Source: Orbicella franksi (lineage: Eukaryota). Taken from it: a stretch of 64,000 nt of DNA. This document shows, piece after piece, positions 1 to 64,000 of the stretch. Position 1 is the stretch's first letter. Every line of letters begins with the position of its first letter. Under the pieces are notes generated by a model. That model ran no database searches. It saw only the letters and a program-made list of their open reading frames with translations, and was not told the DNA's origin. Position numbers and translations under genes: made by a program. The DNA lies in contig OZ116698.1 in NCBI GenBank assembly GCA_964199315.1, positions 5,208,001 to 5,272,000 on the forward strand, read 5' to 3'.

Positions 1-652
1 AGGTCTTATTGACACATATTCGTAAATGTAATGATATTGAAGGTTTCCTTCTCCCTGGAGCGGGGCGCCTTCAATATAAAATTTCACAGTACGCTGATGA
101 TGCCACTAGTATTTTGAAATCTAAAGGACCTCTTTGTTCTCTTCTTAGTGTTGTACATAAGTTTTGAGCAAGGTTTGGGTGCCAAATTGAATACTTCTAA
201 GTCGGAAGCAATGTGGCTTGGGAGGTGGCGTGCGAGGGGGGATTCCTGCTTCGGCCTTAAGTGAGTTAATAAGATGAGGGTTTTGGGTGTCTTTTTTTCT
301 AATGGTTTAGTCGGTGCTGATCATGATAACTGGCAATCTAAACTTGATAAACTTAACTCAATTTTGAATCTTTGGAAACAGAGAGATCTTTCTTCTGTAG
401 GCAGAGCCTTAATTGTTAATGTACTGGGTGTGAGTCACCTATGGCATGTTGCTAAAGTCACTCCTCCGCCCCACTGGGTGTATGATAAATTTAAGTGTAT
501 TTTGTGGCCCTTTATTTGGAAGGGCAAAATGGGAAATGTCAGTCGCTATCGTTGTTGTGCGCCCCTAGCATCTGGGAGCCCTAATATTGTTAATTTTGAA
601 GTCAAGTGTGCTAGTTTGTGCCTTTTCAATTTTTTAAGGAGGGAGAGCTGAC
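1..652 (+). pseudogene. Tx1-clade ORF2 remnant (end of RT domain and downstream region), family C
   Basis: Reads QYADDATSIL...LNTSKSEAMWLG...LNSILNLWKQRDLS with stops and frameshifts; closely similar to 41080-41750; joined abruptly to a different family at ~652. Confidence 0.85.
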
Positions 653-2842
653 TGTTCTTGAATGTCACGCTGCTCTTTTACAAATGGCATCGGGTAAATC
701 ACCGGGAACAGATGGCTTTCTGGCCGAATTTTATTCCCCGTTTTGGGGTCTTCTCGGACGGATTTAATGGATACGCTCAATGTTTCTTTCTGCGAAGGTT
801 TTCTTTTGGCGTCGCAATGCCGGGGAATTCTGCATTTACTGTTTAAGAAAGACGATCCTTCATTGCTAAAGAATTGGCGTCCTATCTCGCTTTTGAACCT
901 TAACTATAAGATTGCGACAAAAGCCTTGTCCAATCGTATACGCAAGGTTCTCCCTAATATCCTCAGTGAGGATCAAACCTGTGGCTTCCCTGGTCACAGT
1001 ATATTTGAAAACCTTTTCCTTTTATGGGACACCATCGATTTCGTCTGGTTTAAACAGCTGCCTGCAGCTGTTATTAGCCTAGACTACGACAAAGCTTTTG
1101 ATCGGGTTAACCACATTTTCCTTCGTGTTCTCAAGAAATTTAATTTCGGCCCAGACTTCCACCACTGGGTTCGAGTGATTTACATGGATATAACCTCCTC
1201 GGTAATAAACAATGGCTGGCTTTCCTCGCGTTTTTCCCTCCAGCAACAGGTTAGCCAGGGTTGTCTGCTTTCACCCCTTTGATATTGCCTTGTGGTTGAA
1301 ACTCTAGGTCAAGCCATTCGACGCAATACGAGCATACAGGGAATTCAAATCCCGGGCTCTAAAAATAAACAATGTAAAGTGTCTCAGTATGCTGATGACA
1401 TGACTTTAATATTAGCTAATGATTACTCAATAACACGCGCTTTTAATCTTGTTAACATTATCAAGCAGGCATCAAGCTCGCGGCTTAACCCCAAAAAAAC
1501 AGAGGGCTTATGGGTTGGCTCTCAAGCCAGGCGTACCTCAGGACCTGTTAACATCACCTGGGTTGCCGATAAGCTTAAAATCCTCAGTATTTATCTTGGT
1601 AACACTAACCTTGACCAAGCTAACTGGGCTGATTGGGTGTCTAAACTTGAAAAATGCCTTAACCTCTTACACACTAGGACCTTGTCCTCAAAGGGCAAGT
1701 CCATGATAATAAACATGCTCGGAGCCTCTGGCCTCTGGTACACGGCCACAGTGGTCAATATGCCGGACTGGGTTAACACAAGTGTCCAAAGCAATTTGGA
1801 CCTTTTTGTGGTATGGGAAAACCGAACTAGTAAAATGGGATACCTGTCAACCCCCCTGGCAACACAGTGGTTTATCCATAGTAAATCCTCTTGAGAAATC
1901 GCGTGCCCTCAAACTCAGATGGGTCCCCCTGTGGGTGATTTATTGTGCGAGAAAAAATGGGTCTTTTTCACGCGTTATTGGATCGGCTTTCCCTTGAGCT
2001 GCCGCATGAAAAACTGGGCGTTTCTACAATCCAACGAGGTTCCCAAACACCTAGGGGATGCCAAGCCCCCTATTTACCGAGCTGTTCTCACCATGGTTGA
2101 ACGGATCGGGGTGGATTTCAATCTACTCCCCAACTACAGTGTCAAGACCTTTTATTCAAGGCTCATCTCCCCTGCCCCCCAGCAGCTGCTCTGCGCTTCC
2201 CCTCCTCATTTAATTGGGATAGCATCTGGGGTAACATTTGCAGTGGTCTTAGAACGAACTGGGAATATGACAATGTGTGGCGGATCGCTCACAGCATGGT
2301 CAAGACGCGGGCATACCTAAAGTCCTGGCGTCGACTGGCTGTGGGTGATCAGTGTGCGGGATGTGGCAAAAAAGAAACCATTTCCCACGCTTTCTGCGCA
2401 TGCCGCCTAGTGTCCCGTTTGTGGAGGTGGGTGTCAAAACTGATTAATAAACTTTACGACAGCTATTTTATTAACAAACCCTTTAATTTTATTTCGCCAC
2501 GGACTCCCCCGTGACAAATCATTTTATTTTTTTAACGAACTTAGCTCTTTGCTCATAAAACTTACCCTAAATGAATTGTGGGCCGCTCGGAATCTTGTCG
2601 TTTGCGAGTCTTAACGACCCTCAGTTCAAACAATCATCTCCAAAATTAAAACACATATCCGCCATCCCATCAATACCGCTCATCATATCTCACCTGGGCC
2701 TGATTTCCTCAAATCATGGACCCACTAAAACGTTCTGTGTTCCTATGTGAACCAAAAATTAATTGTACCTATTTAAGTACTACGTCTCTTCCTGTGCTGG
2801 GTCTCCTTAATTGGTGCACTGCACGGAAGTCTTTCTTTTTAA

Positions 2843-5371
2843 CCCTTAACATACTAAGTGGACATGTGTCCAGATAAATACAGCCTCACTTTCGGCGAGC
2901 TCCAAGTTCACTTTCTAGGGCCTGGAAGCTAAGAACCCGTTTTGGGTAGGCTTACACAAAGTGTTTTTCTAAAATATCAAAGATTTGGCCGAATTTGGGT
3001 TGATTTAAAGGAAATTTTTGCAGTTTGTTTTGTTAACACATTGTATACATGGGCGATTTAAAAATGGCGGCTGCTAAAAATGATGCTTTGCTAAATTCTG
3101 ACCCTGGAAGTCGTCAAAGCGGTGTCAATATTCTATTTGTTGACGAAGACGAGTTGCCTTTGGCATATTTAACGGAGCACCGAGTCTCTGAGGATGAGTT
3201 TTTGGCAGATGAGTCGGAATCTAGCCAAGAGGAGTCTGATGAACAGGACACGGATGAGGATGTGGAGGAAAATGACTGGTCTGAGGATATCAATCGAAGG
3301 GAAGATGTAGAATTTCAAGAAGAGGTTGGAATAAATGTTGATTTTGAAAACCTTGGATCTTGCCTCGATTTCTTTTTGCTGTTCTTCACTGAAGAGGTAT
3401 GGCAGTTTCTAGTTAAACAAACTAATTTATATGCAGGACAGAAAAGGGGCCTTGAAGAAAGTTCTGTCTGGTATCCGGTGACAAGAGATGAAATGAAAGC
3501 TTGGGCCAGCTTGTATCTAAACGTGGGTTTAATCACCAAACCAAACCTTAGCTCATATTGGAGCACAGATCCAGCTCTTAGCTCTCGATTTTTCCCTGCC
3601 ATAATGTCCAGGGATCGATTTTTCCAGATTTTGCAATACTTGCATTTTGCCGACAACACCCAGGCACCCAGGGCTGACTCTGAATTACAATAAATTATAC
3701 AAGCTTGAGCCATTTCTGGACCTAGTAATACCAAGGTTTCAGCAAGTATATAAGCCTAACAGGCAGCTTGCCATTGATGAAACTTTGATAAAATTCAAAG
3801 GTAAAGTGCATTTTAGGCAGTTCATTCCAATCAAGCCCGGGAGATTTGGAATCAAAGCATTTACACTTGCTGAATCTACTAGTGGTTATTTGCTAAATAG
3901 CAAGATTTATACCGGTAAGGAAGATGATGGAGTCCAGAGAGACTTAGGTCGAAAAGCTGTCATGTCTGTGATTGAGCCATACCTAGACAGGGGATATTAC
4001 GTCTTCATGGATAATTACTATACGTCAGTTACTTTGTTTGAGGAACTTGATGAAAGGAAAACCCTAGCATGTGGGACAGGTAGATCCAACAGGTCAGGCC
4101 TACCAAAAGCAATATGTGGTCTGAAAGAAAAGAAAGTCAAACAGCTAAAAAGGGGAGAGAGTTTGTTCAGGCAGAAAGGAAGTGTGACATGCGTGACATG
4201 GCATGACCGAAAACCAGTGAGTGTTTTGGCCACCACTCCCACAAGTAAAATTGATCAAAGTGCTGTCCAGTGCTCTGTCAAGGTCAATGGAACTTGGGAA
4301 AAGAGGGACTTTGCTAGGCCAGGTGTAATTAACCTATATAATAGTTACATGGGTGGTGTGGATTTGTCAGACCAAAGGGTTGTTTCATACGCCCGACTTA
4401 TGAGGGGAGTAGTCTGGTATTTCAAGGTTTTCTTTTACACGATTGAAGTGTGTATTTCAAACGCACACATCTTGCACTGTAAATCTCCTAATCATGCCAG
4501 CATTTCCAGTCTTGAGTTCAGAAAGTCAGTGCTTAAGGCATTAGTTGAAGGCAAATGCTTCAGGAGACACACAGGATTACAGCAGATCCCTGTCACTATC
4601 CCTCACATTAGATTTAACCGTGATCATTTCCATCACCTCATAAGTCATGACACCAGATCTACCTGTAAGCTGCACATTCAACAAGTGAGGACCATATACA
4701 CCCTGTGCTGTTTGTGGAGTTAGAATGTGTTCAGAACCTTGCTTCCAAAGATACCATACAGAACAAAACTATTACTTTGATGACAACTGTTATAATGGTC
4801 CCAGACGACTGAAAGAGGGAGGAGGGAGGCCTTTTTAAAGGGGATGAAGGAGATTGCTATGGAATTAACATGTTAGGGACAGTGGATGTGTCTTAAATGA
4901 ATAAGTGAAATAGAACATGATATGGATTTAGCTGATTGAGACTGACTAAAACTGTTTCTCTTGTCAGAATTTTCATATTTTTACCTTTTCATAGTCAGCC
5001 ATGCAAGTACTGATTTCTCATCTTTTTATTAGAAAGACACTTTTAAAACCTTTTTTCTTTTCAATTCTAACTTGTAAAAGATCAGGTGTTGGAGAAACAT
5101 GGATATAAATGTAATTCTTCTCTTCTTTACATATGATGTTTTATAATCTTCTGAAAATTAGCATAATTATGCAAATTATGCAACTCATGGTGTCACATGA
5201 TTTCATATATCCCATAATTTTGTAATCTTATATGAACACGAATTTTAAGCTCTTTATAAATATATATGGTTTTATGAGGTTTCTGTGTAATGTTTTTGCT
5301 TAGCATGCCTTAGAAGGCAGAGGGCTTGTATTCTCTTAAAATAACCCCACCCCCTCATAGTATGCAAAGGG
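2843..5371 (+). mobile_element. piggyBac DNA transposon
   Basis: TTAA (2839-2842)-CCCTTAACATACTAAG ... CATAGTATGCAAAGGG-TCAA (5372-5375); imperfect 16-bp TIR (13/16); inserted in the family B1 3' UTR. Confidence 0.85.
3049..4838 (+). pseudogene. piggyBac transposase (DDE_Tnp_1_7 type) with frameshifts at ~3690 and ~4700
   Basis: Acidic N-terminus; FTEEVWQFLVKQTNLYA; AIDETLIKFKG..RQFIPIKPGRFGIK; FMDNYYTS; YNSYMGGVDLSDQ; C-terminal Cys-rich CAVCGVRMCSEPCF after a frameshift. Confidence 0.9.
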
Positions 5372-5786
5372 TCAATGCAAAACTCGTAATGCAATTTTAT
5401 TTTTCCTAGTTACACTGTGCTTGGTCTCCTTCATTGGTGCACTGCACAGTGGTTTTTACAGTTTTATTTTTCATCCCGCTAAACATAATCCCTAGCTCTC
5501 TATACATCATTTTACTTCTATTTACACATTCAATTATTTTCCCGAATTTCCACTCTGCTGGGTCTCCTTCATTGGTGTCCTGCACAGCAGTTTGCTCTAT
5601 TTATATTAATGTAGGGGGTCTGGGGCGAGAAAGGTCTCAGGCTCTTTTATTATTATCATAATAGACATCATAAAACCCTTAATTTCATGATTTTAGGATG
5701 ATTCCAATTACTGTACTTACCGTAATTCTCAATCAATGTAAATTAGAAATATGTTTGTACAAATAAACTTTGATTTCCAAAAAAAA

Positions 5787-5940
5787 GTATCTGTTCTTAT
5801 CAGCTTAATATCTGATATGCTGCTCATTAAGCAGCTCATAGATTAAACTGATTTTTGGAACTGGGCTGTGGAAAAGAGGCTTGCCTCGTCCCAGCCACGG
5901 GTTGCCTCGGTATAGCACTACCTCCGAGTGCGGCCCACTT
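5787..5940 (+). ncRNA. U2: U2 snRNA, 3' portion (nt ~36 to the end)
   Basis: GTATCTGTTCTTATCAGCTTAATATCTGATA, Sm site GATTTTTGG, 3' stem-loop GTTGCCTCGGTATAGCACTACCTCCGAG; directly follows a retroelement A-tail. Confidence 0.95.
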
Positions 5941-6170
5941 CCCCTCGGGGAAGAAACCTTCATTCAATCAAAGAAAGAAATCAAAGAAAGCCTCCTCCTG
6001 ACACTAATGTCTGGCGTTTTTCTCTGTCGGAAGGCACAGTCTGAGGAGGGAAGCTACTGTAGAGCCACCTAGAAGTGAGGCTGGAGGTTCTAGCATACCC
6101 ACAAAGCACTACCACAAGGATATAGAGTTAAGGAGGTTTGCCTTTGGCGGCCCCCTCGTAAAGAATGTTC

Positions 6171-6189
6171 ATACTTACCTGACGCGGGA
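6171..6189 (+). ncRNA. U1: U1 snRNA 5' fragment (nt 1 to ~19)
   Basis: ATACTTACCTG is the invariant U1 5' end; it lies ~230 bp downstream of the U2 3' end; the following sequence has no U1 stem-loop I GATCA loop and is shared with 18067+. Confidence 0.75.
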
Positions 6190-6426
6190 GTGTATGGCCG
6201 GAGGCCCTACCATTTTGGTGCGGTTTTTCGTGACCCTCTTCAGTTTTTTGGTAAGTTTGCCAGTTTGATCTGGTTTTTTGGCTGTTTTTTAGCCGCCATA
6301 TTTCCTTCGGGTCTTCTTGTTGGCTTAGGGTCACCCATCCGGAATCTTGTTTTTGATAGTTAAGCCGGGTCACCCATCCAGTTGGGCTTAACTTGGTAGG
6401 GTCACCCATCCATCTGGGCCCCGGCC

Positions 6427-6609
6427 TGTTCGGAACTGAAATTTTGTGTTCATTTTGTGTAAGGCGCGTTGCCTATTTACCGAGTGGAGACTAGGTCTGA
6501 GTGATGACATGTTGTAAACGAAGAAACGTGAGCTGGACGTTCGGGTCGAAGAGCAGATGAATATTGATATAAATTTTGTTGCGTTTATGGAATAAATCGT
6601 TCATTTTCA
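6427..6609 (+). repeat. BEL 5' LTR
   Basis: TGTTCGGAAC...CATTTTCA with AATAAA near its end; 6 differences from 12247-12429 by manual alignment. Confidence 0.97.
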
Positions 6610-6627
6610 TGGTCCTTCGAGCCGGAT
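6610..6627 (+). promoter_or_regulatory. Primer-binding site complementary to the tRNA-Tyr 3' end
   Basis: TGGTCCTTCGAGCCGGAT is the reverse complement of ATCCGGCTCGAAGGA-CCA, directly after the 5' LTR. Confidence 0.85.
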
Positions 6628-6846
6628 ATTGGATTTGGAGAAACAGTTTCGACGATTGGTCGAGCAAAAGGAGAGTTGGATCCGTTTATTACTGCGAAGA
6701 AGTTGGTTTTCGCATATTGGCGATTTGGCGCCAAACAAACCACATGTGTATTGCATCAGCACTTTGAACGAGAGGAACTTCTGTGAATGTGCAGACCTGT
6801 AATTGTTGCGATTATATGAGGTTAGTAAAATTTGTGGTCTTTCAAA

Positions 6847-9800
6847 ATGTCGAAAGATTTAGAAGTTATCAAGAAAAAGAGAAAATTCCTGAGAAAATCT
6901 GTCACAGACACGTTGAAGTTAATCGACGAAGCCCTGTCACAACAAGATAATTATGCACGAGTTCAAGTGTTGAAAGATAATGTCACAAGTGCAGTGACTT
7001 GCAGGAAGTGCAAGCCACGATGTGCACAATGTTAGAGGATGAAGAGATCGAGGTGGAATGTGAGAGCCATAATGAATACGAAGCGCGTGTAATTGAAAGC
7101 ATGGCCAAAATGACAAGTTATTTGGCAAGTAAACAAGTTCCGGAAGTACAATTGTTAGGAAGCAATCCACCCGTATCCCAGTCGTCCTCTCAAGTACAAG
7201 TTAAGCTACCCAAGATTAATCTACCAACCTTTGATGGAAATGTTTTGAGCTGGCAACCCTATTATCAGTCGATAAAAGTTTCAGTGGTTGACAATCCGTT
7301 GTTGGCAGATGTCCAAAAATTAGAGTACTTGATGAGATCGCTAAAGGGTTCGGCTGCTGAAGCGGTGAAAGGTTTTGCGGTGGTACAAGCGAATTACAAG
7401 ACAGTTTTGGAAATCTTGAAGGAAAGATTCGGGCATGCAAGGTTAATACTTGATGCACATGCAAGATCCTTGATCCATTTGCCACGTTTGAGCTCTGATG
7501 ATGCAACTTCCATGCGTAAATTCTACGATGAAGTGATAGGTCACGTTCGCTCTGTTGAGTCCTTTGGTGAAAAGTTTAATTCTGAAACTTTGGCTCCAGT
7601 TCTTGTGCCTCTAATAGTTGACAAGCTGCCAAAAAAAGTTGTGGAAAAATGGAAATTGGAGCTTAATGAGGAGAAAGCTAAACAGGACTGTGTGGAAGTG
7701 AAAATACTGTTTACTTTCTTGGAGCAATTGATAAGAGCTAAAGAGTCTTCACAGCCTCCTTCTCTTGATTCCAAAGCTCCGGCAAAGGAAAATCTTGGAA
7801 ATCGTGAAAACCGTTTCAAGTTTAACCGGTCACAAAAATTATCCACCTCTGCATTATGTGCGGCAACGCAAGAGGGCAAGTGTGTCATTTGCTACAAAAA
7901 CCATGGTTTGAAGTCATGTGTCACTTTTCTGTCATTACCTGTGAAAGAAAGATTCAGAAAAGCAACGTCTAAAGGCCTGTGTTTCCGATGCCTTGAACCT
8001 GGTCATAGAGCCGAAGTGTGCCAGAAACCTCCATGCAAGCATTGCCAAGGTAGACATCACAGTCTCCTGCATCAGGATTCAGCTCGTCCTCCCTTGGAAG
8101 AAGTCAAGGTGGAATCAGCCCCGGAATTACTACCCTCGTCGTCAGGTCCTGCTTTGCCGTCCTCAGTTGTGGCAAATTCTGTTGCAGTGAGCTCAGGTGG
8201 AAAAGTGATCCTGCAGACCATACCAGCTATTTTGTGTGGATCAAATGGGTGTTCAAAAGTTGTGAGATGTTTCTTTGATCCTGGTTCTCAAACGTCGTTT
8301 GTTCGGCAGAGTGTAATTGATGAGCTTGGTCTTGATGGGAAGAGTGTCAAAATTGCTGTTTCTGGATTTGGTGGAGAGGCCACCAAGAGCACTTTGCGGA
8401 AGAGAACTGCGTTTACTGTGGTACCTATTGACAAATCTGGACAGCCTCAATGTATTGAGGCACTTACTACACCAGTAATATGCCGGCCAGCTGAAGCTGT
8501 GGATATTCATCCAACAAGATGGTGTCACCTTCGAAACATAGCATTTCCTGAAGAATTCCCTAGAGAGGAACAAGAGATTGATGTGCTTATTGGCTTGGAT
8601 TTCTATTATTCCTTTGTGACAAGAGACATTGTAAGAGGGGGTTCCCGTGAGCCAGTTGCAGTTCGCACAACTTTGGGTTGGGTCTACTGTGGGCCAACAG
8701 GTGGTCATGGCCAAGAATGCACTGTGTCTATGAATGTTCAAATTAGTGTTGAAGAACAATTGAATGAAACACTTCAAAAGTTCTGGGATTTGGAGTCCAT
8801 TGGTGTCAGACTTGCTGAAAGTTCAATTTCTACTACTCATGCAGAAGATGTGGTCTTGAAGAAGTTTAAAGAGACACTAACATACAATGATGGTCGCTAT
8901 GAAGTATCCTTACCATGGAAGGAAGATTGCATTTCATTGAAAGATAATTACCGGCAAGCGGAAAGTAGGTTGTACAATCTAGAAAAGAAGTTGCTCCATG
9001 AGCCAGTGAAAGCTGCATTGTACAGAGAAGCGATTAACAAGTATGTTGAGAACGGTGTTGCTGAAGAAGTACCTTGTGATGAAATTACACCAACAGATGG
9101 GCGTCCGGTGTTCTATCTCCCTCATCATGCGATCATCAGGGAAGACAAGCAGACAACCAAGACAAGAGTTGTGTTTGATGCATCAGCGAAAGATAGCAAT
9201 GGTGTCTCTCTGAACAGCTGCTTAGAGCCAGGCCCAGCATTACAGCCAGATTTGGTCGGAATTCTTCTGCGTTTTCGAAAGAATTATGTTGGTATCATGG
9301 GTGACATAGAGAAGATGTTCTTGCAGATTCGGTTAAAAGAAGAAGACAGAGATTCACACCGGTATCTGTGGAGAGATTTGGACCCCAAGGCCATGCCTAA
9401 GTTTTACAGAATGACAAGGGTCACATTTGGAGTTGTTTCCAGTCCGTTTCTTGCCATTGGCACTATTCAAGAGCATGTGAAAAGGTGTAAAGAAACATTC
9501 CCTGTTGCATCAAATGAAATCTTGAGGAACACTTATGTTGATGACTTTGCTTCAGGGAGAGACAATGTGCAGGAAACGCTGAAATTACAGCGAAGTGCTA
9601 CTGAGCTTATGCAGAAAGCTGCCTTTAATTTGACAAAATGGTCAAGCAATTCATCTGAGCTTATGGAGGCCATACCAGAGAGGGACAGAGCAGCAGTTAG
9701 TCTTGTCAGCCTGGAAAGTGATCTAGCAGAAGCACATCCAATCACAAAAGCATTAGGATTAAAGTGGAATACACTTACTGACAACCTTGTCTTTACAATT

Positions 9801-12150
9801 GATGTGGACATTGTTAAGTCGAGATCAAAGACAGTGTACACTAAAAGAAAGGTGGCGTCTTTAGCAGCAAAGATATTTGATCCGATTGGTCTAATCGCAC
9901 CCTTTTCAGTGAGGTCAAAATTAATTCTTCAAAGCTTGTGGACAAAGGGTGTTGGATGGGATGAGGAAATTCCCATGGAAGTCTCATCGAAATGGAATCA
10001 GTGGGTTCAAGAGATTTCTGAACTTGGACACCTTCAAATTTCTAGATGTTACACTGATTTGCCATTAGGTCAGAACCCCAAAGTAGAGCTACACGCATTT
10101 GGTGATGCGTCAGAAGTTGCTTATGCCTCTGCAGTTTATCTGAGAGTTGTTTGTGAAGATGGAAGGGTATCTACCAGTCTTGTGATGTCCAAGACCCGAG
10201 TGGCTCCTGTAAGGAAGATTACCCTACCGCGCTTAGAGTTGATGGCTGCTGTAATTACTGTTAGACTTTGCACCTATGTCAAAGGTGCAATAGATTGTCC
10301 CATTAGCCGCATTGTTTGTTGGACAGACAATTCTTCAACGTTACACTGGATTAGAGGAGCAGCCTCACAGTGGAAACCATTTGTTGCTAATCGTGTTATT
10401 GAAATTCAGTCGTTGCTGGATCCCAGTGTTTGGAGGTATTGTCCAGGACCGCAGAACCCAGCTGATCTACCTACCCGAGGTTTATCTGCAAGTCAGTTAC
10501 GAGAGAGTCATTTGTGGTGGAAAGGACCCTCTTGGTGGCAAGAGTCCGAAAAAGATTGGCCCAAGGATTTAAGGTCAAAACCCTCCAGTGAAATTGTTAA
10601 CCCAGAGAGGAAGAGTAAAGCTAGTGTCAGTTGTGTTGTGCAACCCAAAGAGCCGTTTATTGACTTCACAAGATTCAGCAAGTATAGTCGCTTGCTAAGA
10701 ACTGTTGCTTGGATCAGAAGATTCGTTAGCAACTCAAGAGTGAAAGAAGAGGAAAGAATTGACAGCCCTTTAACTGGTTTAGAGATACAAAATGCAGAAG
10801 AATGGTTGATATCTCATGTACAAGAAGCAGGTTTTCCTGAAGAAATTGCGTCATGTAAACAGCATGGTCCAGTGAAGGACAGCAACCTTGCCAATTTAAA
10901 CCCGTTTATGTGTCCAACTAGTCATTTTCTTCGTGTTGGAGGAAGAATTGACAAGTCACTGTTGCCAGAAGAGGAGAAACATCCTATTATCCTGCCTTCT
11001 AACCATCCTGTTGTTAAGTTGTTAATTGATGATATTCACAGCCGTGAACTACATGCTGGAGTTGAACACACTTTGTCACTTTTGCGACAGAGATTTTGGG
11101 TGATCAAGGGACGATCGACCGTCCGTCAGACACTAAGGAACTGTCTAATTTGTCGCCATTACCAAACAAAACCCTTTGGTCAGCAGATGGCACCACTTCC
11201 TGAAGACAGAATTAAGCCTACACCACCGTTCACTAACGTGGGTCCAGACTTTGCTGGTCCTTTGTATTTGAAAGACAGTGGTGAAAAAGTCTATATCTGT
11301 TTATTTACATGTGCAGTTACCCGTGCAATACACTTGGAGTTGGTATGTGATATGACAACTGAGCGATTTCTCCTTGCTCTTAGACGGATGATTGCAAGAA
11401 GAGGAATGTGCAGCATTATTTGGTCAGATAATGCAAAAACTTTTAAGGCTGCCAACAAGGAGCTACAGCGATGTTGGAGAGTATTGGAATCAGACCAGAC
11501 CCAAAGTGCTGTCTGAAAAGAAGATTCAGTGGAAGTTCATTGTGGAAAAAGCCCCATGGTAGGGTGGCTTTTATGAACGTCTTGTAAAGAGTGTCAAGAC
11601 GCCACTGAAGAAACTATTTGCCAAAGCAATGTTGGATGCCGAGCAGTTAACTACTATTTTAGCTGAAATTGAAGCACAGCTGAACAGTCATCCTCTTACT
11701 TACCTTGGTGCAGACCCTGATGACTACAGTGTGATTACCCCTGCACAGATTTTGATTGGCAGGAATCTTCAAGCGTGTCCGACTAAAGACACTCATGTTT
11801 CAGAACAGACCTCAAGAGCCCTCACCAAACGTTTTCAGTATCACCAGAAGCTTGTAAATGGATTTTGGAAGCGTTGGCATGCAGAGTACCTAAAATCCCT
11901 GACACCTGTCAAGAAATGGTACAAGATTGGTCGTGAAATCTGCAAAGGTGACTTGGTCCTAGTAAGTGAGGATCGTGTAGCTCAGGGTCAGTGGTCACGT
12001 GCACGAGTGGAAGACACCCACACAGGCCGTGACGGTCTTGTCCGGTCCGTTACCCTGCGGACCTCATCTGGAAGTCTTACCCGTCGTCCAGTACAGCGGT
12101 TACACCTGTTTGAAAGCTCTGATGCTGACTTAGCTGCTGAACTTAATTGA
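6847..12150 (+). pseudogene. BEL/Pao gag-pol polyprotein with a few lesions (frameshifts ~6995 and ~11510, stop ~11559)
   Basis: KLPKINLPTFDG gag motif; Cys/His knuckles; FFDPGSQTSF protease; YVDDF RT; HAFGDASEVAY RNase H; GPDFAGP and IWSDNAKTF integrase; 1505-aa open stretch at 6999-11516. Confidence 0.95.
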
Positions 12151-12235
12151 ACTTTATGAGACCTTGTTGAACATTTTAGTTGAACTCTATTGAACTTGGT
12201 TGACAAGTTACATGTAGTGATGCACTCCCTGCATC

Positions 12236-12246
12236 GGGCGGGAGGA
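12236..12246 (+). promoter_or_regulatory. Polypurine tract of the BEL element
   Basis: GGGCGGGAGGA directly before the 3' LTR. Confidence 0.8.
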
Positions 12247-12429
12247 TGTTCCAAACTGAAATTTTGTGTTCATTTTGTGTAAGGCACGTTGCCTATTTAC
12301 CGAGTGGAGACTAGGTCCGAGTGATGACATGTTGTAAACGAAGAAATGTGAGCTGGACGTTCGGGTCGAAGAGCAGATGAATATTGTTATAAATTTTGTT
12401 GCGTTTATGGAATAAATCGTTCATTTTCA
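12247..12429 (+). repeat. BEL 3' LTR
   Basis: TGTTCCAAAC...CATTTTCA followed by TSD CGGCC. Confidence 0.97.
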
Positions 12430-12552
12430 CGGCCTTTTGGGCTTGGCTTAAGGTCTGCCCATCTTCTTGTATCTCTTTGCTGGGTCTTCCACCCCTTTGG
12501 CCCAGTCTCTTTTCGCTGTTGCAATTATTTTGGGCTCATATTTACATCTCAA

Positions 12553-14039
12553 ATGCCTGTTCCTCAGCCTAAAACCATAGTTATCCATGCCGATGGCATA
12601 GTGGCTGCCATGTCTACCAATGTCATTGTTCAATTATTGTCGAAAAAACTCGACTTTAAAAGGGTTCAATCCATCCAATTTATTCCCAATGGTCGCATTC
12701 GGATCACTTTTACATCCACTGAATACCGTAATGCCATCTTGGGGAATAAAGTTTTGTGGCTCGATGATCTTCCCGAACTCCAGGTTATGGAGTCGGACTC
12801 CCCCGTTACCTCCGTGTACGTCCACTATCTTCCAGTGGAAGCCGGCAACACCGGGATTCGCTTGGCTCTTGCCCCTTTTGGCAAGGTACTCGACATCTCA
12901 TACCAGCGTTTTTCCGGTTTTAAGCAAATTTCGACTGGCACTCGAATCGTCCGTATGTCTTTGGAACAGCACATCCCGTTTCAATGCAATATCCAAGGCT
13001 ACCCTTGCCGTGTGTGGTATTCTGGTCAGCCGCTCAAGTGCACGATCTGCAAAGGGGCCCATAAAGCTGCGGAGTGTCCGGACTAAAACAAGTGTAAACG
13101 TTGCCATCAGCCCGGTCACTTCGCCAAGGACTGCAAAAATGCTTGGGGTACCACTCCCCAGAACCATCATGCTCCAGCGGGTCCATCCACTGCTCCCAAC
13201 CCTAATCCCCCTGCCCCCGTCCCTGATCCCCTGCCCCCACCCCTAATCCCCCTACCCCTGTCTCCATGGATCCTAATGCTGCGCTTCCAGCCAATCCCGT
13301 GACAAATCAAGCTCCTCCACCGTTGATGTCTCTCGATCTTTCATCTCCTCATCTGGTGGAGTCGTCTGATGTCTTGGGAGAGTCTTCCCAGGGTGAGCCA
13401 GTCTCATCGCAGCTCTCCTTGTTCTCCGGATCTGAGGATTCCATTCATCAATTTACTGATGAAGAGATGGAGCTTTCCCCTACTGTTTCCTCATCCCCCT
13501 CCATCTCCTCCTTCTCGAGCTCAGCTGATGCCAGTCAGAGCATCCTCCAAAATAGCGCAATTGTCTCTAGCGATCCACCTGCGGTCGAGCAAATTCAAAC
13601 TGTATCCACTAATAGTAATGTAGCTGCTCCAAAGGCGGCCACCGTATCTGGTAATAGTAATGTAGCTGGTCCAAAAGTGACCAAAGTATCTAATAGTAAT
13701 GTAGCTGGTCCAAAAGTGACTAAAGAATCTTATAATAGTGTATCTGGTCCAAAAGTAGCCGGGTCTAATAATAGTTCTAATAGTAGTTTAAAGGGTGAAT
13801 CTGCCCTACCCAAATTGAGCCAAAATAGTAATGCTTCTCAGTCTCCCTCTGGTGTTGTCACGGATTCGGACTTGGGTTCTGAGTCCCCGTTCAAGAACCC
13901 CCAACCCCCTAGACCTCGTCGGGCTCCTTCCCAGAGCCCTCAGCGAGTGCATTCTCGCTCCCCATTGGTTCCATCCTCTCCTGGAGCTCATAGGGGTATG
14001 CCCCAGATGTCGCCTGACCGACCGTCTAGACGCTCTTAG
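12553..14039 (+). pseudogene. Family A ORF1 (RRM-like region, CCHC knuckles, Pro/Ser/Asn-rich tail)
   Basis: MPVPQPKTIV...VWYSGQPLKCTICKGAHKAAEC, then CKRCHQPGHFAKDC; stop at 13084 and a frameshift; tail with GPKV repeats. Confidence 0.85.
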
Positions 14040-14068
14040 TCTCGTTCAAGCTCCCTCCCTATCTCCTT

Positions 14069-17000
14069 ATGGCTTTGTCCATAATCTCTCTTAATGTCAA
14101 CGGCCTTCGTGAGTCCTCTAAGCGTGATGGTCTTGTGCAGTGGTTGCGATCTCTTCCTGTCACTGCAGATGTTGTGTGTTTGCAGGAAACTCATTGTATC
14201 TCCGATGTGGAGTGTAATTCCTGGTTTTCTTCTGGATTTAGTTTTGTTCTTTCTCCTGGTACCCGTCGTTCCGGCGGCTCATTATCCTTTATCGATCTGT
14301 TCTGCGGCTAGTTAATTTTTGGTGTGAAGTTCCTGGTCGTTCCTTGTTGTGTGAGTTTTCTTTATATGATGTTTCATTTCGTGTGCTTTGCTTGTATGCC
14401 CCCAATCGCAACCCTGCTCAAGACCTCTTTTTCAATGGCATTGCTGATGCCGTTGACCCCTCTATTCCAACAGTTTTGTGCGGAGACTTCAATACGGTCT
14501 TCGACCATACCCTCGATCGTTTCGGCTCCTGTGCCGGTGATACCTCGAGGGAGAGTACTCCTGCCTTAACTCGTCTCTGACTCATGTTGTGTCGTTGACA
14601 TATGGAGATACCTCCACCCAAATTCTTCTAGCTTTACCTGAAACAGGTGGGACGGTCAATTTGCGTCCCGCATTGACCTCATGGGATGTCCTTATCCTTG
14701 GATTTCATCTGTGTCAGCTTGTGACATCGTTCCTTTTTCCTTTTCTGACCATTGTGCCTTGTTGTTTACCTTTTCTATTCCTGATGTCATCCCCCCTGGT
14801 CCAGGTTTATGGAAATTAAATGTCTCCATCCTTCAAGATACCGATTATACCAAATTGATCACTGACTTCTGGCTTTCTTGGCGTCTTGCTCAAAATAATT
14901 TTCCGTCCTTATCTGATTGGTGGGAGCTTGGCAAATTCAAAATTAAAGATCTAACAATTGGATATTGTTCCAAAAAGGCTAAAGAACGTCGGGCCGAACG
15001 AGCCCTTCTATCTCGTCTGGCTGATCACCTAAAATCTCATGTTGACCTTGGTGGTCTATCCTGCTTGGGCCCATATCAATCCACGCTTGCTGAGCTGTCC
15101 AGGTTTGACCTTGAGGCAGCTCGTGGTGCTCAAGTTAGGTCTAGGATTAGGTGGGTGGAGGAAGGGGAGCGGTCTTCCGCTTATTTCTTCCGTCTCGAGA
15201 AGAAGCGATCAGCTGATCGTCGTATTTCCGCACTGGGAGAGAGTGATGGCACTTTCACCTCTGACATCACTGGTCTTTGTTATTCCATCTCCTCTTTTTA
15301 TTCTGGCTTGTTCACCTCGGAACCTACAGATGCTGCCGCTTGCAAGTCACTGCTGAGTAACATCTGCTTGGCCTTGACTCCCGAGCAGGCCTCTTGTTGC
15401 AATGGTCTTCTGTCCGTTGGCGAATGCTGGTCTGCACTACTGGGTGGGCCAAACGTAAGGTGCCTGGCTCTGATCGCCTGCCCATGGAATTTTACGTTAA
15501 ATTTTGGGATGTCCTCGGTGAGGACCTTGTTTGTGTTCTTAATCCATGCTATCTTGATGGTTGTCTCTCCCTCTCTCAGCGCAGTGGTGTAATTTCTTTA
15601 TCTTTCAAGAAGGGTGATCGCCTTCACATTCGTAATTGGCGCGTGATCTCTCTTCTTAATGTCGATTACAAGCTTGCTTCTCGAGTCATAGCTGGTAGAC
15701 TCCTCAAAGTGTTTCATCTTGTGGTGGAGAAGGACCAAACTTGTGGTGTTCCTGGTCACTTCATCGGAGAGAATGTAGCCTTTCTTCGGGACGTTGTCAA
15801 CTATGCCACTCTGTCCAACGTTCCGGTTGCTATTCTCTCCCTCGACCAGGAAAAGGCTTTTGATCATGTAGAATGGTCTTTTATGCGTCAAACCCTTCAG
15901 TCTATGGGCTTCGGAGACTCCTTTGTCAGCTGAGTTGATCTGTTCTACAATAATGTACGCAGTTTTGTGAATGTCAATGGCTACCTGTCGCAACCTTTCT
16001 TCTTGTCTCGTGGTGTGCGTCAGGGTTGTCCTCTGTCCCCATTGTTATATGTCTTGGTTTCCGAAGTCCTAGCTGTCTCCATTCGCGCCAACCCAAGAAT
16101 CGTTGGTCTTTCTCTTCCTGGTGTGCCGGCTCCGCTGCCTCCTATCTCTCAATACACTGACGATACGTCCATCATCGTCATCTCTGATGATGCCATCAAA
16201 GCCACCTTTGAGACCTACTCCATCTACGAGAGAGGTTCTGGTTCCAAACTGAACCTCTCTAAGTCCAAAGGTCTGTGGCTTGGCTCGTGGAATGGTCGTC
16301 AAGACCCTCCCGTCAATCTCGACTGGTCTTCTACCAGGATCAAAGTCCTTGGTGTCTTCATCGGTGTTGGAAATCTTGAGGAGTGTAATTGGACGCCTCG
16401 TATCGCAGCTGTTGAAAACGTACTTTCTTCTTGGAGGCAGCGTCAGCTTTCTCTTCGTGGCAGAGCCCTAGTGATCAATGCCCTTGCTCTTTCCCGCGTC
16501 TGGTATGTGGCTTCACTTATCCACATGCCTGCATGGGTTCTCAAAGAGCTTAATACTCTGGCTTTCAATTTCTTCTGGAAGGGTAAACGAGACCTTGTGT
16601 CTCGTTCTGTTGTTGTCCAACCCTCCCTCCTTGGTGGTTTTTCGGTCGTGAGCGTCAAGTTTAAAGTGTGGTCCCTGGTTGCCCAGTGGATCAAACGCTT
16701 TGCCAGCTCCCCATCTAGCTGATCTGCTTTCATGACCTACTGGTTCTCCTCTTGCTTCAATGCCACCCCTGTTGATGTTTTTTCTCGTCCTTTGGATTTT
16801 GATCCTAGGGTTCTGCCTCGTTTCTACCAGTCGCTCATTCTAGCCTGGCGTTCGCTTGACGGCTCTTTTTCTGTTGGTCGCTCCTCTTTGGTGATGGGGT
16901 CGTCTTCACCTCACTTTCTGACCCCTGCCTCTGGGATGACGACCAAGTCTTGTTACCAGTACCTTCTGTCTGAAAATTTGGCTACCCCCCACTGTGTCGT

Positions 17001-17595
17001 AAAGTTCCTTCCTACGTTCGGTGTCCTTTATTGGTCTACTACGTGGAGGGAACTTTTCTTCTTCGACACCGACCGTCAGGTCATCGATCTTACCTGCAAG
17101 ATCGCTCATGGTGTCCTCTACACCGCTGCTCGTCTGGCTTCTTTTGGTTATGACTTTAACATTTCCTGCTTTTGTGGTCCAGTCTCCGAGACCCTTGAGC
17201 ATCTGTTTTTCCATTGTCCTTTGGCTTATAGTGTTCTTTCTTGGCTTCAGTCCTTAATGTTTGTGTCCTCTCCGTTGGCTCCTTCTCTGGTCTGTCGTCA
17301 TGCCCTTTTTGGTTTTAACTCCAATGAGTTAGCTGTGGTGCCTCGCGTTTTTGTTTACATTCTCAACGTCTGTAAATTCTTCATATGGCACGCTCGGAAC
17401 GATTTTCGCTTTCGCGATGTCCGTCCTGGAGCTGCCTCTGTGATCGAGAACGTCAAAACTCGTGTTTGCTTCCATCTTCCCATTCATTTCAAAAGGTTTG
17501 TGTCTTCCAGGAAACGTCGCTATTTCCATCGCCAGTGGGGGGCCCAAGGTGCTGTAGCATCCGTGGTCGGCGATCGTCTCGTTCTTCATCTTTAG
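14069..17595 (+). pseudogene. Family A ORF2 (APE endonuclease, RT, C-terminal Cys motif)
   Basis: SLNVNGLR, CLQETH, CGDFN, SDH; RVISLLNVDYK, QGCPLSP, QYTDD; CFCGPVSETLEHLFFHC; several frameshifts and stops. Confidence 0.92.
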
Positions 17596-18049
17596 TCTCA
17601 ATCTGGGTTGTGGGTCTTTTGTCTGTCTGAATCTAGACAGTTGTCTTTTGTCTGCTCGAATCTGGGCAGTAGCTCCATGCTCCTAATCTGAACGTTTTTT
17701 GTTTTTGTGTCCTCTCGTGCTGGGTCTCCTTTATTGGTGTACTGCACAGAGGCTTGTATCAGTTCTGTTTTTGTCTTGTTATGTTTGTCATTACGTCTGT
17801 CCCGTGATCGTCTTTGATGTCGTGTAAAGCCCGTGTCTGTTGAAGTGTGTTCAATTTCTGACCGAGGTAGGCAGGGTTCGATTCCCCGGCGAAGTTGGCG
17901 AACTGGCTACGTTGAGTAGGGGTTCCCTACCCTAGGTGGACCATCTAGATGGCTTTGCACTCCCAGCCACTACGATGGATGAGCTTGTAGGCCAGCAAGC
18001 ATTGCACTGCCCTTCGGGGAGCTTGGCTGTCCACCTTAAATATAAAAAA

Positions 18050-18066
18050 ACTTACCTGATGCGGGA
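18050..18066 (+). ncRNA. U1: Second U1 5' fragment (nt ~3-19), probable target-site duplication
   Basis: ACTTACCTGATGCGGGA directly after the family A poly(A); one mismatch to 6173-6189. Confidence 0.7.
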
Positions 18067-18325
18067 TTGTATGGCCGAAGGCCCTATCATTTTGGTACCC
18101 TTTTTGTTGTCCTTCTTTAATTTTGGTAAGTTTGCCAGCTTTTTGCTGGTTTTTGTGACTTTTCTAGCTATTCTCTGGGTGCCATCTTACCTTCGAGTCT
18201 TCTTGTTGATTTCTTGGTCACCCATCTAGTGTTTGGTTAAGCCGGGTTGCCCATCCATTGGGGTCCTCGCCCATCTGGGCTTAACCTTTTGCCTGGTGTT
18301 TATCATGTCGCCACCGTTTTTTTCT
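18067..18325 (+). mobile_element. 5' end of a second family A copy, truncated
   Basis: Aligns to 6190-6420 (TGTATGGCCG.AGGCCCTA, GGTAAGTTTGCCAG, GGTCACCCATC repeats). Confidence 0.85.
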
Positions 18326-18379
18326 TAAACACACGGTGGACATCGGTCGGTTCCAGGCCTCTCAGCGACAGCATATTGA

Positions 18380-18395
18380 TCACCATATCTCAAAG
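18380..18395 (+). promoter_or_regulatory. snRNA proximal sequence element (PSE) upstream of U2
   Basis: TCACCATATCTCAAAG at -59, resembling the vertebrate PSE consensus TCACCNTNA(C/G)TNAAAAG; same -59 position at 30089 and 36234. Confidence 0.7.
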
Positions 18396-18438
18396 GAGGA
18401 AACCCTGGACCACCCTCCCAGGGGAGGGAAGGTCCCGT

Positions 18439-18476
18439 ATCGCTTCTCAGCCTTTTGGCTAAGATCAAGTGTGGAA
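18439..18476 (+). ncRNA. U2: U2 snRNA 5' fragment (nt 1 to ~34-38)
   Basis: ATCGCTTCTCAGCCTTTTGGCTAAGATCAAGTGT followed by retroelement sequence. Confidence 0.95.
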
Positions 18477-21400
18477 TTACAGTTTTTTCCACGTGTGTTT
18501 TCCCGTCCCAAACTGCAAGTGGTACGCGATCAGGGGCCACTTTGCAAAATGGACGTGACATGAATGCTCCAGAACATGCTATTGAACATGATTTTTTGAG
18601 TACTCCTTTGCCTTCAGGTGTTTCTTGTTTTTCTTCGGGGCTGACAACTTCACCATCTGATGATAGTGTAACTCCTGTTGGGCCTTTGGGCCCAGAGACG
18701 GCTCCAGCTTCTCCAGTTGGCTATGCTGATGTTGTCCGTGGATCTGAGAATTTTATCTTAACCGGTTGCCTATGTTCCTGACCCGCAGAATGATTTGCCT
18801 ACTCAACCTCTATCTGTTTTTTTCAACCCGCGATCAATGATCCCAGCTCAAGACGTTTTCTAGGCGTTACAAGCCTCTGGTTTAGATAATACAAGTGTTT
18901 CGTGCATCCAGCGTTCATCTGGTGAAATCACGTTGACCTTCAGTAATGGCTGAGACCCTAAGAAGAGTTCCTCAGCAACAATGTTGTCAAAATTCGCGAC
19001 CAACCCTTTGCACTTCAGGATATTGACCGTCCCCTTACGTACCTGCAGATTTTTGATGCTCCGCATGAAATGGCCAATGCCACCATTATCCAGCGATTGG
19101 CAAAATATTGTGATGTCCTCCACCACTGCTGAGGTTATTTTCGTGATCAAGGCTGGGAACACATCCAGGATGGTGTCCGTCACTGTAGAGTTCAGATCAA
19201 ACAACCTATCCCGAATTTTATGTTTTGGTATCATCTTAGTTCATTTTCGTTATGAAGGCCAACCACATACATGTCCCCACTGGAACCAGACCGCCCACCA
19301 TGCCAACACGTGCCACTCGATCATCTGTTACAACTGTGAAGAACTTGGCCGTGTTGCATCAGAATGTCCCACTGAAGTTTTATGCAATATCTGTAAACAA
19401 CCTGACCACCAAGCTAAAACCTGTCTGTACTCGTGGTCCTGCCAAATTGATCATGATGACCCAGAGAATGTAAATCCCCAGGCCAACACTTCCCCTGAAA
19501 AAGAACCTCCCAAGACACCTGCCAAGACTGAACCATCCACAGATGATCACATGGATCAGTCTGAACCTTCAGAGTCCTCTGAAGACAGCCCGGAACAACA
19601 GTCACCTTCTGAAACGCAACAGTCACCTTCTAATACCCCCAGCTCTTTAAGAACACCCCACAGACCACAGAGCCCGCACCGAAACCACTACGCTCAAAAT
19701 CTGGCTCCTGAAGGCAACCAGTGCAAATTCAACCCACAGTTATTCCTTCCAGAACCCCCACACAACCTGTACTCGTCTCCAGCAAACCTCACAAAGATCA
19801 CACTGAGACCACTGACACTATTATGTACCCTGACTCTCCAGACAACGAATTGAAACAGAAAAGCATTCAACGGCAGCGTACTAACAAACATAAGAAGGAT
19901 AAATAGGTATCTCTTTATTTAGTTTGATTCCTTCTTTTATTATCTAACTTCCATTGCTGAATTCAAAGCTAAATTATTCACCTTGAATGTATGTGGCCTC
20001 AGCAACGATGCCAAACTAAATTGTATTTTTGACTTTGCGAAAAATTCAAAGTCCGACTTTGTTTATCTCCAAGAAACTCTGGCAGTGCGACCTGATGTAG
20101 TCGTATCCTTACGATCAAAATGCTGTGGTAAAAGCTTCTGGTCACCTGCACTCGGTAAACAGGGAGGTGTAGCCATTCTGGTTTCTGAATTTGAGGTATT
20201 GCAATGGAAGAAAGTTACATTCGGCAGGGTTTTGAGCGTTCTCGCCCGCTTAGGCGAGATTAATTACAATTTTGTTAATGTTTACGCCCCGACTAACCCG
20301 AGTGACAGGAAAAGTTTTTTGAATTCCATTAGAGATTATTTTTTCCCGAACTCTGTCAAGATTTTGGCAGGAGATTTTAACTGTACTTGTAACGAACCCA
20401 AGTAGCTGGCACGTGGTGCACGTTGAGATCGTCGAGCGTCAACCGCACGATGTAGAACAATTGGACAGGCTTTACTTGATCAGCGTTTATTAAGGTCGAC
20501 TTGCCCAAATATTATACATATGCAGTGAAAACTACAGAGTAGATTACAATACATAATTAAAAGAGAGCTAAAATTTACGAGATCTACAAAGGCGTGGTAA
20601 AAGGAAAAACGAAAAGGTGAATATAAACGAGTAGAACTTACATCCGGTACCGCGTTAAAGGCTGAAAAAAGGAAAGGTAACTCCAATGCTCCGACAGTAC
20701 TCCGATAGTTGCGTGTAAAGACTGACTACAAATAAACTCCGATCACCTCTTTCTCCTATGACAACGTAACTCTGACTGGCTAAAGTTAAAAGTGGCATTC
20801 CTGATCATGTGGCAAACGAAGGGCGTTCAATGGTGGAACGTCGCCAAACAGGAAGCATGTGGCTAACGGGTGTTCTATCCAAGAAAAGAGAATTGGCTGA
20901 TAATTGAAAGGGAACTAAGGTAATTAAAAAAGGCGACCGCGATGGCCTAAACAAAACTGGCAAAGACTTATCTCCTAATGATCTAAATAAAGGACTATTT
21001 ATGACAGTTTATATAGCGTTCGTGACAGTACTGAAAGCGAGAAAGATAACTTCGGTGGCAATTTTGTCTCTGCTAAAGAATTGAAGGAATTACGTGGGAA
21101 TGCCCGCCTAGTAGACATCTGGAGGAAAATACATGGTAATCTCCCCCAGTGCACTTGGTTTAATGCATCTAAATCCATTGGTTCGAGATTACCCAAGATT
21201 TAGTCCCCACTGTGACTAGTTGTGAAATTTTCCCTTCTTTCTTTTCCGTTCACGACTCTGTTGTTTTAGTCTTCAATGCGAAAGATTTTTCCTCTCACGG
21301 ACCTGGGGTTTGGCGGCTTAATTTAGGTTTGCTTCAGGGCACTCATTTTTGCGAAGTGATAACTAACACGATTTTTGAACATGTAGAATATCAATGTTTT

Positions 21401-22414
21401 CCTTCCTTACACGATTGGTGGGATTTTTTAAAGCTTTCTTTTAGAGGTATTGCTCAGGATTTTAGCAAACGGAAACAATGGAATTTGAATCCTGAGAAAA
21501 CTACCGCAACCAATTTACTAATAAAAACTAAACATGACCTTATCACTGGCGATGTTTTGGCCACTGATAAAATTGAGCAACTAGAAAGTAAACGACAAGC
21601 AATTAATCTTCTTCAAAATGAAGCTGTTAAAATTCGCAGCCGTGCTCAGTGGCTAGGAGGACAACCAACAAAATATTTTCTTGCGCTTGAGTCAACATGC
21701 ATGGAAAAGAATGCTGTTAAAGTGATTTCCAATGCTGATGAGGTTGAAGTCTCCTCACAACAAGAAATTGAAACCGCTCGTTATGATTTCTACTGGAAAT
21801 TATACTCTTGTGAAGGAGTACATTTTCACATTCAATGCAATTTTTTGGTTAACATTGACATTTCCCTTGATGATACTGATCGAACTCTGATGAAATCTCC
21901 CAAGCGGTCTGCGGGTTGTCTCCAGGGAAAACACCTGGCTCTGACAGATTACCTCAGGAATTTTATGTTAAATTCTGGGATCAGTTATGCCCAATTTTGC
22001 TCCAGCTCTATAATTTCAGTCTTGAGCAGGGATTCCTTAGCTCTTCCATGCAAGAAAGTGTCACACCTAATTTTTAAGACGACCCAAAAACTTGAATAAT
22101 TGGAGACCTATTTCCTTACTGAATGTTGATTATAAGATCTTATCAAAAGCCTTAACAAACCGTTTGTCAAAAGTTTTAACTTCAATCGTTCGAGAGGATG
22201 AAACCTGCTCCATACTGGGACGAACAATCTTCGATAATTCAGCGTTATTTTGAGACACTTTGGATTATATTACTCTGACTAATGAGACAGGTATTTTGGC
22301 GAGTTTAGATCAAGAAAAAGCTTTTGATAGAGTTGATTGTTCCTTCCTGAGCAATGTCTTACAGAAATTTGGCTTTGGCCCCGTTTTCCAACAACGGATT
22401 TCGGTTTTGTATCT
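18477..22414 (+). mobile_element. Keno-like Tx1 element, family B2 copy 1 (5' intact, 3' truncated)
   Basis: Starts at U2 nt ~38; ORF1 from 18550 (RYEGQPHTCPH, CYNCEELG, CNICKQPDH); ORF2 endonuclease from ~19970; RT to ~22414; paralogous to 30185-35190. Confidence 0.9.
20388..21027 (-). mobile_element. Solo LTR (640 bp) inserted in the B2 endonuclease
   Basis: TGTAACGAAC...GTTCGTGACA termini; 5-bp TSD GTACT (20383-20387, 21028-21032); the empty site is visible at ~32010; orientation inferred from AATAAA on the - strand. Confidence 0.85.
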
Positions 22415-23125
22415 CTATTTCCGGAAAAGACATCCCGTCAGCCATATTTGTAGAAGATGAATCATTACATGTTACTTTGCTGAATTTGGTCACCGAATGC
22501 ATAACTTTGCTAAATTGTGATGCTAAATTGTTTGTCACGGTTGCAGCTGTGAAGCGTGGAGTTGGCGCTGGCCGTTTGTGAGGAGAACTTCGCTTCCATT
22601 CGAAGATACTTGGCACAGCTCCTGGTTTGGGACTGATCCTTCCATTAAGACTTTTCTTTAAATCTTCAGGCTTAAAAATGCCTCAAACAAACCCTCGTTC
22701 CTTCCAATATAGAAAAATCCTTGCCTACATCTCTTCTAATGGCATGGATCCACAGCTTTCTGGTACTTGGATCGCCTGGAAAACGAAAAAAGGATATCTT
22801 TTCACCCATAGCTTTGTCTCGCTTATCCTTCTTCATACACAACGGAACGCTACAATGTGTTGGCATCTCTCAGCTAATCTCCGAGTAGAAAATATTCTTG
22901 TCAGTCAAAGTTGTCCCCTACAAAGCCTAAGGGAACCTTTTACCCAGCTATTTTTCAAAAGATAAAAATTTCAAATATTTTCACGTAGTTTTTACAGCTT
23001 AGAGACTCCAATATAATACAAATCTAAGTGCACTTCAAGGTTCACCTGGCCTACCAAGCCTCGCTTTCATGTTTTCAAAACCAGGCCATTCCGTGCAGCC
23101 GCCATTTATGAATGGCACAGTTTAA
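22415..23125 (-). mobile_element. Fragment of a THAP-domain DNA transposon (5' end)
   Basis: MPTHCSVPLC...FFRFP...WIHAIRR...VCLRHF (22672-22866) plus AVPSIFEW; superfamily not determinable. Confidence 0.7.
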
Positions 23126-23127
23126 TT

Positions 23128-24360
23128 ATAATGGCGTACGCACCACTCGGATGAGTTTGTGCCGGCACATTCCTTCCACAATCAACCTAGCCGGTGAGTT
23201 CATTCGTGTCTGGTATTCCAATCAGCCCAAAAACGTGTGGGAATTGTGGCTCTGAACACCACCTAGTGAAGGACTGTTCGTCTGTTCATCGTCTTAATTG
23301 TGAGCATTCTGGTCAATGTGCGGAAAACTGCGAAGAACGAGCCAAGTGCACTGTGTGTAAAGCCAATGACCACCAGCTGGCCAAATGCCCTTTGTCCTTT
23401 ACAGCACTAACGTCGACAGCGGTTTGAAAGAAGATGTAGAGAAGACAAGAGGAAAAGCAGAGGGTAAGGGTGAAATTTAAAGCGAAAATGGATCAGGCAA
23501 AGAAAAAGCAGCAAGAAGCAGAACAACAACAAGCTCGCATGCAAATAGAGGGTGGAAGATCGTGCGAACTGCGGCATGAGAAAGACTAGGGAAAAGAAAA
23601 GAACAAAGGGGCGAGGAGCAAAGAAGTGAGAAAGTCCAAGACTCAAGGGAGAAAGCAGAGCAGTGTGATGATAAACATTGGCAAGATGGATCAGCTTTGG
23701 AGAAAAGTGATGATGAGAGAGAAAGAGGAGATCGAAGAAGGTACGAATCATTGAGAGAAAAGAGAAGAAATCAGGATAGGGGAGACCGTGATTATTACCA
23801 CGATCGTGATTATTCACGAAGAGACTACAAGCGTGACCGTTCTTCCCACCGTAATTATTCAGACGACGACAACGACGATGAGAATACTGGATGGACTCAT
23901 GTTTCTTATAGACGTAGACACCGGTATGACTATTATTAGTTTTTTATGCAATGGATAAGCTCACAATTATTTCTTTTAATGTACAAGGACTCGGGTCCTC
24001 TGGTAAGTCTGTGAAGATTATTCATGAGCTAAGTCTTTTGAATTGTGATATTGCGCTTTTGCAGGAGATGCATGTCTCGTGCAAAAATCAAGCTGAGAAA
24101 TTTGAAAACTTTGGAAGGGCAAGTGTTTTTGGTCCTTTGGGATGGGCAAATCTGCCGGAGTTACCGTCCTTTTCTCTCTGAATTTTTCTGGTAAAGTTTT
24201 TTTTTTTTTGACCAATTCTCAGGGCAGGGTGTTGAGGTTATTGATTGATCTTAATGGTTTTAAACTTAATCTTGTTGATATTTATTCTCCTGTCATTTCT
24301 GATCGTAAAATTGTTTTCTCCTGTCTGCATGGAGGTGAGTATGGTGGTGTGTTTTTTCCT
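23128..24360 (+). pseudogene. Tx1 family C fragment: ORF1 3' half and ORF2 endonuclease start
   Basis: RVWYSNQPKTCGNCGSEHHLVKDC; R/D/E-rich tail; MDKLTIISFNVQGL...LLQEMHV; parallels 36870-39520. Confidence 0.8.
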
Positions 24361-24364
24361 ACAT

Positions 24365-24826
24365 GACCTTGTCACGCCATGGCTTTGAGCAAGCCACGTG
24401 CCCAATTTGCTCACCGGCGAACTGTATGTTTCCTCGTGGACAATGATGTCACGGACATTGACACGCTGAAAATCGTACATTCTGTAGTGGATTATGCTGG
24501 CGAAATCCAAGCATTGTCCCTCTCTTTGGTGGAAAATGCTTTGATATCACCTTGGCGAGCCCTGAAGCTGCTGTGAAATTGGCCCAGGAGGGCATTGATT
24601 ATGACCAGGTTCTTCTTGGAGAACGGAGCATTCATGTCTCTGTGTTCGTGTCGGTCGAATTCCCTGATGCCAACCTATTAAACTTGTTGGCCACGTACAG
24701 CAAACTAAAATCAAAAACTGTGTGACACCTTCGCTTCTCGGAGGAAGGTTTTATTCTTATTGAAAACGGCGTTGAGTTCACACGCATCAAGCATGACATT
24801 CCAAAACGCTTAGTCAACGCTTAGTC
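24365..24826 (+). pseudogene. Tx1 ORF1 N-terminal fragment of another lineage
   Basis: MALSKPRAQFAHRRTVCF...; continues in shifted frames with ...LLATYSKLKS...NGV; ends at an 11-bp tandem duplication. Confidence 0.55.
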
Positions 24827-24829
24827 AGT

Positions 24830-25520
24830 TTATTGAGGTGGTTGAGGTTTTGGAAGACTCTTCTCAAGAGGCTGTGTCATCTTAGGTTTCTTTGTTTTCT
24901 GAGTCTGAGGGCTCTATTCAAGAATTCTCTGAGGAAGAGTCTGCAGGTTCCCCTGCCTCCTTCTCTTCCCCCACCATCTCTTCTTTCACCAGCCCCTCTG
25001 GTAATTGTAGTGAAAGTATTCTTAAGGATATTCAGATTGTCTCTAGCGACCCTAAAGTGGTTGAGCAAATTCTAAGTAATGTATGTAGTGGTCTGATAGG
25101 GACAAATAATTCCAGTGATGGTCCAAATTTGGCCAGTAATAGTAGTGATGGTCCAAAGGTGACCAATAATACTAGTGATGGTCCAAAAGTGACCAATAAC
25201 AGTAGTAGTAATGGTCCAAAAGTGACCAAAAACAAAAATCCAAAAGTGTCCAGTCATCAAAGTAGTAGTAAGGTTAGTCCGAAAGTTGTTAAATCTGTCA
25301 GTTCTGACAGTGATTCTGAGTTCAAAAAGCCAATGACTGTTGCTAGTGGTGCCCCCAAATCCCCTGCGAGAGGCTCCCGCTCTTGCTCCCCTCTCCCCTC
25401 TGTGGGCTCTCACAAGTCTCTTCCATTGGTTGCTGGTTCTAGGCCAAGTTGTTCACGATAATTGCAATGTTTTGCTCACTCACCTTGGTAGTTATGGTGT
25501 TGTCCATGATTTCTCTTAAT
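24830..25520 (+). pseudogene. Family A-related ORF1 C-terminal fragment and ORF2 start
   Basis: Ser/Asn-rich region with GPKV repeats; ends at ATGGTGTTGTCCATGATTTCTCTTAAT (compare 14069). Confidence 0.75.
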
Positions 25521-26460
25521 AGGGACTTTAAGATCCAGGACGCGACGGCTCTAAGATGCCACCGGAAGTAAAATATCCAGGCAGGGTGCATAGTGTGCAT
25601 GCCCGAGGTGTTTTGTCAGTGACACCAAGCCGCGTCGAGAATGTCATTTGGCAAAATTTGGCGTTGTGTACAGAACATGAGTATAAAATCGTTTTTTTTG
25701 TCCATGAAAATAATGCTTTGTCTCCGTTAAACCTCTCAGGCTCTCAGTAGAGTTACTTAAAATCTTGGTGCTAAATTGCAGTCAATTTGGAAGGCAAAGA
25801 TGCGACAGTTGAGACATTTTTTATCTTATATTCACAGGTGAACAGCTGGTTGAAGTCTTTGATCGAAGTATGTCATCCTAGCCAAAACCTCCCTTGTAAA
25901 TGTTAACTTTATTTATGTCTATTGGAGTCGGTTGAACAAATCTTTGTATTTTTTACATGTGTTATGTTTGAGAAACATGTGTTATGTGTTGTTTTGCGGA
26001 CACTAAACGTGATTTCATTCAGTCGAAGTATTGAATTTAAGCTTACACTCTTGTTATTTTATTTTTAGCTCGCTGATGTTTTGGTCAAACGAGCATGACG
26101 TGTTGTTGTGCCGAGAAGTGGTAAATTTAAACCTTTTTACGTCCAAAAAAGGATCCACTCAAAGAAGTGGGATGTGGGAGAAAATAGCTCAAGTTTTGAA
26201 GGAATGTACCCTACTGAGATTCAGCGTTGACAAGCGATCGGTTTGTGATCACATGGGGATTCTCATAAACAAGCATAAAAGGAAGCTCAGAGCCAAGGAG
26301 AAAGCATCTGGTATAGTGCCCGACGAGCCAAGTGAACTGGAAAATCTTTTAGACACTATTATTGCTTTAGAAGAAAGTGCAGATGCCAAATCGCAGGAAT
26401 AAAGAGCAGAGAAAAATGAAAAATGTGAAAACGACAAGAGCAAGGCCAATGAAGTAAAAA
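25521..26460 (+). mobile_element. PIF/Harbinger element, left part with Myb/SANT-like ORF
   Basis: Left terminus AGGGACTTTAAGATCCAGGACGCGACGGC after TAAT; ORF 26076-26402 FWSNEHDVLLCREV...WEKIAQVL...KASG...SELENLL; no right TIR found. Confidence 0.65.
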
Positions 26461-26464
26461 GTGA

Positions 26465-28505
26465 AATTCAACATCAGGCTACCACTTATGTTGATTTTTT
26501 TACATCTACAAAAAATGACTCAAAGAAACTTAAAATACTGAAGAAACTCAAACAGAACAAAGACATCATTATCTTAAGACCAGATAAAGGAAACGGCATT
26601 GTTGTACTTGACAAGGTAGTCTACAATAATACTATTAGTAATTTGTTGAGTGACAACTCTAAATTTAAGAAATTGCAATCTGATTTAACCCAACGTAGAG
26701 ATCGTCAGTTACAACGTTATTTACGAAAACTCAAAAAAGAAGGTCTCTTCAGTACTGACACATATCATTATATTTATCCTACTGGTTCTCAACCAGCTAG
26801 ATTGTATGGTTTGCCCAAATTACAGAAGGTCAAAGATCCCAGTTCTACTACATCTCCTTTTAGACCTATTGTATCATCTATAGGCACATACAACTACAAC
26901 TTGGCCAAGTATCTTTGTTCATTACTCAAGCCCCACATCTCAGAGTTTTGTGACACATACATTTTCTTTTGTTAGAGAAATTCAAGATACAGATTTCAGT
27001 GATATGTTCTTGGTTTCACATGATGTTACTAGTCCTTTTACTAATATACCTTTGTCTGAAACCATTGATTCAGCTGTTAATTCAATGTTTGATAGTAACA
27101 CTGAGTCGGACTTAAAACTAAGCAAAATTCAACTTAAGGAACTCTTCAAATTTGCCACAAGTCACACCCATTTTTTATTCAACGGTTGCTTTTATGATCA
27201 AGTAGATGGAGTAGCTATGGGCTCACCTCTAGCCCCTGTATTAGCCAATTTCTTTATGGGTTACTATGAAAAGCTTTGGTTAGATAATTACATCGGTCCT
27301 AGAGTACTATACTTTCGCAGATATGTAGACGGTATTATTTGCTGTTTTAGAAACAGTGAACATGCCAATATGTTTTTTGAATACCTCAACATGTGCCATC
27401 CTAACATCAGGTTCACAATGGAAACAGAGGAAAAAGGTCAATTGCCATTTTTACATGTATTGTTATCCAAGCAGAGCACTAGTGACAATCAATGTTCTTG
27501 TGCCACTTCTGTTTTTCGGAAGAAGACTGGTTTACCAACTAATTTTTTTACCTTTACTCCCTTTAAGTACAAATTAGGTTTAATTAAAACTCTCATAGAC
27601 AGAGCCTACAAAATTAACAACACTACTCAGGGCTTTCAAAATGACATCAAAAACCTCTGTAATTTTGAAACATAATTTGTTTCCAAGTTGGCTTATTGAC
27701 AAGTTGGTTAAGAGTTATCTCAAAAAGATCAAAACCACAGAACAGGATGTAGATACTGCCACATCTGACACGTCCAAATGCCGTTTTTATAAACTACCAT
27801 ATATTGGTTTTTACTCTACCTACACTGGGAAGAAAATTTTGTCTATTATTAATAAGTATTGCAAAGATTTAAATGTAAAAGTTATATTCTCTCCTTTCAA
27901 ACTTAGCAGTATGTTTAGTCCTAAATATTTTATTCCCGAGTCTCTTAAATCACGTGTTGTGTACCAATTTACGTGTGTGAGCTGTGGAGCTCGTTATATC
28001 GGTAAACCAATAGGCATTTTCATACACGTGTTAATGAACATCTTTTTCAGGACAAAAATTCCCATGTTTTTAAACATCTCAATTGTTCTAAGCATTGTTG
28101 AGACAATTGTGATGCCTCCAGTTTTAAAATTATTGATTTTGCTAAGACTTTCTCACAACTTAAAATCAAGGAGAGTTTTCATATTGATTGGTTACATCCA
28201 GAACTCAACAAACAAGTTGAGCATGTCAATTTATCGTTACACTTTTAAATGTATCTATTTCAGCTTAGTGGTTTTTCACTATTGTTCTTTTTAAAATTTT
28301 TATTGGTTAGTTTAAATAAGTTTGCATTTTACGTTAATTTAAATTTAAAAAGGCTCATTGTATAGGCTGTTACATACATAATAACGATCTTTCTGTAAAC
28401 GTTATATATTCATTATGGCTGATGATGATGTTTGAAACATCGAAACATGTTCCGAAAACTGAAGTGTTGTGTTTTTAAAAATATTTATCTCTCTCCATTT
28501 TTCAA
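26465..28505 (+). mobile_element. Penelope-like element (RT plus GIY-YIG), degenerate
   Basis: LRPDKGNGIVVLDK, PARLYGLPK, RPIVSSIGTYNYNLAKYL, GVAMGSPLAP, RRYVD; VVYQFTCVSCGARYIG. Confidence 0.92.
28413..28457 (+). ncRNA. Minimal hammerhead-ribozyme motif in the Penelope terminal region
   Basis: GG-CTGATGA-T-GATGTT/AACATC stem II-GAAA-CATGTT-CC; the cleavage triplet reads GUU and stem I is imperfect. Confidence 0.6.
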
Positions 28506-28509
28506 CCTT

Positions 28510-29262
28510 TCTCAGGGTGTCAGACAGAGCTGACCCTGTCTTCACTGTTGTATGTCCTTGTGCCCCAGGTGCTTGCGGTCAACATTTGTTGTAACCCTCG
28601 CATCTCTGGTCTTTGTCTTCCAGGCTCTGCCCCTCTATTGCCCATCTCACAGTATGCAGATGACACGTCTCTTATTCTTACCTCAGATGATTACATCAAA
28701 GCCATGTTTGAGACGTACGCTCTTTTTGAGAAGCCTCTGGTGCCAAGCTTAATCAATACAAGTCGATCCATCGATCCATCGATCCAAATCTTTTGGAGTG
28801 GTAAACATGAGCTGGTCTTTCGTTCCACTGTTCCTCAGTCTCCGCTTTTTGGTGGCTTTTCTGTAGTTGATGTCAAACTTAAAGTGCGGTCCCTTCTCAG
28901 TCAATGGGTGAGGTGGATTGCCTCTTCCCCTTCCGGCTGGGTCACTTTTATGTCTTATTGGTTCAACTATTGGTTTGATGCCTCTCCTTTAGAGGTGCTA
29001 TCTGATCCATTCTCTCTCAGTCCTTGGGTCTTCCTTCCATTTTATAAATCTCTTTTGCTTTCTTGGCGTAGTCTTCATGGTTACTTCTCCGCTTCTAGCA
29101 ACTTGCTCGTGTTTGGTTCTTCATCGTGTCATCTTTGTTCTTCTATCTCCAATATGTCCACTGAAATCTGTGATCAATATTTGCTCTCGGAGACATCGTC
29201 TCACCGCATTATGTTGAGAAGTTTGTGCCCACGTTTGGTGTCCTTCATTAGTCTACCCCGTG
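28510..29262 (+). pseudogene. Tx1 ORF2 remnant (RT and downstream region), A/D-like, internally deleted
   Basis: LYVLVPQVLAVNI...PISQYADDTSLI; FWSGKHELV; GGFSVVDVKLKV. Confidence 0.8.
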
Positions 29263-29581
29263 GCATAGTTTTGCACACTTTAAGCTGCTTGAAAACTGTT
29301 GTGCAAGGCAGAATTCATTTTGCTTCCAATCATTTGATTTCACACAAGCCAATTTGATGTCATAAATAACCGTTTTGCACGCGAATGTTAGTGCGCAACA
29401 CTGAGATTCCAATTTATCCCGCAATCATTTGACGGGTATTTTTCATGTTTTCTAGCTATCTTTTGAGCCTCACGATTTCCGTAAAAAGTTATTTGTGCTT
29501 TCCAGCCACTGGAATAGCCAAAGTTGATAGTAAAAGAAAGAAAAATGAACATATGCAAAATAAAACGGCCGAGAAAATGAA

Positions 29582-29700
29582 AAGTCTACAACACGGGGTA
29601 TTCCCAGGCAGTCACCCATCCAAGTACTAAGCCCGCCTGACAGGGCTTAACTTCGGTGATCGGACAAGAACCGTGCTTTCCCTGTGGTATGGTCATAGAC
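29582..29700 (-). rRNA. 5S: 5S rRNA gene copy (possibly a pseudogene)
   Basis: Reverse complement GTCTATGACCATACCACAGGG...GTTAAGCC...GGATGGGTGACTGCCTGGGAATACCCCGTGTTGTAGACTT followed by a TTTT terminator. Confidence 0.97.
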
Positions 29701-30147
29701 AAGAGAAAGGACTGGAAATTTACTCTTTTAAACGAGCCACCAAAGCAAAAGCAAAGCAATAATACCAACCAGCAACTTTTAGCAGGCATTTCTTGACTTC
29801 TCTGCAAGTTGTATGCATGTGGAGAGTGAATGTTGATAACATAGCCGTTGCTTTCTGCCTGTGTCTGTAACGCTATCTTAGTAACAGAGTCATTACGGGT
29901 CTTTAACATGTTGCTTCATTTTGGAGGGTAAAAAGGTGTTTCATTTCACTCACCCCTGGAGGGATGTTATCAACTTTGCTGCTGATTTTTGTGGACTTCT
30001 GCTGTAGAACAAGTGTGTCTACGTTGGCAACTTGCCCCATAGCTGTGGCCTACAGTCGGTTCCAGGCCCCTAAGCGACAGCATATTGACCACCATATCTC
30101 AAAGACGGAAACCCTGGACCACCCTCCTAGGAGAGGGAAGGTCCAGT

Positions 30148-30184
30148 GTTGCTTCTTGGCCTTTTGGCTAAGATCAAGTGTAGT
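30148..30184 (+). ncRNA. U2: U2 snRNA 5' fragment (nt 1-37), PSE at 30089-30104
   Basis: GTTGCTTCTTGGCCTTTTGGCTAAGATCAAGTGTAGT followed by retroelement sequence. Confidence 0.93.
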
Positions 30185-33100
30185 GTTACAGTTTTCCATG
30201 TGCTTTTTTCCTATCCCAAAATGCAAGTGGCACCCAATCCAGCGCCCACTTTGCAAAATGGACGTGACGTGAATGCTTCAGGACATGCTATACAGCATGA
30301 TTTTTTGAGTCCTTTGTTGCCTTCAGGCACTTCTTGTTTTTCCTCCGAGCCAATAACTTCACCATCTGTTCATAATGTAATTGCTGTTGAGCTCCAGCTG
30401 CTCCAGGTGCCTATGCTGATGTTGTCTGTCAACCTGAGAATTCCTCTGAACCGGTTGCTTATGTTCCTGACCCACAGAATGATTTGCCAACTCGACCTCT
30501 ATCTGTTTTTTTAAACCCGCGATCAAGAATCCCAGCTCAAGAAGTTTTCGAGGCCTTACAAGCCTCTGGTTTAGATAATACAAGTGTTTCGTGCATCCAG
30601 CATCAATCTTCTGGTGAAATCATTTTGACTTTCCATAATGCCCAAGCCAAAGAACAGTTCCTCAGCAACAATGTTGTCAAAATCATGACCAACCCTTTGT
30701 ACTTCAGGATATTGACCGTCCTCTTACGTACCTGCAGATTTTTGATGTTCCACATGAAATGGCTGATGCCACCATTATTCAGAGATTGGCTAAATATTGT
30801 GATGTCCTCCACCACCGCCGAGGTTATTTTCGTGATCAGGGCTGGGAACACGTTCAGGATGGAGTCCGCCACTATGGAGTTTGGATCAAACAGCCTATCC
30901 CAAACTACATCCGTTTTGCTACAATCTTAGTTCATTTTCATTACGAGGGTCAACCGCGTACATGCCACCACTGCAACCACAACAGCCACTATGTTGATGC
31001 GTGCCACTCGATCATCTGTTACAACTGTGAAGAACTTGGCCATGTTGTGTCAGAATGTCCCACTGAAGTTTTATGCAATATCTGTAAACAACCTGACCAC
31101 TGTGCTAAAACCTGTCCCTACTCGTGGTCCCGCCAAATTGAACATGATGAAGCAGAGAACGTAGATCCCCAGGACGACACTTCCCCAAAACACCTGCTGA
31201 GACTGAACCATCCACAGATGATCACCTGGATCAGTCTGAACCTTCGGGGTTCTCTGAAGACAGCCCGGAACAACAGTCACCTTCTGAAAGCCCCAAGCTT
31301 TTTGAGAACACCCCACAGACAGTGGAGCCCACGCCGAAACCACAACGCTCAAAATCTGGCTCCCGGAGACAACCAGCGCAAATTCAACCTACAGTTATTC
31401 CCTCCAGAACCCCTACGCAACCTGTACTCATCTCCGAAAAACCTTGCGAAGATCACACTGAGAAGACTGACACTGTTATAAACCGACTCGACAATGAATT
31501 AAAACAGAAAGCAATGACCGACAGCGTACAAACAAACATAAGAAGCATAAATAGGTATCTCCTTATTTAATTTGATTCCTTCTTTTATTATCTAACTTCC
31601 ATCGGATAATTCAAGCTAAATTATCCACCTTAAATGCACATGGTCTCGGCAACGATGCCAAACTAAATTGTATTTCGAAGTCCGACTTTGTCTGCAAGAA
31701 ACTGGCACCACAACCTGATGTAGTCGCATCCTTACGATCAAAATGGTCCAGTAGAAGCTTCTGGTCACCTGTGCTCGGTAAACAGGGAGGTGTAGCTATT
31801 TTGGTTTCTCCTAAGACTGAATTTGAGGTATTGCAATGGAAGAAAGATACATCTGGCAGGGTTTTGAGCATTCTCGCCCATTTACGCGAGACTAATTATA
31901 ATTTTGTAAATGTTTGCACACCGACTAACCCGAGTGAGAGGAATAGTTTTTTGATTCTATTAGAGATTATTTTTGCCAGAACTCTGCCAAGATTTTGGCA
32001 GGGGATTTTAACTGTATTGAAAGCGAGAAAGATAAAATTCGGCGGCAATTTTGTTTCTGCTAATGAATAGAAAGAGTTACGCAGGAATGCGCGCCTAGTA
32101 GACATGTGGAGGAAAATACACGGTAATCTCAACCAGTGCACTTTGTTTAATGCATCTAAATCCATTGGTTCGAGATTAGATAAATTTTTGATTGCCCAAG
32201 ATTTAGTCCCCACTGTGACTAGTTGTGAAATTTTGCCTTCCTTCTTTTCCGATCACGACTCTGTTGATTTAATCTTTGATGTGAAAGATTTTTCCTCTGA
32301 TAGTCCTTATGTCTGGCAGCTAAATTTAGGTTTGCGTCAGGACACTCACTTTTGCGAAATGACAACTAAAACGATTTCTGAACGTGTGGAATATCAGCGA
32401 TGTTTTTCTTCCTTACATGACTGGTGGGATTTTTTGAAGAATTCTTTTAGAGATATTGCTCAGGATTTTAGCAAACAGAAACAAAGGAATCTGAATCGTG
32501 AGAAAATGACAGCAACCAATTTACTGACAAAAGCTAACCATGACCTTATCGCTGGCAATTTTTTGGCGATTAATCTGCTTCAAAATGAAGCTGTTAAAAT
32601 CCGTAGCCGAGCTCAGTGGCTAGGAGAATGACTCATGAAATATTTTTTGCGCTTAAGTCAAGACACGCGGAAAAGAATACTGTTGAAGTTATTTACAATG
32701 CTGATGGGGTCAAAGTCTCCTCACAACAGGAAATTGAAACCGCTCATTATGCTTTCTACCAGAAATTGTACTCTTGTGAAGGAGTAGATTTTCACATTCA
32801 ACACAATTTTTTGTCTAACCTTGATGTTCTCCTGAATGATACTGATAGAACTCTTTGCGAACGTGCCTTATCGGCTGACGAAATCTTCCATGTGGTCCAC
32901 AGTTTGTCTCAAGGGAAAACTCCTGGCTCAGACGGATTCCCTCAGAAATTTTATGTTAAATTCTGGGATCAGCTGTGCCCAATTTTGCTCGAGCTCAATA
33001 ATTTCAGTCTCGAGCAGGGATTCCTTAGCTCTTCCATGCAAGAAAGTGTCACGCCTGATTTTTAAGAAAGGTGATCCAAAAAATCTGAAAAATTCGAGAC

Positions 33101-35190
33101 CTATTTCCTTACTGAATGTTGATTATAAGATCTTGTCAAAAGCCTTAACATACCGTTTGTCAAAAGTTTTAACATCGATCATTCGGGAGGATCAAACCTG
33201 CTCCATCCCGGGACGAACAATCTTTGATAATTTACCACTATTTTGAGACTCTTTAGATTATGTTACTCTGACTAATGAGACAGGTATTTTGGTGAGTTTA
33301 GATCAAGGGAAAGCTTTTGATACAGTTGATCGTTCCTTCCTGAGCAATGTCTTACAGAAATTTGGCTTTGGCCCTGTTTTCCATCGATGGATTTTGGTTT
33401 TGTATCAAGACGCTATAATGAGAATTTTAGTAAATGGCTTCCTGACTGACAAAATCTCACTAGAACATGGGGTCTGGCAGGGAGACCCCCTGTCTCCCTT
33501 GCTGTATATTTTATGCGCTGAGGTTTTCGCTACTAATATCCGAGCGGAAATAAGAATCAAGGTTTCTTGCTCCCTGGGGCTCAAGGCCAGCAGTTTAAGA
33601 TTAGACAGTATGCTGATGATTCCTCCTGTTTTGTCAAGGATTTATTCTCTCTCAGTGTTCTGTTTCCATACTCAAAAGGTATGAGCTAGGATCAGGAGCT
33701 AAGTTGAAATATTGTAAAACTGAAGCTATGTGGTTAGGGGCATGGCATGCACGCCCTGATACGCCTTGAGATCTCACATGGGTCACTAAAATGAAGATTC
33801 TTGGTGTGTGGTACAGCAACGGTCTTGCTAACGTTGACCCAGATAATTGGCAATCTAAATTAAACAAACTAAAAAAGAATTTGAACCTATGGAAGTCCAG
33901 GTCATTGTCGTATGTTGGCAAAGTCCTGATAATTAATGTTCTTGGAGCCAGTAAGTTTTGGTTTCTGGCTAAGATATTGCCCGCACTGGAGTGGGTTATT
34001 TCTCGGTTCAAGACTCTAGTTTTCTCATTTTTGTGGAATTCTAAAATAGAAACTGTCAGCCGGCAGACTCTGTCGGCTCCAACCAAAGACGGTGACCTAG
34101 GATTAATAGACTTCCATTCTAAGAGTAAAGATGTCCTTGGTAGCTTCCACCATAGTTAGGCAGAATTCTAAGACATTTTATTTAACTAAGTATTTTGTGG
34201 GCTCGCAGCTGGCCAAACTACTGCCGAAGTGGTCTCATCTCACAGACAACTCTAGCCCTAGAGCTTTGAAATCCACCCCTTTTTACACTCAGTGTCTTAA
34301 GATTATCACTGGATTGGAATGTGTGATCAATAACCAAAGCAATTTTACATATGTGCCAAGAGTTTTTATGTACAATTATTACAGGAAACAGTGTCCACTA
34401 CCCTCTTGCCTGTTTATTGGCGATTGTTTATTGGTTACGATTTATCTATATGAAGTCATTGGTCCTCAGTGTGAGATCATTTTACTGAGAACTTTAAGAA
34501 TGATATTGCTTGGTTAATTACCCTTAGAGGAATTAAGATTCGTAACTCTCTCAAGTCATGGCGCTATATTACTACTGATACTTGTGCCTGCTGTCAATGT
34601 AAAGAAACAATTGACCACTGTTTCCTAAATTGTCCCAGGGCAAAGGATGTGTGGTTGGTCTTTGCCCCACTCTCTCTGCCCTTTTAAAGATTTCATTTGT
34701 CGCTAATGTTAAGACTATTTTCTTTTATCTCTGGGCCCCTACTGGACCCATCAGAAACCACCGAGCTTTGTATATTATTATGACTATACTTTATGGTCTC
34801 TGGACCTTTCAAAATAAAGCAACTTTTCACATTGGCACCAAATCCCCCCAGGCCGTTGTACGATATATCAACCAAGATATCACAACTAGGCTTCAGGTTG
34901 ACTTCAGTCGTTACTCTACCGATTGTTTTACTAAGCTGTGGTGTCACCTCAAGCTCTGTGTTATTGATAATAGTAAATTAGTTATCTATCTCTCATCCAC
35001 TAGTGTCTCTTAACAAATTCCTTGGTCCATAGCAACTGCAATAGACTTTTGAAATCTCACCGGAAATGACATGTAAAACAGAAAGGACTTGTTTATTTTT
35101 AATCGGAAGTCTACTGACTATGATATTTAATCTGATAGCATCTTGGAACAAAGGATATTAGTTGGAATAAAATTTTCAAGAAAGAAAAAA
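30185..35190 (+). mobile_element. Full-length Keno-like Tx1 element, family B2 copy 2, splitting a U2 gene
   Basis: U2 nt 1-37 on the left, A-rich tail plus U2 nt 41+ on the right; ORF1 ~30258-31550 and ORF2 ~31610-35013, both with many lesions. Confidence 0.93.
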
Positions 35191-35326
35191 TGTTCTTATC
35201 AGCTTAATATCTAATACGCTGCTCATTGAGCAGCTCGTATATTAAACTGATTTTTTGGAACTGGGCTGTGGAAAAGAGGCTTGCCTCCTCCCAGCCACAG
35301 GTTGCCTCAGTATAGCACCACCTCCG
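35191..35326 (+). ncRNA. U2: U2 snRNA 3' fragment (nt 41 onward, last ~14 nt missing)
   Basis: TGTTCTTATCAGCTTAATATCT...GATTTTTTGG...GTATAGCACCACCTCCG. Confidence 0.93.
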
Positions 35327-35409
35327 TGTTTACCATTCATTTGCAAATGGCTCGTGTGTGTTGTATGCTTTGCTGTTGTTGATCGGTTGCATTTCTTTGG
35401 GAATTGACG

Positions 35410-36292
35410 TAGTTTTCTGCACTTTAAGCTGCTTGAAAACTGTTGTGCGAGGCAGAATTCATTTTGCTTTCAATCATCTGATGTCACACAAGCCAATTTG
35501 ATGTCATAAATAACCATTATGCATGCGAACGTTACTGAGCGAGACTTAGATTCCAATTTATCCTGTGATCGTTTCACGGGTACTTTTCATGTTTTCTAGC
35601 TATCTTTTGAGCCTCCTGATTTCTGTAAAAAGTTATTTGTGCTTTCCAGCCACTGGAATAGCCAAAGTTGGTAGTAAAAGAAAGAAAAATGAACATATGC
35701 AAAATAAAACGGCCGAGAAAATGAAAAGTCTACAACACGGGGTATTCCCAGGCAGTCACCCATCCAAGTACTAACCCGCCTGAAAGGGCTTAACTTCGGT
35801 GATGGGATAAGAACTGGTGCTTTCCCTGTGGTATGGTCGTAGACAAGAGAAAGGGCTGAAAATTTAGTCTTTTGAACGAGTCACCAAAGCAAAAGCAAAG
35901 CAATAATACCAACCAGCAATCTTTTAGCAGGCATTTCTTGACTTCTATGCAAGTTGTATGCATGTGGAGAGCGAATGTTGATAACATAGCCCTTGTTTTC
36001 TGCCTGTGTCTGTAGCGCTATCTTAGTAACGGAGTCGCTATGGCTCTTGAACATGTTGCCTCGTTTTGGAGGGTAAAAAGGTGTTTCATTTCACTCACCC
36101 CTGGAGGGATGTTATCAACTTTGCTGCTGATTTTTGTGGACTTCTGCTGTAGACCAAGTGCGTCTACCTCGGCAACTTGCTCCATAGCGTCAGCCTACAG
36201 TCGGTTCCGGGCCCTGCAGCGACAGCATATTGACTACCATATTTCAAAGATGGAAACCCTGGACCACCCTCCTAGGGGAGGGAAGGTCCGGT
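35410..36292. repeat. Second copy of the spacer-5S-spacer-U2 promoter unit (first copy ~29265-30147)
   Basis: Collinear and highly similar over ~900 bp by visual alignment. Confidence 0.92.
35726..35844 (-). rRNA. 5S: 5S rRNA gene copy 2 (possibly a pseudogene)
   Basis: About 7 differences from copy 1; boxes A and C intact; TTTT terminator. Confidence 0.97.
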
Positions 36293-48675: not shown

Positions 48676-48853
48676 GAGTAGGCTTAAGTCTTACTCTTTA
48701 TATCTTCTTGTAGTATTTGTAATTTAAAGACAGCAAAAGTCTGTCACTTGTCTTTAATTTACTTTAGTTAATTGAGTAAGCAAAAGTCTTACTCTTAATA
48801 ATTTAGGAATTTAAAAGTAATTCATAACTGTTTGAGCAAATAAAGTCTTGGTC
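48676..48853. repeat. Four short hairpins with a shared (C)AAAAGT-type loop in AT-rich DNA
   Basis: GAGTAGG-cttaagt-CTTACTC; GACAG-caaaagt-CTGTC; GAGTAAG-caaaagt-CTTACTC; degenerate GAGCAAA-taaagt-CTTGGTC. Confidence 0.7.
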
Positions 48854-51800
48854 TTAATAATTTAACTAGTATTTAGTAGTATTTAATCCAATTGCTTCAA
48901 TCTCCCATTATGCGTTTGGCCAAAACTATTAACATCCAATTTGAATGTAAATTGAGTGGCAAATCCAAAGATGAAATTAGAAAGGCCATCTTTCACTGTT
49001 TCAGTCTTTATGGTGTCATTGCTGTCCAAATTGGCTATGATGTGGTGAGGATCTCTTTTACCACTAACGCTGGCTTTAAACATGCCATGGAAACCCTGGT
49101 GTTAGGCTCTTTGGGTTGTGGTGTCCCATTCTCAGAGGAGGTCCTCCTCTTACCACCCTCCACATATTTGATTACCCTTATGAGGAGGAGGATGGTGACA
49201 TCACTCGTGTCTGCTCTGACTCTGGTGAAGTCAAAAATGTTAATAAGCAGAAATACATCTCTGACCTGAACATTTTCAAGGGGACATGACTCGTTTCTGT
49301 CATCTTGTCTTCTTCCCCACCCCGCTCCTTGACTATTGGTTGTTGTCTTTCTAGAGTGTGGTATAAAGGCCAGCCTCTTGTTTGTAACCTTTGCTCTGTG
49401 CAAGACCATAAATCTGCAGACTGTCCTAACAAGGACAAGTGTTATCACTGTGGGGCTAGTGGACATTCTGCCTGTAATTGCACCAATGCGTGAGGCACTG
49501 CTGCCAGTGGCGTCAATCCATCATCCGAGCAGGCCTCTGGTCAGAGTGATCCTGTGCCGGGGCAGACCTCCAGTGGCCATGGTGATCCTGCACCGGAGCA
49601 GACCTCTGTTGGCTATACCTCCCTTGCCTCCATTACTGAGGTTAATATGGCTTCCCCGCAAGCTGTTGCTGCTGATCCCTCTAAGGGAGACCCCCTCCTG
49701 GTCCCTCTGGGGGTCCCTCCTGCTGTTTAGGAGACTTTGTCCGGAGATTGTAGTGAAGTTTCCCCCTCTGATGCTTATCTCTTTACTTGTGGGCAACCTA
49801 TGTCTGAAGATGTTGCCTCTGATGTTGTTGAAGTCAGTGATTGTCAGTGCATTTCTGCTTAGGCTTCTCTCACTGCTAATTTAAATGTTGAGCATAGTGA
49901 GGATTGTGATGTTGAGACTGTGGTCGATGAAGGGGATGCTAACTCTGTGAGTCGGAGCATCCTTCAAAATATTGAGCCTCCTGCATCGGATGTTAGCACA
50001 GAGCCGGTTTCTTCTCAATCCCCCCTGGTCTTTCATCTTCGTCTTATGGGTCCAGAAAACTTAGGAACAAGGCTAAAAGCGTAGTTGCCAGGCTTTTGCA
50101 GAAGAATAGTCATCACCTGTCTCTGTTAATCCCAGGATTGGTGGTCAGCCATCTCAAAGGGGTGGCACCCATTCTCTGCTTCCTGTTGTTATGTCCGACA
50201 TGCCTCTGTCAAGTAGACCTGGAGCCTAAAAGAATTACATATGGCTTCCTTTTCGACAATTAACATCAATGGTCTGCGTGATAACAAGCGTTTCTCTTTT
50301 TTGCAGTGGCTTAGCCACCTCGCTGTTGATTTTGTTTGTTTGCAAGAGACTCTGTCATGTTGTTCTCAGTGTGATTCATGGTTCTCTTCATACGGTTTTT
50401 TGGCTGTAACATCTCCAGGATCCACTCGCTCCTGTGGTTCTGTCATTTTGTACAGATTGACCTTCTCTCTGTCTAAGGTTGCTTTTGACAATGAGGGTCG
50501 TTTTTGTCGTGGCACACTTCTCCCGGAATGATGTGACTTTTGGCGTTGTCTGCGTCTATGCCCCAAACAGGAATCCTGAGCAGAATGACTTTTTCGGTTA
50601 TTGTGCTGATCAAATTGATCCCGTGGTGCCTACTGTACTTTGTGGGGATTTTAATGCGGTTTTTGATCAATCTCTTGATTGGCGCGGAGGCAACATTTCT
50701 GACACCTCTTGTGAGAGTTCTCTAGCTCTTAGAGATCTTTTTCGCGATTGCTGTGTCATTGACATTTGGCGGTCGTTGTACCCCACTGCGGCTGCTTTCA
50801 CTTGGCTTAAAGCAGATGGGGCTTCTTCTTCTTGTATTGATTTAGTCGGATGCCCCCATTCTTGGCTTCATCAGGTAGATTCTTGTGAGATCTTGCCATG
50901 CCCTTTCTTGGACCACTGTGCTGTTGCCCTTAAAATTTCAATTCCGGAGCCAATTCCTCGTGGTCCAGGTAGGTGGAAGCTCAACTCCTCTATTTTAGTT
51001 GATGCTGACTTTGTAGCCTCTGCCAAAACCTTCTGGCATGCTTGGAAGCTCAAGAAGAGCTCTTTCGACTCCCTCCTCTCCTGGTGGGACTGGGTAAAGA
51101 AAGAATCAAGGACCTTGCCATTAATCATTACAAAGAAAAATCGAAATGTCAGAACATGTCTCAGTCCATCGTTGTTGCCCTTACTGATCATCTGAAGTCT
51201 AAAATCGATCAGGGGCATGTCTCTTTCTTGCCCATTTATCAAAACGTTTCTTCCAAAATTGCTGGTGTTGATCTCTCTGCTGCACAGGGAGTGAAGGTTT
51301 GTTCTAGAGTCAAATGGACTGAGAAAGGTGAGATCCCCTCCCATTATTTTTTAAAATTAGGGAGAAGAGGGGCTCTTGATTGGATTTTGGCCACGAAGAA
51401 CAATGATGGCTCTATGGTTTCTGACGTAGATGGCATTTGCAAGTCTTGGACAGACTTTTACTCATCACTCTTCTCTGCTTGTGACATTGACAGTGATGTT
51501 TAGCCTGATCTGCTGTCTGTCTCATCTTTCCTTTCTGTAGAACAGGCAAGTGATTGTGAGGGCTACCTCACTGTCAGTGAGGTGCACAGTCCCCTTAATG
51601 GTATGGCTAAACGTAAATCTCCTGGAACTGACGGCCTTCCCATGGAATTTTAGATCACATTCTGGGACGTTCTTGGGCCTGATCTAGTCGAGGGTCTTAA
51701 TGCCTCTCTTGACTTGGGCTGCTTATCATCTTCTCAGAGGATTGCCTTGATCTCCTTAATCTACAAAAAGGGAGATAGACTGCTCCAAAAAAATTGGCGT

Positions 51801-52169
51801 CCCATTAGTCTTTTCAATGTGGACTACAAATTGTGTGTGCCCTTGCTGACTGCCATCTTAAGGTCTTGCAGCGTCATCCACCCTGACCAGACTTGTGGTG
51901 TTCAAGGACATTACACCGGCAAAAACGTTGCCTTGCTGAGACATGCAGTCCATTACGTTAACGAAAATAACCTTCCGGCTGCAATTTTAGCCCTTGATCA
52001 GGAAAAAGCTTTTGATAGGGTTGACTGGGATTTTCTTCTCTCTACCCTAGATCACATGGGTTTCGGCCCTTCTTTTATATCTCAGGTCAAGCTGCTCTAT
52101 TCCAACATCCGCAGTGCTATCCTTGTTAATGGTTATACTAGGAGTCCGTTCTGGCCGTCTCGTGGTGTG

Positions 52170-53562
52170 TGCTATGGAGAACAGATGTAAATGTTTAAGT
52201 TTCTAGAACCTTCTAGAATGTCAAGTCATGCAATGTTTGTGCCAGAATCTTCTCCTGTCACGCTATGGAACATTTTAGAACATTCTACCACATGATGTAA
52301 TTATAATGTAATGCTACATAAAATAGAAGCTCCAAGAATGTTCTAGAATATTAGTTAAATCTATATAAAGAATCAGCTAGAAGGTACAGTCCTGTTGTTA
52401 TTCTTGGCAGAGACCGAGTGGTAAAGCTATAGTGCCATTGTTATTGTAAGCCATTGAGGAACTTTGTCCAAGGTCAAGTGGACCATAAGGAGATTTCTTT
52501 GAAGACACCAAGATTTCTTGTGAGTTCGTGTCAGTGGTGACTAAAGTTTAGCAGTAGGCTTAACTTAGTTTGGTAGTAGATTTTATTGTTCAGAAATCGC
52601 TCCTTTGTAGCTAAGATTACACTACGTATTGTTAAATAAATAAGTTGGGTTCACAGAAGAGTTTTGTAGTATATTTTTCTGTCGGTCAAGTGATACTGTA
52701 ACAGAAATTGGGGCCTGTAAGGGAGCAAATTTCGATATAGTGTTTATTTACATTACTTAGAGAAGAAGTAATTGTTTGTAAGAGTAGCTATAGAGGTTAG
52801 CAAGATGTCACAGTTTAATCCAGAGATATTTATGTCAAAGCCCGATGGAGAACCATTCTTTGCTTTGAAGAAAGGAGCGCTTATTAGACTACCAAGGCAC
52901 TTACAACTAGAAGTTAAGATGATGTTAACATGTTACATACCGCAAATGATAGTATTGCACTAAGTAGATATGGGAGTTTTTGGAATGACAGAGTTGGATA
53001 CAATGTTAGAAATAAATGGGGAGATGAGAAGAGAAAGACAAGACAGGGATGTAAGAGAAGAAAAGGAATGACAAGAAAGACGGGAAAGAGAGGAAAGGGA
53101 ACGACAGCAAAGGCTGGACAAATCAGCTAGAAGAATCAGCTAGAAGCTACAGAGCCTGTTAGCAGTTCTCGGCAGAGACCGAGAGAAGAAGCTATAAAGT
53201 TCCCGTTAGCAGCTCTCGGCAGAGACCGAGTGGAGAAGCTACAGTCCCGTTGTTGTTCTCGGCAGAGACGAAGTGGAAAAGCTATAGAGTGCTATTGCTA
53301 TTGTAAAAGCCATTGAGGAACTTTGTCCAAGGTCAAGTAGACCGTAAGGAGATTTCTTTGGAGACACCGAGATTCGTTGTGAGTTCATGTCAGTGGTGAC
53401 TAAAGTTTCGCAGTAGGCTTAACTTAGTTTGGTAGTAGATTGTATTGTTCAGAAATTGCTCCTTTGTAGCTAAGATTACATTACATATTGTTAAATAAAT
53501 AAGTTGGGTTTATAGAAGAGTTTCGTAGTATATCTTTCTGTTGGTCAAGCGATACCGTAACA
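52170..53562 (+). mobile_element. Internally deleted Gypsy-type LTR element
   Basis: TG...CA ends; 4-bp TSD TGTG; LTR1 52170-52703; gag start MSQFNPEIFM..FFALKK..L..HLQL; partial LTR2 ~53131-53562; removing it restores R-G-V-H-Q-G. Confidence 0.85.
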
Positions 53563-54351
53563 TGTGCATCAAGGGTGCCCCTTGTCGCCTTTGCTTTATG
53601 TTATATCCATTCAGGTTTTGGCTGCCAACTTATGTTCTCATCCATCTATTGTTAGTTTAAAGCTGCCTGGGATTCCCGACCCTCTGCTAGTCCTTCCCTG
53701 TATGCCGATGACACTTCCGTTATCTCGATATCAGATGATGCTACTCGTGCTGTCTTCTCTACTTATGAGAGGTTTGAGAAGGGTATTGGTTCTAAGCTTA
53801 ACCTTTCTAAATGTGAAGGTCTGTGGCTTGGTGCTTGGTGCAATCGCTCTGACTCTCCTGTGCCAATCGTCTGGTCCTCTGTTAAAAATCAAGTGCTGGG
53901 GGGTTTTCTTGGGAACGGCTTCATGGATGACTCTAACTGGCTTCCCCATATTGAGGCAGTCGAGAAGTGTCTAAACTCTTGGCACTCCAGGACCCTGTCT
54001 TACAGTGGTAAAGCCATCGTTTCTATTGCACTGACCCTGTCTAGAGTTTGGTATGTTGCTTCTTTGTTTCCCATACCTCCCTGGGCCTTGTTGCAGCTCA
54101 ATTCACTTGTCTTCAAGTTCTTCTGGAGTGGCAAAAGAGATCTTGTTGCTCGAAACGTCTTTCATTCTCCTGAGAATGGTGGCTTTTCTGTTGTGTCCAT
54201 TGCTTTCAAGGTGCTGTCGCTCCTTGTTCAGTGGATCAAGCAGTTTGCTTCTTCTCTGAGTGGTTGGGTTGGCCTGATGACTTATTGGTTTCTGTTCTAT
54301 TTTAATGCTTCTCCTTTGGAAGTCTTTTCTGACCCTTTTAGTTTTGACCCG

Positions 54352-55825
54352 GACTATCTTCCAGTTGAGGCAGGTAATATTGGCATCTGTCTTGCCCTTT
54401 CCCCATTTGGGAGAATTCTTGAAGCCACTCACCAACATTTTGCTGCCTTCAAAAACATCACCACTGGTACACATATTCCGTTCCATTGTAATATTCAGGG
54501 CTATCCATGCCGTCTGTTGTATTCAGGCCAACCTCTGAAATGCACTATCTGCAATGGCGTGTATAAGGCTGCTCACTGCCCTAATAAAAACAAATGTAAA
54601 CTGTGTCATCTGGCTGGGGATTTCGCGAGAAATTGCCAAAATACGTGGGGAACAACTCCCCAAGCCCATAATTTTCTCAATCCTGAGAACGTCCCTCCTT
54701 ATCCTGCTGGTGGTCCCACTCCTCCTCCAGCTCCCACCAGTACCTCTTCCTCTAACCCCCATTCCCCCTGGTCCCACTACTCCCCTGCTGTTGTTGTGCC
54801 TAAGTCCATTTCAGCTGGTCCTGTCCCCCTGATGTCTGTTGAGGTTGACCCTCCCCAGGAGAGTTCTGATGTCAAATTCTCAAAGGTTGTTGCTGAGTCC
54901 CCTCCTTAAGAGCATGTTTCTTCCCAGGTTTCTTTGTTCTCTCAGTCTGTGGACTCTATCCAGGGGTTTTCTGATGAGGGGTCGGCATGTTTCTCTTCCC
55001 CCTCCCCTTCCCCATCCTCCTCAATCTCTCCTTTCACCAGCCCCTCGGGAAACTGTAGTTTAAGTATCCTTAAAGGAATTTCAATTGTCTCTAGCAACCC
55101 AAAGGTCCGGCAAATTGTAGATAATGCTAGTAGTGGTCCAAAAGTGGCCAATAACTCTAATAATGGTGCAAAAGTGGCCATTAATTCTAGTAAGAGTAGT
55201 GGTCCAAAAGTGGCCATTAATTCTTGTAATAGTGGTGGTCCAAAAGTGGCCAATAATAGTAGCATTAGTAGTGGTCCAAAAGTGGCCCATTACAGTAATA
55301 TTGGTAGTCATCCAAAAGTGGCCAATAATGATACTAATGTAGCTGTATCTAATAGTAGTGTATCGGGTCCAAAAGTGGCCTATAGTACTATAGTGGCTGG
55401 TCCAAGTGACTGGATCTAGTAATTGTTCTAGTAGTAGTTCAAAGGGTGAACCTACCCTACTCAAGTTAAGCCAAATTGGTAATGGTGTTACCACGGATTC
55501 GGACTCAAGTTCTTCTGAGTCCCTGTTCAAGACTCCTCATCCCCTAGGCCTCGTTGGGCTGCGTCTCAGAGCCCTCTCAACAAGTGCGTTCTCGCTCCCT
55601 GTTGGTTCCAACCTGCCCTGGAGGTCATAGGGGTATGCCTCAGATGTCACCCGATCGACTGTCTAGACACTTCGTCTCATTCAAGCTCCCTCCCTATCTC
55701 CTTATGGCTCTGTCCACAATTTCTTTTAATGTCAACAGCCATCCTAAGTCTTTAAAGCATGATGGTCTTGTGCAGTGGTTGCGATCTCTTCCTGTACTAA
55801 ACTCTGTCCTATTTGTTACAGTTAG
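54352..55825 (+). pseudogene. Family A fragment: ORF1 3' part and ORF2 start
   Basis: YLPVEAGN...LYSGQPLKCTIC...; expanded GPKV repeats; MALSTISFNVN at 55704. Confidence 0.85.
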
Positions 55826-55829
55826 TTGA

Positions 55830-57690
55830 GTGGCGAATAACAAGAACAAGAAGAATGATGCAAAGAAGTCCACTGGCACAATGCCTATCCAGGAAGAAAA
55901 TTAGCAGACTGTTCCATTTAATGCTGATGACACTTCTGATGTACCGCAAGTGCCAGAACAACCTGCAGATATAGCTGATGAGGCTGGAATGCCAGAGTTA
56001 TTCTCCACCCTGATGGAAAGCAAGCCGAGTGCTGGCAATTGGGGAGACTTGGAAAATCCATGTGATTTACCGGCAACATCCACGCTGCCCGCCATGTTTT
56101 CTGATGATGAGGATGGATGTTTAGCACCAGTTCCTGAGGAATTAAAGTAGTTACCGAAGGCTGGTGTTCATTTCACACGTGTCCCTGAGTCCTGTTGGAA
56201 GCTTGATGAGTCTAACATGAAGTTGTATAAGGACAAGTCTGTTTTCTTCTTTGTTGACACTGTATGTACCAGTCAAGACATCCTATTTGGCTTTGACAAA
56301 GCTGGTTTTCACACTGACTGGATTACGTTGATTCAGCGTTGCAATTCCAACAGCTCGTGGGTTGTCTCCTTTAGCACATTTGAGCAGAAGGAATGTGCTC
56401 TTGAACTAAACAGTATTACCGTTTGTGGACTTGAAGTTTTTCTTGGTGATGCCCAGTTTCGTACCGTCCTTGTGAAAATTTATGAATGTCCTTGAGATAC
56501 CTGATACTGTAGTCATTGGGAGACTTTCTCAATATGGCCATGTCCTTTCCAACATGATAAGATTGGAGATGCCATCTTCAATGGAGTGAAAACGGCACGC
56601 ATGCGCCTTTTTCATCGCATCCCATGTTCCCTTCATATCTTTGGTGAGCTCATTATTCTGTACTATGACTCCCAGCTGCGGACCTGTTGTCGTTGTGGTG
56701 ATACTGATCATCTCGCACAGAATTGTAGTTCTCGTTGATGCTACAATTGTGATGGGCCTGGCCATCATCATGAGGATCATCTTCACAATCTGCTATGTAG
56801 AGCTTGCTTCTCTGAAGATCATGATACTCAAGCAGGTCTCTTCATCCTACATAGTGCCAATATTGAACCATTTACCTCTGGTGCTGCCCCGACTTTGTAT
56901 GCTTCTACTGCTGGTGCCTCTGCTCTTAGGAAGCCCCACCCTTCAGAGCAAGAACAGGAAAGGGTCCAGGAGAAGAAGAGCATGCTGAGCACAACAAAAA
57001 GAAAATGGAGAATACTGTGAAGAGAATGCTGCAAGAGAAGTTTCGTTTGAACAAAGGAAAGGCATGATCTAAGGCATGCTGATCGGCGTGATGACGATTG
57101 TCCGAAGATGTGATGATGATCGTGACCAAAGGCATGATGATGACCGCAGCCAGAGACACAATGACTGAGATCGAAAACGCAACGATGATCGAGACAGAAG
57201 GCTTCGTAATAGCTTTGTAGTAGGCGTGAGCAAGCCCGTAATGAGGATCGTGATCGTGATTGGTCGTGTCCCTGTGATCGCCACCATGATCATGGGCATG
57301 ATTGTGATCAACACCATGATTGGGATCACAATCAACATTATCGGTGTCATAACCATGATTACTCATCTGAAAGTGAGTATGAGTGACTCTGATTATATTA
57401 ACCCCTCCTTTTTAGCTTAATAACATGAAACTTAAAATTCTTTCCTTAAATGTTTGTGGGCTTCGTATGCCTGCTAAGAGAAATTAAGTTTCCTGCGAGC
57501 TGTCACTTTTGAGTTATGATATTTTTCTCTTGCAAGAAATGTGTGGTAACCTTTAAACGCCGCTGGTGAGGTAATTGTTTTTGGTCCTTTGGAACCGGTA
57601 GATCTGCTGGTGTAGCGGTTCTGTTTTTGCCTAATTTTACTGGAAAAATTTTACGTTTCACTTTTGATTCAGATGGTCACATTTTTAGTA
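55830..57690 (+). pseudogene. Family C-related ORF1 and ORF2 endonuclease start
   Basis: DKSVFFFVDT..SQDILFGFDKAG..SWVVSF..FLGDAQFRTVLVKIYE; R/D/H-rich tail; MKLKILSLNVCGLR at 57425. Confidence 0.75.
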
Positions 57691-58600
57691 CTGTATTTAC
57701 CCATGTATTAGTCGATCCCGTGTATAAGTCGACCCCCAATTTTTGAGGCCAAAAACTAGATTTTCTTAATTTCCAGGTAAGAATTTCTTGGAAAACTTAT
57801 CTTATTTCTTAAAATTATCTTTCAGCTACCACAGATATGTAAACAAATCACAGCAAGTTTCAACGCGCAGTTTTAAATCTTATTATGGCACGTATACGTG
57901 CGTTTTACCCAGTTTAGCAACACGTGTTCATGCGGGCTTTTCGACGATAATTTTTGTAAAATGCTCACAAAATCAAACAAGGATTTCAAACAAACCTTTT
58001 TAAGTGCAAAGAGATTAAAAGTGGCTTTATAAGACAGGCAAAACACCAAAGAAGCTCACGACTTTCAAAACGACGTCATAAACAAAGTGCAAAGCGTGTG
58101 TTGGGAACTTGGTAGTAAAACCTTGAAATCAGTCAAGTCTGGTACAGAAGTCCTTGCACTTGTATCCTGCCAGGTTACCAAGCAGAGAAGTTCGAAGCGC
58201 GAAAGATGTTTTCTCTGAGCGGCGTTACTACAGCTTTATTTACAGGAAAAATATTGGTTCTTTATGACAAAATTAAGCCAGTGAGTGGCTACAAGATTCA
58301 GATTAAAATTTAACGGATAAATGTTGATGCAATTTAACTTGAAGCTCTGATATAGAGAGACAGATCGCTAAACGAACGTAAGTTGTAAACTGTGCTGCTG
58401 TTTATCACATGTTTGTTAACATTGAAAGACAATTATTATGCTAATTATTTGACTGGCGCTTCTGCAAAGTGTTTCTTTAAAACACTCTTTTTTATACTTA
58501 ATTTTAATAGAAATGTAAATTTTAAGTCATTTTAACTTATCTTTTAGTAGCTTTTGAATCCTAAGGATGTATTTTTAATAATTTTAGATTTTAGTTTCTA
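57691..58600. mobile_element. Left end of a Tc1/mariner (pogo-like) element; right end and extent not established
   Basis: TA-CTGTATTTACCCATGTATTAGTCGA...TATAAGTCGACCCC resembles pogo/Tigger-type TIRs. Confidence 0.5.
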
Positions 58601-58689
58601 GGTATATATTTTATGGCAGGTCCACACCAGCCCTCTGGGTTGCCAGACGCAGACCTGCCTCATCAAAAATATATGTATGTATGTATGCA

Positions 58690-59991
58690 TGCAGGCCTCC
58701 TTGTGCTCCATTTCTCAGTTCACTGGGAAGGTGAGGAGGTTGTTGAAGTTTTAGAGGAGGGTTGCTCTAATGCATCCTCATGTCAACCTGTTTCAACGGA
58801 TTCCTCTGTTTCTTTTAGGAGGAAACACTGCAAATCAAATGTCCCTCCTTCTGTGATAGTTCAATCTGCGAGACATTCGTCTAGACTTATGTCCTCTGTT
58901 AGAAGATTAGGGTTGGCTGCTGGCATCACTTCCACTTTTCATTCTAAGATTCAAAAGGCTGTTTCTGACTGCCATCCAAAGTGATGCGTTAATGTTTGTT
59001 ACCAAAATGATGATGAATTTCCTACAGTATTTTATTTGTTTCCATTGGCTGTCTCTGGTTGCCTGCCAAAGTACTATTTTAACATTAATTTTGCAGTAAT
59101 GTGTTTTCTCGCTCTGAATGTTAATGCCTTGCGGGATACCAACAAGTGAATGGCTTTCCTGCAGTGGTTGAGTCATCTTTCCGTTGATTTTGTTTGCCTG
59201 CAGGAGACTCAGGTTCTTTCCATAGATGAGTGTTCCTCTTGGTTCTCATCATATGGCTTTCTTGCTGTTTGTTTTCCAGGCTCTGCCCATTCCTGTGGTT
59301 CAGTAATTATTTTCTGTCCAGTTTATTCCGTGGTAAATTCTTGGAAAGATGACACTGGTCATTTTATTATGGCTGAATTGTCTTTTCATAATATCTTTTT
59401 TAGGATAGCTTGCGTATATACCCCTAGTAGAAACCCCGGAAGGGATGACTTTTTGGTCTCTTGTGGTCAAGCGTTTTCTTTCCCAGCGTCGTTATCACTA
59501 TTTCCATTGTCAATGGGGTGCTAATGGCGTCATTGGCTGTGTTTCCGGTGGTTCTTTTAAATTAAAGTTTTGAGAGCCAAGTTTTATTTAGAACTTTTCT
59601 CCTGTTTCCCTAGTTCTGGTCGCCTTTATTGGTTGCACTGGGTTAGTGTTTTTTAACCGTTTTTGGGGGTTTCTCCACTTTTATTGCATGTATTGATGTT
59701 TTTAACTGGTTTTTTGTTTTTCACTTTTATTGCATGGAATGTCTGTCTCTCTCTCGCTAGTCCTGGTTGCCTTTTTTGGCTGTGCTAGGTTGGTGCTTTA
59801 AACAGTCTGTTGTCTCTTGACTTCCCTGTCTTTTATGGTGGGGCGGGGTTCGACTCCCCGGTGAAGTTGGCGAGCCAGCCTCGTACGAGGGTGCTCCCAC
59901 TCCTTGGCGGTACCTGTACTGTTTCTTTCATGTATGTCTTTAAGGTTGGTGGACATTGCACTGCTCCATTGTAATGCCTTAAATATAAAAA
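58690..59991 (+). mobile_element. Internally deleted D/A-like Tx1 element with intact 3' UTR
   Basis: ORF1 tail; endonuclease start FLQWLSHLSVDFVCLQET fused at ~59480 to C-terminus HYFHCQWGANG; 3' end CCTTAAATATAAAAA as in family A. Confidence 0.78.
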
Positions 59992-59998
59992 CCTTACG

Positions 59999-60080
59999 AA
60001 TGTGAAGGTGAATTAAGCAACATGACACGAGCATGGGACAAAGAAAAATTCTGAGTCCCCAACAGGAATCAAACCCTTGG
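59999..60080 (-). mobile_element. tRNA-derived SINE fragment
   Basis: Reverse complement GGGTTTGATTCCTGTTGGGGACTCAGAATTTTTCTTTGTCCCATGCTCGTGTCATG: a B-box plus a body I recognise from anthozoan SINEs (not database-verified). Confidence 0.7.
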
Positions 60081-60118
60081 CTGTTACATATTATTTTGTA
60101 TTGATTTAATCATTTTCA

Positions 60119-63100
60119 ATGCCTGTGGCACAGCCAAAACCTGTAGTCATACATGCCCATGGCACATTGGCTGCTATGTCCACCAATGTAATTGCACAAA
60201 TGTTGTCTAAAAAGTTAGACTTTAAAAGGGTACAATCAATTCAATTTATTCCAAATGGCCATATTCAAGTTACTTTCACATCTACTGAGTACCGTAACAC
60301 CATTCTCGGAAACAAAGTCCTTTGGATCGACGATCTTCATGAACTCCAAGTCACGAAGTTGGACTCACCTGTAAGACCTGCCTATGTCCACTCTCTGCTG
60401 ACGGAAGCTGGTAACACCGGGACTCTCTTGGCGCTTGCCCCCTTTGCCAAAGTCCTCGACATCAGTCATCAGCATTTTTCCTGTTTCAAGCAAATTTCTA
60501 CAGGCACCCGCATCATTCACATGTCCTTGGAACATCGTGTTCCTTTTCATTGCAACATCCAAGGTTATCCATGCTGTGTCTGGTACTCTGGCCAGCCCCT
60601 CAAGTGTACCATCTGCAAGGGAGCCCACAAAGCTGCTGACTGCCCAGACAAAAACAAATGTAAGAGTTGTCATTTGCCTGGCCATTTTGCCAAGGATTGT
60701 AAAAATGCGTGGAGTACTACTCCTCAGGCCCATCATGCTCCTGCCGACCCTTCCACTGTCCCCAACCCTGATCCCCCTGCCCCTACCCCTGATCCTAATG
60801 CTGCACCTCCAGTGGATCCTGTGGCTAATCAAGCTCCACCTCCGTTGATGTCTTAAGATATTTTGTCTCCTCATCAATCTGTGGTGGAATCCATGATGTC
60901 TTGGGAAAGTCTTCTCATGGTGAGCTTGTCTCATCACAAGTCTCCACATTTTCTGGATCCGAAGCATTGAAGATTTTACAGAGGAAGAGATGGCGCCTTC
61001 CCCCATCCCTCTTCATCCCCCTAAATCTCCTCTTTTCCCAGCTCAGCTGACGCTAGTCAGAGCATTCTAAAAGATTGCGCAATTGTCTCTAGTGACCCAA
61101 TTGTGGTCGTACAAATTTCAACCGCTAACAGTAGTGTAGCTGGTCCAAAAGAGGCCATTGTAACCAAAAATAGTAATGTAGCTGGTCCAAAAGAGGCGAT
61201 TGTATCTAATAGTAGTGTGTCGGGTCCAAGAGTGGCCTATGGTACTAGAGTAGCTGGTCCAAGTTGCCGGATCTAACAATAGTAGTTCTAATAGTAGTTC
61301 TAAGGGTGAACCTACCCTACTCAAGTTAAGCCAAATTTATACAGTTCCTCAGTTTTACTTCTTGTATCCTTCTGGTGTTGCTGCTGATGCGGACTCTATT
61401 TCTTCCGAGTCCACTTTTAAGGCTCCTCATCCTCCTAAACCTCGTCGCTCTGTATCTCAGAGCCCTCAACGGGTGCCTTCTTGCTCCCCTCTGGTTCCAC
61501 ACACCCCTGGTTGTCTTAGGGGTATGCCTCAGACGTTGCACGATCAACCGTCTAGACACTCCTAGTCTTGTTCAAGCTGCCTTCCTATCTCCACATGGCT
61601 CTGTCCATAATTTCTCTTAATGTCAACGGCCTTTGTGAGTCTTCGAAGCATGGTCTTGTCCAGTGGTTGCAATCTCTTCCTGTCACTGTAGATGTAGAGT
61701 GTTTACAGGAAAGTCATTGTACCTCCGATGAGGAGTGTCGCTCTTCGTTTCCTTCTTCTAGGCTTAGTTTTGTTCTCTCTCCTGGTACCCGACGTTTTGG
61801 CGGCTGTATCATCCTTTATCATTCTGTTCTGCAGCTAATTAATTCTTGGTGTGAAGTTTCTGGTCATTCTTTGTTGTGTGAGTTTTCTTTATATGATGTT
61901 TTTTTGTGTGCTTTGCTTGTATGCTCCAAATCGCAACCCTGTTTGATACCTCTTCTTTAATGGCATCTCTGATGCTGTTCATCCCTCCCTTCCAACAGTT
62001 TTGTGCAGAGACTTCGATACGGTCTTTGACCACACCCTCAATTATTTCGGTTCTTGTGCTGATGACGCGTTGAGGGCGAGTACTCCTGCCTCAACTCGTC
62101 TTTTTGACTCATGTTGTGTAGTTGACATATGAAGATATCTTCACACAACCTCTTCTAGCTTTCCTTGGAACAGGTGGAACAGTCAGTTTGCATCCTGCAT
62201 TGATCTCGTGGGATGTCCTTATCTTTGGACTTCATCTGTGTCAGCTTGTGACATCATTCCTTTTCGCTTTTCTGACCATTGTGCTTCGCTGTTTACCTTA
62301 TCAATTCCTGATGTCATCCCTCCTGGTCCAGGTTTATGGAAATAAAATATCTCCATTCTTCAAGATACTGATTATACCAAATTGTTTACTGATTTCTGGC
62401 TTACTTGGCATTGCACTCAAAATAATTTTCTGTCCTTATCCAATTGATGGGAGCTTGGTAAACTTAAAATTAAAGATGTAACAATTGGGTATTGTTCCAA
62501 AAACGCTAAAGAGCGTCAGGCCAAACGAGCCCTTTCTTTCTCATTTGGCCCATATCAATCCAGTCTCACTGAGCTGTTCAGGTTTGACCTTGAGGCAGCT
62601 CGTGGTGCTCAAGTGCAGTCTAGAATTAGGTGGGCGGAGGAAGTGGAGCAGTCTTCCGCTTATTTCTTCTGACCCGAGAAGAAGCGATCACCTGATCGTC
62701 GCATTTCTGTGCTGAGACAAAATGATTGCATTATCACCTCTGACTTCACTGGTCTTTATGATTCTATCTCTTCTCTTTGGCTTGTTCACTTCTGAGCCTA
62801 TGGATGTTGCCACTCACGAGTCACTGTTGAGTAACATCTGCTCGACCTTGACTCCTGAGCAGGCTTCCTCTTGTGATGGTCTTCTGTATGTTGGTGAATG
62901 CTGTTCTGCTCTACTGGGCATGGCCAAAGGTAAGGCGCCTGGCTCTGATGGCCTGCCCATGGAGTTCTATGTTAAATTTTGGGACGTCCTAGGTCAAGAC
63001 CTTGTCTATGTCTTTAACTCCTGCTATCGTGGTTTTTTGTCTCTCTCAGCGTAGTGGTGCAATTTCTCTATTTTTTAAGAAGGGTCTTTTCTTCGGGACG

Positions 63101-64000
63101 TTGTCAACTATGCCACTCTGTCCAATGTCCCAGTCACTATTCTCTCCCTTGACCAGGAAAAGGCTTTTGATCGCTTTTAATGGTCTTTTATGCGTCAACA
63201 CTTACAGTCTATGGGCTTCGGATACTCCTTTGACAGCTGGGTTGATTTACTGTATCATAATGTGGGCAGTGGCTACCTGTTGCAACCTTTCTTCTTCTCT
63301 CGTGGTGTGCATCACAGTTGTCCTTTGTCTCCATTGTTATGTTTTAGTTTCCGAAATCGAAGATGTCTCCATTAATGCCAACCTGAGAATCATTGGTCTC
63401 TCTCTTCCTTGGTGTCCCAGCCCCGAAGCGTCCTATCTCTCGATATGCTGATAATACGTCCATCATTGTCACTGATGATGCTATCAAAGCAACCTTTGAG
63501 ACTTATTCCATCTTCGAGAGGTTCTGGCTCAAAACTAAACTTCTGCTAGAAGGCTAGGCAAGACCTTGTGTCTCGCTCTGTGGGTGTCCAACCTTCCCTC
63601 TTTGCTGGTTTTCGGTTGTGAGTGTGAAGTTTAAAGTGTGGTCCCTGGTCACTAAGTGGGTCAAACACTTTGCCAGCTCCCCGTTTAGCTGGACTTCATT
63701 CATGACTCACTGGTTCTCTTCTTGCTTTAATCCCACCCCTGTTCATGTTTTTTCTTGTCCTTTTGACTTTGATCCTAGGGTTCTACCTCATTTCTATGAG
63801 TCACTCATTCTGACCTGGCTTTCGCTTGATGACTCTTTTTTTGCTAGTCCCTCTGCTAGTGATGGGTTCATCTTCACCTCACTCTCTGACCCCCACTCTC
63901 TGATCCACTTTGGGATGATGACCAAATCTTGGTATCAGTACCTTCTATCTGAAAACTTGGGTACCCCCACTGTGTTGTTGAGTTCCTTACCACGTTGTGT
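60119..64000 (+). mobile_element. Family A copy (ORF1 plus ORF2, several internal deletions), running off the window end
   Basis: MPVAQPKPVVIHA...; ORF2 MALSIISLNVNGL at 61596; collinear with 12553-17040. Confidence 0.9.

Follow-up and report, generated by a model that had tools for sequence, protein, structure and literature searches.

A Tx1-group LINE lineage that probably targets the 5′ end of U1 snRNA genes in a coral 5S-U2-U1 array

Does a retrotransposon that lies between two copies of the first nucleotides of U1 snRNA owe its position to chance, or to a preference for U1 genes? The question is raised by a 64,000-nucleotide stretch of Orbicella franksi DNA (contig OZ116698.1, positions 5,208,001 to 5,272,000; hereafter the window), in which an earlier note had proposed a U1-specific Tx1 element from the presence of ATACTTACCTGACGCGGGA at 6171-6189, ahead of a LINE, and ACTTACCTGATGCGGGA at 18050-18066, right after its short A-run. 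Site-specific LINEs are studied as models of how retrotransposons settle where they are safe in the genome, and there is interest in using them to insert DNA at chosen sites. Our analysis leads us to conclude, with a probability of roughly 0.88, that a lineage of Tx1-group LINEs with an APE-type endonuclease integrates sequence-specifically, and always in the sense orientation, into the U1 genes of the 5S-U2-U1 array.

Both flanking sequences are present at these positions, and a search of the window for the 17-mer pattern with up to two mismatches returned three matches where shuffled sequence predicts 0.01. The third (16492-16508, minus strand) was set aside as a coincidence within coding sequence. 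The 19-20-mer upstream of the element is authentic U1: the array is a tandem repeat of a 2,036-bp 5S-U2-U1 unit, and the true U1 of the species starts ATACTTACCTGACGCGGGAGGTACTG, with which the 19-20-mer is identical. Positions 5786-6190 of the window match 1116-1520 of the array unit at 96%, and nt 3/4-20 of the upstream U1 copy constitute the target-site duplication (TSD). Ahead of the element, the 3′ part of the U2 gene is parted from its 5′ part by an upstream U2-specific LINE (terminal A-run at 5779-5786), and U2-specific LINE sequence is found again from 18473.

Table 1. Features of the U1-associated elements and their array context in the window.
Feature	Position	Strand	Basis or remark
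U2 snRNA nt 35-192	5786..5943	+	Rfam U2 match, 125 bits
U2-U1 spacer with U1 upstream (promoter) region	5944..6170	+	collinear with array unit L001 1274-1500
U1 snRNA nt 1-20, upstream target copy	6171..6190	+	identical to intact-array U1
U1-specific LINE copy 1, first 236 nt of 5′ UTR	6191..6426	+	86% identical to nt 7-246 of intact L044 element
Nested BEL/Pao LTR retrotransposon, 6,003 bp	6427..12429	+	
U1-specific LINE copy 1, remainder of 5′ UTR to A-run	12430..18049	+	91-97% nucleotide identity to intact L044 element
Copy 1 ORF1 remnants	12447-14009	+	
Copy 1 ORF2 APE-RT-zf remnants, frame-shifted	14069-17592	+	tblastn frames; Pfam RVT_1, zf-RVT on fragments
Copy 1 3′ UTR AUUGCAC tail structure	17990-18034	+	
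Copy 1 A-run	18044-18049	+	
U1 nt 3-19 with one C>T change; downstream TSD copy, re-used as upstream flank of next element	18050..18066	+	
Second U1-specific LINE, 5′ remnant of ~230-270 nt, diverged subfamily, truncated and fused to array sequence	18067..18335	+	
Array unit 989-1115 (U2 upstream region and U2 nt 1-34)	18346..18472	+	
Further degenerate U1-lineage LINE	60077..64000	+	76-82% identical to L044; runs past window end

The elements themselves are less tidy than had been described (Table 1). What the earlier note took for a full-length element does contain an APE/RT-type LINE of ~5.9 kb (6191-6426 plus 12430-18049), but the whole is a degenerate 11.9-kb composite in which ORF1 and ORF2 are each broken into several frames and the 5′ UTR is interrupted by a BEL/Pao retrotransposon. 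This intruder has 183-bp LTRs (6427-6609 and 12247-12429), a 5-bp TSD of CGGCC (6422-6426 and 12430-12434) and a gag-PR-RT-IN ORF at 6999-11516 with Pfam matches to Peptidase_A17, DUF1759, DUF1758, RVT_1, rve and DUF5641. The 5′ UTR piece ahead of it retains the conserved 5′-terminal block and includes GGTAAGT at 6250-6256, a GCCGCCATATT box at 6292-6302 and three copies of GGTCACCCATCC. The 5′ UTR that had been read as a repeat of the first is indeed homologous, but it is only 74% identical to it and represents the remnant of another subfamily (87-93% identical to the 5′ ends of L036, L038 and L040), with the U2 upstream region of the array following from 18346. This entire second composite was found again at C1:5159173 (L039, 90% over 670 nt). 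The LINE that starts at 60077 ends ~1.1 kb beyond the window, at C1:5273091, where its A-run meets a U1 body. What the window shows is an old, decayed instance of the arrangement in the degenerate, distal part of the array.

A junction scan of the genome found 85 U1 5′ ends, all forward, of which 67 are intact and 18 are occupied, the latter having an A-run (AAAA) followed by CTTACCTG and then the U1 body. Clustering of the occupied junctions by sequence gives 12 groups at 98.5% and 10 at 90%, and they represent at least 10 diverged subfamilies. All 18 elements are sense to U1, the orientation that had been read from the window. Some occupied units have been copied from one another, as judged from a 9,595-bp periodicity and clusters with identical tails, and 18 junctions are therefore not 18 events; the independent insertions are nonetheless many. 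The full U1 sequence continues in the 3′ flank of six copies that were found with the 3′ end of the window and are 73-98% identical to its tail (L016, L019, L022, L023, L024 and L028). On the other side, the 5′ flank consists of the U1 promoter and U1 nt 1-15/20 in L031-L033, L035, L036, L040 and L041, and of an A-run and U1 nt 3-19, that is, of a stack, in L037-L039 and L042. The intact elements L044 and L052 are surrounded by array units 99.5% identical to the reference unit, and have a TSD of nt 3-15.

The 3′ junction does not vary among these copies. The 5′ junction is at nt 18-20 except in one sublineage, which joins at nt 15 and has 5-7 unrelated bases after the junction. The ~17-bp duplication predicted by the earlier note accordingly holds for most copies (nt 3/4 to 18-20), with the nt-15 sublineage having the shorter form. 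Unrelated types of 5′ UTR, as well as a 1.3-kb non-autonomous element, occupy the same U1 site. Common junction positions, empty targets and a consistent TSD, by which site-specific LINEs are recognized, are all present. It had been considered that other copies might have random flanks, or that elements outside U1 genes might carry the 19-mer as a constant component; instead, U1 flanks recur across at least 10 subfamilies, and off-target copies lack the leader. Seven or eight such copies lie at non-U1 sites (C1 21.8-23.2 Mb, C5, C7 and C8), and all are 5′-truncated, which makes the absence of the U1 leader from every one of them a weak test of whether the leader is carried by the RNA. Specificity for the U1 site is therefore not absolute.

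If insertion proceeds by standard target-primed reverse transcription, the endonuclease of the element would make a bottom-strand nick across from U1 nt 2/3-3/4, inside 5′-CAGGTAAGT-3′, a placement deduced from the junctions, where nt 3, an A, could equally be counted to the A-run. The freed 3′ end would prime cDNA synthesis on the short A-tail of the element, and attachment of the 5′ end would follow at U1 nt 15-20, which lies 12-17 bp further downstream. Such an event would duplicate U1 nt 3/4 to 15-20, leaving an upstream flank that retains the promoter and a 15-20-nt U1 leader and a downstream flank made up of a promoterless U1 without nt 1-2(3). Because the duplicated copy retains most of the site, later elements could insert beside earlier ones and build head-to-tail stacks; we infer both the stacking order and the promoter used. 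The loss of individual U1 genes would presumably be absorbed by the multicopy array, with its ~67 intact copies.

The upstream U1 sequence may have another origin. It is possible, although we lean against it, that the leader is not a true TSD but is carried by co-transcribed RNA that starts from the U1 promoter with U1 nt 1-20. The 3′ end of the cDNA would then anneal to the U1 target, and this homology would guide the formation of the 5′ junction, a mechanism that has been put forward for R2, R1 and further site-specific LINEs that are co-transcribed. Co-transcription has been discussed for elements of this kind (PMC4494074), and the idea is in line with the constant sense orientation, the intact promoter upstream and a junction that falls at nt 18-20 even where families have 5′ UTRs of unrelated sequence. 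Contigs from RNA libraries cover the element (word depth 25-98, from runs of only 157-496 million letters) and bridge the junction of leader and 5′ UTR, which favours this origin, but they begin 12 nt upstream of U1 +1 and so define no start site and do not demonstrate initiation at +1. The capped chimeric RNA that the earlier note expected from the U1 promoter is accordingly a prediction. The nt-15 sublineage with its unrelated bases also fits poorly, as does, more weakly given the truncations, the lack of any off-target copy with a leader, and a conserved 5′ UTR module with a GCCATNTT-type box could serve as an internal promoter. Moreover, snRNA-type promoters are not known to produce long polyadenylated RNAs efficiently. 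We therefore prefer to regard the leader as part of a true duplication.

Features of the element RNA suggest a further, more doubtful connection to U1. A consensus 5′ splice site, GGTRAGT, which is complementary to U1 nt 3-9, lies near the 5′ end of nearly every element and is kept in families with unrelated 5′ UTRs and in the non-autonomous derivative, while an AUUGCAC loop of the type found in U1 stem-loop II, where U1A(SNF) binds, stands just before the A-run in 19 of the 19 tails examined. Transcripts from the U1 promoter would in addition begin with the 5′-splice-site-recognition sequence of U1, which likewise points toward snRNP mimicry. Conceivably, then, the RNA imitates and engages the U1 snRNP, beyond the recognition of U1 DNA, although we consider this improbable. 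Were it true, recruitment of U1 snRNP or SNF could limit polyadenylation, keep the RNA chromatin-bound or steer the RNP toward the U1 array.

Several observations support placing the lineage in the Tx1 group, as the earlier note had done in preference to L1. Its elements are ~5.7-6.0 kb long, and the intact ORF2 of L044 has Pfam domains Exo_endo_phos (6-230), RVT_1 (517-765) and zf-RVT (1006-1057), an order of APE, RT and C-terminal zinc-binding domain that fits the clade. Zinc knuckles are expected in a Tx1 ORF1; here ORF1 has one putative CCHC knuckle at residues 205-222, for which both Pfam scores lie under the curated cut-offs. When ORF2 was compared with Swiss-Prot models by Foldseek, Xenopus Tx1L ORF2 (P14381) ranked first (E 7e-67, 27% identity), with L1 ORF2 at 19-20% and jockey/R1 at 14-17%; the best sequence match in the PDB is L1 ORF2p. 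Identity to the U2-specific elements of the same genome is 32-34%. It is a ranking of structure models together with this kinship, not a tree of RT sequences that includes Repbase families such as Keno, Mutsu and Dewa, that supports the assignment. Sequence-specific insertion, common in the clade though not obligatory, is seen here at the same U1 nucleotide throughout. A family-model search of the window for an HDV-like ribozyme at the 5′ junction, the mark of a co-transcribed LINE with an R2-like strategy, gave no ribozyme match at E up to 1.

Among known systems the closest parallel is Keno (vertebrates, lancelet, Hydra), likewise an APE-type Tx1-group element with an A-rich tail that inserts in the sense orientation at a single position within the 5′ portion of a spliceosomal snRNA gene. 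Keno, however, targets U2 nt ~28-38 rather than U1 nt 3/4, and identity with it was rejected because all copies of the present lineage are linked to U1 and the U2-specific elements form a separate lineage. The coral's own U2-specific elements share the array (L047 and L048); they have little duplication or a small deletion, unlike the 12-17-bp duplication of the U1 elements. Tx1L of Xenopus laevis, the type element of the clade, gave the top Swiss-Prot match along the full ORF2 and agrees with the present lineage in domain order and in sequence specificity, but it targets the Tx1D transposon and is only distant kin from another phylum. The Tx1-clade elements Mutsu, of 5S rRNA genes, and Dewa, of the tRNA spacer, are described as occupying the same niche of multicopy small-RNA gene arrays, at different targets (PMC3706591). 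Utopia (U2) and R2/R1 (rDNA) are also site-specific LINEs of multicopy RNA genes, with tandem stacking, variable 5′ junctions and dependence on co-transcription (PMC4640811, PMC4494074), but their targets differ, Utopia (with a restriction-like endonuclease) and R2 have another type of endonuclease, and R1 belongs to another clade. Crocodilian SINEU, with heads derived from U1/U2 and mobilization by Tx1-Mar, also combines Tx1 machinery with U1 sequence at the RNA 5′ end (PMC4494074); there the mobile unit includes U1 sequence and a Mariner transposon is the target, whereas in the coral it is U1 that is targeted. Among published transposon groups, targeting of U1 has been reported only for Dada-U1 of zebrafish U1 genes (PMC3706591, PMC4640811). 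Dada-U1 is a DNA transposon that encodes a DDE transposase and sits inside the U1 gene with a 6-bp TSD (GCGAAT); its group is defined by such a transposase, a TSD of 6-7 bp and subterminal inverted repeats. The coral element, in contrast, is a retrotransposon inserted at the very start of U1; its APE and RT, terminal A-run and 12-17-bp duplication exclude identity with Dada-U1.

Whether the family is new is a separate matter. As of 2015, the transposons reported to target snRNA genes were only Keno and Utopia (U2), Dada-U1 (U1) and Dada-U6 (U6) (PMC4640811). The Tx1 targets named in the Fig. 3 legend of PMC4494074 are U2, U5, 5S, satellites, transposons and microsatellites, and the absence of U1 from that legend agrees with the earlier note's statement that U1 is not a classic Tx1 target. 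Passages on U1, U2 and tandem arrangement in a paper on the Acropora 5S-U2-U1 array mention no insertions (PMC8167085). A full-text search, confined to papers, found no published U1-targeting LINE. It is unlikely, though not far-fetched, that a catalogue entry for this family with a record of its U1 target exists, for example among Repbase or Dfam entries from Acropora genomes: Tx1 elements of corals and other cnidarians are numerous in Repbase (PMC4494074 cites Tx1-1_HM), but neither the list nor the legend above gives a U1 LINE, and no later report appeared in the literature searched. A new U1-specific lineage, our preferred reading, would add U1 to the Tx1-clade targets (U2, U5, 5S, tRNA spacers, microsatellites), where in the searched literature U1 is hit by DNA transposons only (Dada-U1).

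An attractive aspect of the lineage is the natural data set that it provides: many diverged, intact subfamilies under purifying selection and a non-autonomous partner would all cut the same 20-bp site, making them a good system for finding out which residues of the endonuclease recognize the target, with the U2-specific relatives in the same array as a built-in contrast. Furthermore, each insertion fuses a promoter and the U1 5′-splice-site-recognition sequence to a new RNA, raising questions of splicing interference and of mimicry of U1 parts.

That the occupied units descend from a single old insertion, copied and diversified within the array through unequal crossing-over and gene conversion, with no ongoing targeting, is largely refuted and most improbable: the 9,595-bp spacing of occupied units, the clusters of 2-5 tails at least 98.5% identical and the recurrence of the second composite at C1:5159173 do reveal array-level duplication, but the elements diverge far more (ORF2 down to 54-70%, tails <90%) than the flanking U1 and array sequence (99-100% identical), vary in A-run length and 5′ junction, share the site with unrelated 5′ UTR types and the non-autonomous element, and have left 5′-truncated off-target copies, which show that the family retrotransposes. 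Selection on coding capacity argues in the same direction. Several copies have intact ORFs, and the ORF2 sequences of L044 and L052, 70% identical, differ with pN 0.21 and pS 0.72, a dN/dS of ~0.10 that indicates purifying selection. Six homologues with 54-87% identity, from six other ENA assemblies, are all located at the same U1 site.

The element in this window belongs to a lineage of LINEs that is site-specific for the U1 snRNA gene, as the earlier note had proposed. Ten of the copies related to the 3' end in the window run into U1 from nt 3/4: six reach the full U1 body, a flank that the note had suggested looking for, and the other four continue from U1 nt 3 to ~18 and then into the next element. 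At the 5' ends, the upstream sequence is either the U1 promoter with U1 nt 1-15/20 or an A-run followed by U1 nt 3-19. A family-independent scan, in which the genome was searched for the U1 5' end, returned 85 sites in a single orientation, 67 of them intact and 18 with AAAA replacing nt 1-3. The tails upstream of the 18 occupied sites form 12 clusters when grouped at 98.5% identity and 10 when grouped at 90%, and therefore ten or more diverged subfamilies have all made use of a single nucleotide. Some occupied units are array-level duplicates of one another with a 9,595-bp period, and the spacing is exact at positions 4881707, 4891302 and 4900897 and again at 4937074, 4946669 and 4956264 of the window's own contig (C1). 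This recurrence indicates higher-order repeats, in which units were amplified together with their insertions.

Two young copies with intact ORFs, in L044 and L052, lie inside array units that match the reference unit at 99.5% identity, with U1 nt 1-15 on the upstream side and nt 3-164 on the downstream side. Their ORF2 sequences are 70% identical (pN 0.21 versus pS 0.72), and the resulting dN/dS of ~0.1 argues that the subfamilies diverged as functional elements and not by decay in place. Six database homologues, each from a different ENA assembly and with 54-87% ORF2 identity, all occupy this U1 site: two are cleanly inserted, with U1 nt 1-18 before and nt 3-164/156 after them, one has U1 nt 3-164 as its downstream flank, and three lie in head-to-tail stacks. 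For homologues, the ESM Atlas gives the taxon as Cnidaria. Seven or eight copies are found elsewhere in the genome, and the U1 specificity is strong, not absolute.

Within the window, the two U1-like strings that first drew attention, ATACTTACCTGACGCGGGA at 6171-6189 and ACTTACCTGATGCGGGA at 18050-18066, are where they were reported to be, the second directly 3' of a six-base A-run, and the U1-like pattern lies far beyond chance (3 matches versus 0.01 expected). Because the U1 of this species begins ATACTTACCTGACGCGGGAGGTACTG, positions 6171-6190 are authentic U1 nt 1-20, which bears out the reading of this string as genuine U1. A U1-like 17-mer on the minus strand at 16492-16508 was considered as an internal target with a function and rejected: the stretch codes for a conserved SR(V/I)WYV motif and, with 5-7 mismatches at that place in other subfamilies, its likeness to U1 is coincidental and confined to one subfamily. 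A U1 covariance-model search over the whole assembly located a tandem array 0.4-0.5 Mb upstream, on the contig that also carries the window, with a 2,036-bp unit made up of 5S rRNA (minus strand), U2 and U1. This 5S-U2-U1 arrangement has already been published for Acropora (PMC8167085). Positions 5786-6190 are collinear with the array unit at 96% identity; the shared stretch starts at U2 nt 35, takes in the spacer and the U1 promoter and stops at U1 nt 20. The window also has several plus-strand pieces of U2 and 5S that are broken up by LINE sequence, and Rfam searches of it at the gathering cut-off and at E up to 1 found neither a U1 body nor a ribozyme at the 5' junction. It is situated in the decayed distal part of the array. 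A lone intact U1 5' end outside the C1 array, at C3:17517150, was the only one found on another contig.

The 11.9-kb span described in the earlier note as a full-length element is a composite, with an LTR element nested in the LINE (see table). The nested BEL/Pao element is flanked by a 5-bp target-site duplication (CGGCC) and its polyprotein frame is still open. What stands of that description is the LINE itself, which without the insert measures 5.9 kb and aligns end to end with intact L044 at 86-97% identity, its ORF1 and ORF2 being split across several frames. The supposed second copy of the same 5' UTR is indeed homologous to the LINE 5' UTR, but only 74% identical; the sequence after 18066 aligns with 5' ends from other subfamilies at 87-93% over ~240 nt, and by 18346 the U2 upstream region of the array unit has replaced this remnant. 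The composite at 18031-18700, which includes this remnant, occurs again 49 kb upstream at 90% identity (L039, C1:5159173), which marks it as old and as duplicated at a later time.

Features of the window and of related loci (unprefixed positions are window coordinates; L-numbers are fetched genomic or database loci)
Feature	Position	Description
Consensus 5' splice site GGTAAGT	6250-6256	In conserved 5' UTR module; complementary to U1 nt 3-9
GCCGCCATATT box	6292-6302	In conserved 5' UTR module
GGTCACCCATCC, three copies	6329-6340, 6368-6379, 6400-6411	In conserved 5' UTR module; same as antisense of 5S rRNA nt ~80-92
BEL/Pao LTR retrotransposon	6427-12429	Nested in LINE 5' UTR; 183-bp TG..CA LTRs ~96% identical
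BEL/Pao ORF	6999-11516	Gag-protease-RT-integrase polyprotein, 1,505 aa
AUUGCAC tail motif	17990-18034 (ATTGCAC at 18001-18007)	Also in tails in L054-L071, L045, L046, L072-L074
Composite	18031-18700	A-run, U1 nt 3-19, 5' UTR remnant, U2 upstream region, U2 nt 1-34, start of U2-specific LINE
U2-specific LINEs	5779-5786, 18472/18473, 30184, 35191, 36321; L047:1657-7438; L048:1678-7303	
Degenerate Tx1-like ORF2 remnants	639-2100, 39544-41885, 46940-47443, 50247-54363	All plus strand; 25-60% identical to U1 and U2 lineages
1.3-kb element without long ORFs	L051:7687-9010 (C1:4880386-4881709)	In U1 at same site; TSD nt 3-19

The assignment to the Tx1 group is likewise supported. ORF2 contains APE, RT and zf-RVT domains, and among solved structures human L1 ORF2p is nearest to it in sequence. 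When a whole-ORF2 model (mean pLDDT 80.6) was compared with Swiss-Prot entries, the best match was the Xenopus Tx1 149-kDa protein at 27% identity, ahead of L1 (19-20%) and jockey/R1 (14-17%). The U2-specific LINEs of the same genome, of which L047 and L048 contain intact copies, show 32-34% identity to the U1-specific ORF2. Probable membership of the Tx1 group is thus supported by domains, by the Swiss-Prot ranking of the modelled ORF2 and by identity to the U2-specific LINEs. These Keno-like relatives occupy U2 genes of the same array at ~U2 nt 28-38. The two intact families (ORF2 of 1,154 and 1,149 aa) are 57% identical to each other, and in both U2 nt 29-37 appear to have been lost instead of duplicated. 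According to Kojima and Jurka (2015), the only snRNA-gene-targeting transposons reported were Keno and Utopia (U2), Dada-U1 (U1) and Dada-U6 (U6) (PMC4640811), and a 2015 Tx1 phylogeny names as targets U2, U5, 5S, satellites, transposons and microsatellites (PMC4494074). Full-text searches of the literature found no later report of a U1-targeting LINE; Repbase and Dfam lay outside that search and may hold an entry for the family. We rate U1 as a new target for an otherwise familiar kind of element.

The 3' junction does not vary: an A-run leads into (A)CTTACC, in which the A of nt 3 is indistinguishable from the tail. The 5' junction falls at U1 nt 18-20 in most families, those with unrelated 5' UTRs included; in the L044/L052 sublineage it falls at nt 15, with 5-7 extra bases after it. 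This geometry fits a mechanism in which the bottom strand would be nicked inside 5'-CAGGTAAGT-3' and a second event would follow 12-17 bp downstream of the nick. The positions of both junctions agree equally well with an element RNA that already bears the U1 leader, that is, the U1 5' nucleotides upstream of the LINE, and joins the target by homology. The 1.3-kb element has its own 5' end (CACGCCTC...), to which the 5' ends in L015 and at L046:7885 are related, and a LINE-like tail bearing the AUUGCAC motif; it is likely a non-autonomous partner of the U1-specific LINEs.

The earlier note had also envisaged a capped chimeric RNA driven by the U1 promoter. Metatranscriptome contigs from two coral studies cover the element almost completely at a word depth of 25-98, and because the RNA runs containing it, labelled coral, amount to just 157-496 million letters, carry-over of DNA from a ~500-Mb genome cannot explain this depth. 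One contig joins the U1 leader to the 5' UTR, starting 12 nt upstream of U1 +1, although the contigs give neither start site nor strand. Two raw-read RNA runs yielded no reads on the element. None of the off-target copies bears a U1 leader, and since all are 5'-truncated they are uninformative on U1-promoter-derived templates. Subfamilies whose remaining UTR no longer aligns still have the first ~200 nt of the 5' UTR in common, and because this module contains a GCCATNTT-type box, a candidate internal promoter is a live alternative to the U1 promoter. The GCCGCCATATT box resembles a YY1-type site.

Some features of the tails and 5' ends may bear on the mechanism. All 19 tails examined carry CATTGCAC at a distance of 35-45 nt upstream of the A-run. 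In one type of tail the motif is the 10-nt loop of a C-G-closed hairpin of 7 bp, with compensatory changes (90% of cells paired, four pairs altered on both sides; observed value reached in 0 of 500 shuffles); in other tails AUUGCAC sits in an internal loop beside a CCC-UUCG-GGG hairpin, and one tail has 17 nt in common with U1 nt 63-79. The motif with its hairpin resembles stem-loop II of U1, to which U1A/SNF binds. Of 23 distinct 5' junctions, 19 have a consensus 5' splice site within 110 nt, compared with 0.6 expected from shuffles; because one U2-specific element also has such a site, it is perhaps not peculiar to the U1 lineage.

Follow-up and report, generated by a model that had tools for sequence, protein, structure and literature searches.

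What role is played by exact copies of parts of the 5S rRNA internal control region that lie ahead of the coding region of a LINE, and do these parts belong to the element or to the host array around it? The question is raised by positions 6321-6412 of the window, that is, of the whole stretch of 64,000 nucleotides of Orbicella franksi DNA that was analysed. A preliminary description had placed this segment in the 5' UTR of a retroelement family, here called family A, and had seen in it copies of the box C and box A regions of the 5S genes, which it proposed as possible landing sites for TFIIIA, as an RNA segment antisense to 5S rRNA or as the relic of an ancestor that targeted 5S.

The motifs were all found where they had been reported. 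The 11-mer GTCACCCATCC was exact at 6330-6340, 6369-6379 and 6401-6411 and again in the 5S genes at 29611 and 35755, and the identity with 5S extended to 12 nucleotides, including the next A, in two of the three copies (6369 and 6401). These copies lie in three plus-strand units at 6328..6340 (GGGTCACCCATCC, antisense of 5S nt 80-90), 6367..6379 and 6399..6411. The 11-mer assigned to the box A region, GGGCTTAACTT, was exact at 6384-6394 and in the 5S genes at 29643 and 35786. In coral 5S numbering, GTCACCCATCC corresponds to nt 80-90 (the box C core) and GGGCTTAACTT to nt 48-58 (the box A region); box C of the host 5S reads GGATGGGTGAC. Since Rfam placed both 5S genes on the minus strand (29583..29700, 91.6 bits with the 5S_rRNA model, our motif reference; 35727..35844, 84.5 bits), the leader motifs are antisense to 5S, and their orientation relative to U2 is the same as that of the real 5S genes. 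The degenerate fourth unit said to follow a BEL insertion was present as GGGCTTGGCTTAAGG (12439-12453) and GTCTGCCCATC (12453-12463), and the degenerate units announced at 18215-18290 as GTCACCCATCT at 18217, GTTGCCCATCC at 18246, CTCGCCCATCT at 18266 and GGGCTTAACCT at 18277. The inverted repeat was also as described, with AGTTAAGCC (6358-6366, plus strand, the sense reading of 5S nt 49-57) as its left arm and GGCTTAACT (6385-6393), within the box A-like 11-mer, as its right arm; its counterpart, GGTTAAGCC (18235-18243) with GGCTTAACC (18278-18286), differs by one A-U to G-C change, which is compensatory as claimed.

Comparison with shuffled sequences, which had been proposed as a check, showed that these matches exceed expectation. 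With one mismatch or none, GTCACCCATCC had six matches in the window against 0.77 expected, a number reached in 0 of 100 shuffles, and six 11-mer positions were common to the leader and the window 5S against 0.04 expected, six being reached in 0 of 2000 dinucleotide shuffles. On these counts, the leader motifs derive from 5S and not from chance. Three other 5S-like matches, at 4993, 52556 and 53415, lie in unrelated sequence and were rejected as chance.

The segment is embedded in a small-RNA gene array. Upstream lies a plus-strand U2 snRNA gene (5763..5943, Rfam U2 125.5 bits, 5' part unmatched), in which the poly(A) end of a U2-targeting LINE lying further upstream takes the place of the first ~34 nt; Rfam found two plus-strand U2 genes in the window, both with their 5' parts displaced by retroelement tails. 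That upstream LINE itself contains a piggyBac-type transposase (DDE_Tnp_1_7) at 3049-4723, in two ORFs. Two U2-targeting families interrupt U2 at slightly different points, after GGCAAGGATCAG and after GATCAAGTGT (36291-36330 and 18442-18475, respectively). The U2 gene at 5763..5943 is followed by a host spacer leading to the U1 position (5944..6170, plus strand, 227 nt), which ends in ttc just 5' of ATACTTACCTG and would be a U1-type upstream promoter. Two sequence types are found 3' of U2, one leading to a minus-strand 5S gene (35343-35726) and the other to the U1 position (5944-6170), and since they have no detectable similarity the array must be built either from two or more types of unit or from one long compound unit.

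The first 256 nt of the family A 5' UTR occupy 6171..6426 on the plus strand, as delimited by an alignment of 12 leaders and by block identities. They comprise a mimic of the U1 5' end (6171-6190), a hairpin (6192-6208), an Sm-like ATTTTGG at 6212-6218, TTGGTAAGTTTGCCAG, which resembles a splice donor (6248-6263), and a conserved block (6293-6320), with the 5S-like units after it. The leader is interrupted by a plus-strand BEL/Pao LTR retrotransposon (6427..12429, defined by its LTR pair, domains and boundaries), which is flanked by a 5-bp duplication, CGGCC, at 6422-6426 and 12430-12434, has LTRs ~95% identical to each other and holds a single uninterrupted ORF of 1505 aa (gag-like, Pao peptidase, RT, integrase). 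The remainder of the 5' UTR follows at 12435..12552 (plus strand), with the degenerate box A-like motif and fourth C unit at 12439-12463 and, from 12512 on, a proximal segment common to family A copy 2. The body of copy 1 (12553..18049, plus strand) contains ORF1 and ORF2 with frame breaks, in which RT and zf-RVT domains were found, a 3' UTR and a poly(A), directly followed by ACTTACCTG.

The leader module, of ~250 nt, occurs twice in the window, at 6171 after U2 and the 227-nt spacer and at 18050 after the poly(A) of copy 1, with the same order of U1-like start ATACTTACCTG, hairpin, Sm-like site, splice-donor-like block and 5S-like units. The second occurrence (18050..18345, plus strand), placed by alignment, begins at U1 nt 3 immediately 3' of the poly(A), carries decayed C units and joins a U2 promoter at 18346; it is a leader that has been truncated rather than a full second element. 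The joint at 18346 is a rare rearrangement: in a DNA contig run most U2 promoters have the normal 5S-U2 spacer upstream. Family A copy 2 (59996-60119) has CCTTAC after the poly(A) of another element and then ~88 nt foreign to the usual leader; it rejoins the family at 60077, so that the common part is only the last ~40 nt 5' of the ATG. Its leader looks like one that was replaced or template-switched, and a tRNA sought in the replaced leader was not found.

We then looked for the module outside the window. A pattern scan of metagenome contigs gave two further leader copies, one of which, L002, has in order a 5S-U2 spacer, an intact U2, the same spacer as in the window, ttcATACTTACCTG, a leader with two exact GTCACCCATCC and the ATG of an intact ORF1. 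A protein search with the ORF1 of L002 returned 41 relatives, and eight were looked up, giving the loci L003-L018. In the following, W1 stands for the leader of family A copy 1 minus its BEL insertion, and W2 for the truncated second leader at 18050-18345.

The results showed that the leader is, as had been claimed, a 5' UTR: in 12 leaders, on independent public contigs, the U1-like 5' end continues into ORF1 of an endonuclease/reverse-transcriptase LINE. The leader runs uninterrupted for 258-302 nt into ORF1 and starts at ATACTTACCTG right after the spacer wherever upstream DNA is present. The junction ttc|ATACTTACCTG after a U2-U1 spacer was observed in W1, L002, L003, L008, L012-L015 and L018, and L001 has AGA for ATA; a spacer like that at 5944..6170 precedes the leader in L001, L002, L003, L008, L013, L015 and L018. 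In W2 and L017 a poly(A) is followed by ACTTACCTG, L017 being stacked behind the poly(A) of another element. L016 is a copy truncated at its 5' end, its leader starting at about nt 21, in unrelated coding-like DNA. Because the module travels with this truncated copy and is contiguous with ORF1, the leader is part of the retrotransposed RNA. The reading as host spacer, in which the U1-like and 5S-like module would be decayed array sequence, was rejected on the contiguity of the module with ORF1 in many independent contigs. Judged from these junctions, 6321-6412 forms the distal part of a genuine LINE 5' UTR; the LINE is autonomous, and its insertion site is the first bases of U1 snRNA genes. 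The contigs of two RNA runs and one DNA run that were mapped to 12400-18399 were too short and without back-joints, and the RNA-library contigs may be DNA. One run of poly(A) RNA gave 0 reads on 12400-18399.

The architecture of the element agrees with this assignment. ORF2 of L002 contains an N-terminal, apurinic-type Exo_endo_phos domain, RVT_1 and a C-terminal zf-RVT, and ORF1 has CCHC zinc knuckles (a weak match). Insertion is at a fixed position, the first bases of U1. By domain architecture and targeting, the family A element fits a Tx1-like target-specific LINE, a group in which PMC4494074 and PMC3706591 place Keno in U2 snRNA genes and Mutsu in 5S rRNA genes. In the papers searched, no U1-targeting non-LTR element was found.

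Positions 6171-6220, at the start of the leader, form a miniature U1 with the 5' end, one hairpin and the Sm-like site ATTTTGG, the corresponding site in L003 being CATTGTGGTAGTG. The U1-like 5' end ACUUACC (6173-6179) is exactly complementary to the conserved GGUAAGU located ~75 nt downstream (6250-6256), in the window as well as in L002, L003, L015 and L017; in some lineages GGUGAGU replaces GGUAAGU, with G-U pairing kept. The ACUUACC/GGUAAGU long-range stem is present in the predicted minimum-energy fold of four of nine leaders, and the predicted pairing has the look of the U1:5' splice site duplex reproduced within one molecule, unless the downstream motif is a real splice donor. In L017, ~200 nt after the U1-like start and at the usual position of a box C unit, the sequence is GGGTTCACTTACCTGTAC, in which the U1 5' end motif ACTTACCTG recurs. 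The leader of a U2-targeting element in L003 (L003:797-808) also holds a U1-type Sm site, AATTTGTGGTAG, and Sm-site mimicry may be common to snRNA-targeting LINEs.

The conservation of the 11-12-mers against the neighbouring UTR had been proposed as a check and was determined on the alignment of 12 leaders. They belong to 11 diverged lineages, the ORF1s of which are 36-74% identical to that of L002; these are lineages of public contigs. The blocks that stay conserved across the alignment comprise the 5' end of U1, the hairpin TGTATGGCCGRAGGCCC, the sequences TTGGTRAGTTCGCCAG and GCGCCATMTTWCCTTCGG, the 5S-like units and GGGCTT, which is located 17-22 nt after the last unit. There are two to four repeats of the unit GGTCACCCATCC, in many cases arranged as GGTCACCCATCCAGTGGGG at a period of 17 nt. 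The most widely shared 11-mer of the leader is GGTCACCCATC, which was found in 9 of the 11 lineages (the U1 5' end in 8 of 11), one to four times per leader and at variable spacing.

Exact units of GTCACCCATCC numbered four in L014, three in W1 and in L008/L018, and two in L001 (where the contig ends), L002 and L015, the last having one more unit with one mismatch. L012 and L016 have one exact unit each, together with two and one further units with one mismatch, respectively. No exact unit was found in L003 (one unit with one mismatch), in L017 (no near units) or in the decayed W2 (one unit with one mismatch and one with two). The exact box C core of 11-12 nt is thus present in 8 of the 11 lineages, with 18 exact copies in total. 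The mean pairwise identity at the three unit positions was 0.77, 0.75 and 0.82, respectively, against 0.45-0.47 for the stretches between and before them and 0.66 for the whole leader. For box C, the claim that was put to this check held in diverged copies, unit columns being 75-82% identical and their flanks 45-47%.

The spacing of the units ranges from 17 to 42 nt (17, 21, 29, 33, 39 and 42 nt). A coding explanation was rejected, the spacings holding no reading frame, and a role in circularisation was rejected because no complement of the unit was present elsewhere in the elements. The unit motif was not found elsewhere in the elements in either orientation, and it was absent from the leaders of the U2-targeting families. 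As the comparison of the leaders shows, the units remain exact although they differ in number and in spacing from leader to leader and the sequence between them changes, and they are probably functional. L017, with no C unit, and L003, with only the one-mismatch unit, both have long open ORF1 and ORF2; together with the replaced leader of copy 2, this makes the units dispensable at least in the short term.

The box A-like motif and the hairpin behaved differently. Boxes C and A had been presented as a pair, and this stood for the box C core, which is conserved, and not for the box A-like motif, which is lineage-restricted (column identity 0.47-0.53). Among the aligned leaders, GGGCTTAACTT was exact only in W1, L015 and L016. 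The AGTTAAGCC/GGCTTAACT stem was found in W1 and L016, with a single compensatory pair in W2 and with a mismatch in L015, and was absent from 7 of the 12 leaders, and the left arm AGTTAAGCC was present in only four to five lineages. In the same conservation check, the box A-like 11-mer and the hairpin were seen to decay at about the background rate.

The distance from the box A-like motif to the nearest C unit is variable, from 0-5 to 22 nt. Neither box A nor the intermediate element is conserved at a fixed distance from box C, which bears out the earlier remark that the arrangement is not that of a normal type-1 Pol III promoter. Rfam, applied to 5000-7500 at E<=5, gave no 5S_rRNA match and no U1 match, and at the gathering score its 5S_rRNA model matched nothing in the loci except the true 5S gene of L003. 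Since the box A-like motif has been lost in most lineages, the stretch is not a type-1 Pol III promoter, nor does it serve the element as a Pol III promoter, given the T runs of the sense strand, the dispensable box A and the lack of a match to the 5S covariance model.

What, then, reads the units? According to PMC2566860, fingers 1-3 of TFIIIA bind the box C sequence. The unit has the sequence of the finger 1-3 contact region, with no difference from nt 80-90 of the 5S genes in this genome. The proposal of TFIIIA landing sites was borne out in part: the box C core is kept far better than the neighbouring UTR, as expected of a finger 1-3 site, and box A and the hairpin, which had been included in the proposal, are not kept. 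The combination of exact cores with changing number and spacing argues for independent recognition sites rather than for one folded RNA. We tentatively favour, with a confidence just short of even, the reading that the leader contains a 5S-derived cluster of TFIIIA-type sites that act on the DNA copy and aid its transcription or its chromatin state.

The UTR is a mosaic assembled from pieces of host small-RNA genes, beginning with a shrunken U1 (5' end, one hairpin, Sm-like site) and ending with two to four units of GGTCACCCATCC, antisense to the box C core at 5S nt 80-90, followed by a box A-like remnant. In this model, the units would be independent sites for a sequence-specific factor that acts on the double-stranded DNA copy, and TFIIIA, through fingers 1-3, would be their natural candidate reader. 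The cluster would help the inserted copy, which lies behind a presumed U1-type promoter within the 5S/snRNA array, to be transcribed or to keep its chromatin open. The mosaic probably arose when the host sequence between U1 and the minus-strand 5S was captured or read through, and the order of the host array, U1, 5S (minus), U2, fits such a capture. Local alignment of the leaders with the host spacers of the window (U2-to-5S, 5S-to-U2 and U2-to-U1) gave z values all at or below 2.3, and the middle blocks of the leader had no detectable host source. TFIIIA is a 5S-specific factor that is abundant in oocytes of other animals. A more specific version, which we consider rather doubtful, is that the TFIIIA recognition core was domesticated, as a multi-copy regulatory module beside a miniature U1, by an autonomous LINE transcribed by Pol II, which would so borrow TFIIIA for germline expression or for holding its copies in active 5S/snRNA chromatin. 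If so, no earlier retrotransposon would be known to recruit TFIIIA other than for Pol III.

The evidence of conservation and of variable spacing would apply equally if another factor, either a host protein of the zinc-finger or nuclear-receptor type or the ORF1 or ORF2 protein of the element, bound the units, in which case the identity with 5S would record their origin only. The unit, read directly, includes a CACCC core and a GGTCA half-site, which other factors could read. However, the conserved stretch has the same extent as the portion common to the unit and 5S, GTCACCCATCC. We consider this explanation unlikely.

We give still less credence to a role of the units as RNA, in which the two to four stretches of 11-12 nt perfectly complementary to 5S rRNA nt 80-91 would let the leader RNA pair with free 5S RNA or RNP, perhaps to be localised, stored or protected. 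All units, whatever the lineage, are antisense to 5S when read along the sense strand of the element, but tandem duplication alone predicts a single orientation. The AGTTAAGCC/GGCTTAACT stem, with its one compensatory change, encloses the units in its loop in four lineages, but the absence of this stem from most of the leaders counts against the role, and the predicted unpaired probability of the units (0.23-0.53) is no different from the leader average (0.41-0.46), the predicted folds showing the units neither consistently paired nor consistently unpaired. G-U pairing would survive most single-base variants, a pattern that does not discriminate since 8 of the 11 possible transitions are wobble-compatible. 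The part of 5S targeted by the units (nt 80-91) is largely helical, which was counted against RNA pairing.

That the units are a neutral relic, a piece of host 5S captured once (for example by read-through from U1 into the neighbouring minus-strand 5S, or from a 5S-targeting ancestor), duplicated by slippage and not yet decayed, also appears improbable. The decay of the box A-like part and of the hairpin, the lack of exact units in L017, L003 and family A copy 2, and an array order that suits capture are what such a relic would leave. Against it, the units are 0.75-0.82 identical when the adjacent UTR is only 0.45-0.47 identical, in lineages with ORF1 identities of 36-74%, and the 18 exact copies are spread over 8 lineages, in which the number of units has changed independently.

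That a functional type-1 Pol III promoter lies on the minus strand and makes an antisense RNA across the leader is very improbable, because the 20-22 nt that separate the box C core from the box A-like motif in L015, L016 and W2 (18246-18287), close as they are to the native 21 nt, hold a further decayed C unit of the 17-21-nt repeat and were rejected as conserved 5S spacing, because box A is lost in most lineages and because the Rfam 5S model is silent there even at E<=5.

Site-specific LINEs in small-RNA arrays are models of harmless mobile-element life and templates for targeted insertion tools. Their transcription is mostly unexplained, and a leader made from two host genes, with a constrained 5S piece, offers a testable handle. 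If TFIIIA reads the units, a classic and supposedly single-purpose transcription factor would have wider roles, and the 5S, U1 and U2 clusters and their parasites would be mechanistically linked. A function of the units as RNA would provide a rare case of a messenger that pairs with 5S rRNA. An autonomous LINE with a leader of miniature U1 and iterated antisense box C cores was not found described in the incomplete set of papers searched.

Among known systems, the Tx1-clade LINEs Keno, Mutsu, Dewa, Kibi and Koshi, as summarised in PMC4494074 and PMC3706591, are like the present element in having an apurinic-type endonuclease and a fixed position in a multicopy small-RNA gene, and also in their dependence on the promoter of the target and in sharing arrays with U2-targeting relatives. 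The present element differs in its target, the first bases of U1, and in its 5' UTR of shrunken U1 and iterated antisense box C cores, of which PMC4494074 and PMC3706591 give no description. SINEU and the R2-type co-transcribed elements, as discussed in PMC4494074, resemble it in their snRNA-derived 5' end, their reliance on a flanking or target promoter and their internally deleted snRNA copies; SINEU, however, is described there as non-autonomous, crocodilian and without a 5S part.

The leader agrees with the internal control region of 5S genes, a type-1 Pol III promoter, in having the very box C core of the host 5S and, in some lineages, a box A-like 11-mer; in the leader, however, the spacing is not conserved, nor are box A and the intermediate element, several C cores are present and the covariance model gives no match. 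The 5' UTR of mouse L1 contains tandem promoter monomers, a variable number of ~200-nt units each with a conserved factor-binding core. Both leaders have short repeats in variable number in a LINE 5' UTR, whereas the repeats described here are 17-40 nt, derive from a host RNA gene and lie downstream of a presumed U1-type promoter.

Finally, SINE3, the Cassandra LTR elements and Helenus/Ajax (PMC4494074, PMC10886601) have, like the present element, taken up a part of 5S with sequence of the internal promoter. What they carry is 5S of nearly full length, sense-oriented, which is the actual or presumed Pol III promoter of a non-autonomous element. In contrast, the family A leader has only the 11-12-nt box C core, antisense to the transcript and iterated, in an autonomous LINE that codes for two proteins, and its T-rich sense strand, with many T runs, would stop Pol III.

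Follow-up and report, generated by a model that had tools for sequence, protein, structure and literature searches.

Results

A coral snRNA/5S gene array with U1-inserting Tx1 elements

The window (the whole stretch of 64,000 nucleotides that was analysed) is a coral snRNA/5S gene array with invading LINEs of the Tx1 clade. Two U2 and two 5S genes were recognized in it by Rfam. Two Tx1-clade elements, hereafter B and C, correspond to the two copies that had been compared in a first-pass annotation of this DNA. These elements and the adjoining sequence comprise the following features:

6171-6430 and 12440-18050, + strand: Tx1-clade element B (copy 1 of the first-pass annotation), split by the insertion of an LTR retrotransposon
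17596-18050, + strand: 3' UTR of element B, following the end of ORF2 at 17595; A-run, then CTTACCTG
18051-18330, + strand: U1 nt 4-18 (CTTACCTGATGCGGG), after which a further tandem copy begins with a truncated leader that is homologous to 6171-6420
59835-59991, + strand: tail of element C (copy 2 of the first-pass annotation), of type II according to the type II alignment; internally deleted element

Element B extends from 6171, where it opens with the U1 5' end (ATACTTACCTG), to 18050; its ORF1 and ORF2 are both broken, and the ORF encoding the C-terminus of ORF2 stops at 17595. Element C is heavily deleted, with remnants of ORF2 joined at 59455/59457. Membership of the Tx1 clade is supported by domain content: Pfam found APE, RT and zf-RVT domains in the ORF2 homologue, using the intact ORF2 of locus L002, and Pfam and fold prediction placed RRM(s) and a CCHC knuckle in ORF1. 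The LTR retrotransposon lodged in the leader of element B (6430-12440) has near-identical LTRs of about 180 nt (approximately 6434-6609 and 12250-12430); its pol-like ORF, of 1505 aa, spans 6999-11516 and has a C-terminus of the integrase type. A motif, GGTCTCCTTYATTGGTGYACTGCAC, recurs in the upstream portion of 3' UTRs, in the U1 type as well as the U2 type (17723-17750, 5425-5450 and 5560-5590), with several copies in L002:7370-7530.

The first-pass annotation had taken the element for one that inserts into U1, which was borne out by the sequences downstream of the tails, several of which are directly followed by U1 genes. At loci L002 and L021 a complete U1 gene (Rfam scores of 141.7 and 116.3 bits, respectively) comes after the same junction as that at the 3' end of element B, the A-run of the tail being joined to U1 at nt 3/4, in place of U1 nt 1-3. 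About 18 of about 46 tail flanks begin with CTTACCT, that is, with U1 or a U1-derived leader. The element inserts into U1 genes. The other flanks are non-U1 sequence, and the AUUGCAC boxes described below are still kept in the tails that precede them; such flanks imply either that target specificity is not absolute or that some copies were mobilised in trans. Several of the non-U1 tails (L008, L063, L037, L075 and L124) are followed by a shared sequence, …AAATCTTTCGCCTTT…AAAGATTTCCGTGGAGGAGAACA, possibly a further target that is itself repeated, or else a repeat lying nearby. The same linked layout, with a U2 gene, a spacer, a U1 promoter and 5S nearby, was found in other corals (L003:1843-2430; L009:72-263; L115:5713-5832), and insertions of both U2-type and U1-type Tx1 elements are present in these linked U2/U1/5S layouts. 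Short non-autonomous elements that lack ORF2, and in which a leader is followed by ORF1 (intact, 382-419 aa) and the tail, were observed at L021:638-2221 and L003:8304-10049, as tandem insertions in U1 genes; L012, L028 and L041 probably hold ORF1-only elements as well.

Related tails from other corals

Searches with the C-terminus of ORF2 gave hundreds of coral homologues. Five lookups of ORF2 homologues yielded seven more tails, including some from Stylophora pistillata and Oculina patagonica. In addition, metagenomes were scanned with a pattern describing only the T-arm (GGTTCGANNCCNNNNNGAAGTTGG), without AUUGCAC, by which about 50 further coral tails were found among bacterial chance matches. 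Since the box was not part of this pattern, the scan is unbiased for AUUGCAC. Most of the 50 distinct tails considered below came through the box-free pattern, from Stylophora, Oculina and coral metagenomes. In the metagenome-scan set the invariance of the T-loop and of GAAGTTGG is partly by construction; both are present in 9/9 tails that came from the protein search or from the window. Many of the aligned rows are close copies, which makes counts of cells larger than the number of independent events; each helix was represented by at least eight distinct stem variants.

The tails fall into three architectures, types I, II and III. In type III, tblastn with ORF2 did not join the tail to an upstream ORF2, and these tails appear to belong to ORF2-less elements. 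In poly(A)+ RNA from a related coral, 0-2 reads lay on the tail, and 39-56% of the tail's sampled words were present in the assemblies of six RNA runs, to which DNA carry-over may have contributed. A contig assembled from run X1 (depth 6) joins 17900 to 18044 of the window, skipping the 3' domain; a tail variant without boxes may exist.

The two window tails

All strings quoted in the first-pass annotation were found where it had placed them. The 28-mer at 17874-17901 is identical to 59846-59873 at 26/28 positions, a match that window shuffles did not produce, and both tails carry CATTGCACTGC (18000-18010 and 59954-59964) before a common end, CCTTAAATATAAAA. Outside these conserved islands the tails of elements B and C have drifted strongly, with an overall column identity of 72%, gapped. 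Two further CCTTAAATATAAAA-like matches, at 68 and 41153, were rejected as tails; they fall within another LINE, in the YADD region of its RT coding sequence.

ATTGCAC is not enriched across the window (13 matches, 9.8 expected), and single-sequence folds of both window tails had folding energies no better than those of shuffles (z = -1.0 and -0.7). The minimum free energy structures differ between the two tails and were not taken as evidence. Consequently, the case rests on the comparison between copies.

Architecture of the tail

A 5' domain is common to the three types and consists of a P1 helix and a T-loop hairpin, together with GAAGUUGG, which is invariant, and an arm in which a small hairpin may or may not be present. 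It is followed by a 3' domain, in which types I (element B) and III have an outer helix around a hairpin 1, bearing box 1, and a box-2 arm, and type II (element C) has an outer helix around a single hairpin. The tail of element B is laid out as follows:

17866-17931, + strand: 5' domain, with P1 strand GGTAGG (17866-17871) paired to CCTACC (17926-17931)
17872-17888, + strand: T-loop hairpin, with a 5-bp stem and a 7-nt loop, UUCGAUU (17877-17883)
17935-17940, + strand: GGTGGA, which forms the 5' strand of the 3' domain's outer helix and is paired to 18030-18035
17941-17978, + strand: hairpin 1, with loop UUGCACUCCC (17955-17964) and a degenerate box 1
17993-18029, + strand: box-2 arm, comprising helix a, closing pair C18000:G18021, AUUGCAC (18001-18007), a UG spacer and an inner hairpin
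18030-18050, + strand: outer helix, 3' strand (18030-18035), followed by CUUAAAUAUAAAAAAA, the A-rich end, which is single-stranded

In element B, three features lie within P1: the T-loop hairpin, GAAGUUGG and a variable hairpin of small size (17907-17919). The 3' domain agrees with what the first-pass annotation had drawn: an outer helix GGTGGA/TCCACC, a hairpin with loop UUGCACUCCC, and the arm AAGC|AUUGCAC|UG-CCC-UUCG-GGG-A-GCUU, the inner hairpin of which (CCC-UUCG-GGG) occupies 18010-18019. Element C has the P1 helix, a T-loop hairpin at 59844-59860, the 5' strand of the outer helix at 59906-59911 and the heptamer at 59955-59961; the 3' strand of its heptamer hairpin is decayed (59962-59978). 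The CCTTAAAYAYAAAAA end is common to the tails. It corresponds to CCUUAAAYAYAAAAA, in which a short A-run is encoded and AAUAAA is absent, and the box lies 38-61 nt from it.

Two of the boxes named in the first-pass annotation had to be revised. The ATTGTAA of element C, read there as a second box, occupies a place where at least 20 relatives read GTCCATCGTACCGCC; this sequence provides the 3' strand for both the box hairpin and the outer helix, and element C has lost a G and decayed. The first box of element B does lie in a hairpin loop, as had been described, but is itself degenerate (UUUGCAC), lacking A1. In the type I/III alignment box 1 reads CAUUGCAC in 9/23 tails and is deleted in three; a change of A1 to G costs U1A about 5 kcal/mol (PMC2203988).

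Conservation and covariation

The proposal that AUUGCAC is conserved across copies was upheld in the enlarged set: exact ATTGCAC was found within the last 70 nt of 46/50 distinct tails, 38-61 nt from the A-rich end, and the nucleotide before the heptamer was C in 53/54 cases. The exceptions are single substitutions (ATCGCAC, ATCACAC and ATTACAC), interrupted copies and L052, a complete tail without the box hairpin that is nevertheless located at a CTTACCT site. Heptamer columns were invariant or at least 90% conserved in the type II and type I/III alignments, those of the latter (23 tails) being invariant with one exception.

The flanking helices, for which a covariation check had been suggested, change while remaining paired. 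Helix a of the box-2 arm was 96.7% paired in the 23 type I/III tails, with compensatory changes at 7/8 pairs, and the closing pair of box 2 was C:G in 22/23. The outer helix was 92.8% paired in the same 23 tails (3/6 pairs compensatory). Hairpin 1 is less well supported than the box-2 arm, its helix being 72.6% paired, with 8/13 pairs compensatory and a C:G loop-proximal pair in 16/20, and its box is often degenerate. Taken as a whole, the type I/III structure was 93.5% paired in register versus 40-51% when the partners were slid. The corresponding values for type II were 93.1% versus 49-56%; in this alignment P1 was 90% paired (3/7 pairs compensatory), P2 and P3 were 99% paired, and in the box hairpin 4/6 pairs were compensatory and the closing pair was C:G in 21/24.

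Presentation of the heptamer differs among the types. In type II the loop was exactly 10 nt long and closed by C:G in 19/23 heptamer-bearing tails, element C being among the 23 and not the 19, and is made up of AUUGCAC and three variable nucleotides (spacers UAC, UGC, UUC, CAC, UGG, UGA and UAA); the stems are mostly of 7-9 bp and reach at least 7 bp in 16/23. In types I and III the heptamer lies in a one-sided internal loop of 7-10 nt. Single-sequence folds gave the heptamer a mean unpaired probability of only 0.65-0.72, against a background of 0.40. The tail loop is under clear purifying selection. As a separate observation, the loop of coral U2 stem-loop IV (window 5907-5930) is UAUAGCACUACCU, the vertebrate one being UAUUGCAGUACCU, and the loops of type II tails (AUUGCACUAC) have GCACUAC in common with that of coral U2.

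The T-loop hairpin

The hairpin of the 5' domain has the features of a T-arm, with a 5-bp stem and a UUCRANY loop. One pair of its stem changed from GC to AU in 10/23 tails, and CG changed to UA in 4. Because the stem covaries, the hairpin is read from these sequences as an RNA-level structure in a separate 5' domain, possibly serving as an RT-recognition or tRNA-elbow-like module.

The first-pass annotation had pointed to the Pol III B-box, and the hairpin could accordingly act at the DNA level as a B-box/tRNA-derived promoter or TFIIIC site, the tail being a tRNA-related SINE-like module. GGTTCGANNCC does fit the B-box consensus, and ARAGORN called a tRNA-Asp at 59778-59869 that uses the T-loop hairpin. 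This call was discarded as a false positive, being absent at every related tail: at 39 other loci ARAGORN made no tRNA call on the tails, where no full cloverleaf with an acceptor stem was found. Moreover, an A-box-like match (one mismatch at most) lies upstream in only 1/50 tails, TTTT runs, a Pol III stop, occur downstream in 27/50, and the compensatory changes that keep the stem paired indicate selection on the RNA. An Rfam scan by E-value assigned no family to either window tail and no tRNA family to the tails, returning only a mascRNA-like match at E=1. Taken together, these observations make a Pol III role extremely improbable, and the B-box interpretation was abandoned.

Discussion

The box as a candidate site for a host SNF/U1A protein

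U1A contacts AUUGCAC and the closing C:G pair, the heptamer being displayed in a hairpin loop in U1 stem-loop II or in an internal loop in U1A's own pre-mRNA (PMC2203988). The reported U1A/SNF site is a 10-nt loop, C[AUUGCACNNN]G, or the equivalent internal-loop site (PMC5992148, PMC2203988), and Drosophila U1 stem-loop II reads C[AUUGCACCUC]G (PMC5992148). The majority of metazoans possess only one SNF protein, and C7 is common to all metazoan stem-loop II sequences (PMC4114683). The U1 of the coral itself has C-AUUGCACUUG-G in stem-loop II. When the tails are set against these sites, the first-pass view of the boxes as U1A-type sites holds for the determinants in sequence and structure, namely the heptamer, the closing C:G, single-stranded presentation and a variable 3' spacer; it does not hold for the protein, the reader expected in a coral being of the SNF type and not vertebrate U1A.

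We estimate at about one in two the probability that the loops of the tail are mimics of U1 stem-loop II bound by the host SNF/U1A protein. The last 190 nt or so of the RNA form a two-domain structure ending at the A-rich 3' terminus, where reverse transcription starts. Its 5' domain carries the T-loop hairpin, and its 3' domain, closed by the outer helix, shows one or two loops of the U1 stem-loop II kind, on which AUUGCAC, seated on a C:G closing pair, would bind the first RRM of a host protein of the SNF/U1A family. In this way a conserved nuclear host protein would be loaded onto the 3' end of the retrotransposon RNA.

The motif is unchanged between lineages whose ORF2 C-termini are 49-86% identical and whose ORF1 RRMs are 30-37% identical, and it has moved between hairpin-loop and internal-loop contexts. 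This constancy across diverged ORFs and loop contexts fits a small, slowly evolving host reader. It also bears on the possibility that the loops are read by the element's own ORF1p, with its two RRMs and CCHC knuckle, or by the ORF2p RT, as in 'stringent' LINEs; the identity with the U1 loop would then stem from capture of U1 stem-loop II, or from an element protein that also recognizes U1 RNA. Such a reading has a plausible agent in ORF1, the N-terminus of which was predicted by AlphaFold2 as tandem RRMs (pLDDT 85.5), matched UP1, Sxl and HuR in Foldseek (E ~5e-6) and is followed by a CCHC knuckle. The ORF2-less derivatives, which keep an intact ORF1 and the same tail, are what would be expected for a cis element recognized in trans mobilisation; their tails indicate that the tail is required in cis for mobilisation and do not indicate its reader. 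According to work cited in PMC4494074, 3' tails common to SINE/LINE pairs are recognized by the RT. However, with ORF1 RRMs differing by 63-70% between lineages, co-evolutionary drift would be expected where an identical 7-nt loop and closing pair are found, and the exact match to the host site (7 nt, closing pair, 10-nt loop and variable spacer) would be a coincidence unless it is mimicry. Furthermore, U2-type Tx1 elements, of the same clade, have tails without the motif. Reading by the element's own proteins is the main rival to mimicry, and one that we regard with some doubt.

A passive origin was also weighed, in which the boxes are a U1 relic left by read-through transcripts or template switching and have no present function. 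Transcription of the element takes place beside U1 sequence, U1 nt 1-18 are already part of the leader, and SINEs mobilised by Tx1 that have snRNA-derived parts are known (PMC4494074). Nevertheless, similarity to U1 stops at the loop, the stems being completely different from those of U1; the stems covary around a loop that is invariant across Robusta and Complexa corals and the three tail architectures, and a neutral relic would decay like the surrounding UTR, which has drifted strongly between the window tails. We consider a relic very unlikely. Two other ideas were dropped: a UGCA kissing loop, which would involve only 4 bp and does not account for A1, U2, C7 and the closing pair being invariant, and pairing of tail cDNA with the stem-loop II region of the U1 gene, in which only 8 nt would pair.

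Possible roles in 3'-end control and target finding, and the form of the RNA

If mimicry of U1 stem-loop II is granted, binding of SNF/U1A might protect or define a non-polyadenylated 3' end, or might route the RNP to the nucleus or retain it there. The first-pass annotation had proposed that a recruited U1A could either control the 3' end of the element or help it in reaching U1 loci, and had suggested a check of whether the box tracks with U1-targeting families. As for tracking, the boxes, together with the T-loop, are absent from three U2-type tails (window ends 5786 and 35190, and the L003 end at 2078), which fits tracking with U1-targeting, in what is a comparison of one clade with another only. 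As for reaching U1 loci, tails that are not followed by U1 keep their boxes, which argues against the box as a device for finding the U1 locus. Between these two roles, control of the 3' end is more plausible, and finding of U1 loci is unlikely. Inhibition of poly(A) polymerase by U1A is documented for the vertebrate protein and, for that reason, may not apply to a cnidarian SNF.

An extended version, in which the whole element RNA would be a disguised U1 snRNP, seems unlikely to us. The RNA would start at U1 +1 from a U1 promoter, with U1 nt 1-18, and would combine an Sm-like site, in one leader family, with the SNF/U1A loops at its end. Assembly of Sm and SNF proteins could then open the snRNP maturation and import route back to the nucleus, near the U1 targets, and the RNA might perhaps also use the association of snRNP factors with snRNA gene arrays. 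One leader family was seen to contain U1 nt 1-18, a GGCCGGAGGCC hairpin and AUUUUGG, which resembles an Sm site (window 6171-6220 and 18051-18095; L002:2082-2130; L021:638-690); the leader families at L003:2424, L028, L052 and L102 are without an Sm-like site.

Relation to known systems

In type II tails the likeness to U1 stem-loop II, the site of U1A/SNF RRM1, is exact, with a C:G-closed loop of 10 nt in which AUUGCAC comes first and three variable spacer nucleotides follow, and coral U1 has the same loop as these tails. Unlike U1 stem-loop II, the tail has stems unrelated to U1, and its predicted site belongs to a 3' UTR and precedes the end of the 5.6-kb retrotransposon RNA by about 40-50 nt.

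The polyadenylation inhibition element (PIE) of the vertebrate U1A pre-mRNA is similar in that a one-sided internal loop, seated on C:G, displays the heptamer near the 3' end of a 3' UTR, and type I/III tails likewise have two boxes. The two-box PIE geometry evoked in the first-pass annotation was nonetheless not recovered. In PIE the boxes are about 4 bp apart in one stem that binds a U1A dimer, whereas in the tails they are about 48 nt apart in separate arms, box 1 is dispensable, type II has a single box, and no canonical AAUAAA follows.

As in the RT-recognized 3' stem-loops of stringent LINEs (UnaL2/L2, R2 and SART1) and in LINE/SINE tails, a structured tail abuts the priming site, and, as in LINE/SINE common tails, non-autonomous derivatives share it. 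It differs from the stringent LINEs in having a loop identical to the site of a host snRNP protein and invariant across highly diverged RTs. Keno, a Tx1 element specific for U2 snRNA genes that occurs in vertebrates, lancelet and cnidarians, belongs to the same clade, also targets a multicopy snRNA gene and inhabits the same arrays; U2 fragments are present in the window and the arrays are occupied by both Tx1 types. Unlike Keno, the elements described here target U1 at nt 3/4, and U2-type tails have neither the T-loop nor the boxes. No named U1-specific Tx1 was found in the literature searched. Finally, T-loop and tRNA-like 3' structures such as viral TLS and mascRNA share with the tail a UUCRANY 7-nt loop on a 5-bp G:C-rich stem, and the invariant GAAGUUGG beside the T-loop resembles a D-loop. 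Unlike them, the tail has no cloverleaf, acceptor end or CCA, its arms are in a different order, and its T-loop is about 150 nt upstream of the RNA end.

Significance

Where LINEs have structured 3' tails, the usual view is that the RT of the element itself reads them. The element described here targets the gene of an snRNA, and its tail carries the protein-binding loop of that same snRNA exactly. The literature searched contained no paper joining AUUGCAC to a retrotransposon and no description of such a tail. If SNF/U1A binds it, this would be the first case found of a retrotransposon that recruits a core spliceosomal snRNP protein by RNA mimicry, and would provide a natural example of the U1A hairpin as a portable module. 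The tail would offer a compact, easily mutated system for the formation of 3' ends in site-specific LINEs, nuclear re-entry and assembly of the priming complex.
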